Shown here: positions 1-64,000 of the stretch, piece by piece | How positions within the stretch are numbered: position 1 is the first letter of the stretch | How the letters are laid out: each line of letters opens with the position of its first letter | NCBI GenBank assembly: GCA_964650645.1 | Contig: CAZYUH010000001.1 | Span: 475,099-539,098, forward strand | Source: an uncultured Candidatus Saccharibacteria bacterium | Lineage (GTDB): Bacteria > Patescibacteriota > Minisyncoccia > Phycocordibacterales > SBAW01 | DNA: 64,000 nucleotides | Direction: 5' to 3' | Program-made: the position numbers and the translations under genes | The notes under the pieces: generated by a model | What the model saw: the letters and a program-made list of their open reading frames with translations, nothing else | Databases searched by the model: none | What the model was told of the DNA's origin: nothing

Positions 1-407
1 AGCTCGCTTAACAAATGCGGGGGAATCGCCGGCTCGCCGCTCCTGGGGTCGCTGTTGTATTTTTCATGTTGTATGCCAAGCTCATTGAGCGGATAAAACC
101 ACCAAAGGTTCCTGGCTTCCTCGATAAACTCCGGGTTGACATCGAAATTATCGCGATAGCCCTTCTCTGCGAGAAAGCACATCTCGCTCGCGGGTATGCG
201 CCAATCGCAATCGGTTATCGCTTTGGCTATCTTTTCAAGGTTCTCTTCGAAACGCGGGCGGGTGAGGAACGCGAGCACCTCCTCATTTCCTCCTCGCTCC
301 CGTATTTTCTTAATGAAGAGTTCGAGCAATCTCATGCCCATACCCATGCCGCGCACCATCGTTCCAACTTCCGTTCTTCTGGCCATTATGGCCTCCTGTG
401 CGCCCAT
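1..407 (-). CDS. hypothetical protein, N-terminal part (runs off the window start); possible acetyl-CoA-binding-like motif RGMGMG
   Basis: Reverse-strand ATG at 407..405; open to position 1; protein-like composition; not in the ORF track because it has no stop. The opposite-strand ORF 15..467 is low-complexity (HAHTHAAHH) and judged spurious. Confidence 0.3.
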   Translation of the reverse strand, partial: MGAQEAIMARRTEVGTMVRGMGMGMRLLELFIKKIRERGGNEEVLAFLTRPRFEENLEKIAKAITDCDWRIPASEMCFLAEKGYRDNFDVNPEFIEEARNLWWFYPLNELGIQHEKYNSDPRSGEPAIPPHLLSE

Positions 408-469
408 CCTGCCTCCCCAATGGAGACGCTCGGGTCTGTTGAAATTATACTATTTTTAAAAAATTAGTC

Positions 470-492
470 AAGCATCAAGAATGCTTTTTTTT
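470..492. terminator. rho-independent terminator (AAGCAT-caaga-ATGCTT + T8)
   Basis: 6-bp stem followed by tttttttt, directly downstream of the minus-strand gene ending at 494. Confidence 0.6.
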
Positions 493-493
493 G

Positions 494-1180
494 CTAGCGA
501 GCACCCGTCGTCGTCGCCTGCGTGGAGGAAGCGAGGGTCTCGAGCTCTGGGACGAGTTCCTGCACTTCGGCAAGGTTCTTGAAGCCGTAGACCGGCGCGT
601 GGCCGCCGACAACCATGGAGGGCAGCCTGCTGCCGTCCACCTTGTTGAGGTGTATGAGGGTCTTGAGCGCGCCGAGGTCGAGGTTGTAATCGAAGGAGTA
701 TACGCGAAGCGTGGGGTAGGTCTGGCGCAGGTAGGTGAGCACGTCGCCCTGGCGGCCGCAGTCCGTGCAGTCGCCCTCGTTGGAGTAGAAATAGAGTATG
801 AAGACGGGCTTCACCTTGGGGCACTTCTCGCTTATCTGGCGCATGAGGAGGTAGTCCTTCATCTGCAGGAGCGAGTACTGCTTCTTTATCTGTATCACTT
901 CCGCGTTGTCGATGCCCAGGTTCTGCTCGGCGACGCTGAGCCGGCCGGCGAGGTTGTTGAGCTCCTCGGAGAGGACCGGGTTCTGCGATATGGCGGCGCA
1001 GTCGAGGTTACCCAAAAGCTCGAACTGCGTCTCGGTCGAGAGGATGTCCACGGAAATCGCCTCCTGCGTGGTGCGGATGTCGGCCAGGCGCCTGGCGTCG
1101 AGCCTGGTCGTCAGGTAGAAAGCCGTGCCGAATATGGCGACCGTGATGATGAATGATAGGAGGTATTTTTGCCAGGCCAT
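494..1180 (-). CDS. membrane-anchored thioredoxin-fold protein (CxxC = CTDC)
   Basis: Internal ATG at 1180 gives MAWQKYLLSFIITVAIFGTAFYL (N-terminal TM); motif SNEGDCTDCG; 16 nt downstream of the GT2 gene, so same operon. Confidence 0.55.
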   Translation of the reverse strand: MAWQKYLLSFIITVAIFGTAFYLTTRLDARRLADIRTTQEAISVDILSTETQFELLGNLDCAAISQNPVLSEELNNLAGRLSVAEQNLGIDNAEVIQIKKQYSLLQMKDYLLMRQISEKCPKVKPVFILYFYSNEGDCTDCGRQGDVLTYLRQTYPTLRVYSFDYNLDLGALKTLIHLNKVDGSRLPSMVVGGHAPVYGFKNLAEVQELVPELETLASSTQATTTGAR

Positions 1181-1196
1181 AGCGTTTAAGGGCGTA

Positions 1197-2432
1197 TTAG
1201 GTGAGCCACCCGCGCTCGCGGGACAGCGCCGCGTCCCACGCGGCGCGCGCGAGCCACATCGGCGCCAAAAGCCCGAAGAGGAAGAAATAGGAGACAAGGT
1301 GCTTGGCGTCGAGCCGGCTGCCGGCGATGCGCTGGCCCAGAAGGACCGCGACGAGGGTCATGAGGAACATGACGACCATCAGGAAGAGCATCATGCCCGT
1401 GTTGAGGTAGAACCAGTCGAACTGGAAGTGCGGCAGGCGGGGCGGTATGCCGGTCAGGTAGTAGTTCGCCGCCTTTTCAATGCCGGCGCTCGCGAGATGG
1501 TAGGCGAGGTAGCACGCGCTGTAGAGGCCCATCGCGAAGGCCGCGAGCCCGAAGGGCAATACCAGCATCCCGAAGTTCCCGTACTTGCGGTTGAAGTACA
1601 TGTGCGCGTAGTCGCGCGAGTTCTCGAGGAATCCGCGCGACCAGCGGGTGCGCTGGCGTATGAGCGCCGGCACCGTGGTGGGCACGTTGGTGTGCACGAG
1701 CGCCGTGTGCACGTTCACCAGCTTGAGCCCGTGCATGTGCATGCGGAAGGCCATCTCCATGTCTTCCGTATGGTGCGCGCGGCGGAAGGGACCCACGATA
1801 TCAAAGAGCGCGCGCCGGTAGATGGAGAACGGCCCGGGCAGGACCGATATCGCGTTCATGTTGTCGAACATCTTCTTGTAGAAGATGCCGAAGGTGTACT
1901 CGACCGCCTGCATGAGCTCGAGCATGGTGCGCGGCTGGTTGACCTTCATGGAAGGGGCGGCGGCGTACGCCTCCGGGTCGGCCTCGAACGCCTTTACCAT
2001 CTCTATGAGGGCGTCCTTCTCCACGAACGAGTCGGCGTCGAGGCAGCCCACGAGCTCCGAGTCGGTGTGCGCGAGCCCGAAGTTGAGCGCCGAGAACTTG
2101 CTGCCCTCGTTCTCCTTCCGGTAGAGCTTCACCTGCGGGTTGCTCGCGAACTCCTGCGCGGCCTCCCACGTGTTGTCGGTCGAGCCGTCGTCGATGATGA
2201 CGATGGAAAGCTTGTCCTTGGGGTAGTCAAGCTGGAGGAGTGAATGGATGGTGGGGGCGAGCGTCGCGCCCTTGTTCCAGCAGGGCACCAATACGGCCAC
2301 GGTGGGGTAGCGCTTGGGGAGGCCGGGGGACTTCACCTCGGGGCGCTTCTCGAAGAAGGAAATGAGCAGAAACACCTCGAAGAAGAGGGCGAAAAAGAGG
2401 GCTGCATATACGCCGAGGGCGCCCGCATCCAT
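1197..2432 (-). CDS. family-2 glycosyltransferase (processive, NodC/cellulose-synthase-like) with C-terminal TM helices
   Basis: DxD-type motif LDADS, QRTRWSRG (QxxRW) motif, multiple C-terminal hydrophobic segments; start placed at ATG 2432 (MDAGALGVYAALFF); track start 2462 is a GTG. Confidence 0.8.
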   Translation of the reverse strand: MDAGALGVYAALFFALFFEVFLLISFFEKRPEVKSPGLPKRYPTVAVLVPCWNKGATLAPTIHSLLQLDYPKDKLSIVIIDDGSTDNTWEAAQEFASNPQVKLYRKENEGSKFSALNFGLAHTDSELVGCLDADSFVEKDALIEMVKAFEADPEAYAAAPSMKVNQPRTMLELMQAVEYTFGIFYKKMFDNMNAISVLPGPFSIYRRALFDIVGPFRRAHHTEDMEMAFRMHMHGLKLVNVHTALVHTNVPTTVPALIRQRTRWSRGFLENSRDYAHMYFNRKYGNFGMLVLPFGLAAFAMGLYSACYLAYHLASAGIEKAANYYLTGIPPRLPHFQFDWFYLNTGMMLFLMVVMFLMTLVAVLLGQRIAGSRLDAKHLVSYFFLFGLLAPMWLARAAWDAALSRERGWLT

Positions 2433-2485
2433 AACCGCCCCACTATAGCATTTTTCGCCCACTTAGGCCATACTTTGGTGGATAT

Positions 2486-3247
2486 ATGCAAGAGCAGACG
2501 CCCGATACCCCGCCGGCCGCAGAACGGGGCCACATCCACCCTATTTCAAGCCTCATCCGGGAGGCCAATCGTATCTTTTTTAACATGGGCTTCACGCTCG
2601 TTGACGGCCCGCTTATAGAAAGCGAGCATTACAACTTCGACGCGCTCAACGTGCCCAAGGACCATCCGGCGCGCGACATGCAGGACACGTTCTTCGTAAA
2701 GGACATGCCCGGGCACGTGCTGCGTACCCATACCTCGGGCCTGCAGATACGCTATATGACCGAGCAGATGCGCAAAGGTGTACTGCCGCCGTACCGCGTC
2801 ATCGCGCCGGGCAAGGTGTTTCGCAATGAGGCGACAGACATGACGCACGAGGCCGAGTTCTTCCAGATAGAAGGCCTTGCCGTGGGGGAGGACATAAGCC
2901 TCGCGCACCTGAAGGGCACGCTCTCCAAATTCTGCAGCGAGATATTCAAGGGTTCCGCGGAGATACGCTTCCGCCCGTCGTTCTTCCCCTTCACCGAGCC
3001 CAGCATCGAGTTCGACGTCCGCGCGGTAGGGGATGACGTTCCGGAGAAGCTGCGCGGCAGGTGGATAGAGCTTGGCGGCGCGGGCATGATACACCCCAAA
3101 GTGCTCGAGGCGTGCGGCGTGGACTCGAAAAAGTACCGGGGATGGGCCTTCGGTCCCGGCCTCGACCGCTTCGCCATGCTCAGGTGGGGCATTGATGACG
3201 TGCGCCTGATGCACTCGGCCGACCTGCGCTTCATCAACCAGTTCTAA
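2486..3247 (+). CDS. pheS: phenylalanine--tRNA ligase alpha subunit, catalytic core only (253 aa)
   Basis: Motifs FFVKDMP...RTHTS, FRNEA, FQIEG, PSFFPFTEPS, GWAFGPGLDR typical of PheS; lacks the N-terminal extension. Confidence 0.9.
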   Translation: MQEQTPDTPPAAERGHIHPISSLIREANRIFFNMGFTLVDGPLIESEHYNFDALNVPKDHPARDMQDTFFVKDMPGHVLRTHTSGLQIRYMTEQMRKGVLPPYRVIAPGKVFRNEATDMTHEAEFFQIEGLAVGEDISLAHLKGTLSKFCSEIFKGSAEIRFRPSFFPFTEPSIEFDVRAVGDDVPEKLRGRWIELGGAGMIHPKVLEACGVDSKKYRGWAFGPGLDRFAMLRWGIDDVRLMHSADLRFINQF

Positions 3248-3250
3248 ATT

Positions 3251-5032
3251 ATGAAAGTATCCCGCAATTGGCTCCAGAAATTCTTCGATGAACCGCTGCC
3301 CGACGCGCAGGCGCTGTCCGATGCGCTCACGTTCCACGTATTCGAGATAGACGGGATAGAAAAGCGCGGCGACGACGACATTCTCGACGTCAAGGTAACG
3401 GCCAACCGCGGGCACGACTGCCTGTGCCACCGCGGAATCGCCAAGGAGCTCTCGGCCATCCTCAGGCTGCCTCTCAAGGACGACCCGTTCGCGCTGCAGT
3501 TCGACATGTCGAAGAAGGCGGAAGCGGTGACCCTCAGCATAGAAGATCCGGCGCTGTGCCGCCGCTACATTGCCGGGCATTTCACCGGCGTGAAGGTGGG
3601 CCCGAGTCCCGCGTGGCTCTCGCAGGCGCTCGAGGCGATGGGCCAGCGAAGCGTCAACAACGTGGTGGACATGACCAATCTCGTGATGTTCAACACGGGC
3701 CAGCCGCTGCACGCGTTCGACGCCAAGCGCCTCGGCTCTCTAAATATCGGCGTGCGCGCCGCGCGCGAGGGTGAATCGCTTGAAGCTTTGGATAAAAAGA
3801 CATACGAGCTTAATTCTTCGCAGCTGGTCATTGCCGCGGCCGGCAGGCCGGTGGGCATCGCGGGCGTCAAGGGCGGCGAGGCCGACAGGATAGACGAGAG
3901 CACGACAGATGTCATCATCGAGGCGGCGACCTTTGACGGCGTCGCCGTGCGCCGGGCGGCCCAGGCGCTCAAGCTGCGCACCGACGCCTCGAGCAGGTTC
4001 GAGCAGGGACTAAGCCCGTACCTGGCCGAGGTCGGCATGCGCCAGATGGCCAAGCTGCTCGTGGATCTTGCCGGCGCTACGTGCGAGGGCTTCGTCGATA
4101 TGTATCCCGATCCGCAGAAGCAGGCGTACGTCGCGGTCACGGTCGAGAAGATAAACGCGGTGCTGGGCACGGCGCTTACCGGCGCGGATATTGCGGACGC
4201 GTTCGCGCGCCTGGGCTTTGCATACAAGGAAGAAGACGGCGTGTTCGAGGTCCAGCCGCCGCCCGAGCGCCTCGATATAACGATCGCCGAAGACCTTATA
4301 GAAGAAGTGGCGCGCATCGTCGGCTACGACAAGATTCCGGCAATCCCGCTGCCTGCGCCCGCCGCGGCGCCGGAAATAAGCAAGAACTTTTACGCGGCGG
4401 AAAAGGCCCGCGAGGAGTGGACGGCCAAGGGCTACAGCGAGGTGTTCACGTCCGTGTTCGCCGACCGCGGCGAGCGCGTCGTGCTCAACAAGGTGGACGG
4501 CGTGCGCCCGTACTTGCGCGACTCGCTCATCCCGGGGCTTACCGCCGCGCTCGCAAAAAACAAGCCCAACCGCGACCTCCTGGGCCTTAAGGAAATAAGG
4601 CTGTTTGAAATCGGCACGGTCTGGAAGGGTGGCAAGGAAGCCGTGATGCTCGGCACGGTGAGCGAGAAGGAGAAAGCGGCCGAGGTGCCGCTGGTCGGGG
4701 CCGAAACCCCCGAAGCGTACGACGACCTCCCGCTCTCGCAGGCGGCGCGCTACAGCGCCTTCTCGAAGTACCCCTGCATCGTGCGCGACATCGCCGTGTG
4801 GGTCCCGCCCGACACCAGCGCCGAGGCGTTCAAAGAGAACGTGCGGGCCGAGGCGGGCGAATTGCTTCAAAATATATTCCTGTTCGACACGTTTTCAAAA
4901 GAGGGGAGGGTGTCGCTCGCGCTGCGCCTGGTGTTCCAGTCGTTCGAGCGCACGCTCACCGAGGCAGAGGCGAATGCCGCGATGGAGAGGGTCGCGTCAA
5001 AGCTCAGGGCGCAGGGTTTCGAAATACGATAA
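3251..5032 (+). CDS. pheT: phenylalanine--tRNA ligase beta subunit (short, 593 aa)
   Basis: Starts MKVSRNWLQKFFDEPLP, 4 nt after the pheS stop; B3/4 and B5 region similarity; short C-terminus. Confidence 0.88.
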   Translation: MKVSRNWLQKFFDEPLPDAQALSDALTFHVFEIDGIEKRGDDDILDVKVTANRGHDCLCHRGIAKELSAILRLPLKDDPFALQFDMSKKAEAVTLSIEDPALCRRYIAGHFTGVKVGPSPAWLSQALEAMGQRSVNNVVDMTNLVMFNTGQPLHAFDAKRLGSLNIGVRAAREGESLEALDKKTYELNSSQLVIAAAGRPVGIAGVKGGEADRIDESTTDVIIEAATFDGVAVRRAAQALKLRTDASSRFEQGLSPYLAEVGMRQMAKLLVDLAGATCEGFVDMYPDPQKQAYVAVTVEKINAVLGTALTGADIADAFARLGFAYKEEDGVFEVQPPPERLDITIAEDLIEEVARIVGYDKIPAIPLPAPAAAPEISKNFYAAEKAREEWTAKGYSEVFTSVFADRGERVVLNKVDGVRPYLRDSLIPGLTAALAKNKPNRDLLGLKEIRLFEIGTVWKGGKEAVMLGTVSEKEKAAEVPLVGAETPEAYDDLPLSQAARYSAFSKYPCIVRDIAVWVPPDTSAEAFKENVRAEAGELLQNIFLFDTFSKEGRVSLALRLVFQSFERTLTEAEANAAMERVASKLRAQGFEIR

Positions 5033-5041
5033 GTAAGGAAT

Positions 5042-5072
5042 CCCCGGACCTGTCAGGTCCGGGGATTTTCTC
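5042..5072. terminator. bidirectional intrinsic terminator (CCCCGGACC-tgtca-GGTCCGGGG + ATTTTCTC)
   Basis: Perfect 9-bp GC stem between convergent pheT (+) and the 151-aa gene (-). Confidence 0.7.
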
Positions 5073-5080
5073 GGCCGCCC

Positions 5081-5536
5081 TTACGAACAGGGGCGGTACA
5101 TGCTCCTCAGGCTCTCTCCCTTAAGCCATAGCAGTTTGCCGCCCGGAGGCGGAAGCCCGCCGCGGGCGTATATCCAGCGCCGCACGGGCGCGGGATACAG
5201 GTCAAGCAGGAAGGCTGTCGCCTCGGCGTCGGGAACGGAGACCGCTGCGCCGTACTGGGCCCGGCCTTCCCTCCATGCCTGGTGGAAGCCGAGCCTCGCC
5301 CGGGGCGTGACGCATATGCGATCCTGCGGCATGATGCCCAGGACGATGGTGCATGCCGATTTGCATGAGCCGTCTATCATCACCGCCTTGCCCGAGTTTC
5401 GAACGGCCTCGTATTTCTCAACGTAGTCGCCTATGCGCCCTCCGTCGTCACCGGCTATTACCGTTACGAAGCGGGCCTCGGCCGCCAGTGGAAATGAACC
5501 AAGCAGGCACAGCGCGAGCGCGAGCCTCTGCAGCAT
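5081..5536 (-). CDS. secreted hypothetical protein (151 aa, signal peptide MLQRLALALCLLGSFPLAAEA)
   Basis: Internal ATG at 5536 preceded by AGGAG (spacing about 7); signal peptide followed by a Cys-containing soluble domain. The upstream part of the listed 409-aa ORF is Arg-rich junk. Confidence 0.5.
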   Translation of the reverse strand: MLQRLALALCLLGSFPLAAEARFVTVIAGDDGGRIGDYVEKYEAVRNSGKAVMIDGSCKSACTIVLGIMPQDRICVTPRARLGFHQAWREGRAQYGAAVSVPDAEATAFLLDLYPAPVRRWIYARGGLPPPGGKLLWLKGESLRSMYRPCS

Positions 5537-5608
5537 GTCTCTACTCCTGTTATGAAGGGTCCGATCCTGCAAAAACCATAGCATATGCCCGCGTTCGCGC
5601 AAAAAAGA

Positions 5609-5633
5609 ATCCCCGGGCCTTTCGGTCCGGGGA
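5609..5633. terminator. intrinsic terminator hairpin, near-copy of the 5042 hairpin (CCCCGGGCC-tttc-GGTCCGGGG)
   Basis: GC stem with one G:T wobble, downstream of the minus gene 5653..6231. Confidence 0.5.
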
Positions 5634-5652
5634 TGCGCCGCTCGTCTTGGGG

Positions 5653-6231
5653 CTATTGTTCGGGGATGATTTCCTCTCCGTCGTATATGAGCACCGTGTA
5701 GCTTCCGCGCGGCGTGACGCACGTGATGATAGGGTCGGGCCCTATGGTCTTGATAGTAAACGAGCTGTCCGGAATGGCCGCGCGTATCCGCAGGAGCAGG
5801 TCGCGCGCGAAGTCCGGCACGCGGCGCTCTTCGCGCCTTTCGATGTACGTCCCGTCGCTCTCGAGCCGGTGCGTAGCCCATTCCGATGAGGGGCGGCACA
5901 GCGTGCGGCCCAGGAGCGTGAACGCGAGCGCCGGCATCGCTGCGGCGGACAGGATCGTGACGCATACGAGGGCCATGCTGTCCCCGTATCCTCCAAGAGC
6001 CGCTTCTCCCGCCGCAACGGTTAAGCAGAATACGGCGACCGATGCGAAGAAACGTATGGTGTCTGACCATGCATCGCCCATGCGCCGCGCGATGAGGCCC
6101 GGCGGGTGCTTGAGAAGCTCGGCGTCCATATAGCGCTGCACGTATCCGTCGTCGTATATGCATGCTCCGGCCGCCTCTAAGAGGGTTGCGTCGCTTGCAC
6201 GGTCTTCCTTGCGGTACCCGGGCTGGGTCAT
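5653..6231 (-). CDS. hypothetical membrane protein (2 TM)
   Basis: ATG 6231 preceded by AGGAGCGACTG; TM segments ASVAVFCLTVAAG and ALVCVTILSAAAMPALAFTLLG. Confidence 0.5.
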   Translation of the reverse strand: MTQPGYRKEDRASDATLLEAAGACIYDDGYVQRYMDAELLKHPPGLIARRMGDAWSDTIRFFASVAVFCLTVAAGEAALGGYGDSMALVCVTILSAAAMPALAFTLLGRTLCRPSSEWATHRLESDGTYIERREERRVPDFARDLLLRIRAAIPDSSFTIKTIGPDPIITCVTPRGSYTVLIYDGEEIIPEQ

Positions 6232-6411
6232 CAGTCGCTCCTATGTTTTGGGGTGTGTCCGGACCCACCATAGCACGGCGCGCTGCGCGCGCAATGCGCG
6301 GCGCCGCCACGGCCTATCCAAGCGCTTTTTATTTGACCATAAAAGCCTTATATAGCAAGGCTTTTTGCGCACCGCCGTCCGTGCAGAGGGGCTCGGAATT
6401 TGGTATACTAA

Positions 6412-8484
<2,073 letters not shown>

Positions 8485-8592
8485 CTCCGTAAAAGCAAGC
8501 GTTCCGGAGTGCGGGAATTTTTTGCTAAAAATTCCCTAACCTCGATTCCGTCGAATCTACGGACACTCCGGAACGCTTGCTTTTGCTCCGTA
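8485..8592. repeat. MITE-like palindromic element: 21-bp near-perfect terminal inverted repeats (AAAAGCAAGCGTTCCGGAGTG / CACTCCGGAACGCTTGCTTTT) flanked by direct CTCCGTA, with a nested 10-bp hairpin
   Basis: Seen directly: arms at 8491-8512 and 8564-8584, direct CTCCGTA at 8485-8491 and 8586-8592, inner GGGAATTTTT-tgct-AAAAATTCCC hairpin; begins right after the gyrB stop codon. Confidence 0.5.
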
Positions 8593-8594
8593 CC

Positions 8595-8627
8595 AAAAAA
8601 CTCCCCGGATATTCCGGGGAGTTTTTT
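8595..8627. terminator. bidirectional terminator (A6-CTCCCCGG-atat-CCGGGGAG-T6)
   Basis: Perfect hairpin flanked by an A-tract and a T-tract between gyrB (+) and the CARDB gene (-). Confidence 0.75.
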
Positions 8628-8654
8628 GCATAGCGTATGTTATTCCGCGAAGCC

Positions 8655-9620
8655 CTAGAACACCTGGTAGGTCGTAACCGCGGTGTTGTTGTAGTCGCTC
8701 GACTCCTGCACCTGGTTCATGGGGTCGACCTCGATGGTCGCCTGGGCCTGGCCGCCGTAGTAGCCGCCCTGCGCCGGCACGACGTCGTAGCCGAGCGTGT
8801 AGACTATCCTGTCGCCCGGGTAGAGCATCTGCTGGCCGCCCGAAGGATAGACGTAGAGGGGCTGGTAGGGAAGCACGGCGTTGAAGGTCCAGCCCGCGGG
8901 CGCCGCGTTGGTGCCGATGTTGGTGATGACGAACTGGAGGCTGATGCGCGAGCCCGCCTGCGCCTGCGTCGGAGCGGCGGTAATCTGCACCGCGAGGTCG
9001 GGCGCGCCGTAAAGATTCTGGGTGCGGCCCGACGGGACGTAAGTCGTCGCGGGCTTGGCGGGCGTCACCGGCTTTGCAGCGGGGGCGGCCGGCTTGGGCT
9101 CGGCGGGCGCGGCCGGGGCGGCTGCGGGCGTGGTGCTCGCGCTCACGGTCGTCTTCGCCGTCCCTTTTACCGCTATGGTGCCGTCGGAGAGGCGGGTCGC
9201 GGCGACGGTAAGCGTGGTCGACGCCTCCTTAACGCCCGGCGCGAGCACGGGGATTATCGGCATGGACGAGGTCGCGTTCACGTAATTGAACGGCGTGTCG
9301 CACTTCACGAGCTGGAAGGCGCCGGTAGGGACGGGCGCGGCGAACGCGAGGCCCGGGGAGCAGGCGTAGGAAACGGCGTACGAGTACTCGCCGTCCTTGC
9401 CCGCATGCTTCCATGAAAGAGGGAACGCCTTGTCGGATACCGACTGCGCGGGGGCGGACGCGGTCAGGGTCTCCTTGGTCTGGCCGATGGAGCCGAAGAA
9501 CGTGGGGAGGTAGAACGCGAGCTGGATAATGCCCCATGCGCCCAGCAATAAAATAGCTATCAGGCCGATGACGGCTATGACGCGCAGGAAGTTCTCCCGG
9601 AACGTAGGTGTGGGTGCCAT
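8655..9620 (-). CDS. membrane-anchored surface protein with Pro/Ala/Thr-rich linker and C-terminal CARDB-like domain
   Basis: Internal ATG 9620 (MAPTPTFRENFLRVIAVIGLIAILLLGAWG signal anchor); linker AAPAAPAEPKPAAPAAKPVTPAKP; C-terminal pattern DLAVQITAAP...ITNIGTNAAP...EVDPMNQVQESSDYNNTA resembles CARDB. Confidence 0.55.
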   Translation of the reverse strand: MAPTPTFRENFLRVIAVIGLIAILLLGAWGIIQLAFYLPTFFGSIGQTKETLTASAPAQSVSDKAFPLSWKHAGKDGEYSYAVSYACSPGLAFAAPVPTGAFQLVKCDTPFNYVNATSSMPIIPVLAPGVKEASTTLTVAATRLSDGTIAVKGTAKTTVSASTTPAAAPAAPAEPKPAAPAAKPVTPAKPATTYVPSGRTQNLYGAPDLAVQITAAPTQAQAGSRISLQFVITNIGTNAAPAGWTFNAVLPYQPLYVYPSGGQQMLYPGDRIVYTLGYDVVPAQGGYYGGQAQATIEVDPMNQVQESSDYNNTAVTTYQVF

Positions 9621-9695
9621 GGGCGGCACTGTAGCATGGCCGTATGCTCTTGTCAATAATCGTAAAAAGTGGTATAACGCTGGTACACACACCGT

Positions 9696-10292
9696 ATGCG
9701 CGCCCTCGCTTTCGCCGCCACCTTCATATGCTTCTTCTTCATGACCTACGCCTTTCTGGGGCTGGTCGACGCCCTGCCTAATCCGCCGGAGTCTGCTGAC
9801 ACCGCGTCGCGCGAGCCTGCCAGCGCGCCGGAGCCTGTCGCGCAGGATGCGCGCGAATTGCCGGTGCGCGTCGTGGTAAAGGACGCGGGCATAGACTCCA
9901 AGGTGCTCAACCCGGCCTCGACCGACCTCGATACGCTTAACGCCGCAGTGGACGAGGCGGCGATGCGCTGGCCCACCTCGGGCCTGCTTGGCCAGAACGG
10001 CACCGTGGCGCTCTTCGGCCACTCGTCGCATTTGCCGGTGGTCTACAACCAGGCGTACAAGACGTTCAACGGGATAGAGCACCTCAAGAAGGGCCAGATC
10101 GTGAGCGTCTATTCGGGCACGGCCGAATACCGCTACGCGGTTACGGGCGTGCGCGTCGCCAGCGCCGAGGAGGACGTCGTCGAGCTTCCGTCCGACGGGA
10201 AGCACCTCGTGCTCATCACCTGCGACAATTTCGGCAGCAAGTCCGACCGCTATGTCGTGACCGCGGATTTCCAGGGCGCGTACGCCCTTTAG
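9696..10292 (+). CDS. sortase-family transpeptidase
   Basis: N-terminal TM; catalytic-triad context ALFGHSS (His), LVLITCDNF (TLxTC Cys), downstream Arg (DRYVVTA); divergent from the CARDB gene. Confidence 0.7.
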   Translation: MRALAFAATFICFFFMTYAFLGLVDALPNPPESADTASREPASAPEPVAQDARELPVRVVVKDAGIDSKVLNPASTDLDTLNAAVDEAAMRWPTSGLLGQNGTVALFGHSSHLPVVYNQAYKTFNGIEHLKKGQIVSVYSGTAEYRYAVTGVRVASAEEDVVELPSDGKHLVLITCDNFGSKSDRYVVTADFQGAYAL

Positions 10293-10334
10293 GCTCTTAA
10301 AATAAGGACATTTTAATCGTCCTGTAGCAAGATA

Positions 10335-10363
10335 TTGACAAAAGGGGTCTAAGGTGATATACT
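10335..10363 (+). promoter_or_regulatory. consensus sigma70 promoter TTGACA-17-TATACT
   Basis: TTGACA 10335-10340, TATACT 10358-10363; about 160 nt upstream of the 10527 ATG. Confidence 0.7.
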
Positions 10364-10423
10364 CAACCTAATACTGCTCTTGGGGATTTTGGGGAGCACG
10401 CGTTGTAGGGGAGCGTTTGGACG

Positions 10424-10489
10424 GCTGGCAAGCCGTACAGGCGCTTTCCTGTAATGGGAAATGCGCCTTGCCGCGGGGCTTAGCCGCGG
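10424..10489 (+). promoter_or_regulatory. structured 5'-leader element related to the 28257 and 53983 repeats (GGCAAGC...GCTTGCC outer stem enclosing a CTTTCC-loop-GGAAA hairpin, then a CCGCGG hairpin)
   Basis: CTGGCAAGCCGTACAGGCGCTTTCCTGTAATGGGAAATGCGCCTTGCCG matches the core of elements A and B. Confidence 0.4.
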
Positions 10490-10526
10490 ATGAATCAGTA
10501 CTTCAACTCAAAAATAGGAGGGCCGC

Positions 10527-12305
10527 ATGGCCAAGCCAATCTACGTAAATGCGAAAGGTCAGCGCGTCGCTGAGGCTGATTCGGGCCAGTGGAGGGAAGT
10601 AAACGCTGCGGGCGAGCCGAAAGGCCCGTTCGCGGATTCTCCATTCAAGCATGGAGCCAATCCCCAGCCTGAATCATCGCCAGCTGCGCGAGCGGATGTG
10701 CCGGACGAAATCCGGCGCGTCGCTTCCGAGCTGGAATCGCTCAAAGCAAAGCTTAACGCCTTGCAGGAGTCGAAACCGGATCGCGGCCAGCTCAACCGGG
10801 CTGTCGAGGAGCTAGTAAGCCTCGCCAAGCAGGTGGGTGAACTGCGTGTCGCCTTTGGCGGCGCGGAACAGATCGAAGCGTTCGTTAAGAGCGTTGGCGA
10901 TCTGGCCGGGCAAATCCAAGAGCTGGACAAGCGCATCAACCAAGTCAGTGACAAGGTGGATGCCACTGCCGATACTCTCAATGAGGCCGGCAGAGGGGTA
11001 GTCGATCGCTTCAAGGCGGTTGAAGCCCGCATCAAGGAGCTCGAAAGCCGTCCGGCTGAAACCGTAGAACCTTCCAATCCTCACCCCCATACATCATCGC
11101 CCCGCGATGATGCGGGGCAAAAGAAGGAGGAGGCAATGCCTCAGACTGAGAATCGAACTGAGACGACGTCTAATTCCCAAGCTTCGCAACCGCCTCGCGG
11201 CGATGCGGGGCAAAAGGAGAAGTTCATGTCATCCTTCAGGTCTAATCCTATCGCGGTTTTCGGAGCTGCGGCGGTCGTTGCTTTCCTTGGCTGGTTGGTA
11301 TTCGGCTTCAGTCATGCGCCGCAGAAGGTAACGACCGCACTGGGCACCGTCGATAACGGCTCTGCCGTTGTTGCCGAGACCCCGGCCCAGCGCGACCGCC
11401 GCTTCGCGGAGATCGCGGGAGCGACCTTCGACCAGCGCATCCAGCCGATCGACAGGGACCTGGAGAAGCTCAAGTCAAAGACTGACGGCTTGACCAGCAA
11501 CCTTTCCGACCTGGGCACCCAGGTTGCCAAGGTTGAAAAGAGCGTCGCGTCGGGCATCGAGAAGGTGATGGCCCAGCTGGAGAAGGTGGTAAACGCCAAG
11601 ACGTCGTCCGATACGGACGAGGTCGAGGCCAAGCGCCTTGCCCAGATTAAGGCAGAATGTTTGCCTGATTCGGAAACGACGAAGGGCTTGGACCTGAAGA
11701 AGGACCTGCCCGAAGAAACGTTCCAGTCTGTCTTGCGCATCTGCCGCGCGGAGAAAGAGGAGAAGATGCGCCAGGCTCAGACGCCTGTCGGGTCCCTTCC
11801 TTCGCCTCAGGCGCGGACGCTTCCCGCGTCCGTGAACGCGGCGGACCTTCCCGAGGCTGCGGATGATTCGTCATTCCAGCCGCAGGGTGCCGATGCATCC
11901 GGGGATGCGGGGGACGGACAGTCCGCCGCTTCCTTGGGAGGCGACGACCTGACGGGGCCCTACGACCCCCGGACGGCCAAGGCAATGTCACCAGGCGTTG
12001 CGCACGTTGCGCAGGCGGGGTACATGGGCCCGGGCGTCGGCGGCCCCGGATTCGGACCTGTAGGTCCCGGGTTCGGGCCTGGTCCCCGCGGCGGCCGTAT
12101 CAGCGGTCCTCGGTGTCCTCGCGGAAGCGCCTTCAATCCGCGGTACGGGAAGTGCATCGGAACCCGATTGCATGATTTACCCGTATCTCCCCAGATGGGG
12201 CAAATACTCAGCACGTGCAGGGATATTGTCACGCGCGAAGTGTGGAAGAACGGACACCTCACCCAGCAGCAGAAGGGAATCGGCTGCCGGCGTCCGGCCT
12301 ACTAA
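10527..12305 (+). CDS. bitopic coiled-coil membrane protein (592 aa), internal duplicated PRxDAGQK motif, Gly/Pro- and Cys-containing C-terminus
   Basis: AGGAGGG RBS 5 nt before the ATG; heptad-like segments on both sides of the single TM (AVFGAAAVVAFLGWLVFGF); no homolog recognised. Confidence 0.6.
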   Translation: MAKPIYVNAKGQRVAEADSGQWREVNAAGEPKGPFADSPFKHGANPQPESSPAARADVPDEIRRVASELESLKAKLNALQESKPDRGQLNRAVEELVSLAKQVGELRVAFGGAEQIEAFVKSVGDLAGQIQELDKRINQVSDKVDATADTLNEAGRGVVDRFKAVEARIKELESRPAETVEPSNPHPHTSSPRDDAGQKKEEAMPQTENRTETTSNSQASQPPRGDAGQKEKFMSSFRSNPIAVFGAAAVVAFLGWLVFGFSHAPQKVTTALGTVDNGSAVVAETPAQRDRRFAEIAGATFDQRIQPIDRDLEKLKSKTDGLTSNLSDLGTQVAKVEKSVASGIEKVMAQLEKVVNAKTSSDTDEVEAKRLAQIKAECLPDSETTKGLDLKKDLPEETFQSVLRICRAEKEEKMRQAQTPVGSLPSPQARTLPASVNAADLPEAADDSSFQPQGADASGDAGDGQSAASLGGDDLTGPYDPRTAKAMSPGVAHVAQAGYMGPGVGGPGFGPVGPGFGPGPRGGRISGPRCPRGSAFNPRYGKCIGTRLHDLPVSPQMGQILSTCRDIVTREVWKNGHLTQQQKGIGCRRPAY

Positions 12306-12307
12306 CA

Positions 12308-12372
12308 GCTACCTGGAGCGGTTCGCCGCTCCAGTTCGGGGCTACTGTTTAAGTAGCCCCTCATTCTCTGAG
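12308..12372 (+). terminator. double-hairpin terminator (CTGGAGCGG-ttcg-CCGCTCCAG; GGGGCTACT-gttta-AGTAGCCCC + T-rich)
   Basis: Two perfect 9-bp hairpins then tcattctct. Confidence 0.6.
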
Positions 12373-12405
12373 CTTAATCTAACAATTGAGCCCGGAGCGT
12401 GAGTA

Positions 12406-12434
12406 TTGACAGTATTATCAAGGTCTTGTAAGTT
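12406..12434 (+). promoter_or_regulatory. sigma70-type promoter TTGACA-17-TAAGTT
   Basis: The track start 12406 is the TTG of the -35 hexamer; the real ATG is 12463, preceded by AGGAG. Confidence 0.65.
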
Positions 12435-12462
12435 GCGTGCGTTTATTAGGAGCGAATATAAT

Positions 12463-13524
12463 ATGACTACCATTATAAAGAACATCATCGGTGCAGCGTT
12501 CGCGCTCATGGCGCTCGCCCTCCCGGTCGGTTCCGCTTTCGCGGCCGATCTTGACCTGGGTAGCTATGACACCGGCTGGTCGGATACGGGTTACTACGAT
12601 TCATACGATGCGTCGTACGACAGCTACTACGACACCGGCTGGACGGACACCGGCTACTACGATACGTACGATGCGTCGTACGATACCGGCTGGGTCGACA
12701 CCGGCTACTACGATACGTACGATGCGTCGTATGACACTGGCTGGGTCGACACCGGCTACTATGACACCTACTCTCCGTCGTACAGCACCGGCTACTCGAT
12801 GCCTTCCTTCGGCGGGATGTCCTTCGGCGGCTCCTCGTTCGGCGGCGGCTACGGCTACGGGATGCCTTCGTTCGGCACGCCCAACTACGCCTACCGCCAG
12901 GCCAACTACCCCCAGTTCCTGCCCCCGTCCAATACGGTAGTCGAGACCAACACCTGCACCGACAACTCCTGCAACTACGTCGACAACAGCATCGTCGACA
13001 ACAGCGTGGTGGACAACAGCGTCGTCGACAACAGCGTCACCATAGAGAACTCCTTCAACAACCAGGAGAAGAAGCGCGAGCGCCGCGACGACTACTGCTA
13101 CGACTACAACTACGGCAACCAGCAGGGCTACGGCCAGCAGGGCTACACCTACGGCTCGTACGCTTACCAGGGCAACTGCTACAGCTACGCCGCCCCGATA
13201 CCGCTGCCGCCGGTCAACACCACCCCGTACATCACGCTCTCGCAGACCCCGTACACCGGCCTCGACCTCGGGCCCTTCGGCGAGGTGCTCTACTGGACCT
13301 TCCTCGTCCTGTGGTGCCTGGGCGCCGCGTACCTGGTCGTCGTCAAGCGCGTCCAGAACAGGCTCGTCGGCTTCCTTAACGGCTTCCTGTTCGGCGGCGC
13401 ATCCGCCGCGGCCGCAGCGCCCGCTGCCCGCGCCGCTCACGCTCCGCAGGCTGCCGCAGCATCCGCTCCGCTCGTAGAAGAGGGCATCGACCCCTTCATC
13501 ATGAGCCAGATCAAGCGCTCCTAA
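12463..13524 (+). CDS. secreted Tyr/Asp/Gly/Thr-rich tandem-repeat protein with C-terminal TM segment
   Basis: Signal peptide MTTIIKNIIGAAFALMALALPVGSAFA; 4 x 17-aa repeats (YDTGWxDTGYYDTYDAS); VDNS pentapeptide repeats; GY/YG-rich tract; TPYTG + hydrophobic + KR near the C-terminus. Confidence 0.65.
   Translation: MTTIIKNIIGAAFALMALALPVGSAFAADLDLGSYDTGWSDTGYYDSYDASYDSYYDTGWTDTGYYDTYDASYDTGWVDTGYYDTYDASYDTGWVDTGYYDTYSPSYSTGYSMPSFGGMSFGGSSFGGGYGYGMPSFGTPNYAYRQANYPQFLPPSNTVVETNTCTDNSCNYVDNSIVDNSVVDNSVVDNSVTIENSFNNQEKKRERRDDYCYDYNYGNQQGYGQQGYTYGSYAYQGNCYSYAAPIPLPPVNTTPYITLSQTPYTGLDLGPFGEVLYWTFLVLWCLGAAYLVVVKRVQNRLVGFLNGFLFGGASAAAAAPAARAAHAPQAAAASAPLVEEGIDPFIMSQIKRS
12571..12780 (+). repeat. 4 x 51-nt tandem direct repeats, coding (inside CDS 12463..13524)
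   Basis: Units tacgatacgtacgatgcgtcgtacgataccggctgggtcgacaccggctac, nearly identical at 12655-12705 and 12706-12756. Confidence 0.8.
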
Positions 13525-13597
13525 TCCCTACAGGGAAGCGCCGTCCGCTAGTCCTAACGTGCAGCGAATCCACTGCATGGCGAGTGCCCCGAGAAAC

Positions 13598-13625
13598 CCC
13601 CGCCCACGGCGGGGGTTTCGCCTTA
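13598..13625 (+). terminator. intrinsic terminator (AAACCCCCGCC-cac-GGCGGGGGTTT)
   Basis: GC hairpin + T-tract after the CDS ending 13524. Confidence 0.7.
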
Positions 13626-13654
13626 TTGCTATCTTCATGCAAGTCGGCTATTAT
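13626..13654 (+). promoter_or_regulatory. sigma70-type promoter TTGCTA-17-TATTAT
   Basis: Upstream of the ATG 13685 (RBS GGAAAGAG). Confidence 0.55.
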
Positions 13655-13684
13655 GGCGGCCATTAGCAGGAAAGAGCATATTTT

Positions 13685-14131
13685 ATGAAGAACTACGCGG
13701 TTTCAGCGGCATCGGCGCTCGCGCTCGCAATGGCGGTACTGGCCCCCTCGTCCGCCCTGGCCTATTGCAACGGGGCGGGGAGCACGTGCGTCCAGAGCAA
13801 CGCCTACTCGAAGCCGTACTACAACAGCCAGTACGTGAACCCGAACGCGTTCGCGGGGCAGTACGGAGGCTACGGCTACGGCGGGTACGCGCCGTACGGC
13901 GGCTATGGCGGGTTCGGCGGCTACTACGGGCAGGGCTACGGGTACGGCTACCAGCAGCCCCTGTACTTCCCGGTCTACAACACGACCTTCCCGGGCTACT
14001 ACGGGTTCGGCGGCTACTACGGCCAGAACTACGGGTACAACAATTACGCCTACAACTACGGATACGACTACGGCTATAACTACGGGTACGACTACGGCGG
14101 GTACGACTACGCCTACGATTACTGGTACTAG
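13685..14131 (+). CDS. small secreted Gly/Tyr-rich low-complexity protein (148 aa)
   Basis: Signal peptide MKNYAVSAASALALAMAVLAPSSALA; remainder about 60% G/Y with GYGYG, YGGY and NYGY repeats; own promoter and terminator. Confidence 0.6.
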   Translation: MKNYAVSAASALALAMAVLAPSSALAYCNGAGSTCVQSNAYSKPYYNSQYVNPNAFAGQYGGYGYGGYAPYGGYGGFGGYYGQGYGYGYQQPLYFPVYNTTFPGYYGFGGYYGQNYGYNNYAYNYGYDYGYNYGYDYGGYDYAYDYWY

Positions 14132-14145
14132 GTAAAGCGCGCCGG

Positions 14146-14176
14146 TCGCAAAAACCCCCGCCACAAAGGCGGGGGT
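14146..14176. terminator. bidirectional terminator (A5-CCCCCGCC-acaaa-GGCGGGGG-T5)
   Basis: Between convergent 13685..14131 (+) and thrS (-). Confidence 0.75.
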
Positions 14177-14185
14177 TTTTCTGGC

Positions 14186-15394
14186 CTAGCTGCGGGTTTT
14201 TATCTCGTCCGCGAGCCTCGTGACGATGTCCTGTATGGGAAACGCGCCCAGCTTGCCCTCGCGGCCTTCAAGGGTGACGGTGCCGGAGGCGACCTCGGCA
14301 TCGCCTATGACCATGAGGTAGGGGACCTTCGCGGTTTTCGCGTTGCGTATCTTCTTGCCGAGGCTCTCGCTTGAATAGTCGGCTTCGGCGCGGATGCCGG
14401 CCTCGCGCAGGCGCTCGAGCGTGTCCTGCGCGAACGCGGCGTGCGCCTCGCCTATGGGGATGACGATGGCCTGCACCGGCGAGAGCCATGTGGGAAGGAT
14501 GCCGTCGAGGTGTTCGAGCAGCACCGCGATGCACCGCTCGAGGGAGCCGGTGATGGCCGAGTGGATCATGACGATGCGCTCCTTTTTTCCTTCTTCATTG
14601 ATGCACGCGAGGTCAAAGCGCTCGGGCTGGTTGAGGTCGAGCTGGATGGTGGCGACCTGCCACTCGCGGCCCGCGGCGTTCTTGGCCATGAAGTCGAGCT
14701 TGGGGCCGTAGAGCGCCGCCTCGCCCGGGCCCTCGAAGAAGTCCGCGCCGCGCTCCACCGCTATCTCGCGCAGGGCGCCTTCGGCGCTGTCCCACACCGC
14801 GGGCGTGCCTATGTATTTTTCCGGCGCCGACGGATCACGGAACGAGAGGCGCACGCGGAGCGTGAACCCGAACTGGCGGTAGAAGCGGTCCACGATGTCC
14901 CAGATCTTCAGGAACTCGTCCTTTATCTGCGACGTGCGGCAGAATACGTGGCTGTCGTCCTGCGTGATGGACAGCACGCGCGTGAGGCCGCCGAGCTCGC
15001 CGGACTGCTCGTCGCGGTAGACCATGGTGGTCTCGGCGTAGCGCTGGGGCATCTCGCGGTAGGAGTGCGGCCGGCGCGCGAATATCTGCGTGTGGTGCGG
15101 GCAGTTCATGGGCTTGAGCGCGTACTCCTTTCCCTCGCGCGAGGTGATGCGGAAGAGGTCGTCGGAGAACTTGTCCCAATGGCCGCTCGTCTCGTACAGG
15201 CTCTTTTTGGTGATGTGGGGGATGGTGACGCGGTCGTAGCCGTGCGCGTTGCGCAGTTCCCAGACGAAGCGGTCTATTTCCTCGCGCACCACGGTGCCCT
15301 TGGGGGTCCACAGCGGGAGCCCCGAGCCCACCAGGTCGCTGAACGTAAAAAGGTCGAGCTCGCGCCCGATGGTCCTGTGATCGCGTTCTTCCAT
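14186..15394 (-). CDS. thrS: threonine--tRNA ligase, catalytic + anticodon-binding domains only (402 aa; no TGS/editing domain)
   Basis: RDHRTIGRELDLF, class II motifs (FRITSREGKEYALKPMNCPHH, FCR...GELGGLTRV); C-terminal anticodon-binding fold. Confidence 0.9.
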   Translation of the reverse strand: MEERDHRTIGRELDLFTFSDLVGSGLPLWTPKGTVVREEIDRFVWELRNAHGYDRVTIPHITKKSLYETSGHWDKFSDDLFRITSREGKEYALKPMNCPHHTQIFARRPHSYREMPQRYAETTMVYRDEQSGELGGLTRVLSITQDDSHVFCRTSQIKDEFLKIWDIVDRFYRQFGFTLRVRLSFRDPSAPEKYIGTPAVWDSAEGALREIAVERGADFFEGPGEAALYGPKLDFMAKNAAGREWQVATIQLDLNQPERFDLACINEEGKKERIVMIHSAITGSLERCIAVLLEHLDGILPTWLSPVQAIVIPIGEAHAAFAQDTLERLREAGIRAEADYSSESLGKKIRNAKTAKVPYLMVIGDAEVASGTVTLEGREGKLGAFPIQDIVTRLADEIKTRS

Positions 15395-15469
15395 ACGTAT
15401 CTCAATACTACATCGATTTTCCCGTTTGGAAAGATAAAAGCGCCGGCCCGTCAGGGCCGGCGCTCCGGC

Positions 15470-15682
15470 TTACGCCAGCGCCGCTTCTTCTTCCTGCCCG
15501 CGCTTCGCGCGCCCGCAATGGGTGCGCCATGCCGCGAACAGCTCGTCGCGCTGCTTTTCCGTGCGGACGAATCCCATGCGCGCCGGCAGGCAGCCGGGAC
15601 ACACCGTTTCTTCGTAGGCGCCGCCGAACAGGTACTTCTTGGCGCATTCTCCGCATTCCCGATACTCCAGACGCTTGCTCAT
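15470..15682 (-). CDS. small zinc-ribbon protein (70 aa; CGEC...CPGC)
   Basis: ATG 15682 preceded by GGGAGGAAGCG; flanked by hairpin terminators at 15436-15463 and 15760-15790. Confidence 0.45.
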   Translation of the reverse strand: MSKRLEYRECGECAKKYLFGGAYEETVCPGCLPARMGFVRTEKQRDELFAAWRTHCGRAKRGQEEEAALA

Positions 15683-15795
15683 CGCTTCCTCCCCGCGCCG
15701 TGCTTCCTCGTCTGAGAACCGTTATACCACCCCGGAAGTGTCCAAGGAAAAGAAAAGGCCGGCCCCTGTGGAGAGGCCGGCTGCTTTGCGGGGAC

Positions 15796-15948
15796 TCAGC
15801 ATCCCCGAACGATATCCCCGAGGTCTCCGCTGCGGTTGAGCCGGACCCGCTCTTCGAATACTTTTCTCATCTTCTGCTCGAGGCTTTCTTCCTTCTCCGT
15901 TTGACGGTCTTTCAGCGGCGAATCGGCGCGTTCTTGCTTCCGTATCAT
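15796..15948 (-). CDS. small charged protein (50 aa, MIRKQERADSPLKDRQTEKEESLEQKMRKVFEERVRLNRSGDLGDIVRGC)
   Basis: Below the track's length cut-off. ATG 15948 with GGAGAG 5 nt upstream; consensus promoter 15984-16012 upstream; hairpin terminator 15760-15790 downstream. Confidence 0.4.
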   Translation of the reverse strand: MIRKQERADSPLKDRQTEKEESLEQKMRKVFEERVRLNRSGDLGDIVRGC

Positions 15949-15983
15949 CGCACTCTCCGTGCTGTAGTAGTGAACCTGTGTTA

Positions 15984-16012
15984 ATTATACTCCCGTTTAC
16001 GCAAAAAGTCAA
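15984..16012 (-). promoter_or_regulatory. consensus promoter on minus strand TTGACT-17-TATAAT
   Basis: + strand shows attata (15984-15989) and agtcaa (16007-16012) with a 17-nt spacer. Confidence 0.65.
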
Positions 16013-16078
16013 TATCCCTCTAACAAAGTTGTATCAAGGTTCAACCTTGATATGGGTGGCTTTGATAGGGGTGCGGAG

Positions 16079-19000
16079 TTACAGGGCCTTGAGCGCCTCG
16101 GTGACTATCGAGAACTCGCCGTTGCGGTTGGAGATGCGGCCCTTTATCGCGATGCAGGCGTCGGGGCGCAGGATGGGCTTGTACTCGGCGTAGCTCTTGG
16201 GGAAGACCACTGCTTCGACCGCGCCCGAGAAGTCGGCAAGCTTTATAAACGCCATCTGGTCGCCATTCTTGGTAAGCAGAACGCGCAGGCTCTCTATCAT
16301 GCCGGCGACCACGGTGGTGGTGCCGGGGTAGGAGCGCTCCTTTATCTGCGCGAGGTTGAGGGGGCGCCGGTCGAGCTTCTCCTTGAACTTGTCCAAAGGG
16401 TGGCCCGAAACGTAGAGGCCCAGCAGCTCCTTCTCCCACGCGAGGCGCTGGTCCTGGGTCGCGGGCGGGGCCGGCGGCACGCGTATCTCGCTCATGCCCT
16501 CGACGTCGGCGAAGAGGGAATCGTGCATCTTCTCGGCGCCGGCGTCGCGGTGGTACTGCAGGAGCTGCTCGATGTGCGCGAGCATCGCGCCGCGCTCGCC
16601 CATGGAGTCGAGCGCCCCGCACATGATGAGGCTCTCGAGCCCCTTCTTGTTGAGCCCGTTGTCGGTGACGCGGGTAAGGAAGTCCGACAGCGAGGCGAAG
16701 GGGCCGTTCGCGCGCCGCTCATTGATGATGGAGTCGGCCACGCCGCGGCCGAAGTTCTTTATGGAATAGAGGCCGAAGCGGATGGAATCGGGGGAGGCCG
16801 GGGAGGTTTCGGAAGCTGTAGGCGTGGCGGAAGCAACAGGTGCCCCGGCGACGCTATCCTCCTCTCTTGCGGATCGGAGCGTCGCCGAAACACCTGTTGC
16901 TTCCGCCGGGCTTGCAGTCTCTGCCTTGCCTGCCGGAGCGCTCCCCAGTATCACCGTGAAGTCGCCGAAGGACTCGTTGACGTCGGGCGCGAGCATGGGG
17001 ATGCCCATGCGCTTGCACTCGGCGACCATGACGGACACCTTCTCCACGTCGCCCGCTTCCGCCGTGAGCACCGCGGTCATGTACTCGACCGGGTAGTTGG
17101 CCTTCATGTAGGCGGTCTGGTAGGAGACGCGCCCGTAGCTCGCAGAGTGCGCCTTGTTGAAGCCGTACGCGGCGAAGGGCTCAATCCATGCCCACACCTG
17201 CTCTGCCTTCTTCTGCGGCCACCCGGAATGCTCGACGCATCCCTTGATGAACTTCTCGCGCTGGGCGGCCATCTCCTCGGGGATCTTCTTGCCGACCGCC
17301 TTGCGGAACTTGTCCACCTCGCCCCAGCTGTAGCCCGCCAGCTGGTTGGCCATGATGAGCAGGTCGTCCTGGTACACGAGGATGCCGTAGGTCTGCCTGA
17401 GGATGGGCTCCATCGCGCGGTCGAGGTAGCGGATGAGCGCGGGGTTGTGCTTGCGCTCGATGTACTGCGGGATGAACTGCATCGGGCCCGGGCGGTAGAG
17501 CGCCACCATCGCGTTGATGTCGTGGATGGTCGTGGGGCGCAGCTCCTTGAGGAAGCGCGTCATGCCCGAGCCGTTGAGCTGGAACGTGGCCTCGGTCTCG
17601 CCGCGCGTGAGCATGTCGAAGGTGCGCTTGTCGTCCAGAGGTATCGCCTCGATGTCTATCCTTTCGCCGCGCGTGCGCTCCACGAGGTTGACCGCGTTGG
17701 CGAGGATGGTGAGGTTGCGTATGCCGAGGAAGTCGAACTTGGTGAGCCCCGCGCCGTCCTCGCCCACGGAGTACATGTCGTACTGCGTGATTATCTTGCC
17801 GCCCTTGGGGTCGAGCTGGAGCGGCGCGAACTCCACCAGCGGCACGGGCGAAATGACGACGCCCGCGGCGTGCACGCCCACGTGGCGCGCGCACCCTTCT
17901 ATCTTCTGGCCGAGGCCTATTATCTCGCGCACCTGCGGGTCGGCCTTGTGCATCTTCGCGAGCTCGGGGTTCTCCTGCATGGCGCGCTCGAGCGTCATGG
18001 GGAAGCCCTGGCTGCCCATCGGGATTTCCTTGGCTATCGCGTCGCCCAGGCCGTAGGGCAGGCCCAGCGCGCGGGCAACGTCGCGCACGACGCCGCGCGC
18101 GAGCATGGTGCCGAAGGTGCCTATCTGCGCCACATGCTCCGTGCCGTACTTGGCGCGGGCGTAGTCTATGACCTCGTCGCGCCTGTCGTCGGCGAAGTCC
18201 ATGTCGATGTCGGGGGCCGAGGGGCGCTCGGGGTTGAGGAAGCGCTCGAAGGGGATCTTGTAGGAAAGCGGCTCGATCTTGGTTATCCGCAGGAGGTAGG
18301 TGACCATGGAGCCCGCGACCGAGCCGCGGATGTTGGTGTAGATGTCGTTCTCGCGCGCGAAGCGTATGAGGTCCTCCACCACCAGGAAGTACGCCGCGTA
18401 GCCCTTGAACTTGATGATGCCCAGCTCGTACTCGAGCCGCTCCATGACGTCGTCGCGGCCCTCGAGCCCGCGCGGCCTGAGGCCCGCCAGGCACAGCTCG
18501 CGCAGGCGGTCGTCGGCGGTCACGCCCTCGGGCAGGGCGAAATGGGGGAACACGAACTTGCCGAGCGTGAGCTCCAGATTGCACTTTTCCGCGATCTCGA
18601 GCGACGCCTTCAGCGCCTCGTCGCCGAGCTTCGCGCGCATCTCGCTTTCGTTCAGGAACGAGTAGTCTATCTCCTCGCCGTCCATGGTCATGCCGTCGTC
18701 CGCCGGGCCGCGGTTCTCTATCGCGCGCATCGTCTCCCATGCGCGGCGGTCCTCCGGGGAAAGGTAGTACGTCTCGTGCGTCGGCATGATGTAGAAGTCG
18801 CCGCCCCAGCGCTTCCTGTGCGCGGCGCTCAGGGACGACTCCGCCCGCTCGAGTGCGACGAGGCCGCCCGCGCGCGCGTCGAGCATCGCGGCGGTGATGG
18901 GGCGGCCCTGGGGGTCCTCGATGTGCGACTCGGTGACGAGCTTCATGAGGTTCTTGTAGCCCTCGAGGTCCTTGGCGTAGAGCAAAATCCGGTGGTGGTC

Positions 19001-19216
19001 CTCAAGCGTCGCGTCGAGCCCGATGATGGGCTTGATGCCTTTCTTATCGCACTCCATGTAGAACTCTATCGCGCCGTAGAGGTTATCCATGTCGGTTAGC
19101 GCGAGCGCCTCGACGCCCTCTTCCTTGGCCTTCTTCACGAGATCGCCGATTTTGGGCAGGGCGCGCAGCAGCGAGAAGTGCGAGTGGACATGCAGCGGTA
19201 CGAAGGAGGCGGCCAT
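16079..19216 (-). CDS. dnaE: DNA polymerase III alpha subunit, with a low-complexity Ala/Ser/Thr/Pro insert
   Basis: PHP domain start (FVPLHVHSHFSLL), polymerase core motifs, OB fold near the C-terminus; insert AGKAETASPAEATGVSATLRSAREEDSVAGAPVASATPTASETSPASPDS. The antisense ORF 16052..19099 is spurious. Confidence 0.95.
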   Translation of the reverse strand: MAASFVPLHVHSHFSLLRALPKIGDLVKKAKEEGVEALALTDMDNLYGAIEFYMECDKKGIKPIIGLDATLEDHHRILLYAKDLEGYKNLMKLVTESHIEDPQGRPITAAMLDARAGGLVALERAESSLSAAHRKRWGGDFYIMPTHETYYLSPEDRRAWETMRAIENRGPADDGMTMDGEEIDYSFLNESEMRAKLGDEALKASLEIAEKCNLELTLGKFVFPHFALPEGVTADDRLRELCLAGLRPRGLEGRDDVMERLEYELGIIKFKGYAAYFLVVEDLIRFARENDIYTNIRGSVAGSMVTYLLRITKIEPLSYKIPFERFLNPERPSAPDIDMDFADDRRDEVIDYARAKYGTEHVAQIGTFGTMLARGVVRDVARALGLPYGLGDAIAKEIPMGSQGFPMTLERAMQENPELAKMHKADPQVREIIGLGQKIEGCARHVGVHAAGVVISPVPLVEFAPLQLDPKGGKIITQYDMYSVGEDGAGLTKFDFLGIRNLTILANAVNLVERTRGERIDIEAIPLDDKRTFDMLTRGETEATFQLNGSGMTRFLKELRPTTIHDINAMVALYRPGPMQFIPQYIERKHNPALIRYLDRAMEPILRQTYGILVYQDDLLIMANQLAGYSWGEVDKFRKAVGKKIPEEMAAQREKFIKGCVEHSGWPQKKAEQVWAWIEPFAAYGFNKAHSASYGRVSYQTAYMKANYPVEYMTAVLTAEAGDVEKVSVMVAECKRMGIPMLAPDVNESFGDFTVILGSAPAGKAETASPAEATGVSATLRSAREEDSVAGAPVASATPTASETSPASPDSIRFGLYSIKNFGRGVADSIINERRANGPFASLSDFLTRVTDNGLNKKGLESLIMCGALDSMGERGAMLAHIEQLLQYHRDAGAEKMHDSLFADVEGMSEIRVPPAPPATQDQRLAWEKELLGLYVSGHPLDKFKEKLDRRPLNLAQIKERSYPGTTTVVAGMIESLRVLLTKNGDQMAFIKLADFSGAVEAVVFPKSYAEYKPILRPDACIAIKGRISNRNGEFSIVTEALKAL

Positions 19217-19271
19217 GCACGGATTATACGCGCGAAGGGCCTACTTGGGCCACCCTTGCTACAATGCGCCA

Positions 19272-19877
19272 ATGCGCACTGAGTGGCTGGTCGGCGTGGA
19301 CGAGGCGGGGCGCGGGCCCCTGGCGGGGCCGGTGGCCGTGGGCGTGGCGGCGGTGCCCGCGCGCTTTGACGTACGGAAGGCGTTTCCGGGCATTAACGAT
19401 TCAAAGAAGATGAGCGAGGCCCTGCGCGAGGAGGCGTACGATGAGGCGCTCGGGCGCGCGCGGGCGGGCGACATCCGCCTGTGCGTACGCTTGGGCGGCG
19501 CTCCTTATATAGACGCGCACGGCATCGCGCGCGCCGTGCGGCGCGCGGCGTGGAGCGGGGTGCGGCAGGTCGCCGCACCCGATGAGTCTTTCGTAAGGCT
19601 CGACGGCCTCCTGAATGCTCCGCCGGAGTACCGGCAGGAAACGATAGTGAAAGGCGACGCGCTCGAGCCGGTGATATCGCTCGCCTCCGTGCTCGCAAAG
19701 GTCCGGCGCGACCGGCTCATGAAGCGGCTCGCCGCGCAGTACCCGCAGTACGGGTTCGAGCTGCACAAGGGCTACGGCACGCGCAGGCACCTCGAGGCGA
19801 TAGGGGAGTTCGGCCTGTGCGCGCTCCACCGGCGCACGTTCTGCGGCTTTCCGCGCCCGCCCGCGGGAAGTGCATAA
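19272..19877 (+). CDS. rnhB: ribonuclease HII
   Basis: Internal ATG 19272 gives MRTEWLVGVDEAGRGPLAGPV (RNase HII DEAGRG motif); divergent from dnaE with a 55-bp spacer. Confidence 0.88.
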   Translation: MRTEWLVGVDEAGRGPLAGPVAVGVAAVPARFDVRKAFPGINDSKKMSEALREEAYDEALGRARAGDIRLCVRLGGAPYIDAHGIARAVRRAAWSGVRQVAAPDESFVRLDGLLNAPPEYRQETIVKGDALEPVISLASVLAKVRRDRLMKRLAAQYPQYGFELHKGYGTRRHLEAIGEFGLCALHRRTFCGFPRPPAGSA

Positions 19878-20001
19878 GCCGATTGACTGGCCGCGGCCGC
19901 GGGCGTACTGTTTTTAGCAGTTGTTCTCGTTTTGCGTACAGCTCCGAGCCGCCGGACTGGTCCGGCATGTGCAATATCTGCAACTACGGGGAAACCGCGT
20001 G

Positions 20002-20241
20002 ATGGAAGCGGAGGAACTGGTCCGACTGCCGGCGAACGCCGGCGCGGTCCAAGTAAAAAAGAAGGCAAAGAGCCCCTGCAAGGGGTGTCAGCACAATATC
20101 AACGGCACGTATGCCGTCGATTACGACGACCATGACGTCGAGATAGGCTGCAGGGCGCGGCAGCGCCTCAGCCGGGGAAAGCTGTTCGTCCCGGTCAAGC
20201 CGACCGAGACGGCGAAAAAAGGCTGCAAGTACCGCCTGTAA
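20002..20241 (+). CDS. small Cys-containing hypothetical protein (79 aa; CKGC...C...C)
   Basis: ATG 20002; CxxC plus two further Cys; followed by hairpin terminator 20278-20325. Confidence 0.35.
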   Translation: MEAEELVRLPANAGAVQVKKKAKSPCKGCQHNINGTYAVDYDDHDVEIGCRARQRLSRGKLFVPVKPTETAKKGCKYRL

Positions 20242-20277
20242 GGCTGATTTTTAGAGTGGAGACAGGGCAAGGGTAAG

Positions 20278-20325
20278 ACCCCCCTCCGTGCCGCGTGCAC
20301 AGGAGGGGGTTTGTCTTTTTGGGGG
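20278..20325 (+). terminator. intrinsic terminator (CCCCCTCC-loop-GGAGGGGG + TTTGTCTTTTT)
   Basis: 8-bp GC stem and T-tract. Confidence 0.65.
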
Positions 20326-20346
20326 TTATTTGCTATATATAGAGCC

Positions 20347-20574
20347 ATGGTAGTCAGGATGAGACACACCCGGGCGCACACGGCTAACCGCCGTTCGCAC
20401 CATGCCCTCAAGGCCCAGAAGCTCGCGGTATGCGAGTGCGGGGCCCCGCGCGTGTCCCATCGCGCATGCCCGTCCTGCGGGCGCTACCGCGGCCGCGTCG
20501 TAGTCGACGTGGCGGCCAAAGCGGCCGCCAAGTCGGCCCGCAAGGCAAAGAGGGATAAGAGCGAGGCGCGCTAA
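20347..20574 (+). CDS. rpmF: 50S ribosomal protein L32 (zinc-binding form) with Lys/Ala-rich C-terminal tail
   Basis: [23 protein letters not shown] aligns with the L32 N-terminus (MAVPxRRTSKxRxRxRRxH); CECG...CPSCG zinc ribbon. Confidence 0.75.
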
Positions 20575-20641
20575 TACGTAGGCGGTTCGCTCTTGATTCT
20601 CTGTTCGGTTCGCGCAGGTTCGCCCGATTGCTCTACACATA

Positions 20642-21562
20642 ATGGCCAACAGGCACCTCTCACGCTCAGTCGTTCTCCAGACACTCTTCGAGTGGGACTT
20701 CCGACATCTCTCGGCGGACGACTGCCTCGAATCCCTCGAGCGCATCGCGGAGGAGTCCGTGCCGCAGGGCGGCGACGCGCCGTTCATGGAGGACCTCCTG
20801 AGGGGCGTGCTCAGCCGCGCCGCGGACCTCGACATGGTCATAGGCAAGGCCGCGCCCGAGTGGCCCATTGACCGCATCGCGCCAGTTGACCGCAACGTCC
20901 TGCGCCTCGGGCTCTACGAGCTCCTGTTCGCCGACCGCGAGAAGGTTCCCGCAAAGGTCGCCATCAACGAGGCGATAGAGCTCGCCAAGAGCTTCGGCGG
21001 CGAGCATTCGGGCCGCTTCGTCAACGGGGTGCTCGGCGCCGTCTACAAGGAATTGGGCGAGCCGGGCAAGGACGAGGTGTCCAAGAAGAAGAAGGAGGTT
21101 CCGTGGGAGGAGATGCCGCAGGAGCGCCTGGTGGGCGCGGTCGTCTACGCCCGCTCGGGCAACGAGCTGTACCTCGCGCTGGTGCACGACATCTTCGGCC
21201 ACTGGACCCTCTCCAAGGGCAAGCTCACTCCCGATGAGACGCCGGAGGCCGGCGTGGTGCGCAAGATAAAGGAGGAGATAGGCTTGAATATCGAGCCCGA
21301 GCTGAGGCTGGGCGAGAACGAGTACGTCGCTTCCGACCCTGCGGCCGGCAAGAAGCGCAAGCACGTCATCTACTTCCTCGCGAAGTCGCCGTTCGCCGAG
21401 GTGGAGCTCGCTAAGAAGGGCGGCTTGGACGACGCGCGCTGGTTCAAGCTCCAGGACGCGCTCGAATTGAATTTTTACGAGGACATGCTTCCCATCGTCA
21501 TGAAGGCTGTCGAGCACCTCGGCGCCGATGCGAAAGGTAGAGCGAAGCTGAACGCTAATTAG
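20642..21562 (+). CDS. nusB: transcription antitermination factor NusB fused to a C-terminal NUDIX hydrolase domain (306 aa)
   Basis: N-terminal about 150 aa contains KVAINEAIELAKSFGGEHSGRFVNGVLGAV (NusB signature); C-terminal part has a Nudix box KGKLTPDETPEAGVVRKIKEEIGLNI and Nudix fold. Confidence 0.85.
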   Translation: MANRHLSRSVVLQTLFEWDFRHLSADDCLESLERIAEESVPQGGDAPFMEDLLRGVLSRAADLDMVIGKAAPEWPIDRIAPVDRNVLRLGLYELLFADREKVPAKVAINEAIELAKSFGGEHSGRFVNGVLGAVYKELGEPGKDEVSKKKKEVPWEEMPQERLVGAVVYARSGNELYLALVHDIFGHWTLSKGKLTPDETPEAGVVRKIKEEIGLNIEPELRLGENEYVASDPAAGKKRKHVIYFLAKSPFAEVELAKKGGLDDARWFKLQDALELNFYEDMLPIVMKAVEHLGADAKGRAKLNAN

Positions 21563-21570
21563 ACACATGT

Positions 21571-22263
21571 ATGGCAGCCGATTTCAATACGTTCCAGCAA
21601 AAGCTCGGGCTCGAGTTTAACGAGCCCGACCTCCTGCGCCAGGCCTTCACGCACCGCTCCTACCTCAACGAGCACCGCGGCGAGGTAAAGGGCCACAACG
21701 AGCGGCTGGAGTTCCTGGGCGACGCCGTTTTGGAGCTCATCGCCACGCACTTTTTGTACGAGAAGTTCCCGACGCAGACCGAGGGCGACCTCACGGCGTA
21801 CCGCGCCGCGCTCGTCAACGCGGTAACGTGCGCCGAAGTGGCGCAGGAGCTGGGCATGAACGACTGCCTCCTCTTGTCGCGCGGCGAGGCGAAAGACACC
21901 GGCCGCGCGCGCGGTATCCTCCTGGCGAACGCCTTCGAGGCGCTTGTCGGCGCTATTTACCTCGACCAGGGCTACGACGCCGCGCGCGAGTTCATCGCGG
22001 CGCACCTGTTCCCGAAAATAGACAACATCATCCAGAAGAAGCTCTGGCTCGACGCCAAGTCGTCCCTGCAGGAGAAAGTGCAGGACGTCGAGGGCGTGAC
22101 GCCGTCCTACAGCGTTTTGCGCGAGTGGGGGCCCGACCACGACAAGCACTTCGTCGTGGGCGTGCACGTGAAGGACAGGCTTTTGGCGCAGGGCGAGGGC
22201 AAGAGCAAGCAGGAGGCCGAGCAGGACGCCGCGCGCGCGGCGCTCGACGCGCGCGGGTGGTAG
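21571..22263 (+). CDS. rnc: ribonuclease III
   Basis: ERLEFLGDAVLEL catalytic signature and C-terminal dsRBD (KSKQEAEQDAARAAL). Confidence 0.92.
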   Translation: MAADFNTFQQKLGLEFNEPDLLRQAFTHRSYLNEHRGEVKGHNERLEFLGDAVLELIATHFLYEKFPTQTEGDLTAYRAALVNAVTCAEVAQELGMNDCLLLSRGEAKDTGRARGILLANAFEALVGAIYLDQGYDAAREFIAAHLFPKIDNIIQKKLWLDAKSSLQEKVQDVEGVTPSYSVLREWGPDHDKHFVVGVHVKDRLLAQGEGKSKQEAEQDAARAALDARGW

Positions 22264-22337
22264 CCGGCACGGGGCACGCGGCGCTATACTGCCCGTAGAG
22301 ACGCCCGTTCCGTATCCTTGAACCCCAGGAGGACTTA

Positions 22338-22745
22338 ATGCGCTTGCTTGCCGCGCCCGTTCTTGCTGCCGCGCTGTGCGCCGCGACTCCCGCGTGCGCG
22401 CAGACCGTCCAGCTTTTCTCCCTCGTCGACACTCTTGTCGCGCTGTACGGCGACTTCAACGGGGTGCCGGTCCGCGAGGTGGAGCGCAGGCTCTGCCGGG
22501 AGCTTCTGCTTGTTTCGCCGGAAAAGGTGCGCCCCTGCGCGGAGGAAAGCGCGCGGCGCAACGACGCGTTCGATAAGGCCGTCAAGAGCGTCGAGTCGGC
22601 GCGCAAGGAGGGCTCTCTTGACGAGCGGCGGCGTCTGCTCGAATCGGCGGCGTCATCCCTCTTGTTCGTCAAGAGCGACTTGTATCGGTGGACCAGGCTG
22701 TACTTCCGCGAGACCGCGGAAAGGCTTGGAGGGCGCGGGACGTGA
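22338..22745 (+). CDS. small secreted hypothetical protein (135 aa)
   Basis: AGGAGG RBS 7 nt upstream; signal peptide MRLLAAPVLAAALCAATPACA; terminator hairpin 22758-22795 downstream. Confidence 0.55.
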   Translation: MRLLAAPVLAAALCAATPACAQTVQLFSLVDTLVALYGDFNGVPVREVERRLCRELLLVSPEKVRPCAEESARRNDAFDKAVKSVESARKEGSLDERRRLLESAASSLLFVKSDLYRWTRLYFRETAERLGGRGT

Positions 22746-22805
22746 GTCCGCGCCAACGGGCCCGGCGGCAATCCGCCGGGCCTTTTTCTTGCTACAATAG
22801 GCGCA

Positions 22806-25010
22806 ATGCGGCTCAAATCGATAGAGCTCACGGGCTTCAAGTCTTTCGCCAGGAAGACGCCCCTTAGCTTCGAGTCGTCCATAACCGCCATCGTCGGCCC
22901 CAACGGCTCGGGCAAATCGAACGTCGCCGAGGCGTTCCGCTTCGCCCTGGGCGAGCAGTCCATGAAGAGCATGCGCGGCAGGCGCGGCGAGGACCTCATT
23001 TGGAACGGCTCGGCGCACGTGCCGCGCGGCGGGCGCGCCTCGGTCAAGCTCGTCTTCGACAACGCCGACCGCATGCTCAACCTCGATTTCGACGAGGTGT
23101 CGATAGAGCGCGTGGTGCACCGCGACGGCGGCAACGACTACCTGCTCAACAACTCCCCGGTGCGCCTGCGCGACGTCGCGGAACTCCTGGCGGGCGCCAA
23201 CATTGGCGCGTCGGGCCACCACATCATCTCCCAGGGCGAGGCGGACAGGATACTGTCGGCCGGCGCGCGCGAGCGGCGCGAGATGGTCGAGGACGCGCTC
23301 GGGCTCACCGCCTACCTGTACAAGCGCGAGGAGGCGCAGCGCAAACTGGAGAAGACCGGCGAGAACAGCGCCAAGGTCGAGGCCCTGCGCCGCGAGCTCG
23401 CGCCCCACCTGAAGTTCCTGAACGGCCAGGTGCGCAAGATAGAGGAGGCGCAGGGCCTGCGCGACGAGCTGAAAGCGCGCTACCTCGAGTACTTCAAGCG
23501 CGAGAGCGTGTACCTGAAGCTCAATGAGGCCGAGATTGCCGGGGCGCTCGACGCTCCCGAGCGCGAGCGCGCCGAGCTCGATTCGCGCGTCGAGCGCCTG
23601 CGCGCCGACCTCTCGCGCCAGCACGGCGGCGACGCCCAGACCCGGGAGCTCATGCGCCTCGAGCAGGAAGGCCGCGCGGCCGCGCATAGGCGCCAGGAAA
23701 TTCACCGCGAGCTGGGCCGCATCGAGGGCTCCATTGCCGCGCACGAGGCCATGGGGCAGGCAGAGGAGTCCATACCGGCGTCCGAGGCGCGCGCCTTCGG
23801 CGAGCGGGTGCTGGCCGAATTGGAGCTTCCGTACAACGACATGGAGGCGTTCAAGAAGCGCGTGTCGGCGCTCATCATACTCGCTGGGGAGTTCCTGCGC
23901 CGGCTTTCGCGCGCGAGCGATGCGAAGGGCGAGAGCGCCGCCGGGCTCAGGGCGAAGAAAGCCTCGCTCGAAGAGGAGCTCAAGGCGCTCGGCGCGGCCG
24001 AGGACGAGGCTGCCAGGGCGGTGGCAAGCCTGCGCCAGGCGATAGAGAGCGAGAAGGACGCCTCGCGCGACGCCGAGCGCGAGCTCTTCTCCGCCATGGC
24101 GCGCCGCAGCGAGCTTGAGGCGCGGCTTTCGGGCCTGCGCGCGCGCCGCGACGCGCTCGCGCGCGAGCGCGAGGCGCTCAGGCGTGAATTGGGGGAGGCT
24201 GCGGCGCTCGTGGGCGCCGATATCGCGGGCTACGAGACGCACGCCCTTGAAGGCTTCGATGCGGACGCCGCGCTCGAGGAGCGCTCCAAGCAGGAGGAGC
24301 GCCGCCGCAAGCTGGAGCGCATGAAGATAAAGCTGGAGGAGTCGGGGCTGGGGAACTCGTCGGACATCCTGCGCGAGCACAAGGACACGGCCGAGCGCGA
24401 CGAATTCCTGGCCCGCGAGCTCGCCGACCTCGCGCAGAGCCGTGAATCGCTCGAGGGCCTCATAGGGGAGCTTACCGCCACGCTCGAGTCGCGCTTCAGC
24501 GAAGGGGTCGAGAAGATAAACCGTGAATTCGACGCCTTCTTCAAGCTCATGTTCGGCGGCGGCGCGGCGTCCCTGCAGGTGGTGAGGGAGAGGAAACCGC
24601 GGCGCGGAGCCTCAGAAGAAGAGGGCGGCGATGACGAGGACGATGCCGCGGCAGAGCAGGGGATAGACCTCTCCGTGTCCCTGCCGCACAAGCGCGTTAA
24701 GGGCATACAGATGCTCTCGGGCGGCGAGCGCGCGCTTACGTCCATCGCCCTCATATTCGCGATGAGCCAGGTCAACCCGCCGCCGTTTTTGATACTGGAC
24801 GAGACCGAGGCGGCGCTCGACGAGGCCAATAGCCGGCGCTACGGCGACATGATAGAGACGCTCGCGAAGCGCTCCCAGCTCATCGTCATTACCCACAACC
24901 GCGAGACCATGAGCCGCGCGGGCATTTTATACGGCATCACCATGGGCTCAGACGGCGGCTCCAGGCTCTTGTCGGTCAAATTCGACGAAGCGGTGGCGGT
25001 GGCGAAGTAA
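22806..25010 (+). CDS. smc: SMC-family chromosome segregation ATPase, short form (734 aa)
   Basis: N-terminal Walker A (GPNGSGKSN), long coiled coil, C-terminal signature LSGGERALTSIAL and Walker B (LILDETEAALD); TACAAT -10 hexamer 6 nt upstream of the ATG suggests a leaderless mRNA. Confidence 0.85.
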   Translation: MRLKSIELTGFKSFARKTPLSFESSITAIVGPNGSGKSNVAEAFRFALGEQSMKSMRGRRGEDLIWNGSAHVPRGGRASVKLVFDNADRMLNLDFDEVSIERVVHRDGGNDYLLNNSPVRLRDVAELLAGANIGASGHHIISQGEADRILSAGARERREMVEDALGLTAYLYKREEAQRKLEKTGENSAKVEALRRELAPHLKFLNGQVRKIEEAQGLRDELKARYLEYFKRESVYLKLNEAEIAGALDAPERERAELDSRVERLRADLSRQHGGDAQTRELMRLEQEGRAAAHRRQEIHRELGRIEGSIAAHEAMGQAEESIPASEARAFGERVLAELELPYNDMEAFKKRVSALIILAGEFLRRLSRASDAKGESAAGLRAKKASLEEELKALGAAEDEAARAVASLRQAIESEKDASRDAERELFSAMARRSELEARLSGLRARRDALAREREALRRELGEAAALVGADIAGYETHALEGFDADAALEERSKQEERRRKLERMKIKLEESGLGNSSDILREHKDTAERDEFLARELADLAQSRESLEGLIGELTATLESRFSEGVEKINREFDAFFKLMFGGGAASLQVVRERKPRRGASEEEGGDDEDDAAAEQGIDLSVSLPHKRVKGIQMLSGGERALTSIALIFAMSQVNPPPFLILDETEAALDEANSRRYGDMIETLAKRSQLIVITHNRETMSRAGILYGITMGSDGGSRLLSVKFDEAVAVAK

Positions 25011-25058
25011 GAAAGCGGTGGTATAGTACCCTTCAGGCTCGTACAGAGGAGGTGTCCA

Positions 25059-25244
25059 ATGGCTCAGAAGGTGGCGAAAGCTGACGCAGGCGACTATAGC
25101 TTCGAGCTTCACAAGAAGGAGAACGGCGAATTCGCATGCTTCCGCAGCGACGTGTCCGATCCGATGCGGAATCTCGAGGAGGTGACGGATATACAGCAAA
25201 TCCCCCCGCAGGTCTTCTCCATCTTCAGGAACTGCATGCACTAA
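25059..25244 (+). CDS. small hypothetical protein (61 aa)
   Basis: GAGGAGG RBS 5 nt upstream; hairpin terminator 25247-25285 downstream. Confidence 0.45.
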   Translation: MAQKVAKADAGDYSFELHKKENGEFACFRSDVSDPMRNLEEVTDIQQIPPQVFSIFRNCMH

Positions 25245-25289
25245 CGCAAACGCCCCGGCATTACGCCGGGGCTTCCTTTTTGCCGCACG

Positions 25290-27284
25290 CTAGCGCACCA
25301 GCTCGAAATCCAGGGTGCGGGCCGCAAGGTCCGCGCCTATTAATTTTACCTTTACCGCGTCGCCCAGCGTGTACTTGCGCTTGTTGCGCTCGCCGACGAG
25401 CGCGTAGTCCTTCTGCGAGTAATTGTAGAAATCGTCGCCTATGGAGCGCACGCGCACCAGGCCTTCGGCCGCGGACTCCTTCTCCTCCACGTACAGGCCC
25501 CAGTCGGTGACGCCCGAGATGACGCCGTCGAAGACCTCGCCGATGCGGCCCATGAGGAACTCGACCTGCTTGTAGCGGATGGATTCGCGCTCGGCGTCGA
25601 CGGCCTTGGCTTCCTGCTCTGATGCGAGGATGCACATGCGCTCGAGGCCCTCGTAGTCGGCCGCCGATATCGGCTCGCCGCCCAGGTGCGATGCGAGTAT
25701 GCGGTGCACGAGCATGTCCGGGTAGCGGCGTATGGGCGAGGTGAAGTGCGTGTAGTACTCGAACGCGAGGCCGAAGTGCCCGATGTTGCGGGTGGTGTAG
25801 ATGGCCTTGGCCATTGAGCGCAGGGTCGCGGTGCGTATCAGGTGCTCTTCGGGCTTGCCCTTTATCTGCTCGAGCAGGCTCTGTATGTCCTTGGCGTTTA
25901 TCTTGTGCTTGGGGCGGCCGAACTCGTAGCCTATGGCGCGCACGAAGGTCTGCAGCTCTGCGATGCGGTCGGCCTTGGGCTCGTCGTGGATGCGGTAGAG
26001 GAACGCGAAGCGCTTCTGCGGCGCGCCCTCGGCGAGCTTCGAGACGTATTTCGCGACCTCGCGGTTGGCGAGCAACATGAACTCCTCGATGAGCCAGTTG
26101 GTGTCGATGCGGACCTTGCGGACGATGCGCAGCGGCTTGCCCGTCTCCTCGTCGAGCTCGAACTTGACCTCGTTGTCGCCGAAGTCTATGGCGCCGTCCT
26201 CCTGGCGCTCCGCGCGCATCTTCTTTGCCAGGGCGAAGAGCTGGTTGAGCTCCAGAAGGTACGGCCCGGCCTGGGTGTCCAGCACCTCCTGCGCCTCCTC
26301 GTAGGTAAAGCGCTTCTTGGAACGGATGACCGACTTGGTGAACGTGCGGCTCACCACGTGCGCGTCGCGGTCGAGTATGAATACGGCCGAAAAGGCCAGG
26401 CGGTCCACGTCGGCCTTGAGCGACGCGACGCCGCCGGAGATCTGGTGGGGGAGCATGGGGATGGTCGCGTCTACCAGGTAGACCGACGTGCCGCGGTTGC
26501 GCGCCTCCTTGTCTATGGCGGTGCCCGGGGCGCAATAATAGCTCGCGTCGGCGATGTGCACGCCCACCTCGAACGTGCCGTCAGGGAGCGCGCGCACGGA
26601 GAGCGCGTCGTCGAAGTCCTTCGCGTCCTTGGGGTCTATGGTCATGACGTCCAGGCCGCGGAAGTCGGCCCGCTTGGGGAGCTCAGACGCGATAATCTCG
26701 TCGTGGCGCTTCTCGTAGCTGTCGGCCTCCGCTTCTGCCTCGGGCGGGAAGCTGGTGCGGAAGCCCTTCTCCATAACGATGGCGTTCATCTCGGTGCGGT
26801 GCTCGCCCGCCTTGCCGATCACCTCGATGACCTCGCCGACGGGATCCGCGGCGCCGTCAAAGGACACGAGCCGCACGATTACCTTTGAGCCGTCCTGCGC
26901 CGGCTGCGCGAGCTTGAAGGGGCGGTAGACTTTCTGGTCTGCAGCGATGGCGGCGCCGTCCTTTACGGTGGCGACGAACTCGGTCTTGGCGCGCGAGACT
27001 ACGCGGACGACCTTGCCGGACATGCGTGCGGGCTTGGGCGCCTGGCCGCGGAACGCGCGGGGCTGTATGAGGCCGCGCAGCTCCACCTCGACCTCGTCGC
27101 CGTTGAGCGCGCCGCCCAAGTCGCGGGTGTCTATCTCTATGTCCTCCTTTTCCTTGGGAGCGCCCTTGGGCAGGGGCGCCTGGCCTTCGGGGAGCGGCCA
27201 CGGCAGGTAGCCCACGCCCTTGCGGGTGACCTGCACGATGCCGCGTACCGTCTTCTTATGGCGCTGTTCGGGGGCCTTGGTCAT
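25290..27284 (-). CDS. rnr: ribonuclease R / RNB-family 3'-5' exoribonuclease
   Basis: Cold-shock/OB N-terminus, RNB catalytic domain, C-terminal S1 domain (VGERNKRKYTLGDAVKVKLIGADLAARTLDFELV); start placed at internal ATG 27284, alternative 27326. Confidence 0.82.
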   Translation of the reverse strand: MTKAPEQRHKKTVRGIVQVTRKGVGYLPWPLPEGQAPLPKGAPKEKEDIEIDTRDLGGALNGDEVEVELRGLIQPRAFRGQAPKPARMSGKVVRVVSRAKTEFVATVKDGAAIAADQKVYRPFKLAQPAQDGSKVIVRLVSFDGAADPVGEVIEVIGKAGEHRTEMNAIVMEKGFRTSFPPEAEAEADSYEKRHDEIIASELPKRADFRGLDVMTIDPKDAKDFDDALSVRALPDGTFEVGVHIADASYYCAPGTAIDKEARNRGTSVYLVDATIPMLPHQISGGVASLKADVDRLAFSAVFILDRDAHVVSRTFTKSVIRSKKRFTYEEAQEVLDTQAGPYLLELNQLFALAKKMRAERQEDGAIDFGDNEVKFELDEETGKPLRIVRKVRIDTNWLIEEFMLLANREVAKYVSKLAEGAPQKRFAFLYRIHDEPKADRIAELQTFVRAIGYEFGRPKHKINAKDIQSLLEQIKGKPEEHLIRTATLRSMAKAIYTTRNIGHFGLAFEYYTHFTSPIRRYPDMLVHRILASHLGGEPISAADYEGLERMCILASEQEAKAVDAERESIRYKQVEFLMGRIGEVFDGVISGVTDWGLYVEEKESAAEGLVRVRSIGDDFYNYSQKDYALVGERNKRKYTLGDAVKVKLIGADLAARTLDFELVR

Positions 27285-27337
27285 GCTCGGCCGCCCTTCG
27301 TTACTCAGAGGCATTAATGGGGCCATTCTAGCGCATT

Positions 27338-27366
27338 TGTTGACCAAACGCCAGCGGCCTGCTAGA
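27338..27366 (+). promoter_or_regulatory. sigma70-type promoter TTGACC-17-TAGAGT for rpsP
   Basis: In the 139-bp divergent region between rnr and rpsP. Confidence 0.5.
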
Positions 27367-27423
27367 GTAGGGCCACGCCCGCTAGGGGCCCTTTTTCGGA
27401 AGGATAAAGAATACTTTAGATAC

Positions 27424-27843
27424 ATGCTAGCAATCCGACTCACCCGCGTAGGCAAGAAGAAGGACGCCTCTTTCCGCGTGGTCGTCATAGACTCCAAGCG
27501 CAAGGTCCAGGCCGGCAACTACCTCGAGATGGTGGGCTCTTACGACCCGCGCTCTAACAGGGCCGACCTGAAGGCGGACCGCATCAAGCATTGGCTGTCC
27601 GTGGGCGCCAAGCCGTCGGACACGGTGCACAACCTCTTCGTTTCAAACAAGATAATCGACGCCAAGAAGATCAACGTGCTTCCTAAGAAAGTCCTGCCGA
27701 AGCCCGAAGCGCCCGCCGCCGAGGCCGCTCCCGAGGCCGCCGCTGCCGCCGAGACCGCCGAAGAGAAGGCTGCAGAGGCTCCCGTTGACGAGGCTCCCGC
27801 AGCAGAGGATAACGCTGTTGTAGAGGAAAAGCCGGCAGAGTAG
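27424..27843 (+). CDS. rpsP: 30S ribosomal protein S16 with Ala/Glu/Pro-rich C-terminal extension
   Basis: MLAIRLTRVGKKKDASFRVVVIDSKRK...MVGSYDPR matches S16; real ATG at 27424. Confidence 0.9.
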   Translation: MLAIRLTRVGKKKDASFRVVVIDSKRKVQAGNYLEMVGSYDPRSNRADLKADRIKHWLSVGAKPSDTVHNLFVSNKIIDAKKINVLPKKVLPKPEAPAAEAAPEAAAAAETAEEKAAEAPVDEAPAAEDNAVVEEKPAE

Positions 27844-27881
27844 AATTAAGGAGGGTTTACTATAAAATAAAATATCCAGTT

Positions 27882-28256
27882 ATGGCCACGGAGAAGGACC
27901 AGGAGTTTTTGGAATTCGTCGTCAAGGGGCTCGTCGAGCATCCCGAGGACATAAAAGTGAGCCGGGTCGTGGACGAGATGGGCGTTCTCCTGACGCTCGA
28001 CCTCAATGCCGAGGATATGGGCAAGGTCATAGGCCGCTCGGGCAATACCGCCAAGGCCATCCGCACCCTCCTGCGCGTCGTCGGGATGAAGCACAACGCG
28101 CGCGTCAATTTAAAGATTAACGAGCCGGTCGGCGGCCAGCGCAGCATGGACGCCGGCGGCTCAGCGGCCCAGGGCTGGGACGGCACCCACGAGGCGCCCG
28201 CCACTCCCGCCATGAAGTCCATAGACGAGGCCATGGGCGAGCTCGATAATTTCTAA
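27882..28256 (+). CDS. KH-domain RNA-binding protein (KhpA/YlqC-like)
   Basis: GxxG loop VIGRSGNTAKAIRTLL; conserved position after rpsP. Confidence 0.85.
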   Translation: MATEKDQEFLEFVVKGLVEHPEDIKVSRVVDEMGVLLTLDLNAEDMGKVIGRSGNTAKAIRTLLRVVGMKHNARVNLKINEPVGGQRSMDAGGSAAQGWDGTHEAPATPAMKSIDEAMGELDNF

Positions 28257-28378
28257 AGCTCCGCGAAATCGGCCGGCAAGCGATACCCGACTTTTCTGAT
28301 GAAAATCGGCTGATCCTCATTCCCGAGGGTCGTCAGACGATGCCTGCGGAGCCGCTTGCCGGCCGATTTCGCTTCGAC
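28257..28378 (+). repeat. structured intergenic element, copy A: CTCCGC / GAAATCGGCCGGCAAGCG stems enclosing a CCGAC-TTTTC-tgat-GAAAA-TCGG hairpin; begins at the stop codon
   Basis: Second copy at 53983..54092 (about 80% identical over about 110 nt) and a related core at 10424..10489; 18-bp inverted repeat GAAATCGGCCGGCAAGCG / CGCTTGCCGGCCGATTTC. Confidence 0.55.
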
Positions 28379-28380
28379 AC

Positions 28381-28416
28381 GCGAAAGCCGCCTGCAGGGC
28401 GGCTTTCGCTTTTGCG
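28381..28416 (+). terminator. intrinsic terminator (GAAAGCCGCC-tgcag-GGCGGCTTTC + GCTTTTG)
   Basis: 10-bp stem followed by a T-run. Confidence 0.65.
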
Positions 28417-28438
28417 CGTTCCGCGCTACCTTGGGTGC

Positions 28439-28873
28439 ATGGAGAAGGGGCTTATACGCGTATCGGTCATCGCCTTCTGCCATGACGGCAAGGGCAGGTA
28501 TCTCCTGGGCAAGCGCTCGGCGAATTGCCGCGACGAGCAGGGCAGATGGGATCCGGTCGCGGGCGGCGGCCTCAAGTTCGGGGAGACGGTAGAGGATGCC
28601 GCGCGCCGCGAAATAATGGAAGAAGGCTGCGCGGAAGCGAAAGAGCTGGAATTTCTCGGGTATCGAAACGTCTTCCGCGAGCAGGACGGCCAGCCGACGC
28701 ACTGGGTGGCCATGGACTTCAGGGCGCTTATAGACCCGGCGGAGGCGAAGATAGGCGAGCCGCACAAGTGCGATGAGCAGAAGTGGGTTACTATCGATGA
28801 GCTTGAAAGGATGCCCGACCTGCACTCGCAATTCCCAGTATTTATAGAAAGCTACCGAAGCAAACTTGTATGA
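28439..28873 (+). CDS. NUDIX hydrolase (144 aa)
   Basis: Nudix box GGGLKFGETVEDAARREIMEEGCAE; start at internal ATG 28439 (MEKGLIRVSVIAF); the 5' part of the track ORF lies over repeat A. Stop overlaps the trmD ATG (ATGA). Confidence 0.8.
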   Translation: MEKGLIRVSVIAFCHDGKGRYLLGKRSANCRDEQGRWDPVAGGGLKFGETVEDAARREIMEEGCAEAKELEFLGYRNVFREQDGQPTHWVAMDFRALIDPAEAKIGEPHKCDEQKWVTIDELERMPDLHSQFPVFIESYRSKLV

Positions 28874-29520
28874 ATTTCCACGTCGTAACGCTCTTTCCGG
28901 AGGTTGTCGAGGCGTACGCGCAGGCCTCGATACTCGGCCGCGCGCAGAAGCAGAAGCTCCTGAAAGTGAAGGCTTACCAGCTGCGCGATTACGCCGGCAA
29001 CAAGTGGGGTAAGGTGGACGAGCGCCCCTACGGCGGCGGCCCGGGCATGGTCCTGCGCGCCGAGCCCGTCATAAAGGCGGTGGAGAAGATCAGGAAGGGC
29101 AAGGCGAAAGTGAAGGTGCTCGTCACTTCCGCGGGCGGCAAGCCGCTCACCAATGCCTATGCGAAGGCCCTTTTGAAGAACAAGGACGTCGTCATCGTCT
29201 GCGGCCGCTACGAAGGCATCGACGCGCGCGCCATGAAGGCGCTCAGGGCCGAGGAGGTATCCGTAGGCCCGTACATCCTGACGGGCGGCGAGGTGCCGGC
29301 CATGGCGATCATCGACTGCGCCGCGCGCCAGATAAGGGGCGTGCTCGGAAAGTTCGAGAGCCTGGAAGAGAGCAGGGTAGCGAGCCACGATATCTACACC
29401 CGCCCCGAGGTCCTGGAGGTGAAGGGCAAAAAGTACCGCGTGCCCAAGGTCCTGCTGAGCGGCCATCATGCCAAAAAAGACGAATGGAAGAATGAGCGGC
29501 GCTCGAATCCCGGTGCATAA
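28870..29520 (+). CDS. trmD: tRNA (guanine37-N1)-methyltransferase
   Basis: SPOUT/TrmD motifs (VVIVCGRYEGIDARA, GPYILTGGEVPAMAIID). Confidence 0.9.
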   Translation: MNFHVVTLFPEVVEAYAQASILGRAQKQKLLKVKAYQLRDYAGNKWGKVDERPYGGGPGMVLRAEPVIKAVEKIRKGKAKVKVLVTSAGGKPLTNAYAKALLKNKDVVIVCGRYEGIDARAMKALRAEEVSVGPYILTGGEVPAMAIIDCAARQIRGVLGKFESLEESRVASHDIYTRPEVLEVKGKKYRVPKVLLSGHHAKKDEWKNERRSNPGA

Positions 29521-29603
29521 CCCGCATTGACCCATAGTCCCGCTTTGATACGCTCATGGAGGTGTTCGTTCCCGCACCTTTTCATGCAAAGGAGGATGAC
29601 CGC

Positions 29604-29885
29604 ATGTCCCAGGTAAAGCAGAATCGGGCGCATTCGGCAGGACAGGAGAACGGCAGGCTTGTCGCAGGCGCGCTGGTTATGGTTAAGCGGAGCTTCAGCG
29701 CCGTGCCGGCCTCCGGCTCAAGGGCGAAAATACGCATTTCCGCCGGCACTACGGGCATAATCGAGGACGGCGTCGTAAAGTCGTGCGTCGTAGGGGAGCC
29801 GGACCTCCCTTTCATCAGCTTTGAAAAGCCCGGCGGCCGCGTCGTGTGCGTCGCCGCCGACCCTTCCGCTATAGCGCCGCTGTAG
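29604..29885 (+). CDS. hypothetical protein (93 aa)
   Basis: GGAGGA RBS 7 nt before ATG 29604; occupies the position usually taken by rplS but has no L19 similarity. Confidence 0.4.
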   Translation: MSQVKQNRAHSAGQENGRLVAGALVMVKRSFSAVPASGSRAKIRISAGTTGIIEDGVVKSCVVGEPDLPFISFEKPGGRVVCVAADPSAIAPL

Positions 29886-29906
29886 CGCATAGGGCCCGAT
29901 TCCAGA

Positions 29907-29935
29907 GCCGCCGGCGCATGCCGGCGGCTTTTTCC
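29907..29935 (+). terminator. intrinsic terminator (GCCGCCGGC-gcat-GCCGGCGGC + TTTTTCC)
   Basis: Perfect 9-bp hairpin. Confidence 0.7.
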
Positions 29936-29950
29936 TTGTGGACGGGCCGT

Positions 29951-29978
29951 TTGACAGCCCTGCATATATGGCTATACT
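29951..29978 (+). promoter_or_regulatory. consensus promoter TTGACA-16-TATACT upstream of rpoBC (about 280-nt leader)
   Basis: TTGACA 29951-29956, TATACT 29973-29978. Confidence 0.65.
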
Positions 29979-30255
29979 GAATAGCGAAACCAACGGGCAG
30001 GCCGCGGGGGCCATGAGTGAGTATCGAGTGGGGGTTTCGATACAACTAAAGAGGTGTGGATACTTTCACCTAAAGCTTCATAAGGAAGCAGGGGAGCCCT
30101 TTGGGCGACCCGGATTTTTCGTGTTTTGGCTGTGTGCATAAGTCAGTTGACTCCTAAGCATTTGTGCGAATAGCCATTGCCAGGAAAGAGAGAGGTGGGT
30201 GCGTCGGGCGCAGGTGCGGGTCCCTTTATCAACGTCCCTTCATCTTACAATCATC

Positions 30256-37107
<6,852 letters not shown>

Positions 37108-37127
37108 CGCGAAAAATTATAAAAAAG

Positions 37128-37158
37128 ATAAAGGCCGCGGATGGAAATCCGCGGCCTT
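37128..37158. terminator. terminator hairpin (AAGGCCGCGGAT-ggaa-ATCCGCGGCCTT)
   Basis: 12-bp stem between convergent rpoBC and the GNAT gene. Confidence 0.6.
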
Positions 37159-37163
37159 GTCCG

Positions 37164-37805
37164 TTATTCGTCACCTTCGAGCTTCCAGGCAAGGCTATGG
37201 CTTGTCTGCCCGCCGCCCGCTTCTTCCTTGCGGAAGGCGCCGGCTTCGAATCTCTTCCAAGCCTCCCGCCATTCATTTGCATGCGCCTCGAGTATGAGCT
37301 CGTCGTGGAACGCGCCGCGGCGCAGCGTGTGCTTCTTGAGCCGGGCGACGACCTTGTACCCGCACTTCTCGCTATACGCCTTGCTGCGGCCGTTGAAGGC
37401 TATGACCCTCGATTCGACCTTGCGCAGCCCCAGCTCATTGAATGCCCAGTTAAGGAGCAGCATCTTGGCATCGCTGCCGAAGCCTTTGTTGCAGTGGTCC
37501 TCGAGCATGACGGCCCCGGTTACGGCCCGGCGGTTTATCCAGTCTATCCTGTGGAGCCCCATGGTTCCGACAGGGGTCCGTTTCCCATCCTTGAGCGCTA
37601 TGACGAACACGGCGTTGTTGTCGGACGTGTTCGCCCTCTCTACCCACTCCAGTTCTTGCTTCTCGCCTATGGGCATGGCGCGTCCGAGGTATTGCCGGCT
37701 TTCAGGCTCGTTCTGGAGCCTTAGCGCGAGCGGTATGTGCGCCCGCCCGGGCACGATAAGCGAGCAGCGGGCGTTTGCATGCGTTAGGAACGGCGGCATC
37801 TGCAT
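37164..37805 (-). CDS. GNAT-family N-acetyltransferase (RimJ/RimL-like)
   Basis: NKGFGSDAKMLLLNWAFNELGLRKVESRVIAFNGRSKAYSEKCGYK; ATG 37805 with AGGAG 6 nt upstream. Confidence 0.75.
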   Translation of the reverse strand: MQMPPFLTHANARCSLIVPGRAHIPLALRLQNEPESRQYLGRAMPIGEKQELEWVERANTSDNNAVFVIALKDGKRTPVGTMGLHRIDWINRRAVTGAVMLEDHCNKGFGSDAKMLLLNWAFNELGLRKVESRVIAFNGRSKAYSEKCGYKVVARLKKHTLRRGAFHDELILEAHANEWREAWKRFEAGAFRKEEAGGGQTSHSLAWKLEGDE

Positions 37806-37988
37806 ATGAATCTCCTGTTGTGAAAGAACCGCGCTGGTACGAAAAGCTCCGGCTTTCGTCCAGCCGGAGTCCTTCAATACTGAGCGTGAGGAGATGTATT
37901 AAATGACTGCGCTTGGACGAATTGCACGGGCAAGGGCCCCCGAGATGGAGGTCCATGCATGCTTATTCATCTGTGCGCAGCGATTCTG

Positions 37989-38017
37989 CATATTCCACAT
38001 ATATCCTGCAAATGCAT
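37989..38017 (-). promoter_or_regulatory. minus-strand promoter TTGACA-17-TATATG with an about 175-nt structured leader before the GNAT gene
   Basis: + strand catata (37989-37994) and tgtcaa (38012-38017); leader contains a GC hairpin + TTTTCG (37836-37870). Confidence 0.45.
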
Positions 38018-38044
38018 TCCTGTCAATATAAAGAAAAAAGCCGC

Positions 38045-38068
38045 CTCCGTAAGGAGTGCGGCCTTTTC
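38045..38068 (-). terminator. terminator (GCCGC-loop-GCGGC, T-tract on minus strand)
   Basis: Downstream of the 31-aa peptide gene. Confidence 0.5.
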
Positions 38069-38084
38069 GATGCGCCCCGGCTTT

Positions 38085-38180
38085 CTAGAAGAAGTCGAAG
38101 CTGACCAGTGTGGAGCAGAAAAGGATAGCGCCGAAGAAGAAAGGAGAGACGAAGACGGTGAGCGCGACGGTCTTGAACAT
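38085..38180 (-). CDS. 31-aa hydrophobic peptide (MFKTVALTVFVSPFFFGAILFCSTLVSFDFF)
   Basis: ATG 38180 with GGAGG 7 nt upstream; consensus promoter 38211-38239; terminator 38045-38068; below the track's length cut-off. Confidence 0.45.
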   Translation of the reverse strand: MFKTVALTVFVSPFFFGAILFCSTLVSFDFF

Positions 38181-38210
38181 CGAAACCTCCTGAATGAACT
38201 GTATAGATTA

Positions 38211-38239
38211 ATTATACACCCAAATAGTATACTTGTCAA
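38211..38239 (-). promoter_or_regulatory. consensus minus-strand promoter TTGACA-17-TATAAT
   Basis: + strand attata 38211-38216 and tgtcaa 38234-38239. Confidence 0.65.
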
Positions 38240-38319
38240 GTATGTTGGGTGTGGGGTAAAAAAGCTTGCAGGACACAAGAAAAGCGCCGCTCCCGAAGGA
38301 TGCGGCGCTTGTGTATGGG

Positions 38320-38547
38320 TTATGGGTGTTTTATTAAGGCTATCACTGTCCCAAAACAAGCTATACCTATTAGAACCAGAATTACATACTCCACTAGTTT
38401 CCTCCTGGTATTGGCGGGCGTCTCCCGTTCCTTCTCGTCGGGCTCTTCAGCCAGGAGCCTTTTACAGAAAGGACACTGTGCTTTGTCTTTTCCTCCTCTT
38501 GCTCCTTTTATGAGCAGTCCGCAATGGGGGCATGCAACGGTCTTCAT
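38320..38547 (-). CDS. small zinc-ribbon (CPHC...CPFC) protein with C-terminal TM helix (75 aa)
   Basis: ATG overlaps the stop of the upstream gene (ATGA at 38544-38547); terminator hairpin 38280-38306 downstream. Confidence 0.55.
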   Translation of the reverse strand: MKTVACPHCGLLIKGARGGKDKAQCPFCKRLLAEEPDEKERETPANTRRKLVEYVILVLIGIACFGTVIALIKHP

Positions 38548-38732
38548 TCTTCTCTCCGTCCTGTGCCGTCATTCTCCGGGCGCTTCTCTATGAGGTGGAA
38601 TATTATGCCGGCGCCCGCTAAGATGCCGGCAACCTCTCCGCCGGATCCCAACAGGGAGCGCCCTGCGAGCGCAAGCAGCGCCATTAGGGCGAACATGAGG
38701 ATGCTCACCTTCCTGTAATGCTTGGCGGGCAT
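38544..38732 (-). CDS. small membrane protein (62 aa)
   Basis: ATG 38732 preceded by GAGGAGGAATAGGAG, which is made up of the EEE* codons of the upstream gene (translational coupling). Confidence 0.5.
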   Translation of the reverse strand: MPAKHYRKVSILMFALMALLALAGRSLLGSGGEVAGILAGAGIIFHLIEKRPENDGTGRREE

Positions 38733-38737
38733 CTCCT

Positions 38738-38849
38738 ATTCCTCCTCGTCGGGTTCGTCCATGAGCGGCTTGAGGGGCTTGCCGCAGTGCGGGCACTCGT
38801 AGTCGTCTTCATCCACTACGCCATCGCATTCATCGCAATACTCATCCAA
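38738..38849 (-). CDS. tiny acidic zinc-ribbon protein (CDEC...CPHC; 37 aa from the TTG start, 48 aa if ATG 38882)
   Basis: Promoter TTGACA-17-TATTTG (38886-38914, minus) ends 3 nt before ATG 38882. A TTG at 38849 with upstream AAAGAAAGGGA fits better as the start. Confidence 0.35.
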
Positions 38850-38932
38850 CGGGAATCCCTTTCTTTTCCAATGAGCCTGCATACACAAATACGCTTAAAT
38901 AAAGGTCATGTCAAGTGGTATACTATGGCTAC

Positions 38933-40576
38933 ATGGATACCGAGGTGCAGCAGGTGAAGGACCGCGTCAACATCGCCGAGGTGGTGGGGCAGTACGTGCA
39001 GCTGAGGCGCGCGGGGCGCAACTTCTCGGGCCGCTGCCCGTTCCACAACGAGCGCACGCCTTCCTTTATGGTGTCTCCCGAGCGCGGCACCTACATATGC
39101 TTCGGGTGCGGCGAGAAGGGCGACGTGTTCAGCTTCCTCCAGAAGATGGACGGCACCGACTTCCCGACGGTCCTCAAGCAGCTGGCAGAGAAGGCGGGCG
39201 TCACGCTCAAGCCCCGCGCGCGCGACCCGCGCGCCGCAGAGGCGCGCGAGCAGGAGAAGGAGAGGGAAGAGAGGCTCCGCGAGGCCTGCGAAGAGGCGGT
39301 GGCGTTCTATGAGGCGGAGCTTGCGAAGCGCGCCGACGTCCTGGAGTATCTGAAGGCGCGCGGCGTGACGCAAGAAAGCGCCAAGTCGTGGCGGCTGGGC
39401 TACGCGCCCGCCGCGTGGGAGGCGCTGTCGAAGCATCTCGTCGCGAAGGGGTTCGGGCACCCCGATATCGTCGAGGCGGGCTTCGCCGTGCGCTCGGAAA
39501 AGCGGCCGGGCGAGATATTCGACCGCTTCCGCGGGCGCATCATCTTCCCCATATTCGACGCGGGCGGCGCGCCCATTGCCGTGTCGGGCCGGTTCTATGA
39601 GAAGATTCCGGGGCAGTCGGACGGCGCGGAGCCCGCGAAATACGTGAATTCGCCCGAGACGGCGCTGTTCAGGAAGTCCAGGGTCCTGTACGGGTTCGAC
39701 CGCGCGCGCGCGGCTATTCGCCGCGCCGACTGCATCCTCTTAGTAGAGGGCCAGTTCGACCTCGTCATGGCCCACCAGTCGGGCCTGCCGTTCGCCGTGG
39801 CGCTCTCCGGCACGGCGCTTACGCAGGAACACCTTGCCCTTCTCGGGCGCCTTTCCAAGCGGCTCGTGCTCGCGCTCGATGCCGACGCGGCAGGCCTGCG
39901 CTCGGGGCTCAAGTCGGCGCTCATGGCCATGCAGGCGGGCTTCGACGTGAAAGTGCCCGCGTTCGCGCCCGGGAAGGATCCGGCCGACGTCGCGCGCGAC
40001 AACCCCGAGCTCCTCAAGGCGGCGGTGCGCACCTCGGCGACCGCCATAGAGTTCTTCATGGACGCCCTGCGCCCCGCGGCACGGGACGCGCGCGCGTACC
40101 AGAAGGCGGTCGAGCTCCAGGTGTTGCCGCTCGTCGCGGCCGTCGAAAGCACCATTGAGCGCGAGCATTTCATACGCATCATCGCGCAGAAGCTCAGCGT
40201 GCCTGAGGCGGCGGTCCGCGACGAAGTCGCCAAGCGGCCGAGCCTGCCCGAGGAGGATTCACCGCTTCTTCACCAGCCGGACGCACAATTGGCATCTGAT
40301 CCGCTAGGGAGCTTGAGCCCGCTCGACAGGAAGGCCGCCATGCTCGTATTCAATTTCAGCCGCGATTCCGCGGAGCGCGGGCGGCTGGACGCCCTCGTGG
40401 GCGCCGACCGCGCGGCGCGCCTGGAGGCCGACCTTGCGGAGCAGGCCGAGGCCCTGCGGTTCAGGTTCGAGGCCGAGGTGGGGGAGCATACGACGCCTGA
40501 AGCCATAGCGGCGGACATGCTCGCCGACATCGAGCGCGTGGCGGCGCGCGAGCGCATCAAGCTGAGGTTCCTGTAG
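38933..40576 (+). CDS. dnaG: DNA primase
   Basis: Zinc finger CPFHNERTPSF...CFGCG, TOPRIM (LLVEGQFDLV...DADAAG); TATACT at 38919-38924 only 8 nt before the ATG, so leaderless. Confidence 0.9.
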   Translation: MDTEVQQVKDRVNIAEVVGQYVQLRRAGRNFSGRCPFHNERTPSFMVSPERGTYICFGCGEKGDVFSFLQKMDGTDFPTVLKQLAEKAGVTLKPRARDPRAAEAREQEKEREERLREACEEAVAFYEAELAKRADVLEYLKARGVTQESAKSWRLGYAPAAWEALSKHLVAKGFGHPDIVEAGFAVRSEKRPGEIFDRFRGRIIFPIFDAGGAPIAVSGRFYEKIPGQSDGAEPAKYVNSPETALFRKSRVLYGFDRARAAIRRADCILLVEGQFDLVMAHQSGLPFAVALSGTALTQEHLALLGRLSKRLVLALDADAAGLRSGLKSALMAMQAGFDVKVPAFAPGKDPADVARDNPELLKAAVRTSATAIEFFMDALRPAARDARAYQKAVELQVLPLVAAVESTIEREHFIRIIAQKLSVPEAAVRDEVAKRPSLPEEDSPLLHQPDAQLASDPLGSLSPLDRKAAMLVFNFSRDSAERGRLDALVGADRAARLEADLAEQAEALRFRFEAEVGEHTTPEAIAADMLADIERVAARERIKLRFL

Positions 40577-40628
40577 GGCTTTCTGCAGAACCTCCCATTT
40601 TTGCCGGTAATGTGATATAATAATGAAA

Positions 40629-41879
<1,251 letters not shown>

Positions 41880-41985
41880 CACCCGGCCCCGTTATGCCGC
41901 TTGAATATCGAAGGGATTCGTACTAAAATCTTCATTTGGTGCGAAGGCGCCATTAACGCATCCTTCAGATTCAAAGCATAAGCAT

Positions 41986-42486
41986 ATGGACCACGGAAAG
42001 AAATTCGCCACCGCCTTCAACTGCATGGACGGCCGCTGCCAGGACGAGGTGCGCCGCTTCGCGTGCTCGCACTCGGGCGCGGGGTACGTCGACATGGTCG
42101 CGCTCGCCGGCATGGACGGCGTGCTGGCTGGCAAGACCCCGGCAGTGCCGCTCGACTCGGCGGCGGCCATAGCGCTGGCGCGCTACGAGGCAGAGGTGTC
42201 CACTAAGACGCACGGCTCGACGCGCGCGTTCGTCATAGGGCACACGGGGTGCGCCGGCAACCCGGTGACCGACGAGGAGCATATGCATGACATACGCAAG
42301 GCGGTCGAGACCGTGCGCTCGTGGGGGCTGTTCGAGTCCGTCGAAGGCCTCATGGCCATGCCCGACGCGCTGGGCGAATGGTGCCTGTATTCGGTGGAGG
42401 GCGCCGCGCCGGTGAAGGTGGTAACGGGCAGGCGCGGATGGGGCATCATCCGCTTCCCGATGCTGCGCCCGCAGGCGCGGCCGTAG
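41986..42486 (+). CDS. hypothetical protein with beta-carbonic-anhydrase-like CxDxR / HxxCG signatures
   Basis: NCMDGRC (residues 12-18) and VIGHTGCAGN (residues 84-93); weak, from motifs only. Confidence 0.3.
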   Translation: MDHGKKFATAFNCMDGRCQDEVRRFACSHSGAGYVDMVALAGMDGVLAGKTPAVPLDSAAAIALARYEAEVSTKTHGSTRAFVIGHTGCAGNPVTDEEHMHDIRKAVETVRSWGLFESVEGLMAMPDALGEWCLYSVEGAAPVKVVTGRRGWGIIRFPMLRPQARP

Positions 42487-42579
42487 CCGCCCGAAGGCCC
42501 GCTTCCTGAGAACTCCCGCCGCGACGGCGGTTTTTTTCTGCCTGATTCCTTCATGCGGCCGCTTGGTATACTAAAGGGG

Positions 42580-43446
42580 ATGGCGGCGAAACGAGCCAAG
42601 CAGAACGCGCTCCCCATACGGCACTGGAGCCACTCGAGCCTCATGGCGTTCCTTAGGAACCCCCTGGCGTGGCACAAGCGCTATGTCGAGATGGTGTTCG
42701 ATACGCCGTCGGGGCCCGCGGGCGTGGTGGGCCGCGCCTGCCACAAGGCGCTGGAGCACTATTATTCGGGCATGGGAAGCGAAGCAGCCGTCGAGCTGGG
42801 GCTCGAGTACCTGCGAGGGGTGGCGGACTTCGAGATCAATTTCGGCAAGGCGGTAACGACCAAGGCGGCCCGCCGCAAGAAGCGCGAGAGCATGGAGCGC
42901 GAGTACGCGCAGGCCGCGGGCTTCTTCCTTTCGAACCCGCCCCGGTACAAGGTGGTGGCGGTCGAGCACAAGGCGACCGTCGAGGTGAGCGGCCTGCCCC
43001 TTCCCATAAAGGCGGTGTCGGACCTGGTGGCGGTCTCCAAGGTGGACCCTAAGGGGCTCGATATCGTCGACTACAAGTTCGTCGCGGCGTTCAGCCCCAC
43101 CAAGGCCGACAAGGCGCTCTTCGTCATGCAGGCGATATTCAACTACTACGCGGTCAAGAAGACGTTCGGCAAGCCGGTGCGGCGCTTCATCGTCCACGAG
43201 GTGAAGGTTACGCGCAATGCCGACGGCCGCCCGCAGGTGCGCCGCTACATCATCGATTTCAGGACGTTCAGGCGCGAGTTCATCGTGTTCAACCGGCTCT
43301 TGCGCGACGCCACCGCGGCGCTCGCGGGCATGCGCGTGTTCCTCCCCAACCCTTCCGACATTTTCGAGGGCGAGAACAGCTTCGACATCTACCGCATCAA
43401 CCTGCCCATGGAAGAGTCGGACGCCCGCTTCCGGCCCGACGAATGA
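42580..43446 (+). CDS. PD-(D/E)XK nuclease superfamily protein (RecB/Cas4-like fold, no Fe-S cysteines)
   Basis: N-terminal WSHSSLMAFLRNPLAWHKRY, GRACHKALEHYY, ...VSDLVAV...IVDYKF..., terminal QAIFNYYAV (QxxxY); leaderless (TATACT 42567-42572, ATG 42580). Confidence 0.55.
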   Translation: MAAKRAKQNALPIRHWSHSSLMAFLRNPLAWHKRYVEMVFDTPSGPAGVVGRACHKALEHYYSGMGSEAAVELGLEYLRGVADFEINFGKAVTTKAARRKKRESMEREYAQAAGFFLSNPPRYKVVAVEHKATVEVSGLPLPIKAVSDLVAVSKVDPKGLDIVDYKFVAAFSPTKADKALFVMQAIFNYYAVKKTFGKPVRRFIVHEVKVTRNADGRPQVRRYIIDFRTFRREFIVFNRLLRDATAALAGMRVFLPNPSDIFEGENSFDIYRINLPMEESDARFRPDE

Positions 43447-43450
43447 AAAA

Positions 43451-43473
43451 CCCCCGGCCGTTCGGCCGGGGGT
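43451..43473. terminator. bidirectional terminator (A5-CCCCCGGCC-gttc-GGCCGGGGG-TTTC)
   Basis: Between the convergent nuclease (+) and DsbA-like (-) genes. Confidence 0.7.
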
Positions 43474-43485
43474 TTCATTGTGCGC

Positions 43486-44262
43486 TTACTGCGTCTCCGG
43501 AGAGGAAGTGGGCTGGGGCGCGCCGGCCTCGACCGTGCCGCCCGCTGCCGAGCCGCCGGCCGGGGCGACGTCGGCGCCGCCCGGGACCGAGGAGAGGACC
43601 GCGTCAATGGCCGCGCGCATCGAGGAGTACGGCTGGGCGCCCGAGAGCGCTACCGCGTCCTCGCCGACCATGATGAGCGTGTAGGGCGTGCCCTGGCCGC
43701 CGGCCTTTATAGCCTCGTTGTAGCTGTCGGTAATCTTCTTGGTGAACTTGCCTGAAGAAAGGCAGGCGTTGAAGGTGTCGGTGTTAAGGCCGACCTGGCC
43801 CGCGATGACGGGGAGCTGTGCGAGGTCCAGCCCGTTATTGGACGGCGTTACCTCGAACAGCTTGCTGATGTAGGAGAAGTACGCCGTATCGCCGCCCTGG
43901 TCCGCCGCGCACTCGGCCGCCTCGGCTTCTTTAGGGGCCTTGGGGTGGATGGATGCGAGAGGGAAGGGGCGCAGGACCCATGCCACCTTGCCGGAAGGGC
44001 CGTAGTACTCCATTACCTGGTGCATGGTGGCATCGAAGAGCTTGCAGTGCTGGCACTCGAGGTCCATGTACTCGACGACCTTGACCGGCGCGTCCGGGTT
44101 GCCGAGGATGTGGTCCAGGGCAGGGTCGTAGGCGCGCACGTTCTGCGGGTTGTCGGTGTTGGACGGGGTGGCCGTGCCCGACTTGCCGGCCCAGAAGACC
44201 GCGCCCGCGATAACGAGCCCTGCGACGACGATGGTAATAGGCAGTGCGTAATTTCTGTTCAT
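43486..44262 (-). CDS. membrane-anchored DsbA-like thiol:disulfide oxidoreductase (CQHC)
   Basis: N-terminal TM, thioredoxin fold with a CxxC motif, Ala/Gly/Pro-rich C-terminal tail. Confidence 0.7.
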   Translation of the reverse strand: MNRNYALPITIVVAGLVIAGAVFWAGKSGTATPSNTDNPQNVRAYDPALDHILGNPDAPVKVVEYMDLECQHCKLFDATMHQVMEYYGPSGKVAWVLRPFPLASIHPKAPKEAEAAECAADQGGDTAYFSYISKLFEVTPSNNGLDLAQLPVIAGQVGLNTDTFNACLSSGKFTKKITDSYNEAIKAGGQGTPYTLIMVGEDAVALSGAQPYSSMRAAIDAVLSSVPGGADVAPAGGSAAGGTVEAGAPQPTSSPETQ

Positions 44263-44363
44263 ATGGGACTATTGTAGCCCCGCTATGCCCGCCTGCAAAC
44301 TACTTGACACTAATGCTTAATTAATTTTAAATATTCACAGATTTCAAAAACAGGAGTAGTCTT

Positions 44364-44642
44364 GTGACCTTATTCAAACGCCGCATCCTATGCGCCCTTA
44401 TGTTTCTCGCTGGCGCCGCGTTCTGCAATATCGCCTTCCAGTACCTTGGGTTCGTTCCCGGCTTGGTGGTGACCGAGCGCTCCAGCGTCTGCGGGCATGC
44501 AAGGCAAGGGCTGCCGGACTGGGATGCGTTCCTCAACTACGTCAGTTTCGTCGGGCTCCTCCTGCTTTCGTTCGTCCTTATCCAGCAGGTCGTCGAGCGC
44601 GCGGCAGAGAAGCCGCGCAATGGGTATGAGCGGCGCGAATGA
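44364..44642 (+). CDS. small membrane protein (92 aa; GTG start)
   Basis: AGGAG 7 nt before the GTG; promoter TTGACA 44304-44309; terminator hairpin 44654-44689. Confidence 0.4.
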   Translation: MTLFKRRILCALMFLAGAAFCNIAFQYLGFVPGLVVTERSSVCGHARQGLPDWDAFLNYVSFVGLLLLSFVLIQQVVERAAEKPRNGYERRE

Positions 44643-44687
44643 CGCCGCAATGCGGCCCCGCTTCATACGGAAGCGGGGCCTTTTCCT

Positions 44688-45260
44688 TTAAAAGGGGAGC
44701 GTGTGGGTGATGGAGGGCGCGTCGGAAGCCTCCTCCCATTTGGAGGTGTCGAGCTTGATGTCGCGCACGCCGTCGTAATCCTTGTACTTGAGCCTCTTGT
44801 GCTTCATGGCGTAGCGGTACAGCTCGTCGGTTATCGCGACGTCGTCGAGGCAGTACTGCATGACCTTCTCCTTGAGCCCCTGCTTCCACCATTCAACGGC
44901 CTCGAGCCCGTGGCCGGTCTTCTTCTTGCCGAGCGTCGCCTCGGCGACGCCGTCGAGCTTGAGCCTGCGGCCCAATACCGCGCGTATCTCCTTGAGGAGG
45001 TCGACGCTCTTGAACTTCGTGAGGTCGCCGGCGTAGTACTTGTTGAGGATGGGGATGTCGAAGTGGTCCGAGTTGTAGCCCACCAGGAGGTCGGCGCTCT
45101 CCATGAGCGGCCAGAGCTTCCCGAGGTCCTCCTTGTAGTAGCCGGTGAGCTTTTTCGTCTCGGAGTCGTACGCGCCCACGACCGTGACCTCGAGCTGGCT
45201 GAAGTCGCCGTTGCCCTTGAACACCCCCTCCGTTTCTATGTCAAACGTGATGCGCCGCAT
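44688..45260 (-). CDS. DEDD-family 3'-5' exonuclease (RNase H-like fold)
   Basis: Exo motifs FDIETEG, YNSDHFDIP, HGLEAVEWW...YCLDDV; its ATG directly follows the hisS stop. Confidence 0.7.
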   Translation of the reverse strand: MRRITFDIETEGVFKGNGDFSQLEVTVVGAYDSETKKLTGYYKEDLGKLWPLMESADLLVGYNSDHFDIPILNKYYAGDLTKFKSVDLLKEIRAVLGRRLKLDGVAEATLGKKKTGHGLEAVEWWKQGLKEKVMQYCLDDVAITDELYRYAMKHKRLKYKDYDGVRDIKLDTSKWEEASDAPSITHTLPF

Positions 45261-46505
45261 TTAATTATCGTTCAGCAGAAAATCCGCTAACGCCTCAAGG
45301 GGCAGGGTCTCTTCGCGGCCGCTTTCGAGATTGCGCACGGTGTAGTGCCCCTGCGCCAGCTCATCCTCGCCGACGACCATGAGCCACGGGATGCGGTGCC
45401 GGGCGGCGGCCTTTATCTGGTCGCCGAGCTTCTTCTCGCCGAAGTCGACGGCGACGTTGACGCCGGCGCGCCTGAGCGCTCCCGCCAGGGACTGCACCTG
45501 GTAGGCGAGCTCGGGCGAGGGCGTGGCGATGTAGAGCCGGGTGGGCGGGGCGTACGGGGGGATGAGGCCGCGCACCTCGAGGAAGAGCCGCATGGTCTCG
45601 TCGCCCATCCCGAAGCCCGCGCCCGGGAGGGGCTCGTTGTCAAAGAGGCTGGTGAGGTTGTCGTAGCGCCCGCCGCCGAACATCGCGCGGTTGTTATCGG
45701 GGTGCGCGTCGAACACCTCGAAGACCATGCCGGTGTAGTACGCGAAGCCGCGCACGATGGACGGGTCCCAGACGATGTTGCCAAGCCCCGCGTCCCTGAG
45801 CTGGGCGAGCATTTCGGCGATATCCTCCGGCGGCTCCTCGGGCAGTATCGCGCTCTCGGGCACGCTCAATTCGGAGAGCGCGTGGAGGAAGGCCTCGCGC
45901 GGCATCTTCTCGCGCTTGTCCAGGAGCGCGAAGAGCTTCGCGGCATCGCCCTCGCCAAGCCCCAGCTCGGCAATGGCGCCGTTTATGTGGGCGCGCGAGC
46001 CGACGCGGATAATAAAGTCGCTCTCGGACGCGCCGAACGCCATGACCATGCCGTAGGCGACGGCGAGTATCTCGGCGTCGGCCGCGGGGGAGCGCGAGCC
46101 GAACAGGTCCACGTTGAGCTGCCAGAACTCGCGCAGGCGGCCGCGCTGGGGCCGCTCGTAGCGGAAGCAGTTGGGGATGGAATAGTAGCGAAGCGGCATC
46201 CCCAGCTCGCGCCGGCGCGCCGCCACCATGCGCGCCACCGTCGGGGTCATCTCGGGCCTGAGCGTCACCTCGCGCTCGCCGCGGTCCGCGAAGGTGTACG
46301 TCTGCTCGGACACCATTTCCTCGTTGTCGGCGCCCTTCGCGCGGTACAGGCTCGCGGGCTCCAGGATGGACGCCCCGTATTCGACGTAGCCGGCACGTTC
46401 GGCGACCTCGCGCCAGATTTTGAAGATGTAATTCTGGAGCGCCTGGTCCTCGGGATAGAAGTCGCGCACGCCCTTATAGGGCTCGGTAGGGAGTTTTTTG
46501 GACAT
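45261..46505 (-). CDS. hisS: histidine--tRNA ligase
   Basis: Class II motifs (RYYSIPNCFRYERPQRGRLREFWQ), HisRS-specific motifs and anticodon-binding domain. Confidence 0.92.
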   Translation of the reverse strand: MSKKLPTEPYKGVRDFYPEDQALQNYIFKIWREVAERAGYVEYGASILEPASLYRAKGADNEEMVSEQTYTFADRGEREVTLRPEMTPTVARMVAARRRELGMPLRYYSIPNCFRYERPQRGRLREFWQLNVDLFGSRSPAADAEILAVAYGMVMAFGASESDFIIRVGSRAHINGAIAELGLGEGDAAKLFALLDKREKMPREAFLHALSELSVPESAILPEEPPEDIAEMLAQLRDAGLGNIVWDPSIVRGFAYYTGMVFEVFDAHPDNNRAMFGGGRYDNLTSLFDNEPLPGAGFGMGDETMRLFLEVRGLIPPYAPPTRLYIATPSPELAYQVQSLAGALRRAGVNVAVDFGEKKLGDQIKAAARHRIPWLMVVGEDELAQGHYTVRNLESGREETLPLEALADFLLNDN

Positions 46506-46639
46506 GTTTTGGAAATTCGGGGCCTTGCTGGTATTCTAGCAGTAATATGAGGGGTTTGCCTCATACGGCGGCCTGCTTTCCCGGAGGAAAGCGGCGCCTT
46601 TCCGCCCCGCCGCCCCAGGCCACGGACGATATTCTGCAC

Positions 46640-47434
46640 ATGCCCGGTACTCCTCCCATCAAACGAAATACCTCAGGACAAGTCCTCAATCTCTACAAGA
46701 AGCTCGGCGAGACGCCCCGGGAGCGCCTTGAGCGCCTCCGCGCGCAGAAGCCCCACTATGCGCACGAAGTCCTTTCCTACGCCGGGCGGCTCGACCCCAT
46801 GGCCGAGGGCGTCCTCTTGTGCCTCGTAGGCTCGGCCAACAAGCGCCGCGATGCGTACCTTGACCTGTCCAAGGAGTACGTGCTCGACATACTCTTCGGA
46901 TTCTCCACCGATACGTACGACATCCTGGGGCGCGTCATGGAGACGGGCGACGCGTCGGGCCTGAGCAAGAAGCTGCTCCTGCGGGCGCTCGATGAGTTCA
47001 GGGGGCAGCTGAGCCAGGAGTATCCGCCGTACTCGAGCAAGCCGGTGGAGGGCAAGTCGCTGTTCGAGTGGGCGCGCGCCAACGCGCTGTCCTCCATACT
47101 CCTGCCGACCCGCAGCGTGACCATATACGACATCGAGATAGAGAAGCTCTACAAGGTGAAGGAGCCGCAGCTTTTGCAGTACATAGAGGAGAGCGTCGGC
47201 CGCGTCGGCGGCGACTTCAGGCAGGAGGAGATACTCGCGGCCTGGCACAAGAACCTCAAGAAGAAGGGCGACCGCGAGTTCCCGTGCGCGACGGTGCGCA
47301 TCGCCTGTTCCTCCGGCACCTACGCACGCTCCATTGCTCACGGCGTCGGAGGGCACCTGGGCGTCCCCGCGCTCGCGCTCCATATTTTGCGCACCCGGGC
47401 GGGGGAGTACGAGGTAGAAAAGAGCCTCAAATAG
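46640..47434 (+). CDS. truB: tRNA pseudouridine55 synthase (PUA domain absent)
   Basis: Catalytic Asp motif GRLDPMAEGVLLCLVG; start at internal ATG 46640. Confidence 0.82.
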   Translation: MPGTPPIKRNTSGQVLNLYKKLGETPRERLERLRAQKPHYAHEVLSYAGRLDPMAEGVLLCLVGSANKRRDAYLDLSKEYVLDILFGFSTDTYDILGRVMETGDASGLSKKLLLRALDEFRGQLSQEYPPYSSKPVEGKSLFEWARANALSSILLPTRSVTIYDIEIEKLYKVKEPQLLQYIEESVGRVGGDFRQEEILAAWHKNLKKKGDREFPCATVRIACSSGTYARSIAHGVGGHLGVPALALHILRTRAGEYEVEKSLK

Positions 47435-47479
47435 CCTGCCGGAGCGGCGCCTGTACAAAACGGGCCGCGCGGGGTATTT

Positions 47480-48088
47480 TTGCAATGGAGTATCCGCAAT
47501 AGAGCCCGGGAGGAGCCTTTGGCATTGGCATTCAAGAGGGCGCCCCTGGCGCCGACAGTACGCGAGTCCGGCTGGACGGCCGTCGGGTTTCCCGACTCGT
47601 ATTCCATCGCGCTCGAGGCGTGCGTGCGCCCGTCGGACTCGCTAGAGTCCGCCATAGCAAGCGGCGCGGGCGACACGTCGGGGCTGGTGTCCGAGCGGCT
47701 ATGCCGCGCGCAGGAAGAGGCTCCCAGGGAGTCCGGCCGCCCGCGCAGGGAGGTCCTGCTCGTGTGCTTCGGCGCGTTCGTGAGGCAGCGCGTCTTCGAT
47801 AAATTCGCCGCGCAGGTCATGAGCGAGGAAGGAGTGCGGTACATGGGGCTCAGGACCCTGCTTGCCATCGGGAGCCAGCACGGCGACCTGTGCCGCGCAC
47901 GGGGAATGAGCCGCATGCGGCTCGTGTCCCTGGCGCGCCACGTGCAGCACGATTCCTTATGGCGCGTTCCCGTGCTCCATCAGGAGGACTGGGGGGACGG
48001 CATTGCCAGCGCGCTGAAGCTCGAGCCGTATGACTACGGCTGGAGCGCCGAGCACGTGTTCGGGTTCGAGAGGGACGCGGACACATGA
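47480..48088 (+). CDS. hypothetical protein (TTG start; uncertain)
   Basis: Only long ORF with coding-like GC3 and balanced composition in this gap; followed by a +-oriented terminator (48108-48148); no RBS or ATG start seen. Confidence 0.3.
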   Translation: MQWSIRNRAREEPLALAFKRAPLAPTVRESGWTAVGFPDSYSIALEACVRPSDSLESAIASGAGDTSGLVSERLCRAQEEAPRESGRPRREVLLVCFGAFVRQRVFDKFAAQVMSEEGVRYMGLRTLLAIGSQHGDLCRARGMSRMRLVSLARHVQHDSLWRVPVLHQEDWGDGIASALKLEPYDYGWSAEHVFGFERDADT

Positions 48089-48107
48089 AGCAGACGCGCT
48101 TCGGGCC

Positions 48108-48148
48108 GCGCTCATGCGCAAGGAAAGGCCGCCCCTTCGGGGCGGCCT
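48108..48148. terminator. bidirectional terminator (GGCCGCCCC-ttcg-GGGGCGGCC + TTTATTTTT)
   Basis: Perfect 9-bp hairpin between 47480..48088 (+) and nrdB (-). Confidence 0.7.
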
Positions 48149-48173
48149 TTATTTTTCCAAGAAGGGGGCGGCC

Positions 48174-49166
48174 CTACCAATCGAGTTCGCCGGTCTTGTA
48201 CTCGGTCACGCGCGTCTCGAAGAAGTTCTTCTCCTTGGGCATGTCCATTATCTCGCTCATCCACGGGAAGGGGTTGTCCTTGTGGTACTGGCGCTCGAGC
48301 CCGATGCGCTCCAGGCGTCTGTCGGCAATATGCTCGACGTACTGCTTGACCGTCGCGGGCACGAGGCCCACCACGCCGCGCGGCAGGGCGTCATCGGCGT
48401 ACTTCTTCTCGAGCTCGACGGCGGCCTTTATGTTGTCGGTGAGCGTCTTCCTGAACTCGGGCGTCCATATCTCAGGGTTCTCCTGCACTATCGTGTTGAT
48501 GAGGTCGACGCCGAACGCGAGGTGCACCGATTCGTCGCGCAGGATGAACTGGAACTGCTCGCCGATGCCGACCATGCGGTTCTTGCGGAGCATCGAGAGC
48601 ATCATCGCGAAGCCGGCGTAGAAGAACACGCCCTCCATGATGACGTAGAAGCCTACGAGGTCGTGCACGAACTTCTGGATGTTCTCGGTGCCCTGGGTGG
48701 TGAAGCTGTCGTCGAACACCGACTTGGTGAGGTTGACCACGAACTCGTCCTTCTCCTTGATGGAGGGGATGGTCTCGTACATCTTGTATATCTCGTCGGG
48801 GTTGAGGCCGAGCGTGTCGCAGCAGTAGATGAACGTGTCGGTGTGCACGGCCTCCTCGTAGGCCTGGCGCAGGAGGTACTGGCGGCACTCGGGGTTGGTG
48901 ATGTGCTTGTAAATGGCCAGCACGAGGTTGTTGGCGGTCAGCGACTCGGCCGTCGAGAAGAACCCGAGGTTCCACAGTATCATGCGGCGCTCGTCCTCGG
49001 AGAGCGCGCCCGGCTTCTTCCAGAGCTCTACGTCCTGCTGCATGGACACCTCCTCGGGCACCCAGTTGTTGGCGACGCCCTTCTTGTAGTGCGTGCGCGC
49101 CCACTTGTACTTCATCGGCAGGATCTTGTTCGGATCCGTCGTGCTTGCGCCGTTTATCACTCCCAT
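48174..49166 (-). CDS. nrdB: ribonucleotide reductase class Ia beta (small) subunit
   Basis: Di-iron ligand motifs (EEAVHTDTF...MEGVFFYAGFA...RDESVHLAF), conserved Tyr-radical region. Confidence 0.9.
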   Translation of the reverse strand: MGVINGASTTDPNKILPMKYKWARTHYKKGVANNWVPEEVSMQQDVELWKKPGALSEDERRMILWNLGFFSTAESLTANNLVLAIYKHITNPECRQYLLRQAYEEAVHTDTFIYCCDTLGLNPDEIYKMYETIPSIKEKDEFVVNLTKSVFDDSFTTQGTENIQKFVHDLVGFYVIMEGVFFYAGFAMMLSMLRKNRMVGIGEQFQFILRDESVHLAFGVDLINTIVQENPEIWTPEFRKTLTDNIKAAVELEKKYADDALPRGVVGLVPATVKQYVEHIADRRLERIGLERQYHKDNPFPWMSEIMDMPKEKNFFETRVTEYKTGELDW

Positions 49167-49368
49167 ACCGCGTGGCTGAAATTTAATCGGTTCATTGGCT
49201 TTATTTTACCCGCCCCGCATGGGGCGGGGCAAGTATAATCCATATAGCGGCACTTATTTCTCCCCGTGCAAGGAGTTGACACCGTGCTTCGGGAGGTGTG
49301 TAATAGCTCATGGACTGACGCGGGCCCATAAAAGGGCCCTCGTATCCTTTGCTCGAGAGGGGGAGAGT

Positions 49369-49680
49369 ATGGATTTTAATATAAATGTTCTTATCGCGCT
49401 GTCGGGGCTCGCGCTCCTGTGCGTCTGCCTTGCCGTCCACGGATATGTGCAGGCGGAGATCGGCCTGTTTTTCCTAGCGGGCCTCGTGTCTCCCGAGTCC
49501 GGCCTGCACGAGGTGCGGCCGCTGCGCCTGCCCAAGATCGATGCGCTCGACCTGCGGGGCGGCTCCGAGTTCGAGCGCTTCCTCGCCGCCCGGCTCAGGA
49601 AAAGGGAGCTTGAGCGCGCCGCTGCGCCCAGGCCCGGCGGGTTCGAGCCGTTCCCGCCCGGCTGGTATGCCGCCTGCTAG
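49369..49680 (+). CDS. small membrane protein (103 aa) encoded between nrdA and nrdB on the opposite strand
   Basis: Promoter TTGACA-17-TGTAAT (49276-49304), strong purine RBS GAGAGGGGGAGAG before ATG 49369, TM helix LIALSGLALLCVCLAV. Confidence 0.4.
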   Translation: MDFNINVLIALSGLALLCVCLAVHGYVQAEIGLFFLAGLVSPESGLHEVRPLRLPKIDALDLRGGSEFERFLAARLRKRELERAAAPRPGGFEPFPPGWYAAC

Positions 49681-49756
49681 GGCCTGTGCGGCCAAAAGGC
49701 CCAAACGAAAAGACCCCGCGTCTAGTTTGGGGCCTTTTCTTTATGTATTCGCTTGG

Positions 49757-52700
49757 TTACGCGCTGCAGGACTCGCAGGCCTCGCTCAATACTTCGAGCT
49801 TGGGGCGGTTCGTCACCGCGACCTTTCCGGCGCCGAACGAGGGGATGCCGGCCGAGCCGCCCAAGGGCGACGCGGCGGCCGCTTCGAACATCGAGCCCGG
49901 GGCGTACGGCGCCTGCTTTGCCTGCTCGATGAGCTCCAGCTGGCCCGCCGCGACCTGCTCGTTCTCCACCTCGGCGACCACCTGGCCGACGCTCATCATC
50001 GAGACGGCTTCCTGGGCGCTGTGCGCGTGCATGGCCTGCGCCATGAGGGTGTCCTGGCTTACCGCGGCCGCGGTTTCCTGCAGTGTCACCGGGCTTGGCA
50101 TGGGCGCCGGGGAGGGCGCTCCCGTGCCTGCGCCGGCGGCGTGCTTGGCGCTGTCTATAGTCGACTTCTCGACGCGCGACGCGCCGAGCGAGCGCAGGTA
50201 GTAGGTGGTCTTCAATCCCATGCTCCACGCGTACTGGTAGATTTCCGAGAGCACGCGGCCCGAGGTGCCGCCGTAGAATATGTTCAAGGACTGCGACTGG
50301 TCGATCCAGCGGCCGCGGTAGGCGGCGGCCTTGATGAGCCACTGCGGCTCCATCTCGAACACCTCCTTGTACTTCTCGCGCACCTGCGGCGGGATTTCCA
50401 GTATCGACTGCACGGAGCCGTCGTGGAACTTGATCTTCTCGAGCATGTCCTGGTTCCACAGCCCGAGCGCCTTGAGGTCGGCAACGAGGAACTCGTTGAC
50501 TATCATGAAGTCGCCGGCCATGTTGGACTTCACGTAGATGTTCTTGTAAATGGGCTCGACGGTGGGATAGCAGCCGGCGATGTTGGCCGTGGTGGCCGTG
50601 GGCGCGTGGGCCTGGGTGTTGGAGTTGCGCATGCCCCACTGGCGCACGGCCTCGCGCACCAGGCGCCAGTCGAGCGTCTCGTGGCGCGGCACGTCAATCT
50701 TCTGGCCGCGCTCCTGCTCCAAGAGGGCGAGCGTGTCCTGCGGGAGTATGCCGCGGTCCCACTTGGAGCCCTTGTAGGTCTCGTAGGTGCCGCGCTCCTT
50801 GGCGAGCAGGGCGGAGGAGAGCACCGCGTGGTAGGAGATGACCTCCTGGCTCTCGTCGCTGAACTTGACCGCCTGGTCGGTATCGAAGTTGATGCCCATC
50901 TTGTAGAGCGCGTCCATGAGCCCGCGAAGCCCTAAGCCCACGGGGCGGTGGCGCATGTTGGAGTTCTTCGTCTTTTCGGTCGGGTAGAAGTTGACGTCGA
51001 TGACGTTGTCGAGCATGCGCATGGCGACCGGCACCACGCGCGCCACCAGGTCGCGGTCGAACTTAGCGTCGGCAGTCACGAAGGCGCCGAGGTTGAGGCT
51101 CCCGAGGTTGCACACGGCGGTCTCGGTCTTGCTGGTGTTGAGCGTTATCTCGGTGCAGAGGTTGGAGGAGTGCACGACGCCCACGTGGTCCTGAGGCGAG
51201 CGCACGTTGGAGGGGTCCTTCCATGTTATCCACGGGTGGCCCGTCTCGAAGAGCATGGTGATGTGCTTGCGCCACAGCTCCTGCGCGCGGATGACCTTAT
51301 GGAGCTTTATCTTCCCCTCCTGGGCCATCTGCTCGTAGCGCTCGTACGCCTCGTCGAAGCGCTTGCCGTACAGGTCGTGGAGGTCGACGACGTCCGACGG
51401 GCTGAACAGCGTCCATGTGCCGTCCTCCTTCAGGCGCTTCATGAACAAATCCGGTATCCAGGTAGCGGTGTTGAGGTCGTGCGCGCGGCGGCGCTCGTCG
51501 CCGGTGTTCTTGCGCAGGTCGATGAAGTCCTCTATTTCAAGGTGCCAGTACTCGAGGTACACGGCCGTGGCGCCGCGGCGGCGCCCCGAGCGGTTGATGG
51601 AGATGGTGACGTCGTTCTGGATGCGCAGGAACGGCACCACGCCCTGGCTTTCCACGCCGGTCTTCGATACCAGCGAGCCCGCGGCGCGGATGTAGGACCA
51701 GTCGACGCCCAGGCCGCCCGCGTACTTCAAAAGCTGGGCGCCGTCCTTGTACTCGTCGAATATGGAATGGAGGTCGTCCGGCACGGTGGAAAGGAAGCAC
51801 GAGGAGAGCTGGGGCACGGTGGTGCCGGCATGGTAGAGCGTGGGGGAGGACGGCATGTAGTACATGGCCGACATTATCTCGTAGAACTCTATGGCCTGGG
51901 CCTCGCGCGCCTCGGGTGTCTTCTCGGCCAGGGCGCAGCCCATGGCGACGCGCATCCAGAACATCTGCGGGGTCTCGAGGAGCTTGCGGGTCTTCACTTC
52001 CTTTGAAAGGTAGTTGGAGTGCAGGGTCTGGAGGCCGAGGTACTTGAAGTCGTTGTCGCGCTCGATGACGAGGGCGTCGGCGAGCTTGGCCAAGTCGAAC
52101 GAAAGAAGCTCCTTGTCAAACCAGCCGGTCTCGACGCCGCGGGCAATATTGCGCGCGAAGGCCGCCTTGTGCTCGTCCTCGAGCTTTGAGTAGTCGGCTA
52201 TGTCGCCTATGGCCTCGCGGTACATGTGCTGCAAAAGGAGGCGCGCGGCGACGTAGGAGTAGGCCGGGTCGCGCTCGATGAGCGAGCGGGTCACCATGAT
52301 GAGCACGTCGTGGATGTCCTTGGTCTTGATGCCGTCGTACATTTCCTGGCGCACGCGCGATATGACGGTCGGCGCGTCGATGACGCTCTCGTAGCCCGCA
52401 GAGGCGAACGCGAGGGTGCGCGCGAGCTTCGCCTCGGAGAAGGGCTCGCGGGCGCCGCCGCGCTTCTCAATAAGAAGGGCGTTCTCCTCTATCTTCTCCG
52501 CGACCTCCTGCTTTGCCTCCTCGCGGGCCTTGGCGTGCTCGTAGCGGTAGATGATGTAGTCCTTGGCGACGCCGAAGTACCCGCGCTCCATGAGCGCGTT
52601 CTCAACGAGGTCCTGCACGTCCTCGACGGTGGGGATGAACGCCGTGTTGCCGTACTTTGCTTCCAGGGTATCGACGACCGCCTTGGTAATGGCGATGGCG

Positions 52701-52819
52701 TCGCGGTCGTGGCTGTCGCCCAGCACTGCGGCGAACGCCTTCTGCACCGCGACGGTTATCTTTGCGGGCTCGAAATCCGCTATGGACCCGTTGCGCTTCT
52801 TGACTTTAGGCGTTGCCAT
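49757..52819 (-). CDS. nrdA: ribonucleotide reductase class Ia alpha subunit (ATP-cone N-terminus, long low-complexity C-terminal tail ending CESCSA)
   Basis: ATP-cone VKKRNGSIADFEPAKI; active-site region NLCTEI...; C-terminal redox Cys pair. Confidence 0.95.
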   Translation of the reverse strand: MATPKVKKRNGSIADFEPAKITVAVQKAFAAVLGDSHDRDAIAITKAVVDTLEAKYGNTAFIPTVEDVQDLVENALMERGYFGVAKDYIIYRYEHAKAREEAKQEVAEKIEENALLIEKRGGAREPFSEAKLARTLAFASAGYESVIDAPTVISRVRQEMYDGIKTKDIHDVLIMVTRSLIERDPAYSYVAARLLLQHMYREAIGDIADYSKLEDEHKAAFARNIARGVETGWFDKELLSFDLAKLADALVIERDNDFKYLGLQTLHSNYLSKEVKTRKLLETPQMFWMRVAMGCALAEKTPEAREAQAIEFYEIMSAMYYMPSSPTLYHAGTTVPQLSSCFLSTVPDDLHSIFDEYKDGAQLLKYAGGLGVDWSYIRAAGSLVSKTGVESQGVVPFLRIQNDVTISINRSGRRRGATAVYLEYWHLEIEDFIDLRKNTGDERRRAHDLNTATWIPDLFMKRLKEDGTWTLFSPSDVVDLHDLYGKRFDEAYERYEQMAQEGKIKLHKVIRAQELWRKHITMLFETGHPWITWKDPSNVRSPQDHVGVVHSSNLCTEITLNTSKTETAVCNLGSLNLGAFVTADAKFDRDLVARVVPVAMRMLDNVIDVNFYPTEKTKNSNMRHRPVGLGLRGLMDALYKMGINFDTDQAVKFSDESQEVISYHAVLSSALLAKERGTYETYKGSKWDRGILPQDTLALLEQERGQKIDVPRHETLDWRLVREAVRQWGMRNSNTQAHAPTATTANIAGCYPTVEPIYKNIYVKSNMAGDFMIVNEFLVADLKALGLWNQDMLEKIKFHDGSVQSILEIPPQVREKYKEVFEMEPQWLIKAAAYRGRWIDQSQSLNIFYGGTSGRVLSEIYQYAWSMGLKTTYYLRSLGASRVEKSTIDSAKHAAGAGTGAPSPAPMPSPVTLQETAAAVSQDTLMAQAMHAHSAQEAVSMMSVGQVVAEVENEQVAAGQLELIEQAKQAPYAPGSMFEAAAASPLGGSAGIPSFGAGKVAVTNRPKLEVLSEACESCSA

Positions 52820-53069
52820 GATGGGAAGGGGGAATTAGGTGCTAAAAATGACTCCTCGTGCTCCTGCGAAGTATCGTAGGAGTTTCATTATCGCCCCGCG
52901 CGCGTGAAATCGGCCTGTGCATAACCAATCAGAGAACCAAATTCATCAAAATGCAACCAATTTTGCGCGAAACGGCGCAAAAGCGGGCCTTTTTGCCCTA
53001 AAAATGCCTTGTTTTTGGCTGTTTTCTCCCACCGCGAATGAGGGGCTAGTTGGGCTGTTTTGGGGTGTA

Positions 53070-53098
53070 TTGACAAATAGTTTTATAGGGTGTATAAT
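53070..53098 (+). promoter_or_regulatory. consensus promoter TTGACA-17-TATAAT
   Basis: Drives the small membrane gene at 53153; lies in an AT-richer patch (52880-53140). Confidence 0.65.
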
Positions 53099-53152
53099 TA
53101 GTGTGAAGTGGGCAGATAGGCTGTTCACGTTTTTCCGATGGGGGTAATTAGA

Positions 53153-53383
53153 ATGTTCGTTTCATACTGCGCTTGCGTTCCAGTGCTTCTGTTCGCCGCG
53201 CTCAAGGCGTACTCCGTATTCCATTTCCATTTCGGCCTGAGCGTGCGGCAATCGCAGGCGATTGCGGTGCTGGCCTACCTGGCGGTCCTGTTCGCGGTAA
53301 ACGCGCTGGCGTGGTCGGTATACGGGAAGAAAGAAGCCGTGCCGAAGTATGAGCTCGTTAAGGATCTTCCTAAAAGTTCTTGA
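53153..53383 (+). CDS. small membrane protein (76 aa, 2 TM)
   Basis: ATG 53153; hydrophobic segments CACVPVLLFAALKAY and AIAVLAYLAVLFAVNALAW; double-hairpin terminator 53395-53445. Confidence 0.45.
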   Translation: MFVSYCACVPVLLFAALKAYSVFHFHFGLSVRQSQAIAVLAYLAVLFAVNALAWSVYGKKEAVPKYELVKDLPKSS

Positions 53384-53394
53384 ACAGGCGGCGC

Positions 53395-53445
53395 AAGCCG
53401 CCCTAAAGGCCCCGCACGTGCGGGGCCTTTTCTTTTCAAGCGGGA
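53395..53445 (+). terminator. double-hairpin terminator (GGCGGC-gcaa-GCCGCC; GGCCCCG-cacgtg-CGGGGCC + TTTTCTTTTC)
   Basis: Sequence-visible stems and T-tract. Confidence 0.7.
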
Positions 53446-53460
53446 GTGTACAATAGGGGC

Positions 53461-53982
53461 ATGCATACCATAAGGCCCAAGGAGGACCAGAACTTCTGGA
53501 ACTTCCTCTTTTCCGTATTCTTTATCATCGTGCTGGTCGCGGGGCTCTGGGTCATGCGCGACGTGCGCGGCGGGTTCCTGACCTCGGTGCCGGCGTTCGA
53601 CGCCTTCATGATGGCCTTCGCCGCGTTCCGCATCACGCGCCTCGTGGTGTACGACAAGATAACCCGCTGGTTCCGCGAGCTCTTCGCGAAGAGGGCCGTA
53701 GTGGAGCGCGACGGCGTGCCGTACGTGGAAGTGACGCCGTACTCCAAGGGCTTTGCCGCCACGGTCTACGACCTCCTCAGCTGCCCGTGGTGCATCGGCA
53801 TCTGGTCCTCGGCCATAGTCGTGTTCGCGTACTTCATATTCCCGTGGGCGTGGTCGGTCATCTTCTTCCTCGCCATCGCGGGCGCAGGCTCGCTCCTGCA
53901 GGTTATCGCGAACGGTGTCGGCTGGCGCGCCGAGATCCTCAAGATGGAGGCCCAGGAGCAGAAGCGCGACCTGCGCTTGTAA
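53461..53982 (+). CDS. DUF1360-family membrane protein (CPWCIGIW motif)
   Basis: ATG 53461 after AGGGGC; TM helices and the conserved LSCPWCIGIWSS segment. Confidence 0.6.
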   Translation: MHTIRPKEDQNFWNFLFSVFFIIVLVAGLWVMRDVRGGFLTSVPAFDAFMMAFAAFRITRLVVYDKITRWFRELFAKRAVVERDGVPYVEVTPYSKGFAATVYDLLSCPWCIGIWSSAIVVFAYFIFPWAWSVIFFLAIAGAGSLLQVIANGVGWRAEILKMEAQEQKRDLRL

Positions 53983-54092
53983 AGGCTCCGCAAATCCTGA
54001 CCGGCAAGCGGTACCCGGCTTTTCTGGGGAAAACCGGCTGATCCTCGGTCGCCGCCTGCGGAGCCGCTTGCCGGTCAGATTCGCTCCGCATC
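53983..54092 (+). repeat. structured intergenic element, copy B (homolog of 28257..28378), begins at the stop codon; flanked by direct GCTCCGC
   Basis: GCTCCGCaaatcctgaCCGGCAAGCGGTACCCGGCTTTTCTGGGGAAAACCGGCTGATCCTC...CTGCGGAGCCGCTTGCCGGtcagattcGCTCCGC; compensatory A:T -> G:C change in the inner hairpin relative to copy A. Confidence 0.55.
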
Positions 54093-54127
54093 AAAAAAAC
54101 TCCCCGAGGGGAGTTTTTTCGCGAAAT
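54093..54127. terminator. bidirectional terminator (A7-CTCCCC-gag-GGGGAG-T6), same type as the one after gyrB
   Basis: Perfect hairpin with flanking A-tract and T-tract. Confidence 0.75.
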
Positions 54128-54143
54128 TGATTCCGCGGAGCCT

Positions 54144-54614
54144 TTAGAACCTGACCGGAATCTCGAGCGACTTGTCGTTCTCGGGGAGGCCGGAGGGGTT
54201 GTCGTTGCGCAGCACTACGGTGCCCACGGAGCCCGCGGGCTGGGCCGGGAAGGGGAGCGTTATCATGAACGGCACGTACTCCTCGGTCATCCAGTCGCCC
54301 TGCGCCTGCGCCGGGCCTTCGGCTATGACCGCGCCCGCCGCGTCCTTTATCTGGACGGGGAAGGAGGCCTCGAAGTACCAGGTGCCGCGCGCGCGGCCCC
54401 ACATGGTGAGCGGCGAGGAGATCGAGTCGTTGTCCTTGAGGGACTCGACGACCAGCAAGTCCTCGTAGGAGGGGTTCGGCGCCGGCGGCGTCGTGGCCGC
54501 CTGGCCGTCGCCCAGCGTCGGGGCCTTGGTGTTGCCCGGGAGCATGAAAAGGATAATGGCCGCGATAATGATAAGTATGCCCACTATGATGACCGCCCAT
54601 CCTGTCTTGTTCAT
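54144..54614 (-). CDS. membrane-anchored hypothetical protein (N-terminal TM, Pro/Thr linker, beta-rich domain)
   Basis: ATG 54614; TATACT -10 ends 6 nt upstream, so leaderless; last gene of the GH130 operon direction. Confidence 0.5.
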   Translation of the reverse strand: MNKTGWAVIIVGILIIIAAIILFMLPGNTKAPTLGDGQAATTPPAPNPSYEDLLVVESLKDNDSISSPLTMWGRARGTWYFEASFPVQIKDAAGAVIAEGPAQAQGDWMTEEYVPFMITLPFPAQPAGSVGTVVLRNDNPSGLPENDKSLEIPVRF

Positions 54615-54639
54615 ATGCAAAGTATACCCGCGGCGCGCC

Positions 54640-55395
54640 TTACCGCAATAGGAACTCTATGAGCGTGGCGGTCTCCTGCGGGCTGAAGACCGGGTGGGCG
54701 CGCACGCCGGTCTTTACCACCACCGCGTCATTGCCGCCCTCTTCCAGGGCGTCGCCCACGTAGAGCATGTCTTTTGCGGGAATGCCCGAAATCTCGCTGA
54801 GGCGCTTGATGCCGTATGCCTTGTCTATGCCCTTGCGGGTGATGTCGACCGACGTCGAGCCGCCCGTGGCCACCGAGAACTCGGGGAGGCGCTTTTCAAC
54901 GGCCTCGCGCAGGACGCGGCGCTTCTCGCCCGAGGGGTCCCATTTGAGCTTCTCGTCGAGCGGCGCCTCCTGCCCCAGTCCCGAGAACACTATTTCCGCG
55001 CCGCGGTCCTCGATGCGCTCGCCCCATACGCGCTCCGGCTCCTGCGCGAGGCCGGCGTCTCCAAGCGCCTCCTTGAGCCCCGCGAGGATGCGCCCGCGCT
55101 CTTCTTCCGTAAAGGCGTAGTCGTAGTGCGGGTGCCACGAGCCTGTCTTGTGAACGAAGCACTGCGCCGCGTTGTCGGGAAAGAGGTAGAGGTTGCGCAG
55201 GGGCGCATCGTCGGAGAGCGCCGAGAGGAACTGCTTCTCGAACTGCGGGAAGCCGGCGCCGGACATGACGGCCACCGGCATCCTCGAAAGGAGGCGCGAT
55301 ACGAGCGCGCCCATTTCGGGGCTCAGCGGCTGCTTTGACTCGGCGAGCGTGCCGTCGAGGTCGAAGGCGACGAGTTTCGGGAGCGGCGTGGTCAT
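54640..55395 (-). CDS. HAD-superfamily hydrolase (subfamily IIB, Cof/phosphomannomutase-like)
   Basis: Internal ATG 55395 (MTTPLPKLVAFDLDGTLAESKQPL: DxDGT motif I); ...SGAGFP..., C-terminal GDALEEGGNDAVV (motif IV). ATGA overlap with the upstream GH130 gene. Confidence 0.72.
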   Translation of the reverse strand: MTTPLPKLVAFDLDGTLAESKQPLSPEMGALVSRLLSRMPVAVMSGAGFPQFEKQFLSALSDDAPLRNLYLFPDNAAQCFVHKTGSWHPHYDYAFTEEERGRILAGLKEALGDAGLAQEPERVWGERIEDRGAEIVFSGLGQEAPLDEKLKWDPSGEKRRVLREAVEKRLPEFSVATGGSTSVDITRKGIDKAYGIKRLSEISGIPAKDMLYVGDALEEGGNDAVVVKTGVRAHPVFSPQETATLIEFLLR

Positions 55396-57317
55396 GACAG
55401 GGTATCGGGCAGGAGTATCTTCAGGAGCTTCTTGAGCGACATCTTCGCGACGCCGATCACGGTGTCGGCACCGCCGTAGTATACAAGAAGCGTGTCGCCG
55501 CGCAGCACCGCCCCGCAGGAGAACACGACGTTGCGTATCTGGCCCACGCGCTCGTACTCCTCTATGGGCTCGAATATCGTGTCGACGCTGCGCGAGAGCA
55601 CGATGGCGGGGTTCTTGAGGTCCAGAAGCACCGCGCCCAGCCGGTAGGTGCTCGTCTTTGATACGCCGTGGTAGATGAGCAGCCAGCCCTTGGGGGTCTT
55701 TATAGGCGGCCCGGCGATGCCGACCTTCTTGGAGTCCCACATGCCGGCGCGCGGGCCCATGAGCTCGATGCAGCGCGTGAGCCTGCTCTTCTTGAAATCG
55801 AGCGTGTCGAGGAAGTCCGCGCAGATCATGGGGTCGATGCGGTGCATGAGCATGTACTGGCCGCCGACCTTCTCTTCAAGGAGGCACGTGTCCTTGTCCT
55901 GCACGTTGTCGGGCGTGACGAGCTGGGGCGCGCTCCACTTGTCGAAGCGCTTCGCGACGAAATCCTTCACTGAAATGCTCGAGAGCGCGGCGCGCCACGG
56001 GTCGGCGCCGTTGTAGGCGGTATAGGCGAGGTAGATGGTGTTGCCGATGCGGGTGAGCCGCGGGTCCTCGCAGCCCGAGCCCGAGCCGGGCGGCCCCTTC
56101 TTCATCTCGAACTCCTCGCGCGGCAGGTAGGCGGGCGTCGCCATGCGCTCCAGTATCTTCGTGCCGTTCTTGGTAGAGGCGTACCCGAGTACGGACGTGT
56201 TGTCGTCGCCGAGCGCCCGGTACAAAAGGTGCACGGTGCCGTCGATGTCTATCGCGGCCGCGTTGAAGACCGCCCGGTTCTCCCACGTATGCTCCGGCAC
56301 GGGGGAAAGGAGGGGGTTCTCCTTGGCCCTCTTGGCAAGCTCGACGCGGCGCGCGGGGATTATGGCCGAGAGGAGGTCGGGGAGGTTCACCGACGCGCGG
56401 GCGCATACGGTGTCGGCGCCTCCGTAGTAGATGTCCACGCGCCCGTTCTTTTCAATGAGCGCGCCGGTGGGGAAGACGATGTTGGGCACGATGCCGTAGC
56501 GCTCGTAGATCTCCTCGGGCACCATGATGGGGCCGCGCGTGGCGCCCGCTATCCGGTAAGGGTCGTTCAGGTCAAGGAGGAGCGCCTCGATGCCGAAGAC
56601 CCGCTCGCCGCCGCCGAAGTAGTTCTGTATGTAGGAATAGAACATGAGCCAGCCGTCCTTGGTCTTTATTGGCGCGGAGCCCACCTCGACGTGGTCGTGC
56701 TCGAAGCGCAGGGGGTTGATGACATGGTCGTCGAGGTTCGCGTGCCACTTCTCCCAGAAGGAGAGGTCCCACAGCTCCTCCATTTCGTCGCACTGGGCTA
56801 TGGCTATCTTGGCCGGCGGCTCGTCGGTGTGCGCGGTGAGGATGACGGTTATCTTGCCGTTGATACGCTCCGGGAAGAGCGCCATCGCCTTGGCGTTGAA
56901 CGGCGTGATGAGGTGGCGCTCCTCTATGGTCTCGAGGTCCTTTGAGATAGCGCATGCGACCTTGATGTTGCCCGGGCCGAACGGCATGCCGCCGAGCGCC
57001 GTGTAGAAGATATAGTACTTGCCCTCGAAGAACGTCGCGCGCGGGTCCTCGCAGCCGTACTTCTCCCAGGGCTCTTCCGGCACGATGAACTGCCGGCGGT
57101 TCTGGAAGTGGCGGCCGTCGAGCGTGAGCGCCTTGCCGATAGTCGAGACGCCGTCGGGCGCCATGAGCGCGTCGGGGCGCCCGAGCGCGCGGTACAGGAC
57201 GTGCGTGATTGCGCCCTTTTTTACGGGCGAGGGGTTGAAGGTGCCGTGCGCCTCCCATGGCTTGTCGCCGATGGGGGAGATGAGGGGGTTGTGGCCGCTG
57301 CGCTTGATAACGTACAT
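55392..57317 (-). CDS. tandem double GH130-family (DUF377) glycoside phosphorylase/hydrolase (two complete 5-bladed-propeller units in one 641-aa polypeptide)
   Basis: Each half carries GCEDPR(A/L) and YYGGADT signatures (YGCEDPRATFFEGKYYIFYTALG / VDIYYGGADTV; GSGCEDPRLTRIG / LLVYYGGADTV). Start at internal ATG 57317; the upstream part of the ORF is Arg-rich junk. Confidence 0.78.
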   Translation of the reverse strand: MYVIKRSGHNPLISPIGDKPWEAHGTFNPSPVKKGAITHVLYRALGRPDALMAPDGVSTIGKALTLDGRHFQNRRQFIVPEEPWEKYGCEDPRATFFEGKYYIFYTALGGMPFGPGNIKVACAISKDLETIEERHLITPFNAKAMALFPERINGKITVILTAHTDEPPAKIAIAQCDEMEELWDLSFWEKWHANLDDHVINPLRFEHDHVEVGSAPIKTKDGWLMFYSYIQNYFGGGERVFGIEALLLDLNDPYRIAGATRGPIMVPEEIYERYGIVPNIVFPTGALIEKNGRVDIYYGGADTVCARASVNLPDLLSAIIPARRVELAKRAKENPLLSPVPEHTWENRAVFNAAAIDIDGTVHLLYRALGDDNTSVLGYASTKNGTKILERMATPAYLPREEFEMKKGPPGSGSGCEDPRLTRIGNTIYLAYTAYNGADPWRAALSSISVKDFVAKRFDKWSAPQLVTPDNVQDKDTCLLEEKVGGQYMLMHRIDPMICADFLDTLDFKKSRLTRCIELMGPRAGMWDSKKVGIAGPPIKTPKGWLLIYHGVSKTSTYRLGAVLLDLKNPAIVLSRSVDTIFEPIEEYERVGQIRNVVFSCGAVLRGDTLLVYYGGADTVIGVAKMSLKKLLKILLPDTLS

Positions 57318-57331
57318 GCTCGTATTATATG

Positions 57332-58465
57332 TCAGGCTTTTACGGGCACGAGGTCCGCGCGCTGGCCGTGGGCCAGTTTCAGCAGGAAGTCGTCGAGATT
57401 GGCGCGCGCGGCGGCCACGTACTTGTCGCCGCCGCCGTAGTACACCAAGAGGTCCTCGCCGACGATGACCGCGCCCGAGACGTACACGACGCCGGGCTTC
57501 CAGTCGTTCTCGTACCACTCATCGGGCTCCAGCACGGGCTCCTTCGAGCGGTGCAGGATTTTCTTGGGGTTCTTGAGGTCAAGGAGCATCGCGCCCACCT
57601 TGTACTTGTGCGGCTCGCGCTCGTCTATGGCGTGGTAGAACAGGAGCCACCCGTCCTTGGTGCGAAGCGGCGGCGCGCCCGCGCCGCGCAGGCGGCTGTC
57701 CCACGCCTTGGGGCGCTGGGCGCGCTCGAAGCGGCTGCGTATGTAGGCGGAGTCGTTCGCGTCGCCCGGCTGTATGTAGGCGATCTGTATCTCGGGCTCC
57801 AGGTTGTGCAAGATGCCGTAGCGCCCGCGTATCTTCTCGGGGAAGAGCACCCAGTTCTTCTGCACCTCGCCGGGCGGCGAGAGGTACACGCCGCGCTCCC
57901 AATTGAAAAATCCCTGCTCGAGCTCGGTGAGCGGCAGGAAGGAGAGCATCATGCGCACGTTGCTCCATCCCTCGAACGAAGTGAACGTCATGCAGACGTG
58001 CCCGTCGATGACGACGGCGCGCGGGTCTTCCGTGCCGCCCCAGCCGCCGCCCGAGCCGTGCGTCGTGGTGTCGTAGGAGAGCGGCGCGTACTTCCTCGCA
58101 CCGCGCCGCGCGCGCTCCAGGCTCGCGGGCGACGGGTCGTAGGCGGGGGAGCTTGAGCGCGTAAAATGCACGCCGTCGTCGCTGTGCGCGTAGCCGATGC
58201 GCGATACGCCGTCCTGCCCTATGGCGCGGTACAGGAGGTGCACCTTGCCGCCGTGCACGAACGCCGCCGGGTTGAACACCGCCTCGGACTCCCACCAGTT
58301 CGCGGGATCGGGCGAAAGAACGGGGTTGTTTTCCGCGCGCTCGAGCCTGAGGCTGGGCTTGTAGGCGGCGTAGAGCCTGCCTAGGATATAGAAAACGGCC
58401 AACAGGCACGCAAAAAGAAGGGCGACGACGAGGAATGGGAGATACCAGGCGCTAAGCGCGTCCAT
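57332..58465 (-). CDS. GH130-family (DUF377) glycoside phosphorylase/hydrolase with N-terminal membrane anchor
   Basis: TM LPFLVVALLFACLLAVFYILG; GGTEDPRAVVIDG and LLVYYGGGDKYV signatures. Confidence 0.78.
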   Translation of the reverse strand: MDALSAWYLPFLVVALLFACLLAVFYILGRLYAAYKPSLRLERAENNPVLSPDPANWWESEAVFNPAAFVHGGKVHLLYRAIGQDGVSRIGYAHSDDGVHFTRSSSPAYDPSPASLERARRGARKYAPLSYDTTTHGSGGGWGGTEDPRAVVIDGHVCMTFTSFEGWSNVRMMLSFLPLTELEQGFFNWERGVYLSPPGEVQKNWVLFPEKIRGRYGILHNLEPEIQIAYIQPGDANDSAYIRSRFERAQRPKAWDSRLRGAGAPPLRTKDGWLLFYHAIDEREPHKYKVGAMLLDLKNPKKILHRSKEPVLEPDEWYENDWKPGVVYVSGAVIVGEDLLVYYGGGDKYVAAARANLDDFLLKLAHGQRADLVPVKA

Positions 58466-58805
58466 ACCGGTCCTCTATCCTTGTAATGTCGCGCTCGTCG
58501 AAGTCGCCGAAGGCTATCTCGAGGAACTCAACGCCCTCGGGGCCGGCTTCCATGCGGTGCGCGCGCCCGGCAGGGCAGAAGAACTGCGCTCCCGGGGCGG
58601 CCTCGTGCGTCTCGCTGCCGAGCGTCACGCGCCCGGAGCCCGCGAGGATGCGCCAGAACTCGCCGCGGTGCTCGTGAGTCTGCAGGCTGAACGCCTCGCC
58701 GGGGCGCACGGCGATGATCTTGACGGTCGAGGGCTCGTTGAGGGTGAAGCGCTCATAGCCTCCCCACGGACGCGCGTCCTTCTCGTACCCTGAAAGGCCT
58801 TCCAT
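58452..58805 (-). CDS. cupin-domain protein (small mannose-6-phosphate isomerase-like cupin)
   Basis: Two-motif cupin (G(X)5HxH...E / P.G..H: SLQTHEHRGEFWRILAGSG...FCPAGRAHRMEAG); ATG 58805 with AAGGGG RBS; overlaps the GH130 start by 14 nt. Confidence 0.6.
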   Translation of the reverse strand: MEGLSGYEKDARPWGGYERFTLNEPSTVKIIAVRPGEAFSLQTHEHRGEFWRILAGSGRVTLGSETHEAAPGAQFFCPAGRAHRMEAGPEGVEFLEIAFGDFDERDITRIEDRYGRA

Positions 58806-59128
58806 GCCCCTTATTGTACGCCTCAAATCAAGCGGCTCATGGAAGGCCGAGTGGATAGCCGCTCGCGCCGGAGGGCCAGGACGCCTTTGGCGGCCCGGCC
58901 CTCCGGCTCAGGTGCTTAATTGTTCCATCTTGTTCTTTTCGACCGCGTTATGGCTTGTATGCCTGTTATAACCTCGCGCTGTCTTTCAAAGTGACGGCGG
59001 CCGCCATGCGGCTCATGTGCGCCGTCCTTCCAGTAGCGCGGCTTTTCCCGCCTGCGCTACATCGCACATGCTAGCAAGGCGCGATAAAGCCAGGATGAAT
59101 ATCCGCATGAAGGAATCGCATTAAGCGC

Positions 59129-60166
59129 TCATGCCTTCCTGTCCGAGAAGTCGAGCGTCGTCTTGCTCGACTCCTGCGCATGGCGCGCCGCGGCGCCGCC
59201 CAGCGGCAGCATGACGGATACCGTCGTGCCGCCCCGGCGCTTCTGGCTCTTGCGGCGGCTCTCGACGAGTATCTTGCCGCGGTGCGCGCGCACCATCTCG
59301 TTGACGATGGTAAGCCCCAGTCCCGAGCCCTCTTCCTGGCCGCGGCGGTTGCGCGACCCGTCCGCGCGGTAGAACGGCTCGAATACGTGCAGCAATTCCT
59401 CGTGCGTCATCCCCACGCCCGTATCCGCGACCTCGAAGAGCACCATGCCTTCCTGCGGCCTGAGGGTCACGGTGACGCTCCCGCCGTCCTTTTGGGGAGT
59501 GTAGGAGAGCGCGTTCTTCACGATATTGCTTATGACCTGCTCGAGCGCTACGGCATTGCCCCAGACTATCGAGCCGCGCTCGCAGCGCGCAGAGAGCTTG
59601 ATGCCGCGCTCGCGCGCAAGGGCCTGGTGGCGCGCGACGACCGCTTCGGTGAGCGGGATGAGGTCGAGGTTCTTGAATTGCATGCGCTCGGGGCGGGCGA
59701 GCGCGTTTAGGGAGAGCAGGTTGTTAATGATGTCGGAGATGCGGTTGAGCTCCCCGATTATCTCCTTGAACGTGGCGCCGAGCTCCTCCCTGAGCGCGGG
59801 GTCCATGAGCGCCACCTCGCTGTTGGTCTTTATTATGGAAAGCGGCGTGCGCAATTCGTGGGCGATGTTGGAGATGAAGAGCTTCTGGTGGCGCAGGTTG
59901 TCGCGCGCGGGCTTCAGGCTCAGCCGTATCAGCATGCCCGAGGCGGCGATGGAGAGCGCCAAGAGGACCGTGAGCATGACAAGGCTCTGGCCGGCGCTTG
60001 CCGCCACGAATAAGAGCGCGCCTATGCACAGGAGGGTGAAGCCGAGCTGGAGAGCGACGATATGGACGGCGGTGCGGAAGAAGATGTCGCTCTGGTAGCT
60101 ATGCGCGTACCTCCCCCATAAGGCGGTAGCCCACGCCGCGAACTGTCTCAAATAGTTGTTCACCAT
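59129..60166 (-). CDS. sensor histidine kinase (2 TM, HisKA + HATPase_c)
   Basis: H-box NIAHELRTPL; N, G1, G2 boxes (VISNIVKNALSY, DTGVGM, GSGLGLTIV). Annotated start overlaps the regulator gene by 68 nt. Confidence 0.8.
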   Translation of the reverse strand: MVNNYLRQFAAWATALWGRYAHSYQSDIFFRTAVHIVALQLGFTLLCIGALLFVAASAGQSLVMLTVLLALSIAASGMLIRLSLKPARDNLRHQKLFISNIAHELRTPLSIIKTNSEVALMDPALREELGATFKEIIGELNRISDIINNLLSLNALARPERMQFKNLDLIPLTEAVVARHQALARERGIKLSARCERGSIVWGNAVALEQVISNIVKNALSYTPQKDGGSVTVTLRPQEGMVLFEVADTGVGMTHEELLHVFEPFYRADGSRNRRGQEEGSGLGLTIVNEMVRAHRGKILVESRRKSQKRRGGTTVSVMLPLGGAAARHAQESSKTTLDFSDRKA

Positions 60167-60788
60167 CGTCGTTTTGGCCGAGCTTCTTGCGCAGGTTCTT
60201 CATGTGCACGTCGAGCACGTTGCTCCAGGAGAGGGAATTGAAGTCCCACACGTGGTCGAACAGCTTCTCGCGCGAAAGGACCTCGTTGGGCTGGCGCATG
60301 AAGCACTCCAGCAGCGAGAACTCCTTGAGCGTGAGCGATATCTCCTCGCCGTCGCGCTTGACCGTGCGCGTGGCCATGTCCATCTCCAAGGGGCCGACCT
60401 TGAGCGTGACGGGCTTCTGCTGCGCGGGGCGGCGCAGGACGGCGTTGATGCGCGAGAGCAGCTCCTCGAAGGAGAACGGCTTGACGATGTAGTCGTCGGC
60501 GCCCTTGTTGAGCAGGTCCACCTTGTGCTCTGTCTCGTTGCGCGCGGTGAGTATGACAATGGGCGTCACGACGCCCTCGCGGCGCACGGACTCGGTGATG
60601 GTCGCGCCGTCGAGCCCCGGGAGCATGAGGTCGAGTATGATGAGGTCGTACTCGTTGCGGTAGAGGAGTATGCGGCTGCGGGCCTTCTCGGGGTCGGGAA
60701 GCCAGTCGACCGCGAACCCCTTGAGTTCCAGCCCCTTCTTAAGGGCTTTCGCCAAGCGCTCCTCGTCTTCGACGATAAGTAAGTGCAT
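60099..60788 (-). CDS. OmpR-family response regulator
   Basis: Receiver DLIILDLMLPGLDG, winged-helix C-terminus (...VRGVGYRL); TACACT -10 immediately upstream of the ATG suggests a leaderless mRNA. Confidence 0.85.
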   Translation of the reverse strand: MHLLIVEDEERLAKALKKGLELKGFAVDWLPDPEKARSRILLYRNEYDLIILDLMLPGLDGATITESVRREGVVTPIVILTARNETEHKVDLLNKGADDYIVKPFSFEELLSRINAVLRRPAQQKPVTLKVGPLEMDMATRTVKRDGEEISLTLKEFSLLECFMRQPNEVLSREKLFDHVWDFNSLSWSNVLDVHMKNLRKKLGQNDDGEQLFETVRGVGYRLMGEVRA

Positions 60789-60900
60789 AGGGGAGTGTAT
60801 GAACGATTAATACCACTACAGTGTGACCCAAACAACCTGAACTATTCATGAATTGTTCCGTTAGATGAAAAAATACCGCCCGGTTGAGCGGTATTCCGGC

Positions 60901-61566
60901 TTATGCTGACTTGAAGAGCGCCCAGTCGCGGGGCATGAGCCATTGCGCGATGTGCAGTATGCCGTAGGTGATGAAGAACGCCGAGGCTACGTCGATGGTG
61001 TAGTGGATGTGCGCCAGAAGGACGACCGCGGCGAAGAAGAGGGAGGCGGCGAGGAAGAACGCGGCCTCGCGCTTCTGTATGCGCCACAGGGCGAGCGCGC
61101 CCAGGAACGGCATGCCGGTGTGCGCCGAGAAGAACTGGTCCGCGCCGAAGAAGGAGCGCACGATGGTGTCGCCGAAGTCGGTCACGTACTGCGCCTCCGG
61201 CGGGCCCAGGTGCGTCATGAGCGTGAAGAGCGAGCGGATGACGATGAACAGCGCTACCGCCTTGAGCGCGAAGGGAATCCGCTTGGGGCGGCTGAATATT
61301 ATCGAGGCGCTCACCGCGGCGACGACGAAAGTGCCGTACACGAACACGCCGTCAAGATCGAAGACGGGGATATTGGAGAGGATGATGTCCTGGACGCCGG
61401 CGCCGGCGCGGGCCGTCGCCTGCGCTATCGCCCAGAAATTCACGCAGAGCGCGGCGCCAAGCGCCGCGCTCCCGGCCGCCGCGGAAGCGATGAAGCCGGG
61501 CTCTCGGAAGGCGTCCCGGTACCGTCTGGCCACTATTGAAACCACCCTCCAATGATACAATGCCAC
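60901..61566 (-). CDS. PAP2-like integral membrane protein with sphingomyelin-synthase/AUR1-type motifs (GADQFFSAHTG, HYTIDV)
   Basis: 6 predicted TM segments; conserved SGHT- and HYTxDV-like motifs; GTG start overlapping the divergent DedA start. Confidence 0.5.
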   Translation of the reverse strand: MALYHWRVVSIVARRYRDAFREPGFIASAAAGSAALGAALCVNFWAIAQATARAGAGVQDIILSNIPVFDLDGVFVYGTFVVAAVSASIIFSRPKRIPFALKAVALFIVIRSLFTLMTHLGPPEAQYVTDFGDTIVRSFFGADQFFSAHTGMPFLGALALWRIQKREAAFFLAASLFFAAVVLLAHIHYTIDVASAFFITYGILHIAQWLMPRDWALFKSA

Positions 61567-62183
61567 TGCAGATACCCGCCATGTCCCCCTTTACGCTCGA
61601 AGGCTCCATAGCGCTCCTCTCGGCCTGGGGCTACGCCGTCCTGCTTCCCTTGTCGATAATCGAGGGCCCCATCGTGGGCATCTTCGCGGGCTTCCTGGTG
61701 TCATTGGGGCAGATGAACTGGGCCATCGCGTTCGCGGTGCTGTTCGCGGGGGACATGATAGGCGACGTCATCTACTACTATGTCGGCCGGTGGGGCCACG
61801 GGCCGTGGGCGCACCGCCTGGCGGCGCGCTTCGGGGTGACGCAGGAGCGCCTGGAAAAATTCGACGCGGCGTTCCATAAGCACGCGGTCAAGATACTCCT
61901 CATAAACAAGACGCAGGCGCTCGGCTCGCTCACGCTGTACTACGCGGGCGCGGTGCGCATGCCGATGTTCACGTTCCTGTGGGTCAACACGGTAGGCACC
62001 ATACCAAAAAACGCGCTGTTCCTGGCCGCCGGCTACTATTTCGGGGAGAGCTACCGGAGCATCGACAGGTACCTGGGCTACGCGGGCTGGGCGACGCTCG
62101 CGATACCCGTCCTTCTCATCGCGGGCTACTGGCTCTTCAAACTCTACTACAAGGGCCGCAACGAGGTCGAGGAGATCGTATGA
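61560..62183 (+). CDS. DedA/VTT-domain membrane protein
   Basis: Characteristic hydrophobic profile and G(Y/F)xxGxxxP-like segment (LLPLSIIEGPIVGIFAGF); stop overlaps the GT4 start (ATGA). Confidence 0.72.
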   Translation: MPLQIPAMSPFTLEGSIALLSAWGYAVLLPLSIIEGPIVGIFAGFLVSLGQMNWAIAFAVLFAGDMIGDVIYYYVGRWGHGPWAHRLAARFGVTQERLEKFDAAFHKHAVKILLINKTQALGSLTLYYAGAVRMPMFTFLWVNTVGTIPKNALFLAAGYYFGESYRSIDRYLGYAGWATLAIPVLLIAGYWLFKLYYKGRNEVEEIV

Positions 62184-63214
62184 AGAGGCTCCTCATCGTG
62201 ACCGACACCTGGGCGCCGAAAATCGACGGCGTCGTGCGCTCCATAGAGTTCCGCGCGCGCGAGCTCGAGCGGATGGGGTTTGCCGTAACGGTCGCGCATC
62301 CGGGACAGTTCAGGACGGTGCCGTTTCCGCTGTACCCGGAGCTGAGGCTCGCAGTGTTTCCCAAGCGGCGCCTGCGCGGGACGATTGCCGCCCTGCGGCC
62401 CGATTACATACATATAGAAACGGAAGGGACGCTCGGGCTCGCCGCGCGCTCGCTGTGCCGGCGCCAGGGCCTGCGCTTCACGTCCTCGTACCATACCCAC
62501 TTCCAGCTGTACGCCGACGTGTACGCCCGCCTGCCTATCCGCTTTCTGCTGGTGCCCGCCGCCGCGGCCCTGCGCTGGTTCCATGGCGCGGCCGCGCGCA
62601 CGTTCGTCTCGACCGAGAGCCTGCGCGAGGAGCTTGCGCGCCAGGGGTTCAAGAACCTTGCCGTGTGCCCGCTCGGGGTGGATACGAGCCTGTTCGTCCG
62701 CGCTCCGCAGGGGCATGACCGCGGGCTCGCGCGCCCGGTGTTCGCGTTCTTCAGCCGCGTCGCCCCCGAGAAGAGCCCGGAGGAATTCCTGAAGCTCGAT
62801 TTGCCGGGCACCAAGCTCGTCATCGGCGACGGGCCTGACCGCAAGCGCCTGGAGAAGAAATATCCTAAGGCCGTGTTCGCGGGCTTCCAGCGCGGGCGCG
62901 ATTTGGCGGACTGGCTTTCGTCGGTGGACGTCGTCGTGATGCCGTCGCGCACCGAGACCTTCGGGCTCGTGGTCATCGAGTCGCTCGCGATGGGCATCCC
63001 GGTGGCGGCGCACGACGTGATGGGCCCGCGCGACATCGTGAAAAGCGGCGTGCACGGGTGCCTGTCCGAGGACTTGCGCGAAGCGGCGCTCAAGTGCCTC
63101 GATATACCGCGCGAGGCGTGCCGCGCCCGCGCGCTCGAGTTCTCGTGGAAAGCGTCGGCCGAGGCGTACGCGGGGAACCTGGAGCCGGCGGGGGAGTCTG
63201 GCGCACACAAGTAA
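62180..63214 (+). CDS. family-4 glycosyltransferase (GT-B; EX7E motif)
   Basis: Internal ATG 62180 (MKRLLIVTDTWAPKIDGV) with GAGGAGA RBS; C-terminal PSRTETFGLVVIESLAMGIPVAAHD. Confidence 0.8.
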   Translation: MKRLLIVTDTWAPKIDGVVRSIEFRARELERMGFAVTVAHPGQFRTVPFPLYPELRLAVFPKRRLRGTIAALRPDYIHIETEGTLGLAARSLCRRQGLRFTSSYHTHFQLYADVYARLPIRFLLVPAAAALRWFHGAAARTFVSTESLREELARQGFKNLAVCPLGVDTSLFVRAPQGHDRGLARPVFAFFSRVAPEKSPEEFLKLDLPGTKLVIGDGPDRKRLEKKYPKAVFAGFQRGRDLADWLSSVDVVVMPSRTETFGLVVIESLAMGIPVAAHDVMGPRDIVKSGVHGCLSEDLREAALKCLDIPREACRARALEFSWKASAEAYAGNLEPAGESGAHK

Positions 63215-63270
63215 AAGGCCCGGCTGGTGTACAGCCGGGCTCTTGCCTGCGTCATCTCGCCCGCTCCTTT

Positions 63271-63423
63271 TTAGGGGCCGACGGGCGGGACCATTGTCGC
63301 CAGCGCGAAGGCTGTCAGCAGGAAGATAATGATGATCGGCCATATGCGCGCCGTCCGATCCGGTTGCGCGGACTCGTCGGAAAACCGGCCAGCCTCTTCA
63401 AGGGCGTCAGGGTGTCGTTTCAT
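63271..63423 (-). CDS. small membrane protein (50 aa)
   Basis: ATG 63423 with GGAGG 8 nt upstream; TM IWPIIIIFLLTAFALATMV; hairpin 63217-63247 downstream. Confidence 0.35.
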   Translation of the reverse strand: MKRHPDALEEAGRFSDESAQPDRTARIWPIIIIFLLTAFALATMVPPVGP

Positions 63424-63541
63424 TAAGCAGCCTCCGTAGCATGCGTGTGGGCCCCGCTACTAGTTAGACACCCGCGGGACGAAAAGGTCAAGCGTGCCGC
63501 GCAGCGCGGCCGAAAACCAGTGCTAGGATGGGGAAACAGCC

Positions 63542-64000
63542 ATGAGGTTCCCGAGGCTAAAAGCGCTTTTGTTCGCGGCCGTAGCGGGCGTTGTCGCCGT
63601 GGCCGGGGTGCGCTATGCGCAGCTCGGGCTTGTCGATATGGCGCCCCAGCAGGCGGCCGCCGTGCTCGGTGCCGCGGCCGCTTCCGGAGATGCTCCCGAC
63701 GCGACCCTCCAATGGGTCATCGCGGGCGGCTACGCGCTCGTCTTCTTCGGCATGATGATAGAGGGGCCGATTGTTACTGCGGCCGCGGCATTCGCCGCGT
63801 CGCTCGGGTATTTCAACATCTGGGCAGTGCTCGCGCTTTCCATTGCAGGCGACCTCACGGTGGACTCGTGCCTGTTCTTCGCGGGCCGGATGCTGCGCAC
63901 GAGGGTCGTGGAGCGCTACGGGCACCGCGTGGGGCTTTCGAGTGCGCGCATGCGCCGCATCGAGCAGGTGCTCAAGACCCACCCGCGCAAGGCTATTGTC
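63542..64000 (+). CDS. second DedA/VTT-domain membrane protein (C-terminus beyond window)
   Basis: MRFPRLKALLFAAVAGVVAVAG...MMIEGPIVTAAAAFAASLGYFNIWAVLALSIAGDLTVD; open to the window end. The antisense ORF 63557..63982 is spurious. Confidence 0.6.
   Translation, partial: MRFPRLKALLFAAVAGVVAVAGVRYAQLGLVDMAPQQAAAVLGAAAASGDAPDATLQWVIAGGYALVFFGMMIEGPIVTAAAAFAASLGYFNIWAVLALSIAGDLTVDSCLFFAGRMLRTRVVERYGHRVGLSSARMRRIEQVLKTHPRKAIV

Follow-up and report, generated by a model that had tools for sequence, protein, structure and literature searches.

The window, i.e. the whole 64-kb stretch of DNA analysed here, contains a gyrB open reading frame whose stop codon is directly followed by a palindromic element (element C), an intrinsic terminator and the end of a converging gene. 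Pfam domains HATPase_c, DNA_gyraseB, Toprim and DNA_gyraseB_C were found in the identical protein, and its homologues carry the name gyrB of Candidatus Adlerbacteria / Paceibacterota. The features of this locus, with helices denoted P and junctions J, are the following:

6442-8484, plus strand: gyrB open reading frame of 680 aa, from the ORF list, with its TAA stop at 8482-8484
8485-8491, plus strand: 5' terminal motif CTCCGTA of element C, directly 3' of the gyrB TAA
8489-8511, plus strand: 5' strand of P1 of C, 23 nt, perfect from 8491
8513-8536, plus strand: P2 hairpin of C, GGGAATTTTT-TGCT-AAAAATTCCC, from the RNA fold
8537-8543, plus strand: junction J2/3 of C, TAACCTC, from the alignment of the family
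8544-8557, plus strand: P3 hairpin of C, GATTC-CGTC-GAATC, overlapping the TCCGT/ACGGA hairpin
8558-8563, plus strand: junction J3/1 of C, TACGGA (family consensus CTGCGGAGC), complementary to the CTCCG(T/C) end motifs
8564-8586, plus strand: 3' strand of P1 of C
8586-8592, plus strand: 3' terminal motif CTCCGTA of C
8594-8628, no strand assigned: bidirectional intrinsic terminator of the C cassette, common to the converging gyrB and CARDB-protein genes
8629-8654, minus strand: right-end 'solo' motif, TAG followed by GGCTTCGCGGAATAACATACGCTATG, abutting the stop codon of the converging gene
8655-9620, minus strand: converging downstream gene of 321 aa with a CARDB domain

Element C is about 108 nt long and the whole cassette spans about 165-170 bp. 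Its core is a perfect 21-bp inverted repeat, in which AAAAGCAAGCGTTCCGGAGTG (8491-8511) faces its exact reverse complement (8564-8584); the stem grows outward to 23 bp via T8490·G8585 and G8489-C8586 and stands 4 nt past the gyrB stop. Strains L007, L008 and L010 carry the substitution G8585A, by which the U·G wobble becomes a U-A pair, so that pairing is kept. An earlier note on this DNA had described a 23-bp stem with one wobble, two hairpins, CTCCGTA on both sides and a terminator, all of which lie where it placed them; the interior, however, which it gave as 48 nt, measures 52 nt between the perfect arms. The note had also called the hairpin TCCGT-CGAATCT-ACGGA (8547-8563) T-loop-like. ARAGORN finds no tRNA-like gene; this hairpin and GATTC-CGTC-GAATC differ by 0.8 kcal/mol, and comparison favours the latter, which is conserved in the family as the former is not. 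The terminator hairpin, CAAAAAACTCCCCGGA-TAT-TCCGGGGAGTTTTTTG, is a perfect 16-bp inverted repeat with a GC-rich core, laid out as an A-run, CTCCCCGGA-TAT-TCCGGGGAG and a T-run. A simple consensus terminator scan did not report the 8594-8628 hairpin, probably because the paired A/T runs were counted as stem and no T tail was left.

The structure of element C is far beyond chance. RNA folding of positions 8470-8640 gave -87.9 kcal/mol compared with -39.2 ± 4.0 for shuffles (z = -12), and among perfect inverted repeats whose arms lie 20 nt or more apart the longest measures 21 nt, whereas 30 dinucleotide-shuffled versions of the window reached 11-14 nt. Six independent metagenome assemblies (L006-L011) repeat the sequence of C with no more than one SNP, and C is therefore not an assembly artefact. 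The population is present in the metagenome series JGI 3300049568-3300049576 and ENA ERZ27320625-38.

Two sister cassettes lie elsewhere in the window, giving a density of three copies in 64 kb:

28257-28433, plus strand: cassette A, after a KhpA-like KH-domain gene (27882-28256); perfect 20-bp P1 at 28263-28282 / 28353-28372, terminator at 28381-28409, right-end motif GTTCCGCGCTACC
53983-54143, plus strand: cassette B, after a DUF1360 gene (53446-53982); P1 at 53997-54011 / 64-78, terminator at ~54093-54119, solo at 54120-54143

The three cassettes align end to end through the element, the terminator and the right-end motif TTCCGCGNNGCC, and their terminators align with each other. In order, the cassette, which takes up the room from a stop codon to the next gene, consists of an end motif (A)(G)GCTCCG(C/T), a three-way junction of P1, P2 and P3, a second end motif, an intrinsic terminator and an inverted end motif, with TTCCGCG..GCC invariant at the right end of all three. 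With a covariance model (R1) trained on 8 copies, the scores were 102 bits for C, 105 for B and 93 for A, and 65-104 bits for the copies in relatives. On the antisense strand R1 reaches at most 17 bits, compared with ~100 bits in sense, and nothing else exceeds 29 bits in the 275 kb scanned. These scores and the alignment bear out the kinship of C with A and B that the earlier note had proposed. Judged from such comparisons, A, B, C and the copies in relatives are one small, previously undescribed palindromic intergenic repeat family.

The exact C arms are single-copy in all data searched: they occur nowhere else in the window or the fetched relatives, and no two-armed site was found in a collection of 185,579 species genomes that does not hold the source genome. 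A 17-mer, GCAAGCGTTCCGGAGTG, gave 60 single matches in unrelated phyla of this collection, about the chance level by a rough estimate; none of the 60 is two-armed and none lies in Patescibacteria. Single-copy arms would suit a one-off structured 3' UTR or extended gyrB terminator that resembles A and B by chance, or an artefact of assembly, but this reading is scarcely credible given the R1 scores, the end-to-end alignment of the C cassette with A and B, the identical sequence in six independent assemblies and the gyrB sites of relatives, which are empty or hold other family members.

Covariation in the family is strong in the helices, with 84% of the alignment cells of the three-way junction paired and double changes in 27 of the 35 pairs, a level reached by none of 500 shuffles; slid controls pair in 37-54% of cells. 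The P1 arms vary in sequence from copy to copy yet stay complementary. P2 follows the consensus N3-5 TTTTY / TGNN / RAAAA N3-5, in which four T:A pairs never change while the pairs beside them covary, and P3 shows double changes in four of its five pairs, with its CGTC loop recurring in L097b (GTTC-CGTC-GAAC) and in L076 and L094 (GCGC-CGTC-GCGC). The conserved junction bases are CCTC and CTGCGGAG; the CCTC of J2/3 is constant across subfamilies, A and B having CTGATCCTC.

This pattern changes how the ends of the element are to be read. The earlier note had taken the arms for MITE-type terminal inverted repeats common to copies, whereas the C arm occurs only at gyrB, arms are copy-specific, and the sole terminal sequence common to copies is the short end motif GGCTCCGC. 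GCAAGCG/CGCTTGC, which it had counted as shared, takes a different stem position in C than in A and B. Nor is a target-site duplication the reading supported for CTCCGTA, which is the conserved terminus of every copy and solo and is absent from empty sites (L002, L099); the motifs homologous to the 3' CTCCGTA of C are GCTCCGC (B), GCTTCG (A) and GCTCC (L094 and L095). The label of a classical MITE thus holds in part: the elements are small (<~500 bp), non-coding, dispersed and polymorphic, but they lack shared terminal inverted repeats, and no parent IS was seen in the window or the fetched flanks.

The family-wide 5' end motif (A)(G)GCTCCG(C/T) abuts a stop codon in every case. It follows the stops of the genes that precede A and B, those at two 'solo' sites and that of dnaE, which makes 5 of 48 gene ends against ~0.3 expected by a rough base-composition estimate. 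By its sequence, the 8629-8654 solo is the base of a family element without the interior. Three other candidate roles for parts of the element were discarded. CTCCG is not an uptake-sequence-like word, its 83 occurrences on one strand of the window and 70 on the other not exceeding the ~116 of a base-composition estimate. A switch or pseudoknot between the CTCCG flank and the internal CGGAG is complementary in 73-75% of cells, no better than shuffles, so that the two count as conserved motifs and not as an established helix. The apparent hammerhead ribozyme in A (CUGAUGA...GAAA) is the P2 loop plus stem, and B has CUGGGGA.

Occupancy varies among relatives at four sites: gyrB, DUF1360, khpA and nuclease/DsbA. 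At the gyrB site, C is retained in strains with 99% gyrB nucleotide identity. L005 (94%) has an A-type copy in the opposite orientation and no terminator, L002 (89%) has the terminator alone, a matching hairpin being the only intergenic feature, L094 (89%) carries a C-type copy that has another P1 and an additional insert, and in L095 and L097 (82-83%) the copies, of diverged C type, are decayed or doubled. The right-end solo position (8629-8654) is occupied by full-length elements in L005 and L097, and L096 has a recombination joint within the gyrB 3' end. The comparison of gyrB 3' regions suggested in the earlier note therefore yields the presence/absence polymorphism it had anticipated, and presence at the same site in all relatives, which it had named as evidence to the contrary, is clearly false. 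The DUF1360 site is empty in L099-L101, where the stop codons overlap and there is zero intergenic DNA, and L098 has a full element on the opposite side of the terminator. At the khpA site of L112, cassette A and a NUDIX gene are both missing, and only the distant relative L076 has a copy at the fourth site. The terminator is replaced altogether by the element in L005 and L076.

Within 6-11% nucleotide divergence, copies have been gained, lost, exchanged for other family members or cut down to 'solo' stumps. Decayed stems also occur, and contigs break at elements of the family. The R1 scan found no copies in 20 kb of L112, and in L095-L097 none lay beyond the gyrB site. Copies from different loci never come close to identity along their whole length, so that a recent transposition is not documented. 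A superfamily pattern matched 22 loci in metagenome contigs, among which only L076 and L080 are clear relatives; the remainder were rejected as members because they belong to other palindromic families, picked by the pattern itself. The same pattern gave no match in viral contigs.

Orientation can be assessed for C, A, B, L094, L095, L097a, L097b and L098; every one of these copies lies in sense, upstream of a terminator, with its 5' end 0-3 nt from a stop codon. Converging genes flank two of the three copies in the window and most of those in relatives, in what is a small sample. The conservation of junctions and loops, together with sense copies beside stop codons, would also fit a selected RNA function. 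The element would then be a cis-acting 3'-UTR module whose junctions (CCTC and CUGCGGAG) and loops (UGNN and CGUC) are bound by a protein or RNase, and which would set the 3'-end stability, processing or termination of the upstream mRNA, the copies being useful rather than mobile. We regard this as possible but doubtful. Loops and junctions that stay constant across subfamilies whose helices diverged with compensation point towards it, as do the pair-preserving strain variant G8585A and the replacement of the terminator in L005 and L076. The position and orientation of the copies point the same way; adjacency to the stop codon is, however, almost forced upstream of a terminator because intergenic gaps are tiny, and the genes upstream are functionally unrelated (gyrB, a KH-domain protein and DUF1360).

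The helices themselves argue against selection at the RNA level. Among the P1 pairs 227 are Watson-Crick, 5 are G·T, 5 are A·C and 16 are other mismatches; fold energies are similar in sense and antisense, with antisense folding as well or better, and a strand test for RNA-level structure (G·U versus A·C; sense versus antisense energy) showed no asymmetry. P1 is equally good on both strands, which fits a DNA palindrome, and its 20-23 perfect Watson-Crick pairs are unusual in selected RNA helices. A useful module would also sit uneasily with the decay of copies to stumps and with close relatives that lack the element at the same sites. No Rfam family matched at the gathering threshold anywhere in the window; the best sub-threshold matches are generic hairpins scoring no more than 26 bits, where the thresholds run from 35 to 175 bits.

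The symmetry of the palindrome raises another reading, namely a folded single-stranded DNA or cruciform recombination site, like an integron attC or a hairpin-targeted transposon end, whose three-way junction a putative recombinase or HUH enzyme would use to insert or exchange gene-end cassettes and, occasionally, genes. Sites of the attC type and Vibrio cholerae repeats are 60-140 bp palindromes after stops, in which structure is kept over sequence and the orientation to the ORF is fixed; here too structure is kept, sequence is not, and copies directly follow stop codons. Cassette B looks like a clean insertion between overlapping stops, with a 12-nt terminal inverted repeat (TAAAGGCTCCGC / GCGGAGCCTTTA) that takes in both stop codons and restores TAA on both sides. 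The TA...TA flanks of B and C coincide with stop codons (A has no such flank), but TA flanks are automatic where both ends abut TAA/TAG stops. The joint absence of cassette A and the adjacent NUDIX gene in L112, an indel that may be either a gain or a loss, and the recombination joint inside the gyrB 3' end of L096 would both suit such a site. In contrast to attC, however, the elements lack R''/R' core sites (RYYYAAC...GTTRRRY), extrahelical bases, an integrase and a cassette array; their ends are CTCCG(C/T), their stems are perfect, and the copies stand 20 kb apart behind core housekeeping genes. No integrase, HUH or other recombinase gene lies nearby, and no transposase or recombinase was seen in the window or the fetched flanks by Pfam scans and gene tables. 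Taken together, we find this explanation very unlikely.

A related idea, which we consider unlikely, is that the three-way junction is the target of a hairpin-specific enzyme in CPR bacteria and that the cassette is a mobile gene-end module. If true, the module would target the TA within stop codons for insertion, regenerating TAA at either side and bringing a bidirectional terminator, and would occasionally carry or capture a gene, e.g., the NUDIX gene beside cassette A. Genomes regarded as nearly devoid of mobile DNA would then harbour a system of the attC or REPIN type.

The family is better placed among known extragenic repeats. A REP sequence is one imperfect hairpin, 20-40 nt in length and marked by a GTAG-type motif; REPs often form inverted doublets, and a RAYT gene lies elsewhere in the genome. 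They are 3'-UTR palindromes whose stems covary while a short motif is fixed; they can stabilise the upstream mRNA, and those abutting a stop codon can lower translation of the upstream gene. REP and REPIN elements are reportedly associated with RAYT transposases, and some REPs are said to lie within ~15 nt of stops. Our elements are likewise extragenic palindromes with stems covarying around fixed short motifs, but they are asymmetric, ~100 nt long and built of three helices, with the motifs CTCCG, CCTC and CGGAG in place of GTAG, and no RAYT (Y1/HUH) gene is found in the 64-kb window of the ~754-kb genome.

SPRITE, BOX and RUP of Streptococcus pneumoniae are non-coding elements of <200 bp present in tens of copies, with stable stem-loops predicted if transcribed, and are enriched between converging genes and near gene 3' ends; their between-strain turnover is slow and they are confined to one species group (PMC3049150). 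SPRITE has a terminator-like hairpin and no clear terminal inverted repeat, target-site duplication or parent IS (PMC3049150). Like SPRITE, the unit described here carries an intrinsic terminator and sits at gene 3' ends, mostly, in our small sample, between converging genes. In contrast to all three, it has a three-way junction and a separate terminator rather than a single long hairpin, its closing helix is perfect and copy-specific in sequence, its copy number appears low (3 per 64 kb), and its host is a CPR bacterium of ~0.75 Mb and 63% GC. Correia elements (CREE / nemis) of Neisseria are MITE-like palindromes of ~100-150 bp that are co-transcribed with their neighbours and whose inverted repeats fold, as RNA, into long hairpins bound or cleaved by RNase III (PMC2649163; PMC2229807). 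They share a 26-bp terminal inverted repeat, duplicate a TA target, contain IHF sites and promoter halves, and alter neighbouring gene context by their presence or absence among strains (PMC2649163; PMC2229807). Here, by comparison, arms differ from one copy to the next, a search for promoter-like sites found none, and a TA duplication is inseparable from the stop codons.

On balance, C is probably a copy of a lineage-specific, non-autonomous REP/MITE/SPRITE-like repeat of Candidatus Adlerbacteria (Paceibacterota, CPR), and not specific to gyrB. The repeat occupies the gap between stop codon and terminator, and its copies would spread either through transposition in trans or through recombination, among copies and among strains. 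They may persist because this gap is among the few insertion-tolerant places in a 750-kb genome. Lying in sense between stop codon and terminator, a copy should be transcribed into the 3' UTR. Once transcribed, the perfect duplex, 21 bp or more in length, would offer RNase III a substrate and would block 3' exonucleases, and a duplex 4 nt past the stop codon could hinder the terminating ribosome. An RNase III and an RNase R/II-type enzyme are both encoded within the window.

CPR/Patescibacteria genomes are small and streamlined, and are usually described as poor in repeats and mobile DNA. Our literature search on MITE or REP elements in CPR/Patescibacteria found no relevant paper. The element is of an ordinary kind (MITE, REP, SPRITE-like) in an unusual host, which extends a known phenomenon to a new lineage and leaves the concepts unchanged. 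It means that a genome of ~0.75 Mb still carries palindromic intergenic elements that turn over, placed for co-transcription with essential genes such as gyrB and the rpsP-khpA-trmD operon. The family explains the recurrent contig breaks and the strain-level heterogeneity at those gene ends, and is a marker for strain typing and for tracking recombination in Adlerbacteria populations. It also offers a compact test case, in organisms whose RNA-decay machinery is minimal, for how termination, processing by RNase III and the decay of mRNA respond to long perfect hairpins beside stop codons.

The gene bordering the element under study, gyrB, is the open reading frame 6442-8484 on the forward strand, and by its homologues the window is assigned to Candidatus Adlerbacteria / Paceibacterota, which belong to the CPR (Patescibacteria). 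An identical GyrB protein was found on a 754-kb contig. The palindromic element at its 3' end, C, has two sisters in the window, A and B, with the same layout.

Features at the gyrB 3' end and of the sister elements
8482-8484, forward strand: gyrB stop codon TAA, followed directly by CTCCGTA
8491-8511, forward strand: 5' arm of the closing helix (P1) of C, AAAAGCAAGCGTTCCGGAGTG, 21 nt
Between the arms: interior of C, 52 nt
8564-8584: 3' arm of P1, the exact reverse complement of AAAAGCAAGCGTTCCGGAGTG
8586-8592: second CTCCGTA, 3' of the C arm after an intervening G
8594-8628: terminator hairpin CAAAAAACTCCCCGGA-TAT-TCCGGGGAGTTTTTTG, 3' of C
8655-8657: stop codon of the CARDB-domain gene that converges on gyrB, beyond the C terminator
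28257-28381: element A, 3' of a KhpA-like KH-domain gene
53983-54092: element B, 3' of a DUF1360 gene

The palindromic structure proposed at the gyrB stop codon was confirmed by folding, shuffling and comparison of assemblies: the stability of the fold at C lies 12 standard deviations beyond that of shuffles, the perfect inverted repeat spans 21 nt compared with 11-14 nt in shuffled windows, and the sequence of C was found in six independent assemblies. The stem extends to 23 bp once a U·G and a G-C pair are added, and in three strains (L007, L008, L010) the wobble G is replaced by A, giving 23 Watson-Crick pairs. The arrangement of arms and hairpin given in the earlier note stands, with an interior of 52 nt instead of the 48 nt stated there. 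Within this interior, TCCGT-CGAATCT-ACGGA and GATTC-CGTC-GAATC are competing hairpins, 0.8 kcal/mol apart. Only the second is shared among copies, with covariation (GTTC-CGTC-GAAC in L097b, GCGC-CGTC-GCGC in L076 and L094), so the T-loop-like hairpin first described was discarded; ARAGORN detected no tRNA-like gene.

Elements A and B start 2-3 nt past a TAA stop and are each followed by a terminator. A search pattern written to suit A, B and C together matched one copy in the gyrB region of a relative (L005) and, among metagenome contigs, two loci that are clearly related (L076 and L080). Alignment of eight copies gave a consensus three-way junction, with which RNAalifold agrees. In this consensus, P1 is a long helix with a GCGAAA/TTTCGC-like junction-distal end and a variable middle, junction J1/2 reads (G)TAC, helix P2 reads N3-5 TTTTY / TGNN / RAAAA N3-5, J2/3 carries CCTC at its end, P3 combines a short stem and a CGTC loop, and J3/1 is CTGCGGAGC (CTACGGA in C). 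Pairing was observed in 84% of cells, with both-sided changes in 27 of 35 pairs; none of 500 shuffles reached these values of pairing and covariation, and a control with the partner columns slid paired at only 37-54%. A covariance model built from the eight copies (R1) gave scores of 102 bits for C, 105 for B and 93 for A, and of 65-104 bits for copies in relatives. No further R1 match above 29 bits was found in 275 kb, and antisense-strand scores were at most 17 bits. Together with an end-to-end alignment of the cassettes (element, terminator and right-end motif), these scores uphold the suggestion that C is a sister of A and B. The GCAAGCG/CGCTTGC match offered in its favour was dropped, since this motif forms outer P1 in C and adjoins the junction in A and B.

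Other palindromic repeats were encountered during these searches. Cloverleaf-like elements from an organism with 35% GC (L078, 11281-11395, and L088, 96-195, both minus strand) have an outer stem of 27-33 perfectly paired bp, the outer part of which differs from one copy to the other, and three perfect inner hairpins; they score 26-29 bits with R1 and may represent a distant sister family. A further repeat family (GCAAGCGGTCGCTTTTTTGAAAAAAAGCTCCGCAAAAAAC...) in L074, L075, L079, L082, L084 and L091 (Ga0116226-8 contigs; organism with ~62% GC) was rejected as related, having been found solely by satisfying the search pattern.

The three full intergenic cassettes, A, B and C, can be aligned from end to end with terminator and right-end motif included, and the repeated unit is larger than the element first noticed. 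The right-end motif, (A/G)TTCCGCGNNGCC, reads on the opposite strand as a stop codon followed by GGCT(C/T)CGCGGAAT, and is the 5' end motif plus P1 base of a family element without its interior (a 'solo'). The ends of cassette B form a perfect 12-nt inverted repeat, TAAAGGCTCCGC...GCGGAGCCTTTA, with both stop codons inside. Of the window's 48 stop codons, 5 are followed by a CTCCGTA-type motif (CTCCGC in A and B), which empty sites lack; the CTCCGTA 'direct flanks' of the first reading are thus conserved element termini and not a target duplication. Pairing of the CTCCG ends with internal CGGAG was also considered and rejected: the two are complementary, yet no more than conserved motifs predict.

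The same end motif, TAA followed directly by CTCCGCACCCC, stands 3' of dnaE (15985-16078, minus strand), where an unrelated hairpin, TATCAAGGTT-GA-ACCTTGATA, follows with no family element behind it; the motif may be a remnant. Inside dnaE (16079-19216, minus strand), an in-frame inverted repeat at 16816-16917, with 40-nt arms that are 83% complementary, coincides with an Ala/Pro/Thr/Ser-rich insertion of ~46 aa (aa 760-809) absent in relatives L096 and L112 (dnaE of 983-984 aa). It gave no R1 match and looks like a palindromic insertion in a coding region, akin to the Rickettsia palindromic element.

We fetched gyrB 3' regions from relatives at graded distance.

State of the gyrB 3' end in relatives, with gyrB nucleotide identity
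L006-L011, 99%: C identical
L005, 94%: neither C nor terminator; an A-type element in opposite orientation fills the entire gap
L002, 89%: 47-nt gap, terminator alone
L094, 89%: C-type element with quite different P1 and ~60 extra nt; a terminator and a solo follow
L096, 87%: no family member; gyrB 3' end duplicated
L095, 83%: C-type copy with decayed P1
L097, 82%: two elements flanking the terminator, each sense to its neighbouring gene

The presence/absence variation that the earlier note envisaged was found, with occupied (L006-L011), empty (L002) and swapped (L005) states; in L005 the A-type element has its 5' end against the stop codon of the gene converging on gyrB. When the window is compared with L094, the flanking non-coding DNA (terminator and solo) is ~90% identical (by eye) and P1 is largely different, a pattern that suggests exchange for a different copy and not divergence on the spot. 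In L096 (~3597-3703), the final 25 nt of gyrB, stop codon included, are present twice, 57 nt apart, and the second of these is similar to the gyrB terminus of a different lineage (L002 type); this duplication looks like a trace left by a recombination joint, positioned precisely at the 3' boundary of gyrB.

Other sites vary similarly. At the DUF1360/Gmad2 site (cassette B), an 82% relative has no intergenic DNA on three contigs, the stops overlapping as CTAA, and an 83% relative carries a solo and a terminator, with a full element placed on the opposite side. At khpA, A is kept in ten near-identical strains; in an Adlerbacteria MAG (L112; 93% KhpA), trmD follows khpA after 34 nt, and element, terminator and NUDIX gene are all absent. 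At the PD-(D/E)XK nuclease / DsbA site, distant L076 has a family member between the homologues and the window only a terminator. In this lineage, the NUDIX gene (28439-28873), cassette A (28257-28433) and the terminator interrupt the conserved rpsP-khpA-trmD operon, an indel of ~615 bp in the khpA-trmD interval between the window and L112. Several metagenome contigs end within or beside elements (L001 33 nt past the gyrB stop, L098 inside a minus-side element, L004 at the gyrB stop), consistent with repeats or strain heterogeneity disrupting assembly.

The element is asymmetric, with P2 preceding P3, and its 5' end points toward the stop codon in all eight stop-to-terminator copies (C, A, B, L094, L095, L097a, L097b and L098). 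These copies count as no more than four or five independent events, however, and in intergenic gaps as tiny as these any item upstream of a terminator necessarily adjoins a stop codon. A selected RNA function for the family, the main alternative, would account for this uniform orientation as well as for the conserved junctions and loops. The helices carry no RNA-strand signature: in P1, 227 pairs are Watson-Crick, 5 are G·T, 5 are A·C and 16 are mismatches of other kinds, folding of the antisense strand equals or slightly surpasses that of the sense strand, and wobble-free perfect stems of 20-23 bp fit a copied or recombined DNA palindrome better than a helix kept solely by selection on RNA. 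No Rfam family matched. An attC-like recombination site is a more remote alternative; neither the window nor the fetched flanks contain transposase or recombinase genes.

Genes for RNase III and for an exonuclease of the RNase R/II type are present in the genome. Just upstream of the RNase III gene (21571-22263) lies a gene for a 306-aa protein with NusB and NUDIX domains (20642-21562, forward strand). A single 2302-aa open reading frame with RpoB and RpoC domains (30199-37107, forward strand) suggests a fusion of rpoB with rpoC, and relatives show this arrangement too.

On the 64 kb of source genome covered here, the family is most economically read as a small palindromic repeat, interspersed and lineage-specific, of the same kind as REP, MITE and SPRITE elements. 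It sits in the stop-to-terminator gap, is gained, lost, swapped and eroded over 6-11% sequence divergence, and is stably inherited within a strain cluster. Its movement could depend on an enzyme whose gene lies at another place in the genome, or it could spread by recombination, both between copies and between strains. Repeats of this general kind are well known from other bacteria (PMC3049150, PMC2229807, PMC10969869). For CPR bacteria we found no Rfam family and, in literature searches, no paper describing such elements. REP elements near stop codons offer a precedent for effects at the RNA level. Correia elements provide another (PMC2649163). Its position implies that C would be co-transcribed with gyrB, whose transcript would end in a three-way junction with a closing 23-bp duplex beginning 4 nt past the stop codon. 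By analogy with both precedents, this duplex may plausibly act as an RNase III substrate, an exonuclease barrier and an obstacle for the terminating ribosome.

Follow-up and report, generated by a model that had tools for sequence, protein, structure and literature searches.

Whether five adjacent genes for envelope proteins form one cell-surface system, and whether a sortase among them acts on its tyrosine-rich neighbor, is the question raised by positions 8655 to 14176 of the 64,000-nucleotide stretch of DNA analyzed here (the window). A first-pass annotation had proposed a five-gene module; its observations were confirmed in part and its interpretation was supported in part. Five open reading frames (g1 to g5; Table 1) are present in this region, and all five genes are real. 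Sequence analysis agrees with the earlier assignment of envelope or extracellular products to all of them, which are predicted to be membrane bound or secreted. The five genes are not a single unit, and the conserved core consists of g1, the sortase gene g2, and g4. We somewhat favor the view that the region is a conserved locus for cell-surface proteins in a Paceibacteria (Adlerbacteria-like) bacterium, a member of the candidate phyla radiation with a tiny genome, and that its core is a sortase with one dedicated substrate family. A role of the locus as an attachment or matrix system is conjecture.

Table 1. Features of the locus (positions in the window)
Feature	Positions	Strand	Description
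Bidirectional hairpin terminator, gyrB (+)/g1 (-)	8595-8627	.	AAAAAACTCCCCGGATATTCCGGGGAGTTTTTT, perfect hairpin between A and T runs
g1	8655-9620	-	321 aa; hydrophobic anchor aa 7-42, PAxP linker, CARDB
Back-to-back promoters, g1 (-) and sortase (+)	9628-9678	both	Overlapping -35 boxes; pair conserved
g2, sortase	9696-10292	+	198 aa; PF04203 Sortase, E = 1.2e-18
g3 promoter	10335-10363	+	TTGACA-17-TATACT, 11/12 positions matched
g3	10527-12305	+	592 aa; one TM segment, aa 239-264; subthreshold coiled-coil-type Pfam matches
Two terminator-like hairpins after g3	12313-12360	+	Intergenic fold; terminator-scan match 12328-12342
g4	12463-13524	+	353 aa; Y 12%, G 10%, D 8%, T 8%
g4 hypervariable tip	12564-12793	+	Tandem 51-bp (17-aa) repeats, DTGW-x-DTGYYDTYDASY
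g4 second repeat array	12978-13038	+	15-bp period
g4 sorting-signal-like module	13216-13359	+	TPYITLSQ-TPYTG-LDLGPFGE, TM helix (VLYWTFLVLWCLGAAYLVVV), then KRVQN
g4 predicted cytoplasmic tail	13360-13524	+	Ala-rich linker, terminal IDPFIMSQIKRS motif
Hairpin terminator after g4	13594-13618	+	AAACCCCCGCC-CAC-GGCGGGGGTTT
g5	13685-14131	+	148 aa; Y 26%, G 20%; signal-peptide-like segment ending ALA↓YC
Bidirectional hairpin terminator, g5 (+)/thrS (-)	14151-14181	.	AAAAACCCCCGCC-ACAAA-GGCGGGGGTTTTT

Homologs of the core genes are found by the hundred in Paceibacteria (Adlerbacteria, Kaiserbacteria, and Nomurabacteria), and the statement that the five products lack recognizable homologs was wrong for g1, g2, and g4. 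Synteny in relatives, whose absence had been named beforehand as a refutation, is clearly present. Co-occurrence in relatives extends to g1, the sortase, and g4; the remaining two genes do not follow, g3 being a species-level mosaic and g5 being seen in close relatives only. On sequence evidence, g3 and g5 are best described as lineage-specific surface proteins filling variable slots.

The mosaic nature of g3 is evident from its similarity to proteins at two other loci: residues 290 to 420 and 536 to 590 are 40% and 65% identical to a slot protein of L015, and residues 1 to 185 are 31% identical to a protein of L026; no g3 homolog was found in L007 to L010. Between strains, residues 521 to 592, a hypervariable C-terminal domain with four Cys, are 19 to 31% identical, versus 93 to 99% for residues 1 to 198 and 263 to 520. 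The protein had been described as a coiled-coil membrane protein; it has a single transmembrane (TM) segment, and Pfam matches of the coiled-coil type stay below threshold. By these data g3 is bitopic, and the charged regions that flank its TM segment are probably helical (of the coiled-coil type). The g5 product, a small Gly/Tyr-rich protein predicted to be secreted, can be aligned only with those of strains and of L007, a relative with 80% sortase identity, and indels distinguish the strains.

Each gene had also been credited with its own promoter and terminator. Promoter-like sites exceed expectation (5 found versus 1.4 expected) and most of the hairpins were seen, but the hairpin 3′ of the sortase gene is weak. 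The g1 promoter reads TTGACA-17-TACAGT on the minus strand (9656 to 9628), and the g1 ATG lies 7 nucleotides after the -10 box, so the g1 mRNA is leaderless. Manual reading gives TTGTCA-17-TGgTATAAC for the sortase promoter on the plus strand, and the -10 boxes of both promoters are conserved in L007 and L008. The g3 promoter is not the best in the window, as had been claimed, since two sites elsewhere match at 12/12 positions; both its -35 box and its GGTGATATACT -10 region are retained ahead of the L015 homolog of g3. An upstream TTG at 12406 was rejected as the start of g4 because it belongs to a TTGACA box; g4 starts instead with the ATG at 12463.

The earlier identification of g2 as a sortase holds, the PF04203 match passing its curated threshold. 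By sequence, g2 is a membrane-anchored sortase (cysteine transpeptidase) whose class is not assignable, as none of the NCBIfam sortase class models reaches its cutoff (class C, 23.5 versus 160 bits; class GN, 31 versus 158; class B, 10.8 versus 154). The triad H109, C176, and R185 is invariant across 39 homologs. Compared with solved structures, an AF2 model of g2 (pLDDT 87) finds sortases of classes A, D, and E at E values of about 1e-9 to 1e-10; class C structures are also among the matches and fit slightly less well. Homologs number 402, and those that are named belong to Adlerbacteria or Paceibacterota.

CARDB similarity of g1, claimed earlier together with anchor and PAxP linker, passes the curated Pfam threshold (E = 5.3e-7; 30.2 bits, cutoff 22.7). 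The AF2 model (pLDDT 85) contains a helix at residues 6 to 42 and beta-sandwiches at residues 50 to 159 and 190 to 319, the second of which matches the CARDB structure 3idu with a target-normalized TM-score of 0.79 to 0.81. The protein is predicted to be anchored in the membrane in type II orientation and to carry two beta-sandwich ectodomains: the N-terminal one is unnamed and has a conserved Cys pair, and the one after the PAxP linker is a CARDB domain. Homologs number 267, the TM helix is nearly invariant, and a g1 homolog lies upstream of the sortase gene on the opposite strand in 60 of 65 loci. It is proposed that g1 is a conserved accessory partner of the sortase.

The g4 product would be a secreted, Tyr/Asp/Gly/Thr-rich protein and, from its sequence, a candidate sortase substrate. 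It begins with a signal-peptide-like segment ending AFA↓AD, and a C-terminal TM segment is also predicted. Near the C-terminus, TPYTG, a hydrophobic helix, and KR occur as the first-pass annotation described; about 55 residues, which it did not stress, follow them. The C-terminal 108 residues match 497 representative clusters, always at the protein C-terminus. The consensus of this module is PY[VI][TS]L[SA]x[V/A/T]PYTG-L[DE]LGP, followed by a conserved TM helix and K[RK]VQN. PYTG, preceded by V/A/T/I/L, is invariant in 149/149 family representatives, among which L-4, Y+14, W+15, and Y+27 are at least 97% conserved. The hydrophobic helix starts 9 to 10 residues from xPxTG, is followed by K[RK], and is far more conserved than that of a generic sorting signal. 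In the main family, 40 to 140 residues (median, 91) follow TG and the tail ends in D-x-F-I-x-S-Q-I, with D.F[IVL].[SAQT]Q[ILV] within the last 25 residues in 140/149 members; such a long tail is not canonical for a sorting signal. Family members that were looked up are labeled "hypothetical protein" or are nameless, and the PYTG proteins make up a family of tyrosine-rich surface proteins that spans the lineage and had not been named before.

Ahead of the module, the predicted mature g4 protein (238 residues) is acidic, with 30 D/E versus 6 K/R and 39 Tyr, and the 40 residues upstream of the signal are rich in Y, P, T, V, and Q, like a wall-spanning segment. The 51-bp array of the tip (TRF period 51, 3.3 copies) overlaps a period-63 row. 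Residues 28 to 125 are 49 to 55% identical between strains whose gyrB, sortase, and thrS genes do not differ, whereas residues 126 to 353 are 100% identical, and this contrast argues for surface exposure of the tip. Since the PYTG signal is invariant, the sortase is a neighbor, and the tip differs between otherwise identical strains, g4 is probably the main wall-anchored surface fiber of the cell.

The suggested link between the g4 signal and the sortase receives strong comparative support from the invariant motif, from second paralogs in 15 sources, and from colocation in every adequately covered relative. A sortase (37 to 74% identity) is present in 53/53 GTDB species loci that were seeded with the PYTG gene and carry 5 kb or more of flanking sequence upstream, and a PYTG gene is present in 8/8 sortase-seeded loci of relatives, in addition to the window. 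Where gene order is rearranged (6 loci), the two genes still lie about 450 bp apart. Adjacency is nevertheless weaker evidence than it appears, because the entire region from gyrB to dnaE is syntenic in this lineage. In 15/85 sources there is a second local paralog that carries the module, and 10 of these 15 are short-tailed and lack the terminal motif while keeping PYTG, TM helix, and KR. In the five loci where second paralogs were read out in full, the ectodomain is different and Gly/Asp-rich, in several with CPxGTTGTYPNC repeats. In its behavior the module thus resembles a portable sorting signal for sortase.

Domains, motifs, sequence conservation, synteny, and variability between strains are observed; export, cleavage, wall attachment to an acceptor, and any intramembrane complex are inferred. 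The g4 protein would be exported via Sec by its signal peptide and retained in the membrane by its C-terminal helix together with K-R as stop-transfer residues. The neighboring sortase (His109/Cys176/Arg185) would cut at [V/T/A]PYT↓G, between Thr and Gly, and, by analogy with LPXTG proteins, transfer g4 to a cell wall amine. Mature g4 would then present a Tyr/Pro/Thr/Gln-rich wall-proximal stalk and a distal tandem-repeat tip that is swapped or diversified between strains, with g1 as accessory and g3 and g5 in the variable slots of the locus. The unusual conservation of the g4 TM helix and tail, which would stay behind in the membrane, is equaled in the TM helices of both g1 and the sortase and suggests that the three proteins may meet within the membrane.

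A dedicated pathway from sortase to PYTG substrate, with cleavage and wall anchoring of g4, is judged a little better than an even proposition. Counted against cleavage were the main-family tail of 41 to 140 residues, the overconserved TM helix, and the absence of an anchor-model match. The same features fit PYTG proteins that are stable, uncleaved type I membrane proteins, in which the PY..PYTG block, TM helix, and tail form an interaction domain, for instance coupling a fiber to a cytoplasmic or membrane partner, and the sortase is a neighbor only through synteny and serves substrates elsewhere. Greater conservation of helix and terminal motif than of the ectodomain is odd for a discarded segment, the tail is long, Pfam and NCBIfam LPXTG-anchor and other sorting-signal models give no match even at E ≤ 10, and gyrB, thrS, and dnaE are just as syntenic. 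Against this stand the short-tailed second paralogs, an invariant PYTG that shares P, T, and G with LPXTG and is spaced from the helix as in canonical signals, and a sortase adjacency that survives local rearrangement. Furthermore, no open reading frame with xPxT[GASN], TM helix, and basic residues other than the PYTG proteins was found in the 64-kb window or in 1.34 Mb of related loci, a search confined to this neighborhood. Stable retention in the membrane is considered clearly less likely than cleavage.

Still less probable is a sortase acting as polymerase or ligase that links PYTG proteins with one another or with g1 via Lys, in a pilus- or fiber-like polymer instead of or before anchoring. 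The constant company of g1 with its two Ig-like domains, a conserved Lys in NNQ-x-K among close relatives of g4, and the class C structures among the fold matches are compatible with polymerization. However, the g1 family has no invariant or nearly invariant Lys, g4-family ectodomains contain 1.1% Lys and no visible YPKN-like pilin motif, and the single sortase falls far below the class C cutoff and fits class A, D, and E structures slightly better. It is scarcely credible that g4 and g5 are not real genes or that the cluster is a chance juxtaposition without common function. Many spurious open reading frames arise in high-GC DNA, and g3 and g5 lack distant homologs, but the homologs of the g4 module hold a fixed position in protein and genome, GC3 of g4 and g5 (0.85 to 0.92) is like that of housekeeping genes, promoters and terminators flank each gene, and g5 is kept in L007.

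Compared with known systems, g2 resembles the housekeeping class A and class E sortases of Gram-positive bacteria in its N-terminal anchor, His-Cys-Arg triad, and sortase fold. The g4 protein resembles LPXTG/LAXTG substrates in its N-terminal signal peptide, C-terminal xPxTG, hydrophobic helix, and basic residues, and in the Pro/Tyr-rich stretch ahead of the motif. It differs from them in the [V/A/T/I/L]PYTG motif with its invariant Tyr and in almost invariant flanks (PYxxLSx...GL[DE]LGP) and TM helix. In canonical sorting signals, only a few basic residues follow the helix, whereas the main PYTG family continues into its tail with a conserved terminal motif. Unlike in class A/E systems, the enzyme scores under every class HMM cutoff and the signal has no anchor HMM match, and in the neighborhood loci searched one or two evident substrates lie beside the enzyme, whereas those of housekeeping sortases are many and dispersed. 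The g1 protein resembles CARDB surface proteins (PF07705; Pyrococcus PF1109, 3idu) in passing the CARDB threshold and in superposition (TM-score of about 0.8). Unlike PF1109-type proteins, it is short and membrane bound in type II orientation, with an extra domain, a near-invariant TM helix, and a fixed place beside a sortase.

Class B SrtB and IsdC (NPQTN), a haem-binding NEAT protein, form a dedicated sortase-substrate pair, and the class GN "marine" sortase (TIGR03784) is paired with one neighboring target. The g2 and g4 genes are like these pairs in placing a sortase next to one cognate substrate with a lineage-specific variant motif, an adjacency conserved across species. They are unlike them in the low class GN and class B scores of g2 and in the low-complexity, acidic, Tyr-rich repeats of g4, as opposed to haem-binding NEAT or VWA-type targets. 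In Streptococcus gordonii, C-terminal peptides released by sortase ("C-pep") are reportedly sensed inside the membrane. The g4 locus differs in having no sensor kinase, and the parallel is a lead only, offering a precedent for a function of the membrane remnant after sortase cleavage; a remnant with its own function would account for how strongly the g4 helix and tail are conserved.

The interval 8655-14176 contains five ORFs, with gyrB on one side and a short thrS on the other; dnaE comes after thrS (see table). The second ORF (g2) is a sortase, as indicated by its match to Pfam PF04203 (67.4 bits, cutoff 26.6; E = 1.2e-18) and by the catalytic residues H109 (FGHSS), C176 (LITCD; TxxTC-type) and R185, none of which varies across 39 aligned homologs. 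Four Phe residues of its TM helix are also invariant in the sortase family. Foldseek comparison of the AF2 model (pLDDT 87.1) with the PDB gave sortases A, D, E and C as best matches (E 3e-10 to 2.5e-8; target-normalised TM-score up to 0.79), with class A, D and E structures fitting about equally well, and among solved sequences Bacillus anthracis SrtA is nearest (2kw8, E = 1e-8). The class search proposed in the first-pass annotation placed g2 below the cutoff of every NCBIfam sortase model (score/cutoff: sortase_fam, 34.9/39.35; class GN, 31/158; class D, 29.1/165; class E, 24.4/160; class C, 23.5/160; class B, 10.8/154), and the enzyme fits no named sortase class. Named sources among the 402 sortase homologs are Candidatus Adlerbacteria, Paceibacterota or Patescibacteria, and 60 blocks of the assembly collection list a sortase identical to that of the window.

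Features of the five-gene interval, of the remainder of the window and of related loci
Feature	Position	Strand	Description
gyrB	6442-8484	+	
Inverted repeat	8491-8585		AAAAGCAAGCGTTCCGGAGTG ... CACTCCGGAACGCTTGCTTTT, around smaller hairpin
g1, CARDB-type membrane-anchored protein	8655-9620	-	321 aa; hydrophobic anchor aa 7-42
g2, sortase	9696-10292	+	198 aa; hydrophobic anchor aa 2-28
g3 leader	10370-10526	+	~157 nt, promoter to ATG
g3, bitopic coiled-coil-type protein	10527-12305	+	592 aa; single TM segment aa 239-264
g4, Tyr-rich PYTG-family protein	12463-13524	+	353 aa; signal-peptide-like N-terminus; second hydrophobic segment aa 274-298; Y 12%, G 10%
g5, small Gly/Tyr-rich secreted protein	13685-14131	+	148 aa; signal-peptide-like N-terminus; Y 26%, G 20%
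thrS	14186-15394	-	402 aa
NusB-NUDIX hydrolase domain fusion	20642-21562	+	306 aa
RNA polymerase ORF	30199-37107	+	2302 aa; beta domains aa 38-1066, beta-prime domains aa 1085-2187
12/12 promoter	38239-38211	-	TTGACA-17-TATAAT, TG before -10 box
DsbA/thioredoxin-like protein	43486-44262	-	
12/12 promoter	53070-53098	+	TTGACA-17-TATAAT, TG before -10 box
GH130 genes	55392-57518; 57332-58465	-; -	beta-mannoside phosphorylase-type
Histidine kinase	59129-60166		
GT4 glycosyltransferase	61979-63214		
Threonyl-tRNA synthetase of relative L010	10707-12518		603 aa
Second PYTG paralog, L034	12514-13365		Gly/Asp-rich stretch with CC(G)GGG motif
Second PYTG paralog, L043	12975-13913		Gly/Asp-rich stretch with CC(G)GGG motif
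Second PYTG paralog, L082	11133-12188		Gly/Asp-rich stretch with CC(G)GGG motif
Further second PYTG paralogs, L050, L059, L061, L062, L068, L088, L090			CC(G)GGG-bearing stretch

Four relatives (L007-L010; sortase identity 80%, 70%, 59% and 56%) share the order gyrB, g1 homolog (-), sortase (+), variable genes, Tyr-rich protein (+), thrS (-) and dnaE (-). Of the five genes proposed as a module, g1, g2 and g4 were recognisable in these relatives and g3 was not, and g5 was alignable in L007 only; BLAST of g3 and g5 against the four relatives found nothing. Scanning GTDB, one genome for each species, with the alignment of the g4 C-terminal module (PYTG motif, TM helix and basic residues) gave 224 relatives, from which the best 80 loci were taken. 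Every module-seeded locus with at least 5 kb upstream contained a sortase homolog (53/53; 37-74% identity). The sortase lies 1.9-8.7 kb upstream of the module on the same strand in 59 loci and starts ~450 bp downstream of it in 6 loci of changed order, and a g1 homolog is found upstream on the opposite strand in 60 of 65 loci. When loci were seeded with the sortase, a PYTG gene was the last before thrS in all eight relatives' loci examined and in the window. Adjacency is not independent evidence of function, since gyrB, thrS and dnaE are syntenic too. A search for other substrates (xPxT[GASN], hydrophobic helix and at least two basic residues) across 1.34 Mb, comprising the window and 84 loci, returned PYTG proteins only, and the 64-kb window has one match to the generic pattern of xPxT[GASN], helix and basic residues. 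The thrS product of the window and most relatives has only 402 aa, consists of the class II core and anticodon-binding domain and lacks the N-terminal portion present in L010.

The likely start of g4 is ATG 12463, with AGGAG ahead of it; the TTG at 12406, where the mechanically called ORF opens, belongs to a TTGACA box. Two tandem arrays lie within the gene, one with units of 51 bp (17 aa) and the other with units of 15 bp (VDNSx), and neither g4 nor g5 had a match in the Pfam scan. A word-indexed search with the C-terminal 136 aa of g4 gave only 3 fragment matches, and it took an exhaustive HMMER search to reveal the family, in which the last 108 residues matched 497 representative clusters (188 at E <= 1e-10), always C-terminally and in proteins of 130-680 aa. 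In the best 149 of the 497 representatives, the module consensus is P-Y-[VI]-[TS]-L-[SA]-x-[V 79% / A / T / I / L]-P-Y-T-G-L-[DE]-L-G-P-x-G-T-x-x-Y-W, continuing x-F-L-x-L-W-C-L-x-A-A-Y-L-I-x-V-K-[RK]-V-[QH]-N. The P, Y, T and G of PYTG are invariant among these representatives, and the motif, a candidate recognition site for this sortase, fits the xPxTG pattern. The helix begins ~10 residues past TG, and the basic residues K (94%) and R/K (98%) come after it, a feature of sorting signals. Between 41 and 140 residues follow TG (median 91), and 140 of the 149 representatives end in D-x-F-[IVL]-x-[SAQT]-Q-[ILV]. Family ectodomains are rich in T, S, Y, G, P and N, with K, R, E and L almost absent; at least three short acidic/aromatic tandem repeats directly follow the signal peptide in 79 of 120 full-length members, and the 40 residues N-terminal of the module are Y/P/T/V/Q-rich. 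NCBI labels of the members looked up are "hypothetical protein" or no name.

A second PYTG gene is present nearby in 15 of 85 sources. Its full ORF was read out in five loci, and there the ectodomain differs, being Gly/Asp-rich and in several of them containing CPxGTTGTYPNC repeats; in 10 of the 15 the tail is short, ending ~10-20 residues past the helix without the terminal motif. The different ectodomains and short tails are what would be expected of a portable sorting signal. Most second paralogs bearing CC(G)GGG also have tandem Cys-containing repeats (CP-x-GTTGTYPNC), and those bearing CC(G)GGG match no Pfam or NCBIfam family.

The CARDB-like domain proposed earlier for g1 was confirmed by Pfam PF07705 (aa 206-314, 30.2 bits against a cutoff of 22.7) and superposes on 3idu with a target-normalised TM-score of 0.79-0.81 (rmsd 3.0 A). 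In the g1 model (pLDDT 85), a long TM helix precedes a beta-sandwich that contains a conserved Cys pair, and a Pro/Ala/Thr linker, modelled as disordered, joins this sandwich to that of CARDB. Foldseek with the whole model matched mostly generic tandem Ig-like proteins (RbmA, integrins and antibodies) at low TM-scores; CARDB is the sole specific structural match of the predicted fold and yields no function. The TM helix is near-invariant among the 267 g1 homologs. As TM helices are strongly conserved in all three core proteins, this conservation suggests that the sortase, g1 and g4 may meet within the membrane.

It is somewhat more probable than not that a dedicated sortase cuts g4 at PYT|G and anchors it to the wall, with g1 as a conserved accessory and g3 and g5 as lineage-specific surface cargo. 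The long, conserved tail of the PYTG family and its over-conserved TM helix favour the main alternative, in which the module serves as an uncleaved membrane anchor and interaction domain, with the sortase a syntenic bystander. We consider this unlikely, given that short-tail paralogs exist and that xPxTG is invariant and correctly placed. Pilus-type polymerisation by the sortase is highly improbable, there being no conserved lysine: a non-exhaustive motif look noticed no pilin-motif lysine (YPKN-like) in g4-family ectodomains (1.1% Lys), and the g1 family alignment has no Lys among its invariant or nearly invariant columns. The chance that the locus is an artefact is negligible, conservation excluding it.

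A broader and rather improbable proposal is that the PYTG protein serves Paceibacteria as their main fibre for recognising hosts or partners and that sortase, g1 and the conserved membrane remnant form an intramembrane complex in which the remnant is functional. The strain-specific Tyr/Asp repeat tip would then set the cell or surface attached to, or the phage able to attach, and the cleaved remnant (helix and D-x-F-I-x-S-Q-I tail) would act, for example, in feedback signalling or in positioning wall anchoring. In a sortase system of this kind, the "discarded" propeptide would itself be a conserved product with a function.

From the sortase to the first PYTG gene downstream, the variable slot measures 0.6-4.0 kb and contains 1-5 ORFs. 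Most of their products have several Cys and either a signal peptide or a TM segment, and many have a charged helical stretch. Its occupants in the module-seeded loci include at least five patchy, recurrent families (in 14, 10, 9, 7 and 6 loci) of small proteins that contain Cys and are secreted or have a single TM segment, and one family has the 4-Cys C-terminal domain of g3. The g3 protein is a mosaic of slot-protein pieces; its Pfam matches were of coiled-coil type and below threshold, and similarity to it appeared in only a few of the 80 later loci. We considered whether g5 may be a second PYTG paralog, decayed and with its anchor lost; g5 occupies the slot of such paralogs and shares C-x-x-x-x-S-x-C and NTT motifs with them, in sequences of low complexity.

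Strains were compared using contigs from other samples whose gyrB and sortase are 100% identical to those of the window; thrS is also 100% identical in L001 and L002, and L004 spans 38% of it (97%). The g4 repeat tip (residues 28-125) has only 49-55% identity between strains, against 100% for residues 126-353, and the homogenised repeat unit is particular to each strain. Likewise, the 4-Cys domain of g3 (residues 521-592) has 19-31% identity, against 93-99% for aa 1-198 and 263-520; for the stretch that surrounds the TM segment (aa 199-262), identity is 65% (L001) and 100% (L004). g5 differs by indels. Replacement confined to these regions is consistent with exposed tips that experience diversifying pressure. 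A diversity-generating retroelement was set aside as the source of tip variation, which lies in tandem repeats with strain-specific homogenised units; the scan of 18 ORFs of the window found no reverse transcriptase.

More promoter-like sites were observed (5) than expected (1.4 +/- 1.1). The g1 promoter (TTGACA-17-TACAGT) ends 7 nt 5' of the ATG, so that the g1 mRNA would be leaderless, and its -35 box overlaps that of the sortase promoter on the opposite strand (TTGTCA-17-TGgTATAAC); the -10 boxes of both are kept in L007 and L008. The g3 promoter, kept upstream of the g3 homolog in L015, had been ranked best in the window in the first-pass annotation but scores 11/12, whereas two sigma-70 sites elsewhere score 12/12 and are the strongest consensus matches within the window. 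Its expectation of a strong terminator for each gene was borne out by clear hairpins after gyrB/g1, g3, g4 and g5/thrS, but only a weak one follows the sortase. An inverted repeat, long and near-perfect, sits directly 3' of gyrB and 5' of the bidirectional terminator. The g3 leader folds into long, stable hairpins, belongs to no Rfam family (a scan of the whole window gave nothing at gathering scores) and is mostly not present in the leader of the L015 homolog.

Elsewhere in the window, a single ORF with RNA polymerase beta domains followed by beta-prime domains appears to be an rpoB-rpoC fusion, and the NusB-NUDIX fusion is annotated in L092 too. An adjacent pair of GH130 genes has a histidine kinase and a GT4 glycosyltransferase nearby. 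The DsbA/thioredoxin-like protein would fit extracytoplasmic disulfide formation in the many Cys-containing secreted proteins of the locus.

More than half of candidate-phyla-radiation genomes are reported to encode sortases (PMC6744442). Full-text literature searches (sortase in Patescibacteria, Parcubacteria or the candidate phyla radiation; PYTG; LPXTG) found no description of substrates or of a PYTG signal. The locus provides a concrete sortase-substrate candidate for one large class, Paceibacteria, in an unannotated family with an invariant signal, adjacent to a sortase and with a distal tip replaced between otherwise identical strains. For organisms not yet cultivable, the PYTG motif is usable for annotation, the peptide is testable with recombinant sortase, and the surface protein is a possible antibody target with a candidate role in attachment or phage resistance. 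Comparison with Pfam and NCBIfam sorting-signal models gave no match for g4 at E <= 1, nor for the isolated module and short-tail paralogs at E <= 10. LPXTG sorting signals (PF00746/TIGR01167) end soon after the basic residues, whereas the main PYTG family does not. The proposed PYTG system would operate much as known ones do, but the architecture of its signal is distinct and lineage-wide.

Follow-up and report, generated by a model that had tools for sequence, protein, structure and literature searches.

A conserved, folded 5′ leader RNA in front of an envelope-protein gene in a Patescibacteria lineage

Leaders of S-layer genes combine a strong promoter with a stem-loop in the 5′ UTR through which the mRNA is stabilised and the ribosome-binding site is exposed (PMC10221546). 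The slpA-type leaders of Lactobacillus resemble the leader described here in having a strong promoter, more than 100 nt of leader with a stable stem-loop, an exposed ribosome-binding site and an envelope gene behind it (PMC10221546). Our leader shows the combination that marks this type, in that its promoter is strong, its stem-loop stable within a long 5′ UTR and its ribosome-binding site exposed. To our knowledge, the regulatory RNAs of candidate-phyla-radiation (CPR) bacteria are almost unexplored. The leader lies in a 64-kb window, by which we mean the whole 64,000-nucleotide stretch of DNA analysed, and is a real, conserved and folded RNA, with a fold of two main hairpins, P2 and P3, that is backed by covariation.

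Upstream of the leader lie a sortase gene (9696–10292) and the end of gyrB at 8484. The TTGACA-17-TATACT promoter reported in a first-pass annotation of this DNA is indeed present; it agrees with the consensus at 11 of 12 positions in a consensus scan and carries an extended −10 element (Table 1). The window holds only four near-consensus sites of such quality, against none in shuffles. This site probably functions as a promoter, and the position of its −10 element would place the transcription start site (TSS) near 10370, which gives a leader of about 157 nt up to the ATG at 10527. The AGGAGGG-ATG start region described in the same annotation is also there, and AGGAGGGCCGCATGGC at the Shine-Dalgarno (SD) sequence is invariant across the related loci L003–L008. 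The 592-aa product of the downstream gene matches no Pfam family at threshold, with coiled-coil-type matches below threshold only.

This protein has few relatives. Its orthologs are 42–52% identical and share a gene order of gyrB, a minus-strand CARDB-like gene, the sortase gene, an interval of about 235 nt and then the gene itself. In L004–L008, with protein identity at about 52%, the mean column identity of promoter plus leader is 93%, and immediately past ATGGC the alignment with the window collapses. Between the window and L006, nucleotide identity is 93% in the promoter, 80.7% in the leader, 82.6% in the sortase gene and 88% in gyrB, compared with 46–64% in other intergenic regions and 42–48% in the downstream coding sequence. 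Conservation upstream of orthologs had been named beforehand as a check on a cis-acting role, and the leader proved conserved: it is 81% identical where the protein is about 52% identical, and still recognisable in L009, where protein identity is 42%. Conservation also continues 5′ of the −35 element (ATAAGGACATTTTAA). By these comparisons, the envelope gene evolves much faster than its own leader.

Table 1. Positions of the leader parts, the promoter and gene, the motif proposed earlier and the repeat elements, numbered along the window.
Feature	Position	Strand	Details
Putative sigma-70-type promoter	10335–10363	+	−35 TTGACA 10335–10340, 17-nt spacer, extended −10 TG-a-TATACT 10355–10363 (TG 10355–10356, TATACT 10358–10363)
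P1, small 5′-proximal hairpin GCUCUUGGGGAUUUUGGGGAGC	10375–10398	+	−8.9 kcal/mol, z −3.6
P2, 25-bp hairpin	10401–10456	+	−37.0 kcal/mol, z −6.3 folded alone
Single-stranded linker between P2 and P3, GGGAAAUGCGCCUU	10457–10470	+	G-rich start can compete for the P2 pyrimidine strand
P3 hairpin, CCGCGG-GGCUUAG-CCGCGG	10471–10489	+	−12.3 kcal/mol; conserved loop GGCU(U)A
Conserved unpaired tail AUGAAUCAGUACUU	10490–10503	+	directly 3′ of P3, nearly invariant in type I
Variable A/C-rich unstructured spacer	10504–10515	+	between tail and ribosome-binding site
SD and start codon	10516–10529	+	AGGAGGG 10516–10522, ATG 10527–10529
Downstream gene	10527–12305	+	592-aa coiled-coil protein, central membrane segment, Cys-rich C-terminus ending C-RR
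Motif of the first-pass annotation	10425–10473	+	outer stem GGCAAG 10427–10432/CTTGCC 10467–10472, inner stem GGCGCTTTCC/GGGAAATGCGCC
Element A	28255–28385		
Element B	53985–54095		
Element C	8488–8590		gyrB 3′ region

The dominant feature of the predicted fold is P2, which is both the minimum-free-energy (MFE) and the centroid structure in all eight distinct leaders of the family. It consists of a lower stem of 18–19 bp, a 1×1 G/A mismatch and a 6-bp apical stem (ACGGCU/AGCCGU) closed by the loop GGCA at 10427–10430. Because seven of its 25 pairs are G-U, the antisense strand folds poorly, at −19.3 kcal/mol or about half the energy, and together the G-U pairs and the weak antisense fold argue that the structure belongs to the sense RNA and not to the DNA. 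Across the five sequences that share the gene order of the window, hereafter type I, 97.6% of P2 cells are paired, with one compensatory change (G-C to A-U), five one-sided changes and conversion of the G/A mismatch to G-U, and the loop is freely variable, reading GGCA, UAUC or UAUG. P3, the CCGCGG-GGCTTAG-CCGCGG hairpin already pointed out in the first-pass annotation, is retained in orthologs with one compensatory change; its pairing in the five sequences is 100%, L009 having a compensatory C-G to U-A and a C-G to U-G change. P1 begins about 5 nt past the inferred TSS in type I leaders and is kept in L004 and L006, poorly so in L009 (the helix is 84% paired), and is absent from the second leader type described below, making it the least supported part of the leader.

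The remaining segments are largely single-stranded. In each lineage the linker contains 4–6 nt (GGGAAA, GGGGAC, GGGAC or GGAC) complementary to the P2 3′ arm, as read off the segmented sequences of a structure-guided table. The tail AUGAAUCAGUACUU is not followed by a U-tract, and P3 plus tail is therefore not an intrinsic terminator; nor was any terminator-like site found on the plus strand between promoter and ATG (10364–10526). The spacer differs among leaders in length and sequence and is always A/C-rich (CAACUCAAAAAU, CAAUAAACCACACAUCAA, UCCAACCAACACAGCA). Most centroids leave the SD unpaired, the pairings of its surroundings differ between sequences, and among the leaders folded neither the SD nor the AUG lies within a conserved helix, such that the SD is not consistently sequestered. 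We found no evidence for the thermosensor once suggested for this site or for a riboswitch expression platform, there being neither a terminator nor conserved SD/AUG pairing. Several further candidates were discarded. Pairing of the linker with the SD or AUG is not conserved; a leader peptide is incompatible with single-nucleotide indels in L009 that break the frame; an upstream open reading frame at ATG 10490 has no SD and just six codons in L006; and pseudoknot pairing of the UGUAAU loop with GUUGUA fails in that a closed 6-nt loop cannot pair fully.

A second leader type occurs at L014, L025, L033 and L034, where the sortases are 72–82% identical and two extra genes lie 3′ of the sortase gene. 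Past these genes, every type II leader is preceded by a promoter of the same form as in the window, TTGACAAAA-17-TATA(C/A)T; the leaders, 163–175 nt long, precede a gene for a secreted Pro/Cys-rich protein of 212–242 aa. In L025, the gene past this protein is homologous (E 2.6e-06) to the L013 counterpart of the window gene at 12406–13524, whose 372-aa product matches the same L013 counterpart at E 7e-79. The source names of the sortase homologs include Candidatus Paceibacterota, Adlerbacteria and Parcubacteria, which places the organism in Patescibacteria. Type II leaders fold with the same order of parts as type I, the first being a long, irregular hairpin whose loop varies, after which come a G-rich stretch, a short hairpin and a tail. 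The equivalent of P3 is CCGC-(AC)AGGCUA-GCGG, followed by AUGACCAGCACCUU at the tail position, and the 5′ end consists of about 28 unpaired nucleotides without P1.

When a covariance model was built from the four type II leaders only, its top four non-training hits on the plus strand in a combined search were type I leaders, with L006 at 18 bits (E 0.005), L004 at E 0.025 and L009 at E 0.9, E-values that are rough to within a factor of about 5. The hit on the window was weaker, at 7.6 bits, and fell at exactly 10395–10508 with P2 arms aligned to P2 arms. The reverse search, with a type I model against type II loci, recovered no type II leader. A structure-guided table of the eight sequences contains 24 shared pairs, with 96% of cells paired and 11 pairs changed on both sides; this table is fitted to the structure, and most of its between-type covariation represents a single type I/type II event. 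The family as a whole comprises eight distinct sequences from about five lineages. Sequence-only local alignment of type I with type II was marginal, its scores being matched by 52/1000 to 328/1000 shuffles, with the pair L009 and L014 matched by 8/1000. A MAFFT alignment across both types was rejected, as it aligns on CCGTTCAG and misplaces P3; covariance-model alignment and the structure-guided table were used instead. An alignment made from the hits of the first model was left out, as it contained reverse-strand and spurious rows.

Not all related loci carry the structure. At L013, from a metagenome-assembled genome labelled Saccharibacteria with a 38% identical ortholog, and at L032, the promoter and SD context is kept (AAGGAGGGCCTCATGGC is present at the SD of L013), yet the leaders are 77–85 nt long and lack P2 and P3; the structure is therefore dispensable in some lineages. 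Wider searches added little. A protein-based genome scan yielded the single locus L013, a protein-based scan of the metagenome collection gave no confirmed loci, a DNA-pattern scan of that collection for the P2 core gave no hits, and neither did scans of viral contigs. Within the 64-kb window and the related loci no further leader copy was found, leaving one copy per locus. At the gathering threshold, none of the 4227 families of Rfam 15 matched anywhere in the window. At E-value thresholds the best hit on the leader was mir-4776, which scores 16.6 bits where its gathering threshold is 97, and Rfam searches of the leaders of L008, L009, L025 and L033 returned nothing. Resemblances of the leader to SRP RNA, 6S RNA or preQ1-like elements were considered and rejected, none having Rfam support.

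The first-pass annotation had viewed the leader as a third, reduced copy of two elements located elsewhere in the window, A and B, with a GGCAAGCG...CGCTTGCC outer stem around a TTTyC-loop-GrAAA hairpin, such that one motif would occur both in 3′ regions and in a 5′ leader. The 49-mer quoted in support, CTGGCAAGCC...CCTTGCCG, is present in the sequence as given. The proposed fold, GGCAAGCC.../...GCCTTGCC around TTTCC-loop-GGAAA, fares less well. In isolation the motif does fold, at −21.8 kcal/mol (z −2.5); its outer stem, however, is mutually exclusive with P2 and overlaps P3 by 2 nt (10471–10472), and RNAfold of the whole leader yields P2 with the GGCA of "GGCAAGCC" as its loop. This loop position explains why GGCA is variable in orthologs, where it becomes UAUC or UAUG, and the opposing CTTGCC, itself unconserved, becomes CTTCAC or CCGTAC. 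At 76.7% paired, the outer stem is broken in every other lineage: two or three of its six pairs are lost in each of L004, L006 and L009, the four that remain in L006 being kept with changed bases. Type II leaders contain nothing like it. The inner stem is 88.9% paired and almost invariant within type I, and a UUUCC-UGUAAU-GGGAAA hairpin can be drawn in the leader that competes with P2 and is 15–20 kcal/mol less favourable. Only if the P2 5′ arm is blocked in the folding does the inner UUUCC/GGGAA hairpin form, at that same cost in type I, and the apical ACGGCU/AGCCGU stem stays in preference to GGCAAG/CTTGCC. In type II the advantage of P2 over the alternative pairing is 7–13 kcal/mol. On these models the inner hairpin is plausibly a minor alternative conformer at most.

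Elements A and B do match one another as true repeats (blastn E 4.5e-17), and we identified a genuine third element of their architecture, element C, with a 23-bp outer stem and an inner GGGAAUUUUU-UGCU-AAAAAUUCCC hairpin (z −11.6). All three are REP/MITE-like palindromic elements in 3′ UTRs. They are units of about 100 nt with a near-perfect closing stem of 19–23 bp, lying 3′ of a stop codon and 5′ of an intrinsic terminator and flanked by (G/A)CTCCG, whereas the leader lies between promoter and SD and has an outer stem of 6 bp at most. Their hallmarks of stop-terminator position, outer stem of about 20 bp and GCTCCG flanks are all absent from the leader; what the two share is being hairpin-rich and intergenic, with a possible short hairpin of U-run, loop and A-run inside. 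An E-value-threshold search of Rfam with element A found nothing. Some sequence does recur, with GGCAAGC-GTAC and CTTT-CTG common to the leader and B, and the pattern GGCAAGCNGTAC matching exactly at the leader and B only. GGCA, however, lies in the variable P2 loop, and CTTGCC overlaps P3. By blastn the leader aligns with A at 19.7 bits, and similarity to A and B (E 7–9) is at noise level, dozens of unrelated sites in the window equalling or beating the leader-to-A alignment. Scored with a covariance model of the leader, A and B reach 8.5–9.5 bits (E 1.5–3) on both strands, a generic match to long hairpins. The leader is unrelated to repeat elements A and B. The view of the leader as a third copy is contradicted by the present data and, of all the readings considered here, the hardest to credit. 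The idea of a structured cis-acting 5′ leader thus stands, with P2 in place of the fold first proposed and with the link to A and B removed.

Could the leader instead be a regulatory switch, riboswitch-like or protein-binding and of a new kind, in which exchange between P2 and the UUUCC-UGUAAU-GGGAAA hairpin alters translation or decay, set off when some ligand or protein contacts the P2 5′ arm, the P3 loop or the tail? The modelled folds lend this some appeal: two mutually exclusive pairings share one pyrimidine strand, every lineage carries a G-rich segment 3′ of P2 (GGGAAA, GGGGAC, GGGAC and GGAC opposite CUUUCC, GUCUCC, GUCCC and GUCC), the alternative hairpin forms once the P2 5′ arm is blocked, and the unpaired nucleotides of P3 loop and tail are invariant. 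As no Rfam family matches, the switch would be new. Yet P2 is favoured by 15–20 kcal/mol in type I and 7–13 kcal/mol in type II, the alternative stem is almost invariant in type I and shows no independent covariation, and there is neither a downstream terminator nor conserved sequestration of the SD or AUG. One copy per locus, and one in the 64-kb window, gives no sign of a regulon, and the genes controlled code for structural proteins of the envelope, not for metabolism or transport. We regard a switch as the chief alternative, though a somewhat unlikely one. A bolder version, which we consider unlikely, would make the P2-P3-tail leader an undescribed class of cis-regulatory RNA confined to this Patescibacteria (CPR) lineage and acting as a ligand- or protein-responsive switch. 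If that were true, P2 would compete with the UUUCC/GGGAA hairpin, the P3 loop and tail would form the recognition surface, and the switch would control envelope proteins possibly used at the cell surface of an episymbiont.

Two further explanations were considered. The P2-P3 core of about 110 nt might be the relic of an element inserted into a once-short leader, since domesticated or neutral and functionless, as the short leaders of L013 and L032, with unchanged promoter/SD context, and the occurrence of palindromic elements A, B and C in this genome might lead one to suppose. The core, however, has no second copy in the window or the loci and no terminal repeats or target duplications; it is conserved like the neighbouring protein-coding genes and above other intergenic DNA, its substitutions keep sense-strand pairing by way of G-U pairs, and both leader types have kept it although the genes around it have been rearranged. 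A relic is accordingly very improbable. Even less probable is that the palindromes act as DNA, as operators for a DNA-binding regulator, or encode a separate antisense or independent small RNA (sRNA). Long inverted repeats do adjoin the promoter and conservation does reach upstream of −35, but with 7/25 G-U pairs P2 makes an imperfect DNA palindrome whose antisense fold has about half the energy, and it would start about 30 nt 3′ of the TSS rather than over the promoter. No terminator lies between P2-P3 and the SD, and no minus-strand promoter-like site was found within the leader.

We favour, with a probability of about 0.5, a lineage-specific structured 5′ UTR that would act in cis to keep the envelope gene expressed at a high and stable level. 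The near-consensus promoter would drive transcription of the envelope gene constitutively, the stable hairpins may make the transcript decay more slowly, and the A/C-rich spacer, being unstructured, would keep the ribosome-binding site open. The conservation of P2 and P3, the near-consensus promoter, the mostly unpaired SD and the lack of a terminator all count towards this role, which we infer by analogy with the 5′ UTRs of surface-protein genes; the structural part of the reading is much firmer than the functional part. Other observations count against a plain stabiliser. Type II leaders have about 28 unpaired 5′ nucleotides and no P1, so a classical 5′-terminal protective hairpin is not a conserved feature. 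The invariance of the P3 loop GGCUUAG and the tail AUGAAUCAGUACUU exceeds what a mere stabiliser needs and suggests that the RNA is possibly read by a protein or through a tertiary contact, which would leave room for regulatory input. The segment that competes with the P2 5′ arm in every lineage likewise hints at a switch.

In conclusion, the leader is conserved like housekeeping genes while the envelope gene that follows changes quickly and, in sister lineages, has even given way to another, which argues that selection acts on the amount of envelope protein rather than on which protein is made. The value of these findings is modest: they provide a concrete RNA element, together with a strong native promoter and leader as a cassette for organisms without genetic tools, and they remove a false link, no motif being common to the leader and the palindromic repeats of 3′ UTRs.

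Set against known systems, the leader does not resemble the ROSE and fourU thermometers, in which the SD and/or AUG lie in a weak, meltable hairpin. Here the SD lies at least 27 nt 3′ of P3 beyond an unstructured spacer, and P2, at a predicted −37 kcal/mol, would be far too stable to melt. Riboswitches and protein-binding autoregulatory leaders are like it in their cis 5′ location, covarying helices, conserved unpaired nucleotides and possible alternative pairing. Both differ in that our leader has no Rfam match and no terminator or SD-sequestering helix, and occurs once per genome fragment. Neither a pseudoknot nor a multi-stem junction of the kind usual in aptamers was detected in it, and its P2/P3 covariation, drawn from about five lineages, concerns hairpins, which alone do not make an aptamer. 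The slpA-type leaders share no sequence relationship with it, and the host here belongs to a Patescibacteria lineage. Where slpA encodes an S-layer protein, the proteins downstream here are a coiled-coil membrane protein (type I) and a small secreted Pro/Cys-rich protein (type II). Unlike the slpA type, the present leader adds to its stable hairpins a set of invariant unpaired nucleotides and a competing pairing.

The gyrB 3′ region of the window (8488-8590) contains a genuine third member of the palindromic element family represented by elements A and B. This element, C, has a folding energy of -57.6 kcal/mol (z -11.6). Elements A (28255-28385) and B (region 53981-54150) lie immediately 3′ of stop codons and 5′ of intrinsic terminators. 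In element B, TAAAGGCTCCGC at 53980 has an inverted copy at 54135-54146, where the convergent gene ends; GGCTCCGCA is also able to pair with the internal TGCGGAGCC, and this pairing can create a pseudoknot or take the place of the long outer stem.

Positions of the components of element C and its terminator, and of the genes compared downstream of the two leader types (I and II)
Feature	Position	Detail
Element C, outer stem	within 8488-8590	23 bp, AAAAGCAAGCGTTCCGGAGTG/CACTCCGGAACGCTTGCTTTT
Element C, inner hairpin	within 8488-8590	GGGAATTTTT-TGCT-AAAAATTCCC
Element C, flanks	8488-8590	ACTCCG...GCTCCG
Bidirectional terminator	8597-8628	3′ of element C
Compared gene, window	10527-12305	
Compared gene, L014	4455-5144	
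Compared gene, L025	2094-2732	
Compared gene, L033	3030-3716	
Compared gene, L034	4522-5250	

At locus L004, which encodes an ortholog of the 592-aa coiled-coil envelope protein, the promoter and structured leader are present twice (1525-1764 and 2539-2778, ~1014 nt apart), with a shortened second sortase ORF of 109 aa between the two copies; the promoter and leader are likewise doubled in L005 and L007. Either these loci carry a tandem duplication reaching from the sortase 3′ end through the leader into the 5′ end of the gene, or the arrangement is an assembly variant. Within the window itself, four near-consensus sites qualify as canonical sigma-70 promoters, at 10335, 29951, 38239 (minus strand) and 53070. 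The covariance model of the leader also matched a long inverted repeat, GGCGGAAGCAACAGGTG...CACCTGTTGCTTCCGCC, within a GC-rich stretch at 16826-16907, a generic hairpin match (15.6 bits, E 0.02).

Inside the 592-aa ORF, at 11103-11228, a block of ~110 nt is 100% identical at the DNA level between the window and L004 and L006, the orthologs of which share only 52% identity with the window protein; the block is missing from the more distant L009. It is bordered by the direct repeats CGCGATGATGCGGGGCAAAAGAAGGAG and CGCGGCGATGCGGGGCAAAAGGAG, each of which includes a Shine-Dalgarno sequence and an ATG, and contains the palindromes CTCAG-A-CTGAG and AGACG-A-CGTCT. Translated in frame, it yields AMPQTENRTETTSNSQASQPPRGDAGQKEK, directly before the membrane segment. 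The block may have been inserted in frame, provide an internal start, or serve as a target for recombination.

No homology was detectable by blastp between the genes behind type I leaders, the class found in the window, and those behind type II leaders, which precede secreted Pro/Cys-rich proteins. All five compared proteins nevertheless have in common a Cys-rich C-terminus finishing in C-(x)-RR or similar (GIGCRRPAY, TCRR, CPGWVCHRR, CPGWVCQR and CPGWACRRSSR), which may be a shared C-terminal signal adjoining the sortase gene. Relatives of the sortase carry the labels Patescibacteria, Candidatus Paceibacterota or Adlerbacteria, yet the G+C content of the genome fragment is 60-65%.

The product of the gene following the 592-aa ORF (12406-13524) is a secreted protein that contains DTGYYD/SYD repeats and is conserved with its counterpart in L013 (48% identity). 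Its LPXTG-like motif, TPYTG, precedes a hydrophobic segment and KR, but a further tail of ~65 aa comes after these.

What the first reader, a model, noticed from the sequence alone, without database searches (positions are those of the whole stretch)
12571..13330. Coding 51-nt tandem repeats (4 x YDTGWxDTGYYDTYDAS), VDNS pentapeptide repeats and a TPYTG-TM-KR sorting-like signal in one secreted protein
Near-identical 51-nt units (two copies identical but for 2 nt) indicate recent expansion or contraction by slipped-strand or recombination, so this locus could be phase- or size-variable. Downstream are 15-nt units (gtcgacaacagc...) encoding (I/V)VDNS x4, and a GY-rich tract (YGQQGYTYGSYAYQG). 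The C-terminal TPYTG followed by a 20-residue hydrophobic segment and KR is compatible with sortase processing (LPxTG-like) but is followed by an unusually long about 50-aa tail.
Basis: seen in the sequence. Interest (0 to 1): 0.5.

Follow-up and report, generated by a model that had tools for sequence, protein, structure and literature searches.

The report
CPR surface protein with PYTG anchor
This gene encodes a secreted, mostly disordered, tyrosine/aspartate-rich repeat protein of a tiny Parcubacteria-type (CPR) bacterium; it ends in a conserved xPYTG, membrane-helix and tail module that sits beside a sortase gene in related genomes, so it is probably that enzyme's cargo and not an on/off switch.

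Summary
Window 12463..13524 (+) encodes a 353-aa protein with these parts:
- a signal peptide;
- four in-frame 51-nt units (YDTGWxDTGYYDTYDAS);
- four 15-nt xVDNS units;
- a G/Y-rich tract;
- TPYTG, then a 19-residue hydrophobic helix, then KR, then a 57-aa tail.

The protein has no Pfam or NCBIfam match, and I found no paper on the motif. It still belongs to a large family in Adlerbacteria/Kaiserbacteria-type Patescibacteria: 864 cluster representatives.

PYTG is invariant in the family, and the preceding residue is V/A/T/I/L/M. The module is always C-terminal. The tail is not junk, because it ends in a conserved (G)IDPFIxSQIxR peptide. The ectodomain is predicted to be disordered. Its repeats differ in unit and copy number between species, always in multiples of 3 nt.

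The gene lies in one syntenic block, with a sortase whose catalytic triad is intact 2 kb upstream.

Best reading: a surface protein whose xPYTG module is a variant, extended sortase sorting signal. This is inferred, not shown. The main rival is an uncleaved type I membrane protein with a cytoplasmic docking tail.

Phase variation is excluded because the units are in frame. Size variation is seen between species. It was not seen in the one sister population that was sampled four times.

The parts
12463..13524 (+). Whole gene: 353-aa secreted repeat protein with a C-terminal xPYTG-TM-tail module
   Evidence: ORF and translation. GC3 is 0.87. Full-length homologues start with the same MNTI(T/I)KN signal peptide.
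12463..12543 (+). Sec-type signal peptide MTTIIKNIIGAAFALMALALPVGSAFA, with predicted cleavage AFA|AD
   Evidence: Read from the sequence. AlphaFold2 models a helix at residues 3-18. Conserved among homologues. The cleavage site is inferred by rule, not by a predictor.
12565..12780 (+). Four 51-nt (17-aa) units YDTGWxDTGYYDTYDAS. The first is set off by a 12-nt YDSY spacer. The region has no basic residue and is 23% D and 23% Y.
   Evidence: TRF. Unit-by-unit comparison. Pattern of concerted evolution.
12781..12975 (+). G/S/F/Y-rich low-complexity stretch (MPSFGG repeats), then the conserved Cys motif TNTCTDNSCN
   Evidence: Translation. The consensus NTNTCTxxNSCN is conserved in 46 homologues.
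12976..13035 (+). Four 15-nt units encoding (Y/I/V)VDNS
   Evidence: TRF 15-nt period, 4.1 copies. Units listed. Copy number is 2 to about 5 in relatives. No Pfam pentapeptide-repeat hit.
13084..13194 (+). Y/G/Q-rich tract (approximate bounds) with two Cys (DDYCYDYNYGNQQGYGQQGYTYGSYAYQGNCYSY)
   Evidence: Translation. Modelled as disordered, pLDDT below 50.
13225..13275 (+). Conserved extracytoplasmic juxtamembrane motif PYITLSQTPYTGLDLGP. The candidate sortase site TPYT|G is at 13246-13260.
   Evidence: P255, Y256, L259, P263, Y264, T265, G266, L269 and G273 are invariant in 46 homologues. PYTG is present in 120 of 120 complete C-termini.
13288..13350 (+). Transmembrane helix LYWTFLVLWCLGAAYLVVV followed by KR
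   Evidence: AlphaFold2 helix 270-310, pLDDT 82-94. Y277, W278, F280, W284, A289, Y290 and K295 are invariant.
13351..13482 (+). Predicted cytoplasmic tail: amphipathic LVGFLNGFLFG, then a variable A/H/P-rich linker
   Evidence: Alignments. The linker varies in length and composition. It is absent from some paralogues.
13483..13521 (+). Conserved extreme C-terminal peptide GIDPFIMSQIKRS (family consensus (G)IDPFIxSQIxR)
   Evidence: D343, F345 and Q349 are invariant. Short helix 344-350, pLDDT about 71. In the fetched loci the motif occurs only on PYTG proteins.
9696..10292 (+). Sortase gene (198 aa) with an N-terminal membrane anchor and the motifs GHSSH, LITC and DRYVV
   Evidence: Pfam PF04203, E 1.2e-18. 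Below every class cut-off in NCBIfam. Best PDB match is 2kw8, E 1e-8. His, Cys and Arg are invariant in 120 orthologues.
13600..13631 (+). Terminator-like G+C hairpin with a T-rich tail after the gene
   Evidence: The scan reports a stem at 13608-13622 followed by TTATTGCTAT. A longer stem AAACCCCCGCC/GGCGGGGGTTT is visible in the sequence.

Best explanation
**What is shown.**
- The gene encodes a Sec-exported type I protein.
- Its 235-residue ectodomain is acidic, rich in Tyr/Gly/Ser/Asn, built largely of in-frame tandem repeats, and predicted to be disordered.
- It ends in a C-terminal module conserved across one Patescibacteria clade (genomes labelled Adlerbacteria, Kaiserbacteria, Nomurabacteria and Paceibacterota).
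- The module reads PY(V/I)(T/S)LSxxPYTGL(D/E)LG, then a transmembrane helix with invariant aromatic residues, then K(R/K). In most members a cytoplasmic tail follows and ends in (G)IDPFIxSQIxR.
- The ectodomain is the fast-evolving part. Repeat unit, copy number and even domain type are swapped between species, while the module stays.

**What is inferred.**
- The xPYTG, helix and KR core works as a cell-wall sorting signal.
- After export, the helix holds the protein in the membrane.
- The membrane-anchored sortase encoded 2 kb upstream cleaves between T265 and G266.
- The sortase then joins the disordered ectodomain to the wall or to another envelope acceptor.
- The 88-residue C-peptide stays in the membrane.
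- The conserved helix and tail probably serve recognition, positioning or a role after cleavage.

The tandem repeats change length by unequal recombination or slippage over evolutionary time. This tunes the length and composition of the surface layer. It does not switch expression.
For: **Architecture and topology.**
- Signal peptide, ectodomain, helix and KR are read from the sequence.
- AlphaFold2 with 46 homologues gives pLDDT below 50 for the ectodomain, a helix at 270-310 (pLDDT 82-94) and a short helix at 344-350.

**Family.**
- A word-indexed profile search found 257 or more hits.
- An exhaustive profile search found 864 representatives at E<=1e-3 and 123 at E<=1e-30. In the 150 best that are listed, the module is at the C-terminus in all but two, whose match runs on in a second stretch.

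**Motif.**
- PYTG occurs in 120 of 120 complete C-termini, preceded by V in 96, A in 14, T in 6 and L in 1. I and M also occur at this position in the fetched loci.
- P, T and G sit where LPXTG has them. The helix starts 9 residues after G, and K/R follow it.

**Portability.**
- The same module ends proteins with Ig-like or Cys-rich repeat ectodomains.
- 16 of 83 sequences scanned (the window and the loci held then) have a second paralogue. These often lack the tail but keep the core.

**Sortase.**
- PF04203, E 1e-18.
- Catalytic His/Cys/Arg are invariant in 120 orthologues.
- A sortase is present in all 52 loci with more than 4.6 kb of upstream DNA, and in 11 loci with less.
- In five loci it lies 72-169 nt downstream of the target instead.
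- No other LPXTG-like ORF exists in the window or in the 82 loci held then.

**Precedent.** A non-Leu residue at the first motif position is known from C. difficile SrtB, which cleaves (S/P)PXT|G (PMC4155245).

**Repeats.**
Against: - No experiment or proteomic datum shows cleavage.
- The canonical anchor models (Pfam Gram_pos_anchor, NCBIfam LPXTG models) do not match, even at E 0.1.
- Conservation extends far beyond five residues: 16 juxtamembrane positions, invariant aromatic residues in the helix, and a terminal cytoplasmic peptide. Distant members carry cytoplasmic parts of roughly 100 to 290 aa after the helix (L076/L077, L075). A throw-away sorting peptide would not look like this.
- The neighbourhood argument is weak. 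The whole block pheST-gyrB-CARDB-sortase-...-target-thrS-dnaE-rnhB-nusB-rnc is syntenic in this clade. Adjacency to the sortase is therefore no better conserved than adjacency to thrS. The five rearranged loci look like one subclade.
- Sortase and target appear to have separate promoters and terminators.
- Whole genomes could not be scanned for other substrates.
Confidence: 0.55

Rival explanations
1. This is an uncleaved type I membrane protein. The PY..LS..PYTGLDLG stretch is a structural or interaction motif at the membrane surface. The conserved helix pairs with another membrane protein. The cytoplasmic tail docks, through its terminal IDPFIxSQIxR peptide, onto a cytoplasmic partner. The protein would then link the cell interior to a disordered surface brush. 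The sortase next door would be a syntenic bystander with other substrates.
For: - Transmembrane residues (Y277, W278, F280, W284, A289, Y290) and the terminal peptide (D343, F345, Q349) are invariant.
- The tail has the layout of a disordered linker plus a short conserved helix.
- Distant members have long cytoplasmic parts after the same core: about 290 aa in L075 and about 100 aa in L076/L077.
- Tyr at the X position is invariant, whereas X is free in LPXTG.
- There is no hit to LPXTG-anchor models.
- The whole region is syntenic, so linkage to the sortase carries little weight.
Against: - Many paralogues keep the core but have lost the tail, so the tail is dispensable for whatever the core does.
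- What is invariant in all members is exactly P-x-T-G, a helix and a basic residue, at the geometry of a sorting signal.
- A sortase conserved with an intact triad needs a substrate, and none other is visible in 64 kb plus 82 loci.
Confidence: 0.33
2. This is a contingency locus. The near-identical 51-nt and 15-nt repeats make the gene phase-variable or rapidly size-variable within a population.
For: - Internal units are 92-94% identical and share a 35-nt exact run.
- Units have been homogenised or duplicated separately in each lineage.
- Copy number and unit type differ between species.
- Contig L083 switches between two allele types inside the repeats.
Against: - All periods in 86 family genes are multiples of 3, so no frameshift switching is possible.
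- The units are imperfect and differ mostly at synonymous sites. This indicates age and purifying selection on the peptide.
- Four independent assemblies of one sister population carry the same four units, with 0-1 nt differences among the three clean ones.
- L083 has 4.7x coverage and may be a chimeric assembly.
Confidence: 0.08
3. This is a pilin-like subunit. The sortase would polymerise the protein head to tail by joining T265 to a lysine of the next subunit, as class C sortases do.
For: - The sortase is next to its single candidate substrate.
- The only ectodomain lysines of this protein sit in one conserved basic cluster, NQEKKRERR. Close relatives share it.
Against: - Many family members (for example P0078, P0117, P0088, P0023, P0082) have no lysine in the mature ectodomain.
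- No pilin fold or YPKN-type motif is present, and the ectodomain is predicted to be disordered.
- Each locus has one sortase, not a pilus cluster with a tip, a base and a housekeeping sortase.
Confidence: 0.04

Closest known systems
LPXTG-type cell-wall sorting signal of Gram-positive surface proteins (sortase A substrates; Pfam PF00746, NCBIfam TIGR01167)
   Same: - N-terminal signal peptide.
- C-terminal P-x-T-G pentapeptide.
- A hydrophobic helix about 9 residues later, followed by basic residues.
- A sortase with the His/Cys/Arg triad encoded in the genome.
- A repeat-rich, low-complexity wall-spanning region.
   Different: - The first motif residue is V/A/T/I/L/M rather than L.
- The X position is invariably Tyr.
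- 16 flanking residues and the helix itself are conserved.
- 57 further residues follow KR and end in a conserved peptide.
- The curated HMMs do not match.
- There are one or two copies per genome, always in one locus.
Clostridioides difficile SrtB and its (S/P)PXTG substrates (PMC4155245)
   Same: - A single sortase per genome recognises xPXTG with a non-Leu first residue.
- Cleavage between T and G has been shown for that enzyme.
   Different: - C. difficile has seven or eight diverse substrates scattered in the genome, with short basic tails.
- Here there is one locus-bound family with a long conserved tail.
- Nothing has been shown biochemically here.
Dedicated sortase-single-target pairs (class GN 'marine' sortase TIGR03784 with its own target; class D sortase with LPxTATN proteins NF058671; 'processed acidic surface protein' with LPXTA). 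Cited from my own knowledge of the NCBIfam families.
   Same: - One sortase is genomically paired with one cognate substrate.
- The substrate's extended motif is conserved beyond five residues.
- The ectodomain is acidic and low in complexity in the LPXTA case.
   Different: - The window sortase scores far below the cut-offs of these classes: 31 bits against 158 for the class GN model, and 30 against 140 for the LPxTATN class D model.
- The target matches none of the target models.
Membrane-retained C-peptide of streptococcal LPXTG adhesins, sensed by a two-component kinase in S. gordonii (as summarised in PMC11326707)
   Same: It is a precedent that the fragment left in the membrane after sortase cleavage can have a function. 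This could explain a conserved helix and tail.
   Different: - No kinase or other partner has been identified here.
- The streptococcal C-peptides are short and lack a conserved terminal motif.
Ser-Asp (Sdr/Clf) and similar repeat stalks of Gram-positive adhesins (from my own knowledge)
   Same: - In-frame acidic tandem repeats.
- Copy number varies between strains or species by recombination or slippage.
- The repeats sit in a sortase-type surface protein.
   Different: - The units here are 17-aa Y/D/T/G/W units at the N-terminal end of a protein with no folded ligand-binding domain.
- There is no sequence similarity.

Membership tests
Sortase substrates with an LPXTG-type cell-wall sorting signal | N-terminal Sec signal peptide | tested here: met
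   MTTIIKNIIGAAFALMALALPVGSAFA|AD. Conserved in homologues. Modelled as helix 3-18. No dedicated signal-peptide predictor was available.
Sortase substrates with an LPXTG-type cell-wall sorting signal | C-terminal LPXTG or a class-specific variant, detected by the curated models (PF00746, TIGR01167) | tested here: not met
   No Pfam or NCBIfam hit at E<=0.1. By eye, P, T and G are present and invariant, but the first residue is T here and V/A/T/I/L/M in the family.
Sortase substrates with an LPXTG-type cell-wall sorting signal | Hydrophobic membrane segment shortly after the motif, followed by basic residues | tested here: met
   A 9-residue spacer, a 19-residue hydrophobic stretch, then KR. 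AlphaFold2 helix 270-310, pLDDT 82-94.
Sortase substrates with an LPXTG-type cell-wall sorting signal | The protein ends within a few residues of the basic tail | tested here: not met
   57 residues follow KR. In the family, 80-124 residues follow PYTG, with a conserved terminal peptide. Some paralogues do have short tails.
Sortase substrates with an LPXTG-type cell-wall sorting signal | A catalytically competent sortase in the same genome | tested here: met
   Window 9696-10292 matches PF04203 at E 1e-18. His/Cys/Arg are invariant in 120 orthologues. Present in 63 of 77 loci, and the 14 exceptions are cut short upstream.
Sortase substrates with an LPXTG-type cell-wall sorting signal | Cleavage between T and G, and covalent attachment to the wall | not testable with these tools
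   This needs a peptide cleavage assay or mass spectrometry.
Phase-variable (contingency) repeat loci | Changes in repeat copy number shift the reading frame or promoter spacing | tested here: not met
   The units are 51, 63 and 15 nt. No repeat with a period not divisible by 3 was found in 86 family genes.
Phase-variable (contingency) repeat loci | Length heterogeneity within a population | tested here: inconclusive
   The window's own population is not in the collections. A sister population shows identical copy number in four assemblies.
Pentapeptide-repeat proteins (Pfam PF00805) | Tandem A(D/N)LXX pentapeptides that match the family model and form a beta-helix | tested here: not met
   No Pfam hit. 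There are only four xVDNS units. The region is modelled with pLDDT below 50.
Named sortase classes A-F and GN (for the neighbouring enzyme) | Score above the class-specific NCBIfam cut-off | tested here: not met
   Best scores are 34.9 against 39.35 (generic sortase family), 31 against 158 (GN), 29 against 165 (D), 24 against 160 (E) and 23.5 against 160 (C). It is a sortase by Pfam, but its class is unassigned.

The most novel reading that the evidence does not exclude
The xPYTG module is a two-part sorting device, not a simple anchor. The sortase cleaves at PYT|G. The conserved helix and the cytoplasmic tail, with its terminal IDPFIxSQIxR peptide, form a functional unit. That unit either steers export and anchoring to a defined cellular site through a cytoplasmic partner, or reports on envelope assembly after cleavage. 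If so, this would be a clade-wide, single-cargo sortase system that builds a disordered Tyr/Asp-rich surface coat in ultra-small episymbiotic bacteria. It would be the first defined sortase substrate class for CPR bacteria.
Probability: 0.2. Interest if true: 0.7.

Novelty: new variant of a known kind. Interest (0 to 1): 0.45.

Why it matters
CPR/Patescibacteria make up a large share of bacterial diversity. More than half of them encode a sortase (PMC6744442). In the literature I could search, no substrate or recognition motif has been described for them.

This locus offers a concrete and testable candidate: one conserved sortase and one conserved xPYTG module, found once or twice per genome, across hundreds of genomes. 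If it is confirmed, three things follow.
- It defines a new sortase specificity.
- It names a major surface component of these ultra-small cells: a disordered, acidic, Tyr-rich coat whose repeats evolve fast, as expected for a host-contact or phage-exposed surface.
- It raises the question of why a sorting signal carries a conserved cytoplasmic peptide.

If the rival holds, the family is still a new clade-specific transmembrane linker.

For the original claim, the practical message is that the repeats reflect evolutionary length variation. They are not a phase switch.

Tried and rejected
- **Family libraries.** Pfam and NCBIfam scans of the protein gave no hit at E<=0.1. The pentapeptide-repeat and LPXTG-anchor assignments were therefore rejected.
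- **Exact look-up.** The window protein is not in the assembly collection.
- **Metagenome scan for close relatives.** It returned only two distant loci, so within-population copy number for this organism could not be tested.
- **L080.** This contig is 99% identical in the tail, but it has 1.4x coverage and the VDNS region is joined in inverted orientation. I treated it as an assembly artefact.
- **L081.** It has an in-frame stop at 3.6x coverage, which I treated as a sequencing error or a pseudogene.
- **Sortase-peptide fusion model.** I built a paired alignment of 42 sortase-linker-peptide fusions to see whether AlphaFold2 would dock PYTG into the active site.
- **Minus-strand ORF 12601..13440.** Rejected as a high-GC artefact: the plus frame has GC3 0.87, a signal peptide and hundreds of homologues.
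- **Longer TTG start at 12406.** Rejected because homologues start at the MNTI/MTTI methionine.
- **Second membrane helix in LVGFLNGFLFGG.** Rejected because the equivalent stretch is too short or charged in most homologues.
- **Conserved gene between sortase and target.** The intervening genes form only small, fast-evolving clusters.
- **Literature.** Searches for PYTG with sortase, and for CPR, Parcubacteria or Patescibacteria with sortase or LPXTG, found no description of the motif.
Full report
**Observation**

The finding lies inside a single plus-strand gene, window 12463..13524 (353 aa). It has a Shine-Dalgarno-like AGGAG 10-14 nt before the ATG and GC3 of 0.87. Tandem Repeats Finder reports three arrays:
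- a 51-nt array at 12628-12793, 3.3 copies, score 234;
- a 63-nt array at 12564-12683, score 191, which is the first unit plus a 12-nt spacer;
- a 15-nt array at 12978-13038, 4.1 copies, score 101.

In codon register the four 17-aa units are YDTGW(S/T/V/V)DTGYYD(S/T)Y(DAS/SPS), at 12565, 12628, 12679 and 12730. The four pentapeptides are Y/I/V/V-VDNS at 12976-13035.

The closest pair of units differs at 3-4 nt, not 2, and shares a 35-nt exact run. The other pairs differ at 7-14 of 51 nt, mostly at synonymous sites.

TPYTG is residues 262-266. A 19-residue hydrophobic stretch (276-294), KR, and 57 more residues follow.

**What the protein is**

Neither Pfam nor NCBIfam recognises it, even at E 0.1. 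The C-terminal 117 residues found seven relatives. A profile built from them found 257 or more. An exhaustive profile search of 1.84 billion cluster representatives found 864 at E<=1e-3, 269 at E<=1e-10 and 123 at E<=1e-30. In the 150 best that are listed, the match sits at the C-terminus in all but two, whose match runs on in a second stretch.

The names sources give these proteins are Adlerbacteria, Kaiserbacteria, Paceibacterota, Parcubacteria or Patescibacteria. So the window comes from a high-GC (63%) member of that CPR clade.

Full-length relatives share one plan:
- an MNTI(T/I)KN signal peptide;
- an acidic aromatic repeat region;
- a G/S/F-rich stretch;
- a conserved NTNTCTxxNSCN Cys motif with xDNS repeats;
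- a Y/G/Q-rich stretch;
- the C-terminal module.

Positions invariant in 46 sequences are P255, Y256, L259, P263, Y264, T265, G266, L269, G273, Y277, W278, F280, W284, A289, Y290, K295, Q298, D343, F345 and Q349.

PYTG is present in all 120 complete C-termini. The preceding residue is V in 96, A in 14, T in 6 and L in 1. I and M also occur at that position in genome loci.

AlphaFold2 with this alignment gives pLDDT below 50 for nearly the whole ectodomain, a confident helix at 270-310 (pLDDT 82-94) and a short helix at 344-350. The protein is therefore a type I membrane or surface protein with a disordered ectodomain of 30 acidic and 6 basic residues, 38 Tyr and 4 Cys.

**The tail is part of the module**

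The 'unusually long' tail has three pieces: an amphipathic stretch, a variable A/H/P/T or acidic linker, and a conserved terminal peptide (G)IDPFIxSQIxR. In the fetched loci that peptide occurs only on PYTG proteins.

The tail is nevertheless optional. 16 of 83 sequences scanned (the window and the loci held then) have a second PYTG paralogue, and many of these end shortly after the helix. Distant members have other cytoplasmic parts after the same core, about 290 aa in L075 and about 100 aa in L076/L077.

The universal core is TLSxxPYTGL(D/E)LG, then the helix, then a basic residue. The same core ends proteins whose ectodomains are Ig-like or Cys-rich repeats rather than Y/D repeats. It therefore behaves as a portable C-terminal cassette.

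**Genomic context**

A scan of one genome for each of 185,579 species gave 77 loci. All lie in the same syntenic block: pheST, gyrB, a membrane-anchored CARDB-domain protein (minus strand), sortase, one to several fast-evolving genes, the PYTG gene or genes, thrS (minus), dnaE (minus), rnhB, nusB, rnc.
- The sortase is found in 63 of 77 loci. The 14 exceptions all have 4.5 kb or less of upstream DNA, so it is present in 52 of 52 loci with more.
- In five loci (L031, L050, L054, L060, L064) the sortase lies 72-169 nt downstream of the target instead. Their sequences suggest a single subclade.
- No other ORF with an xPx(T/S/A)(G/A/S/N) motif followed by a helix and a basic residue exists in the window or in the 82 loci held then.

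The window sortase (9696-10292) matches PF04203 at E 1e-18 but falls below every class-specific NCBIfam cut-off. Its nearest solved relative is B. anthracis chain 2kw8 (E 1e-8). Its His, Cys (LITC) and Arg are invariant in 120 orthologues.

One caution applies. thrS and dnaE are as constantly adjacent as the sortase is. Neighbourhood conservation here is therefore largely clade-wide synteny, and it counts as only modest evidence for a functional link.

A sigma-70-like promoter (TTGACA-17-TATACT, 10335-10363) precedes the intervening coiled-coil gene, and a terminator hairpin follows the target. The genes are thus probably not one operon.

**Repeats and variability**

- 55 of 86 family genes have coding tandem repeats with periods of 24-192 nt. 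All periods are multiples of 3, and the units are rich in Y/D/T/S/G/P.
- A relative 87% identical overall (L082), and a sister population (L084-L086), carry GGWDTD(S/Y)Y(S/T)DYxxPSYDxY x4 in place of the window's unit.
- More distant genes (L004, L078) share the window's YDTGWxDTGYYD unit.
- Among those three genes, internal units are 2-4 nt apart within a gene and at least 7 nt apart between genes. The first and last units resemble their counterparts in the other species. This is the signature of lineage-specific duplication or homogenisation of internal units.
- xVDNS copy number runs from 2 to about 5 in close relatives.

The repeats do expand and contract, but on an evolutionary scale. Frameshift-type phase variation is impossible. 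Four assemblies of one sister population have the same copy number, with 0-1 nt differences over 1071 nt among the three clean contigs (L081, a 3.6x contig, differs at 11 positions). L083 is a mosaic of two allele types that switches inside the repeats. At 4.7x coverage it cannot be told apart from a chimeric assembly.

**Mechanism**

Most likely (0.55), the core is an extended variant of a sortase sorting signal. The sequence of events would be export, retention by the helix, cleavage at PYT|G by the neighbouring membrane-anchored sortase, and attachment of the disordered ectodomain to the envelope.

There are precedents for parts of this. A non-Leu first residue is known from C. difficile SrtB, which cleaves (S/P)PXT|G (PMC4155245). 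A functional membrane-retained C-peptide is known from S. gordonii (as summarised in PMC11326707).

The main rival (0.33) is an uncleaved transmembrane linker whose tail docks a cytoplasmic partner. Four observations favour it: the invariant helix residues, the conserved terminal peptide, the long cytoplasmic parts in distant members, and the failure of the LPXTG-anchor models.

A contingency locus (0.08) and a pilin-type polymer (0.04) are unlikely. For the polymer, many members lack any ectodomain lysine.

**Novelty**

I found no paper describing this motif or any CPR sortase substrate. Meheust et al. report a sortase family in more than half of CPR genomes without naming substrates (PMC6744442).

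I rate this a new variant of a known kind. It is a sortase-signal-like cassette with a distinct consensus and a conserved cytoplasmic extension, on a clade-specific family of disordered repeat surface proteins.

Noticed in passing
window 30256-37107 (+): A single 2283-aa ORF carries RNA polymerase beta domains (Rpb2 domains, residues 19-1047) followed by beta-prime domains (Rpb1 domains, residues 1066-2168). This is an rpoB-rpoC fusion.
   Followed up: partly
window 13685-14131 (+): Directly downstream lies a 148-aa secreted protein that is 46% Gly+Tyr (YGYGGY and YNYGYDYGY runs), with its own T-rich promoter-like site. It is found only in the closest relatives (L082, L085, L003) and in a looser form in L009. 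It may be a second component of a Tyr-rich surface matrix.
   Followed up: partly
window 10527-12305 (+): A 592-aa protein lies between the sortase and the target. It has coiled-coil segments on both sides of one membrane helix and a Cys-containing C-terminus. It has only weak coiled-coil hits in Pfam and NCBIfam. A gene of variable length (170-650 aa), usually with one membrane helix, occupies this slot in most loci, but it evolves too fast to cluster.
   Followed up: partly
window 8655-9620 (-): A membrane-anchored CARDB-domain protein is divergently transcribed from the sortase. It is conserved in that position in 58 of 77 loci. A TTGACA-17-TACAGT promoter-like site at 9656-9628 precedes it. 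The 516-aa ORF in the mechanical list overextends its start across the sortase gene.
   Followed up: partly
L084, L085, L087, L088 versus L083, L086 (sister population): Four of six contigs from one population have an insertion of about 685 nt after the sortase gene, carrying a 109-aa partial sortase copy. The other two lack it. This looks like a structural polymorphism or duplication next to the sortase.
   Followed up: no
L083 6363-6923 and L080 1-745: L083 encodes a mosaic of two allele types of the target gene, with the switch inside the repeat array. L080 joins the tail to an inverted copy of the VDNS region. Both have low coverage (4.7x and 1.4x). They may be assembly chimeras caused by the repeats rather than real recombinants.
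   Followed up: partly
window 14186-15394 (-): The threonyl-tRNA synthetase is only 402 aa, consisting of the catalytic core plus the anticodon-binding domain. The N-terminal TGS and editing domains usual in bacteria are missing. The length is the same in relatives.
   Followed up: no
window 43486-44262 (-): A membrane-anchored DsbA/thioredoxin-like protein (PF13462, E 7e-24). It could form the disulfides expected for the four conserved ectodomain cysteines of the target. Meheust et al. link such oxidoreductases to sortase-dependent assembly in CPR (PMC6744442).
   Followed up: no
window 55392-58465 (-) and 1197-2432 (-): Two adjacent GH130 (mannoside phosphorylase-like) genes and a family-2 glycosyltransferase with chitin-synthase-like hits. 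These are envelope or glycan genes and were not examined further.
   Followed up: no
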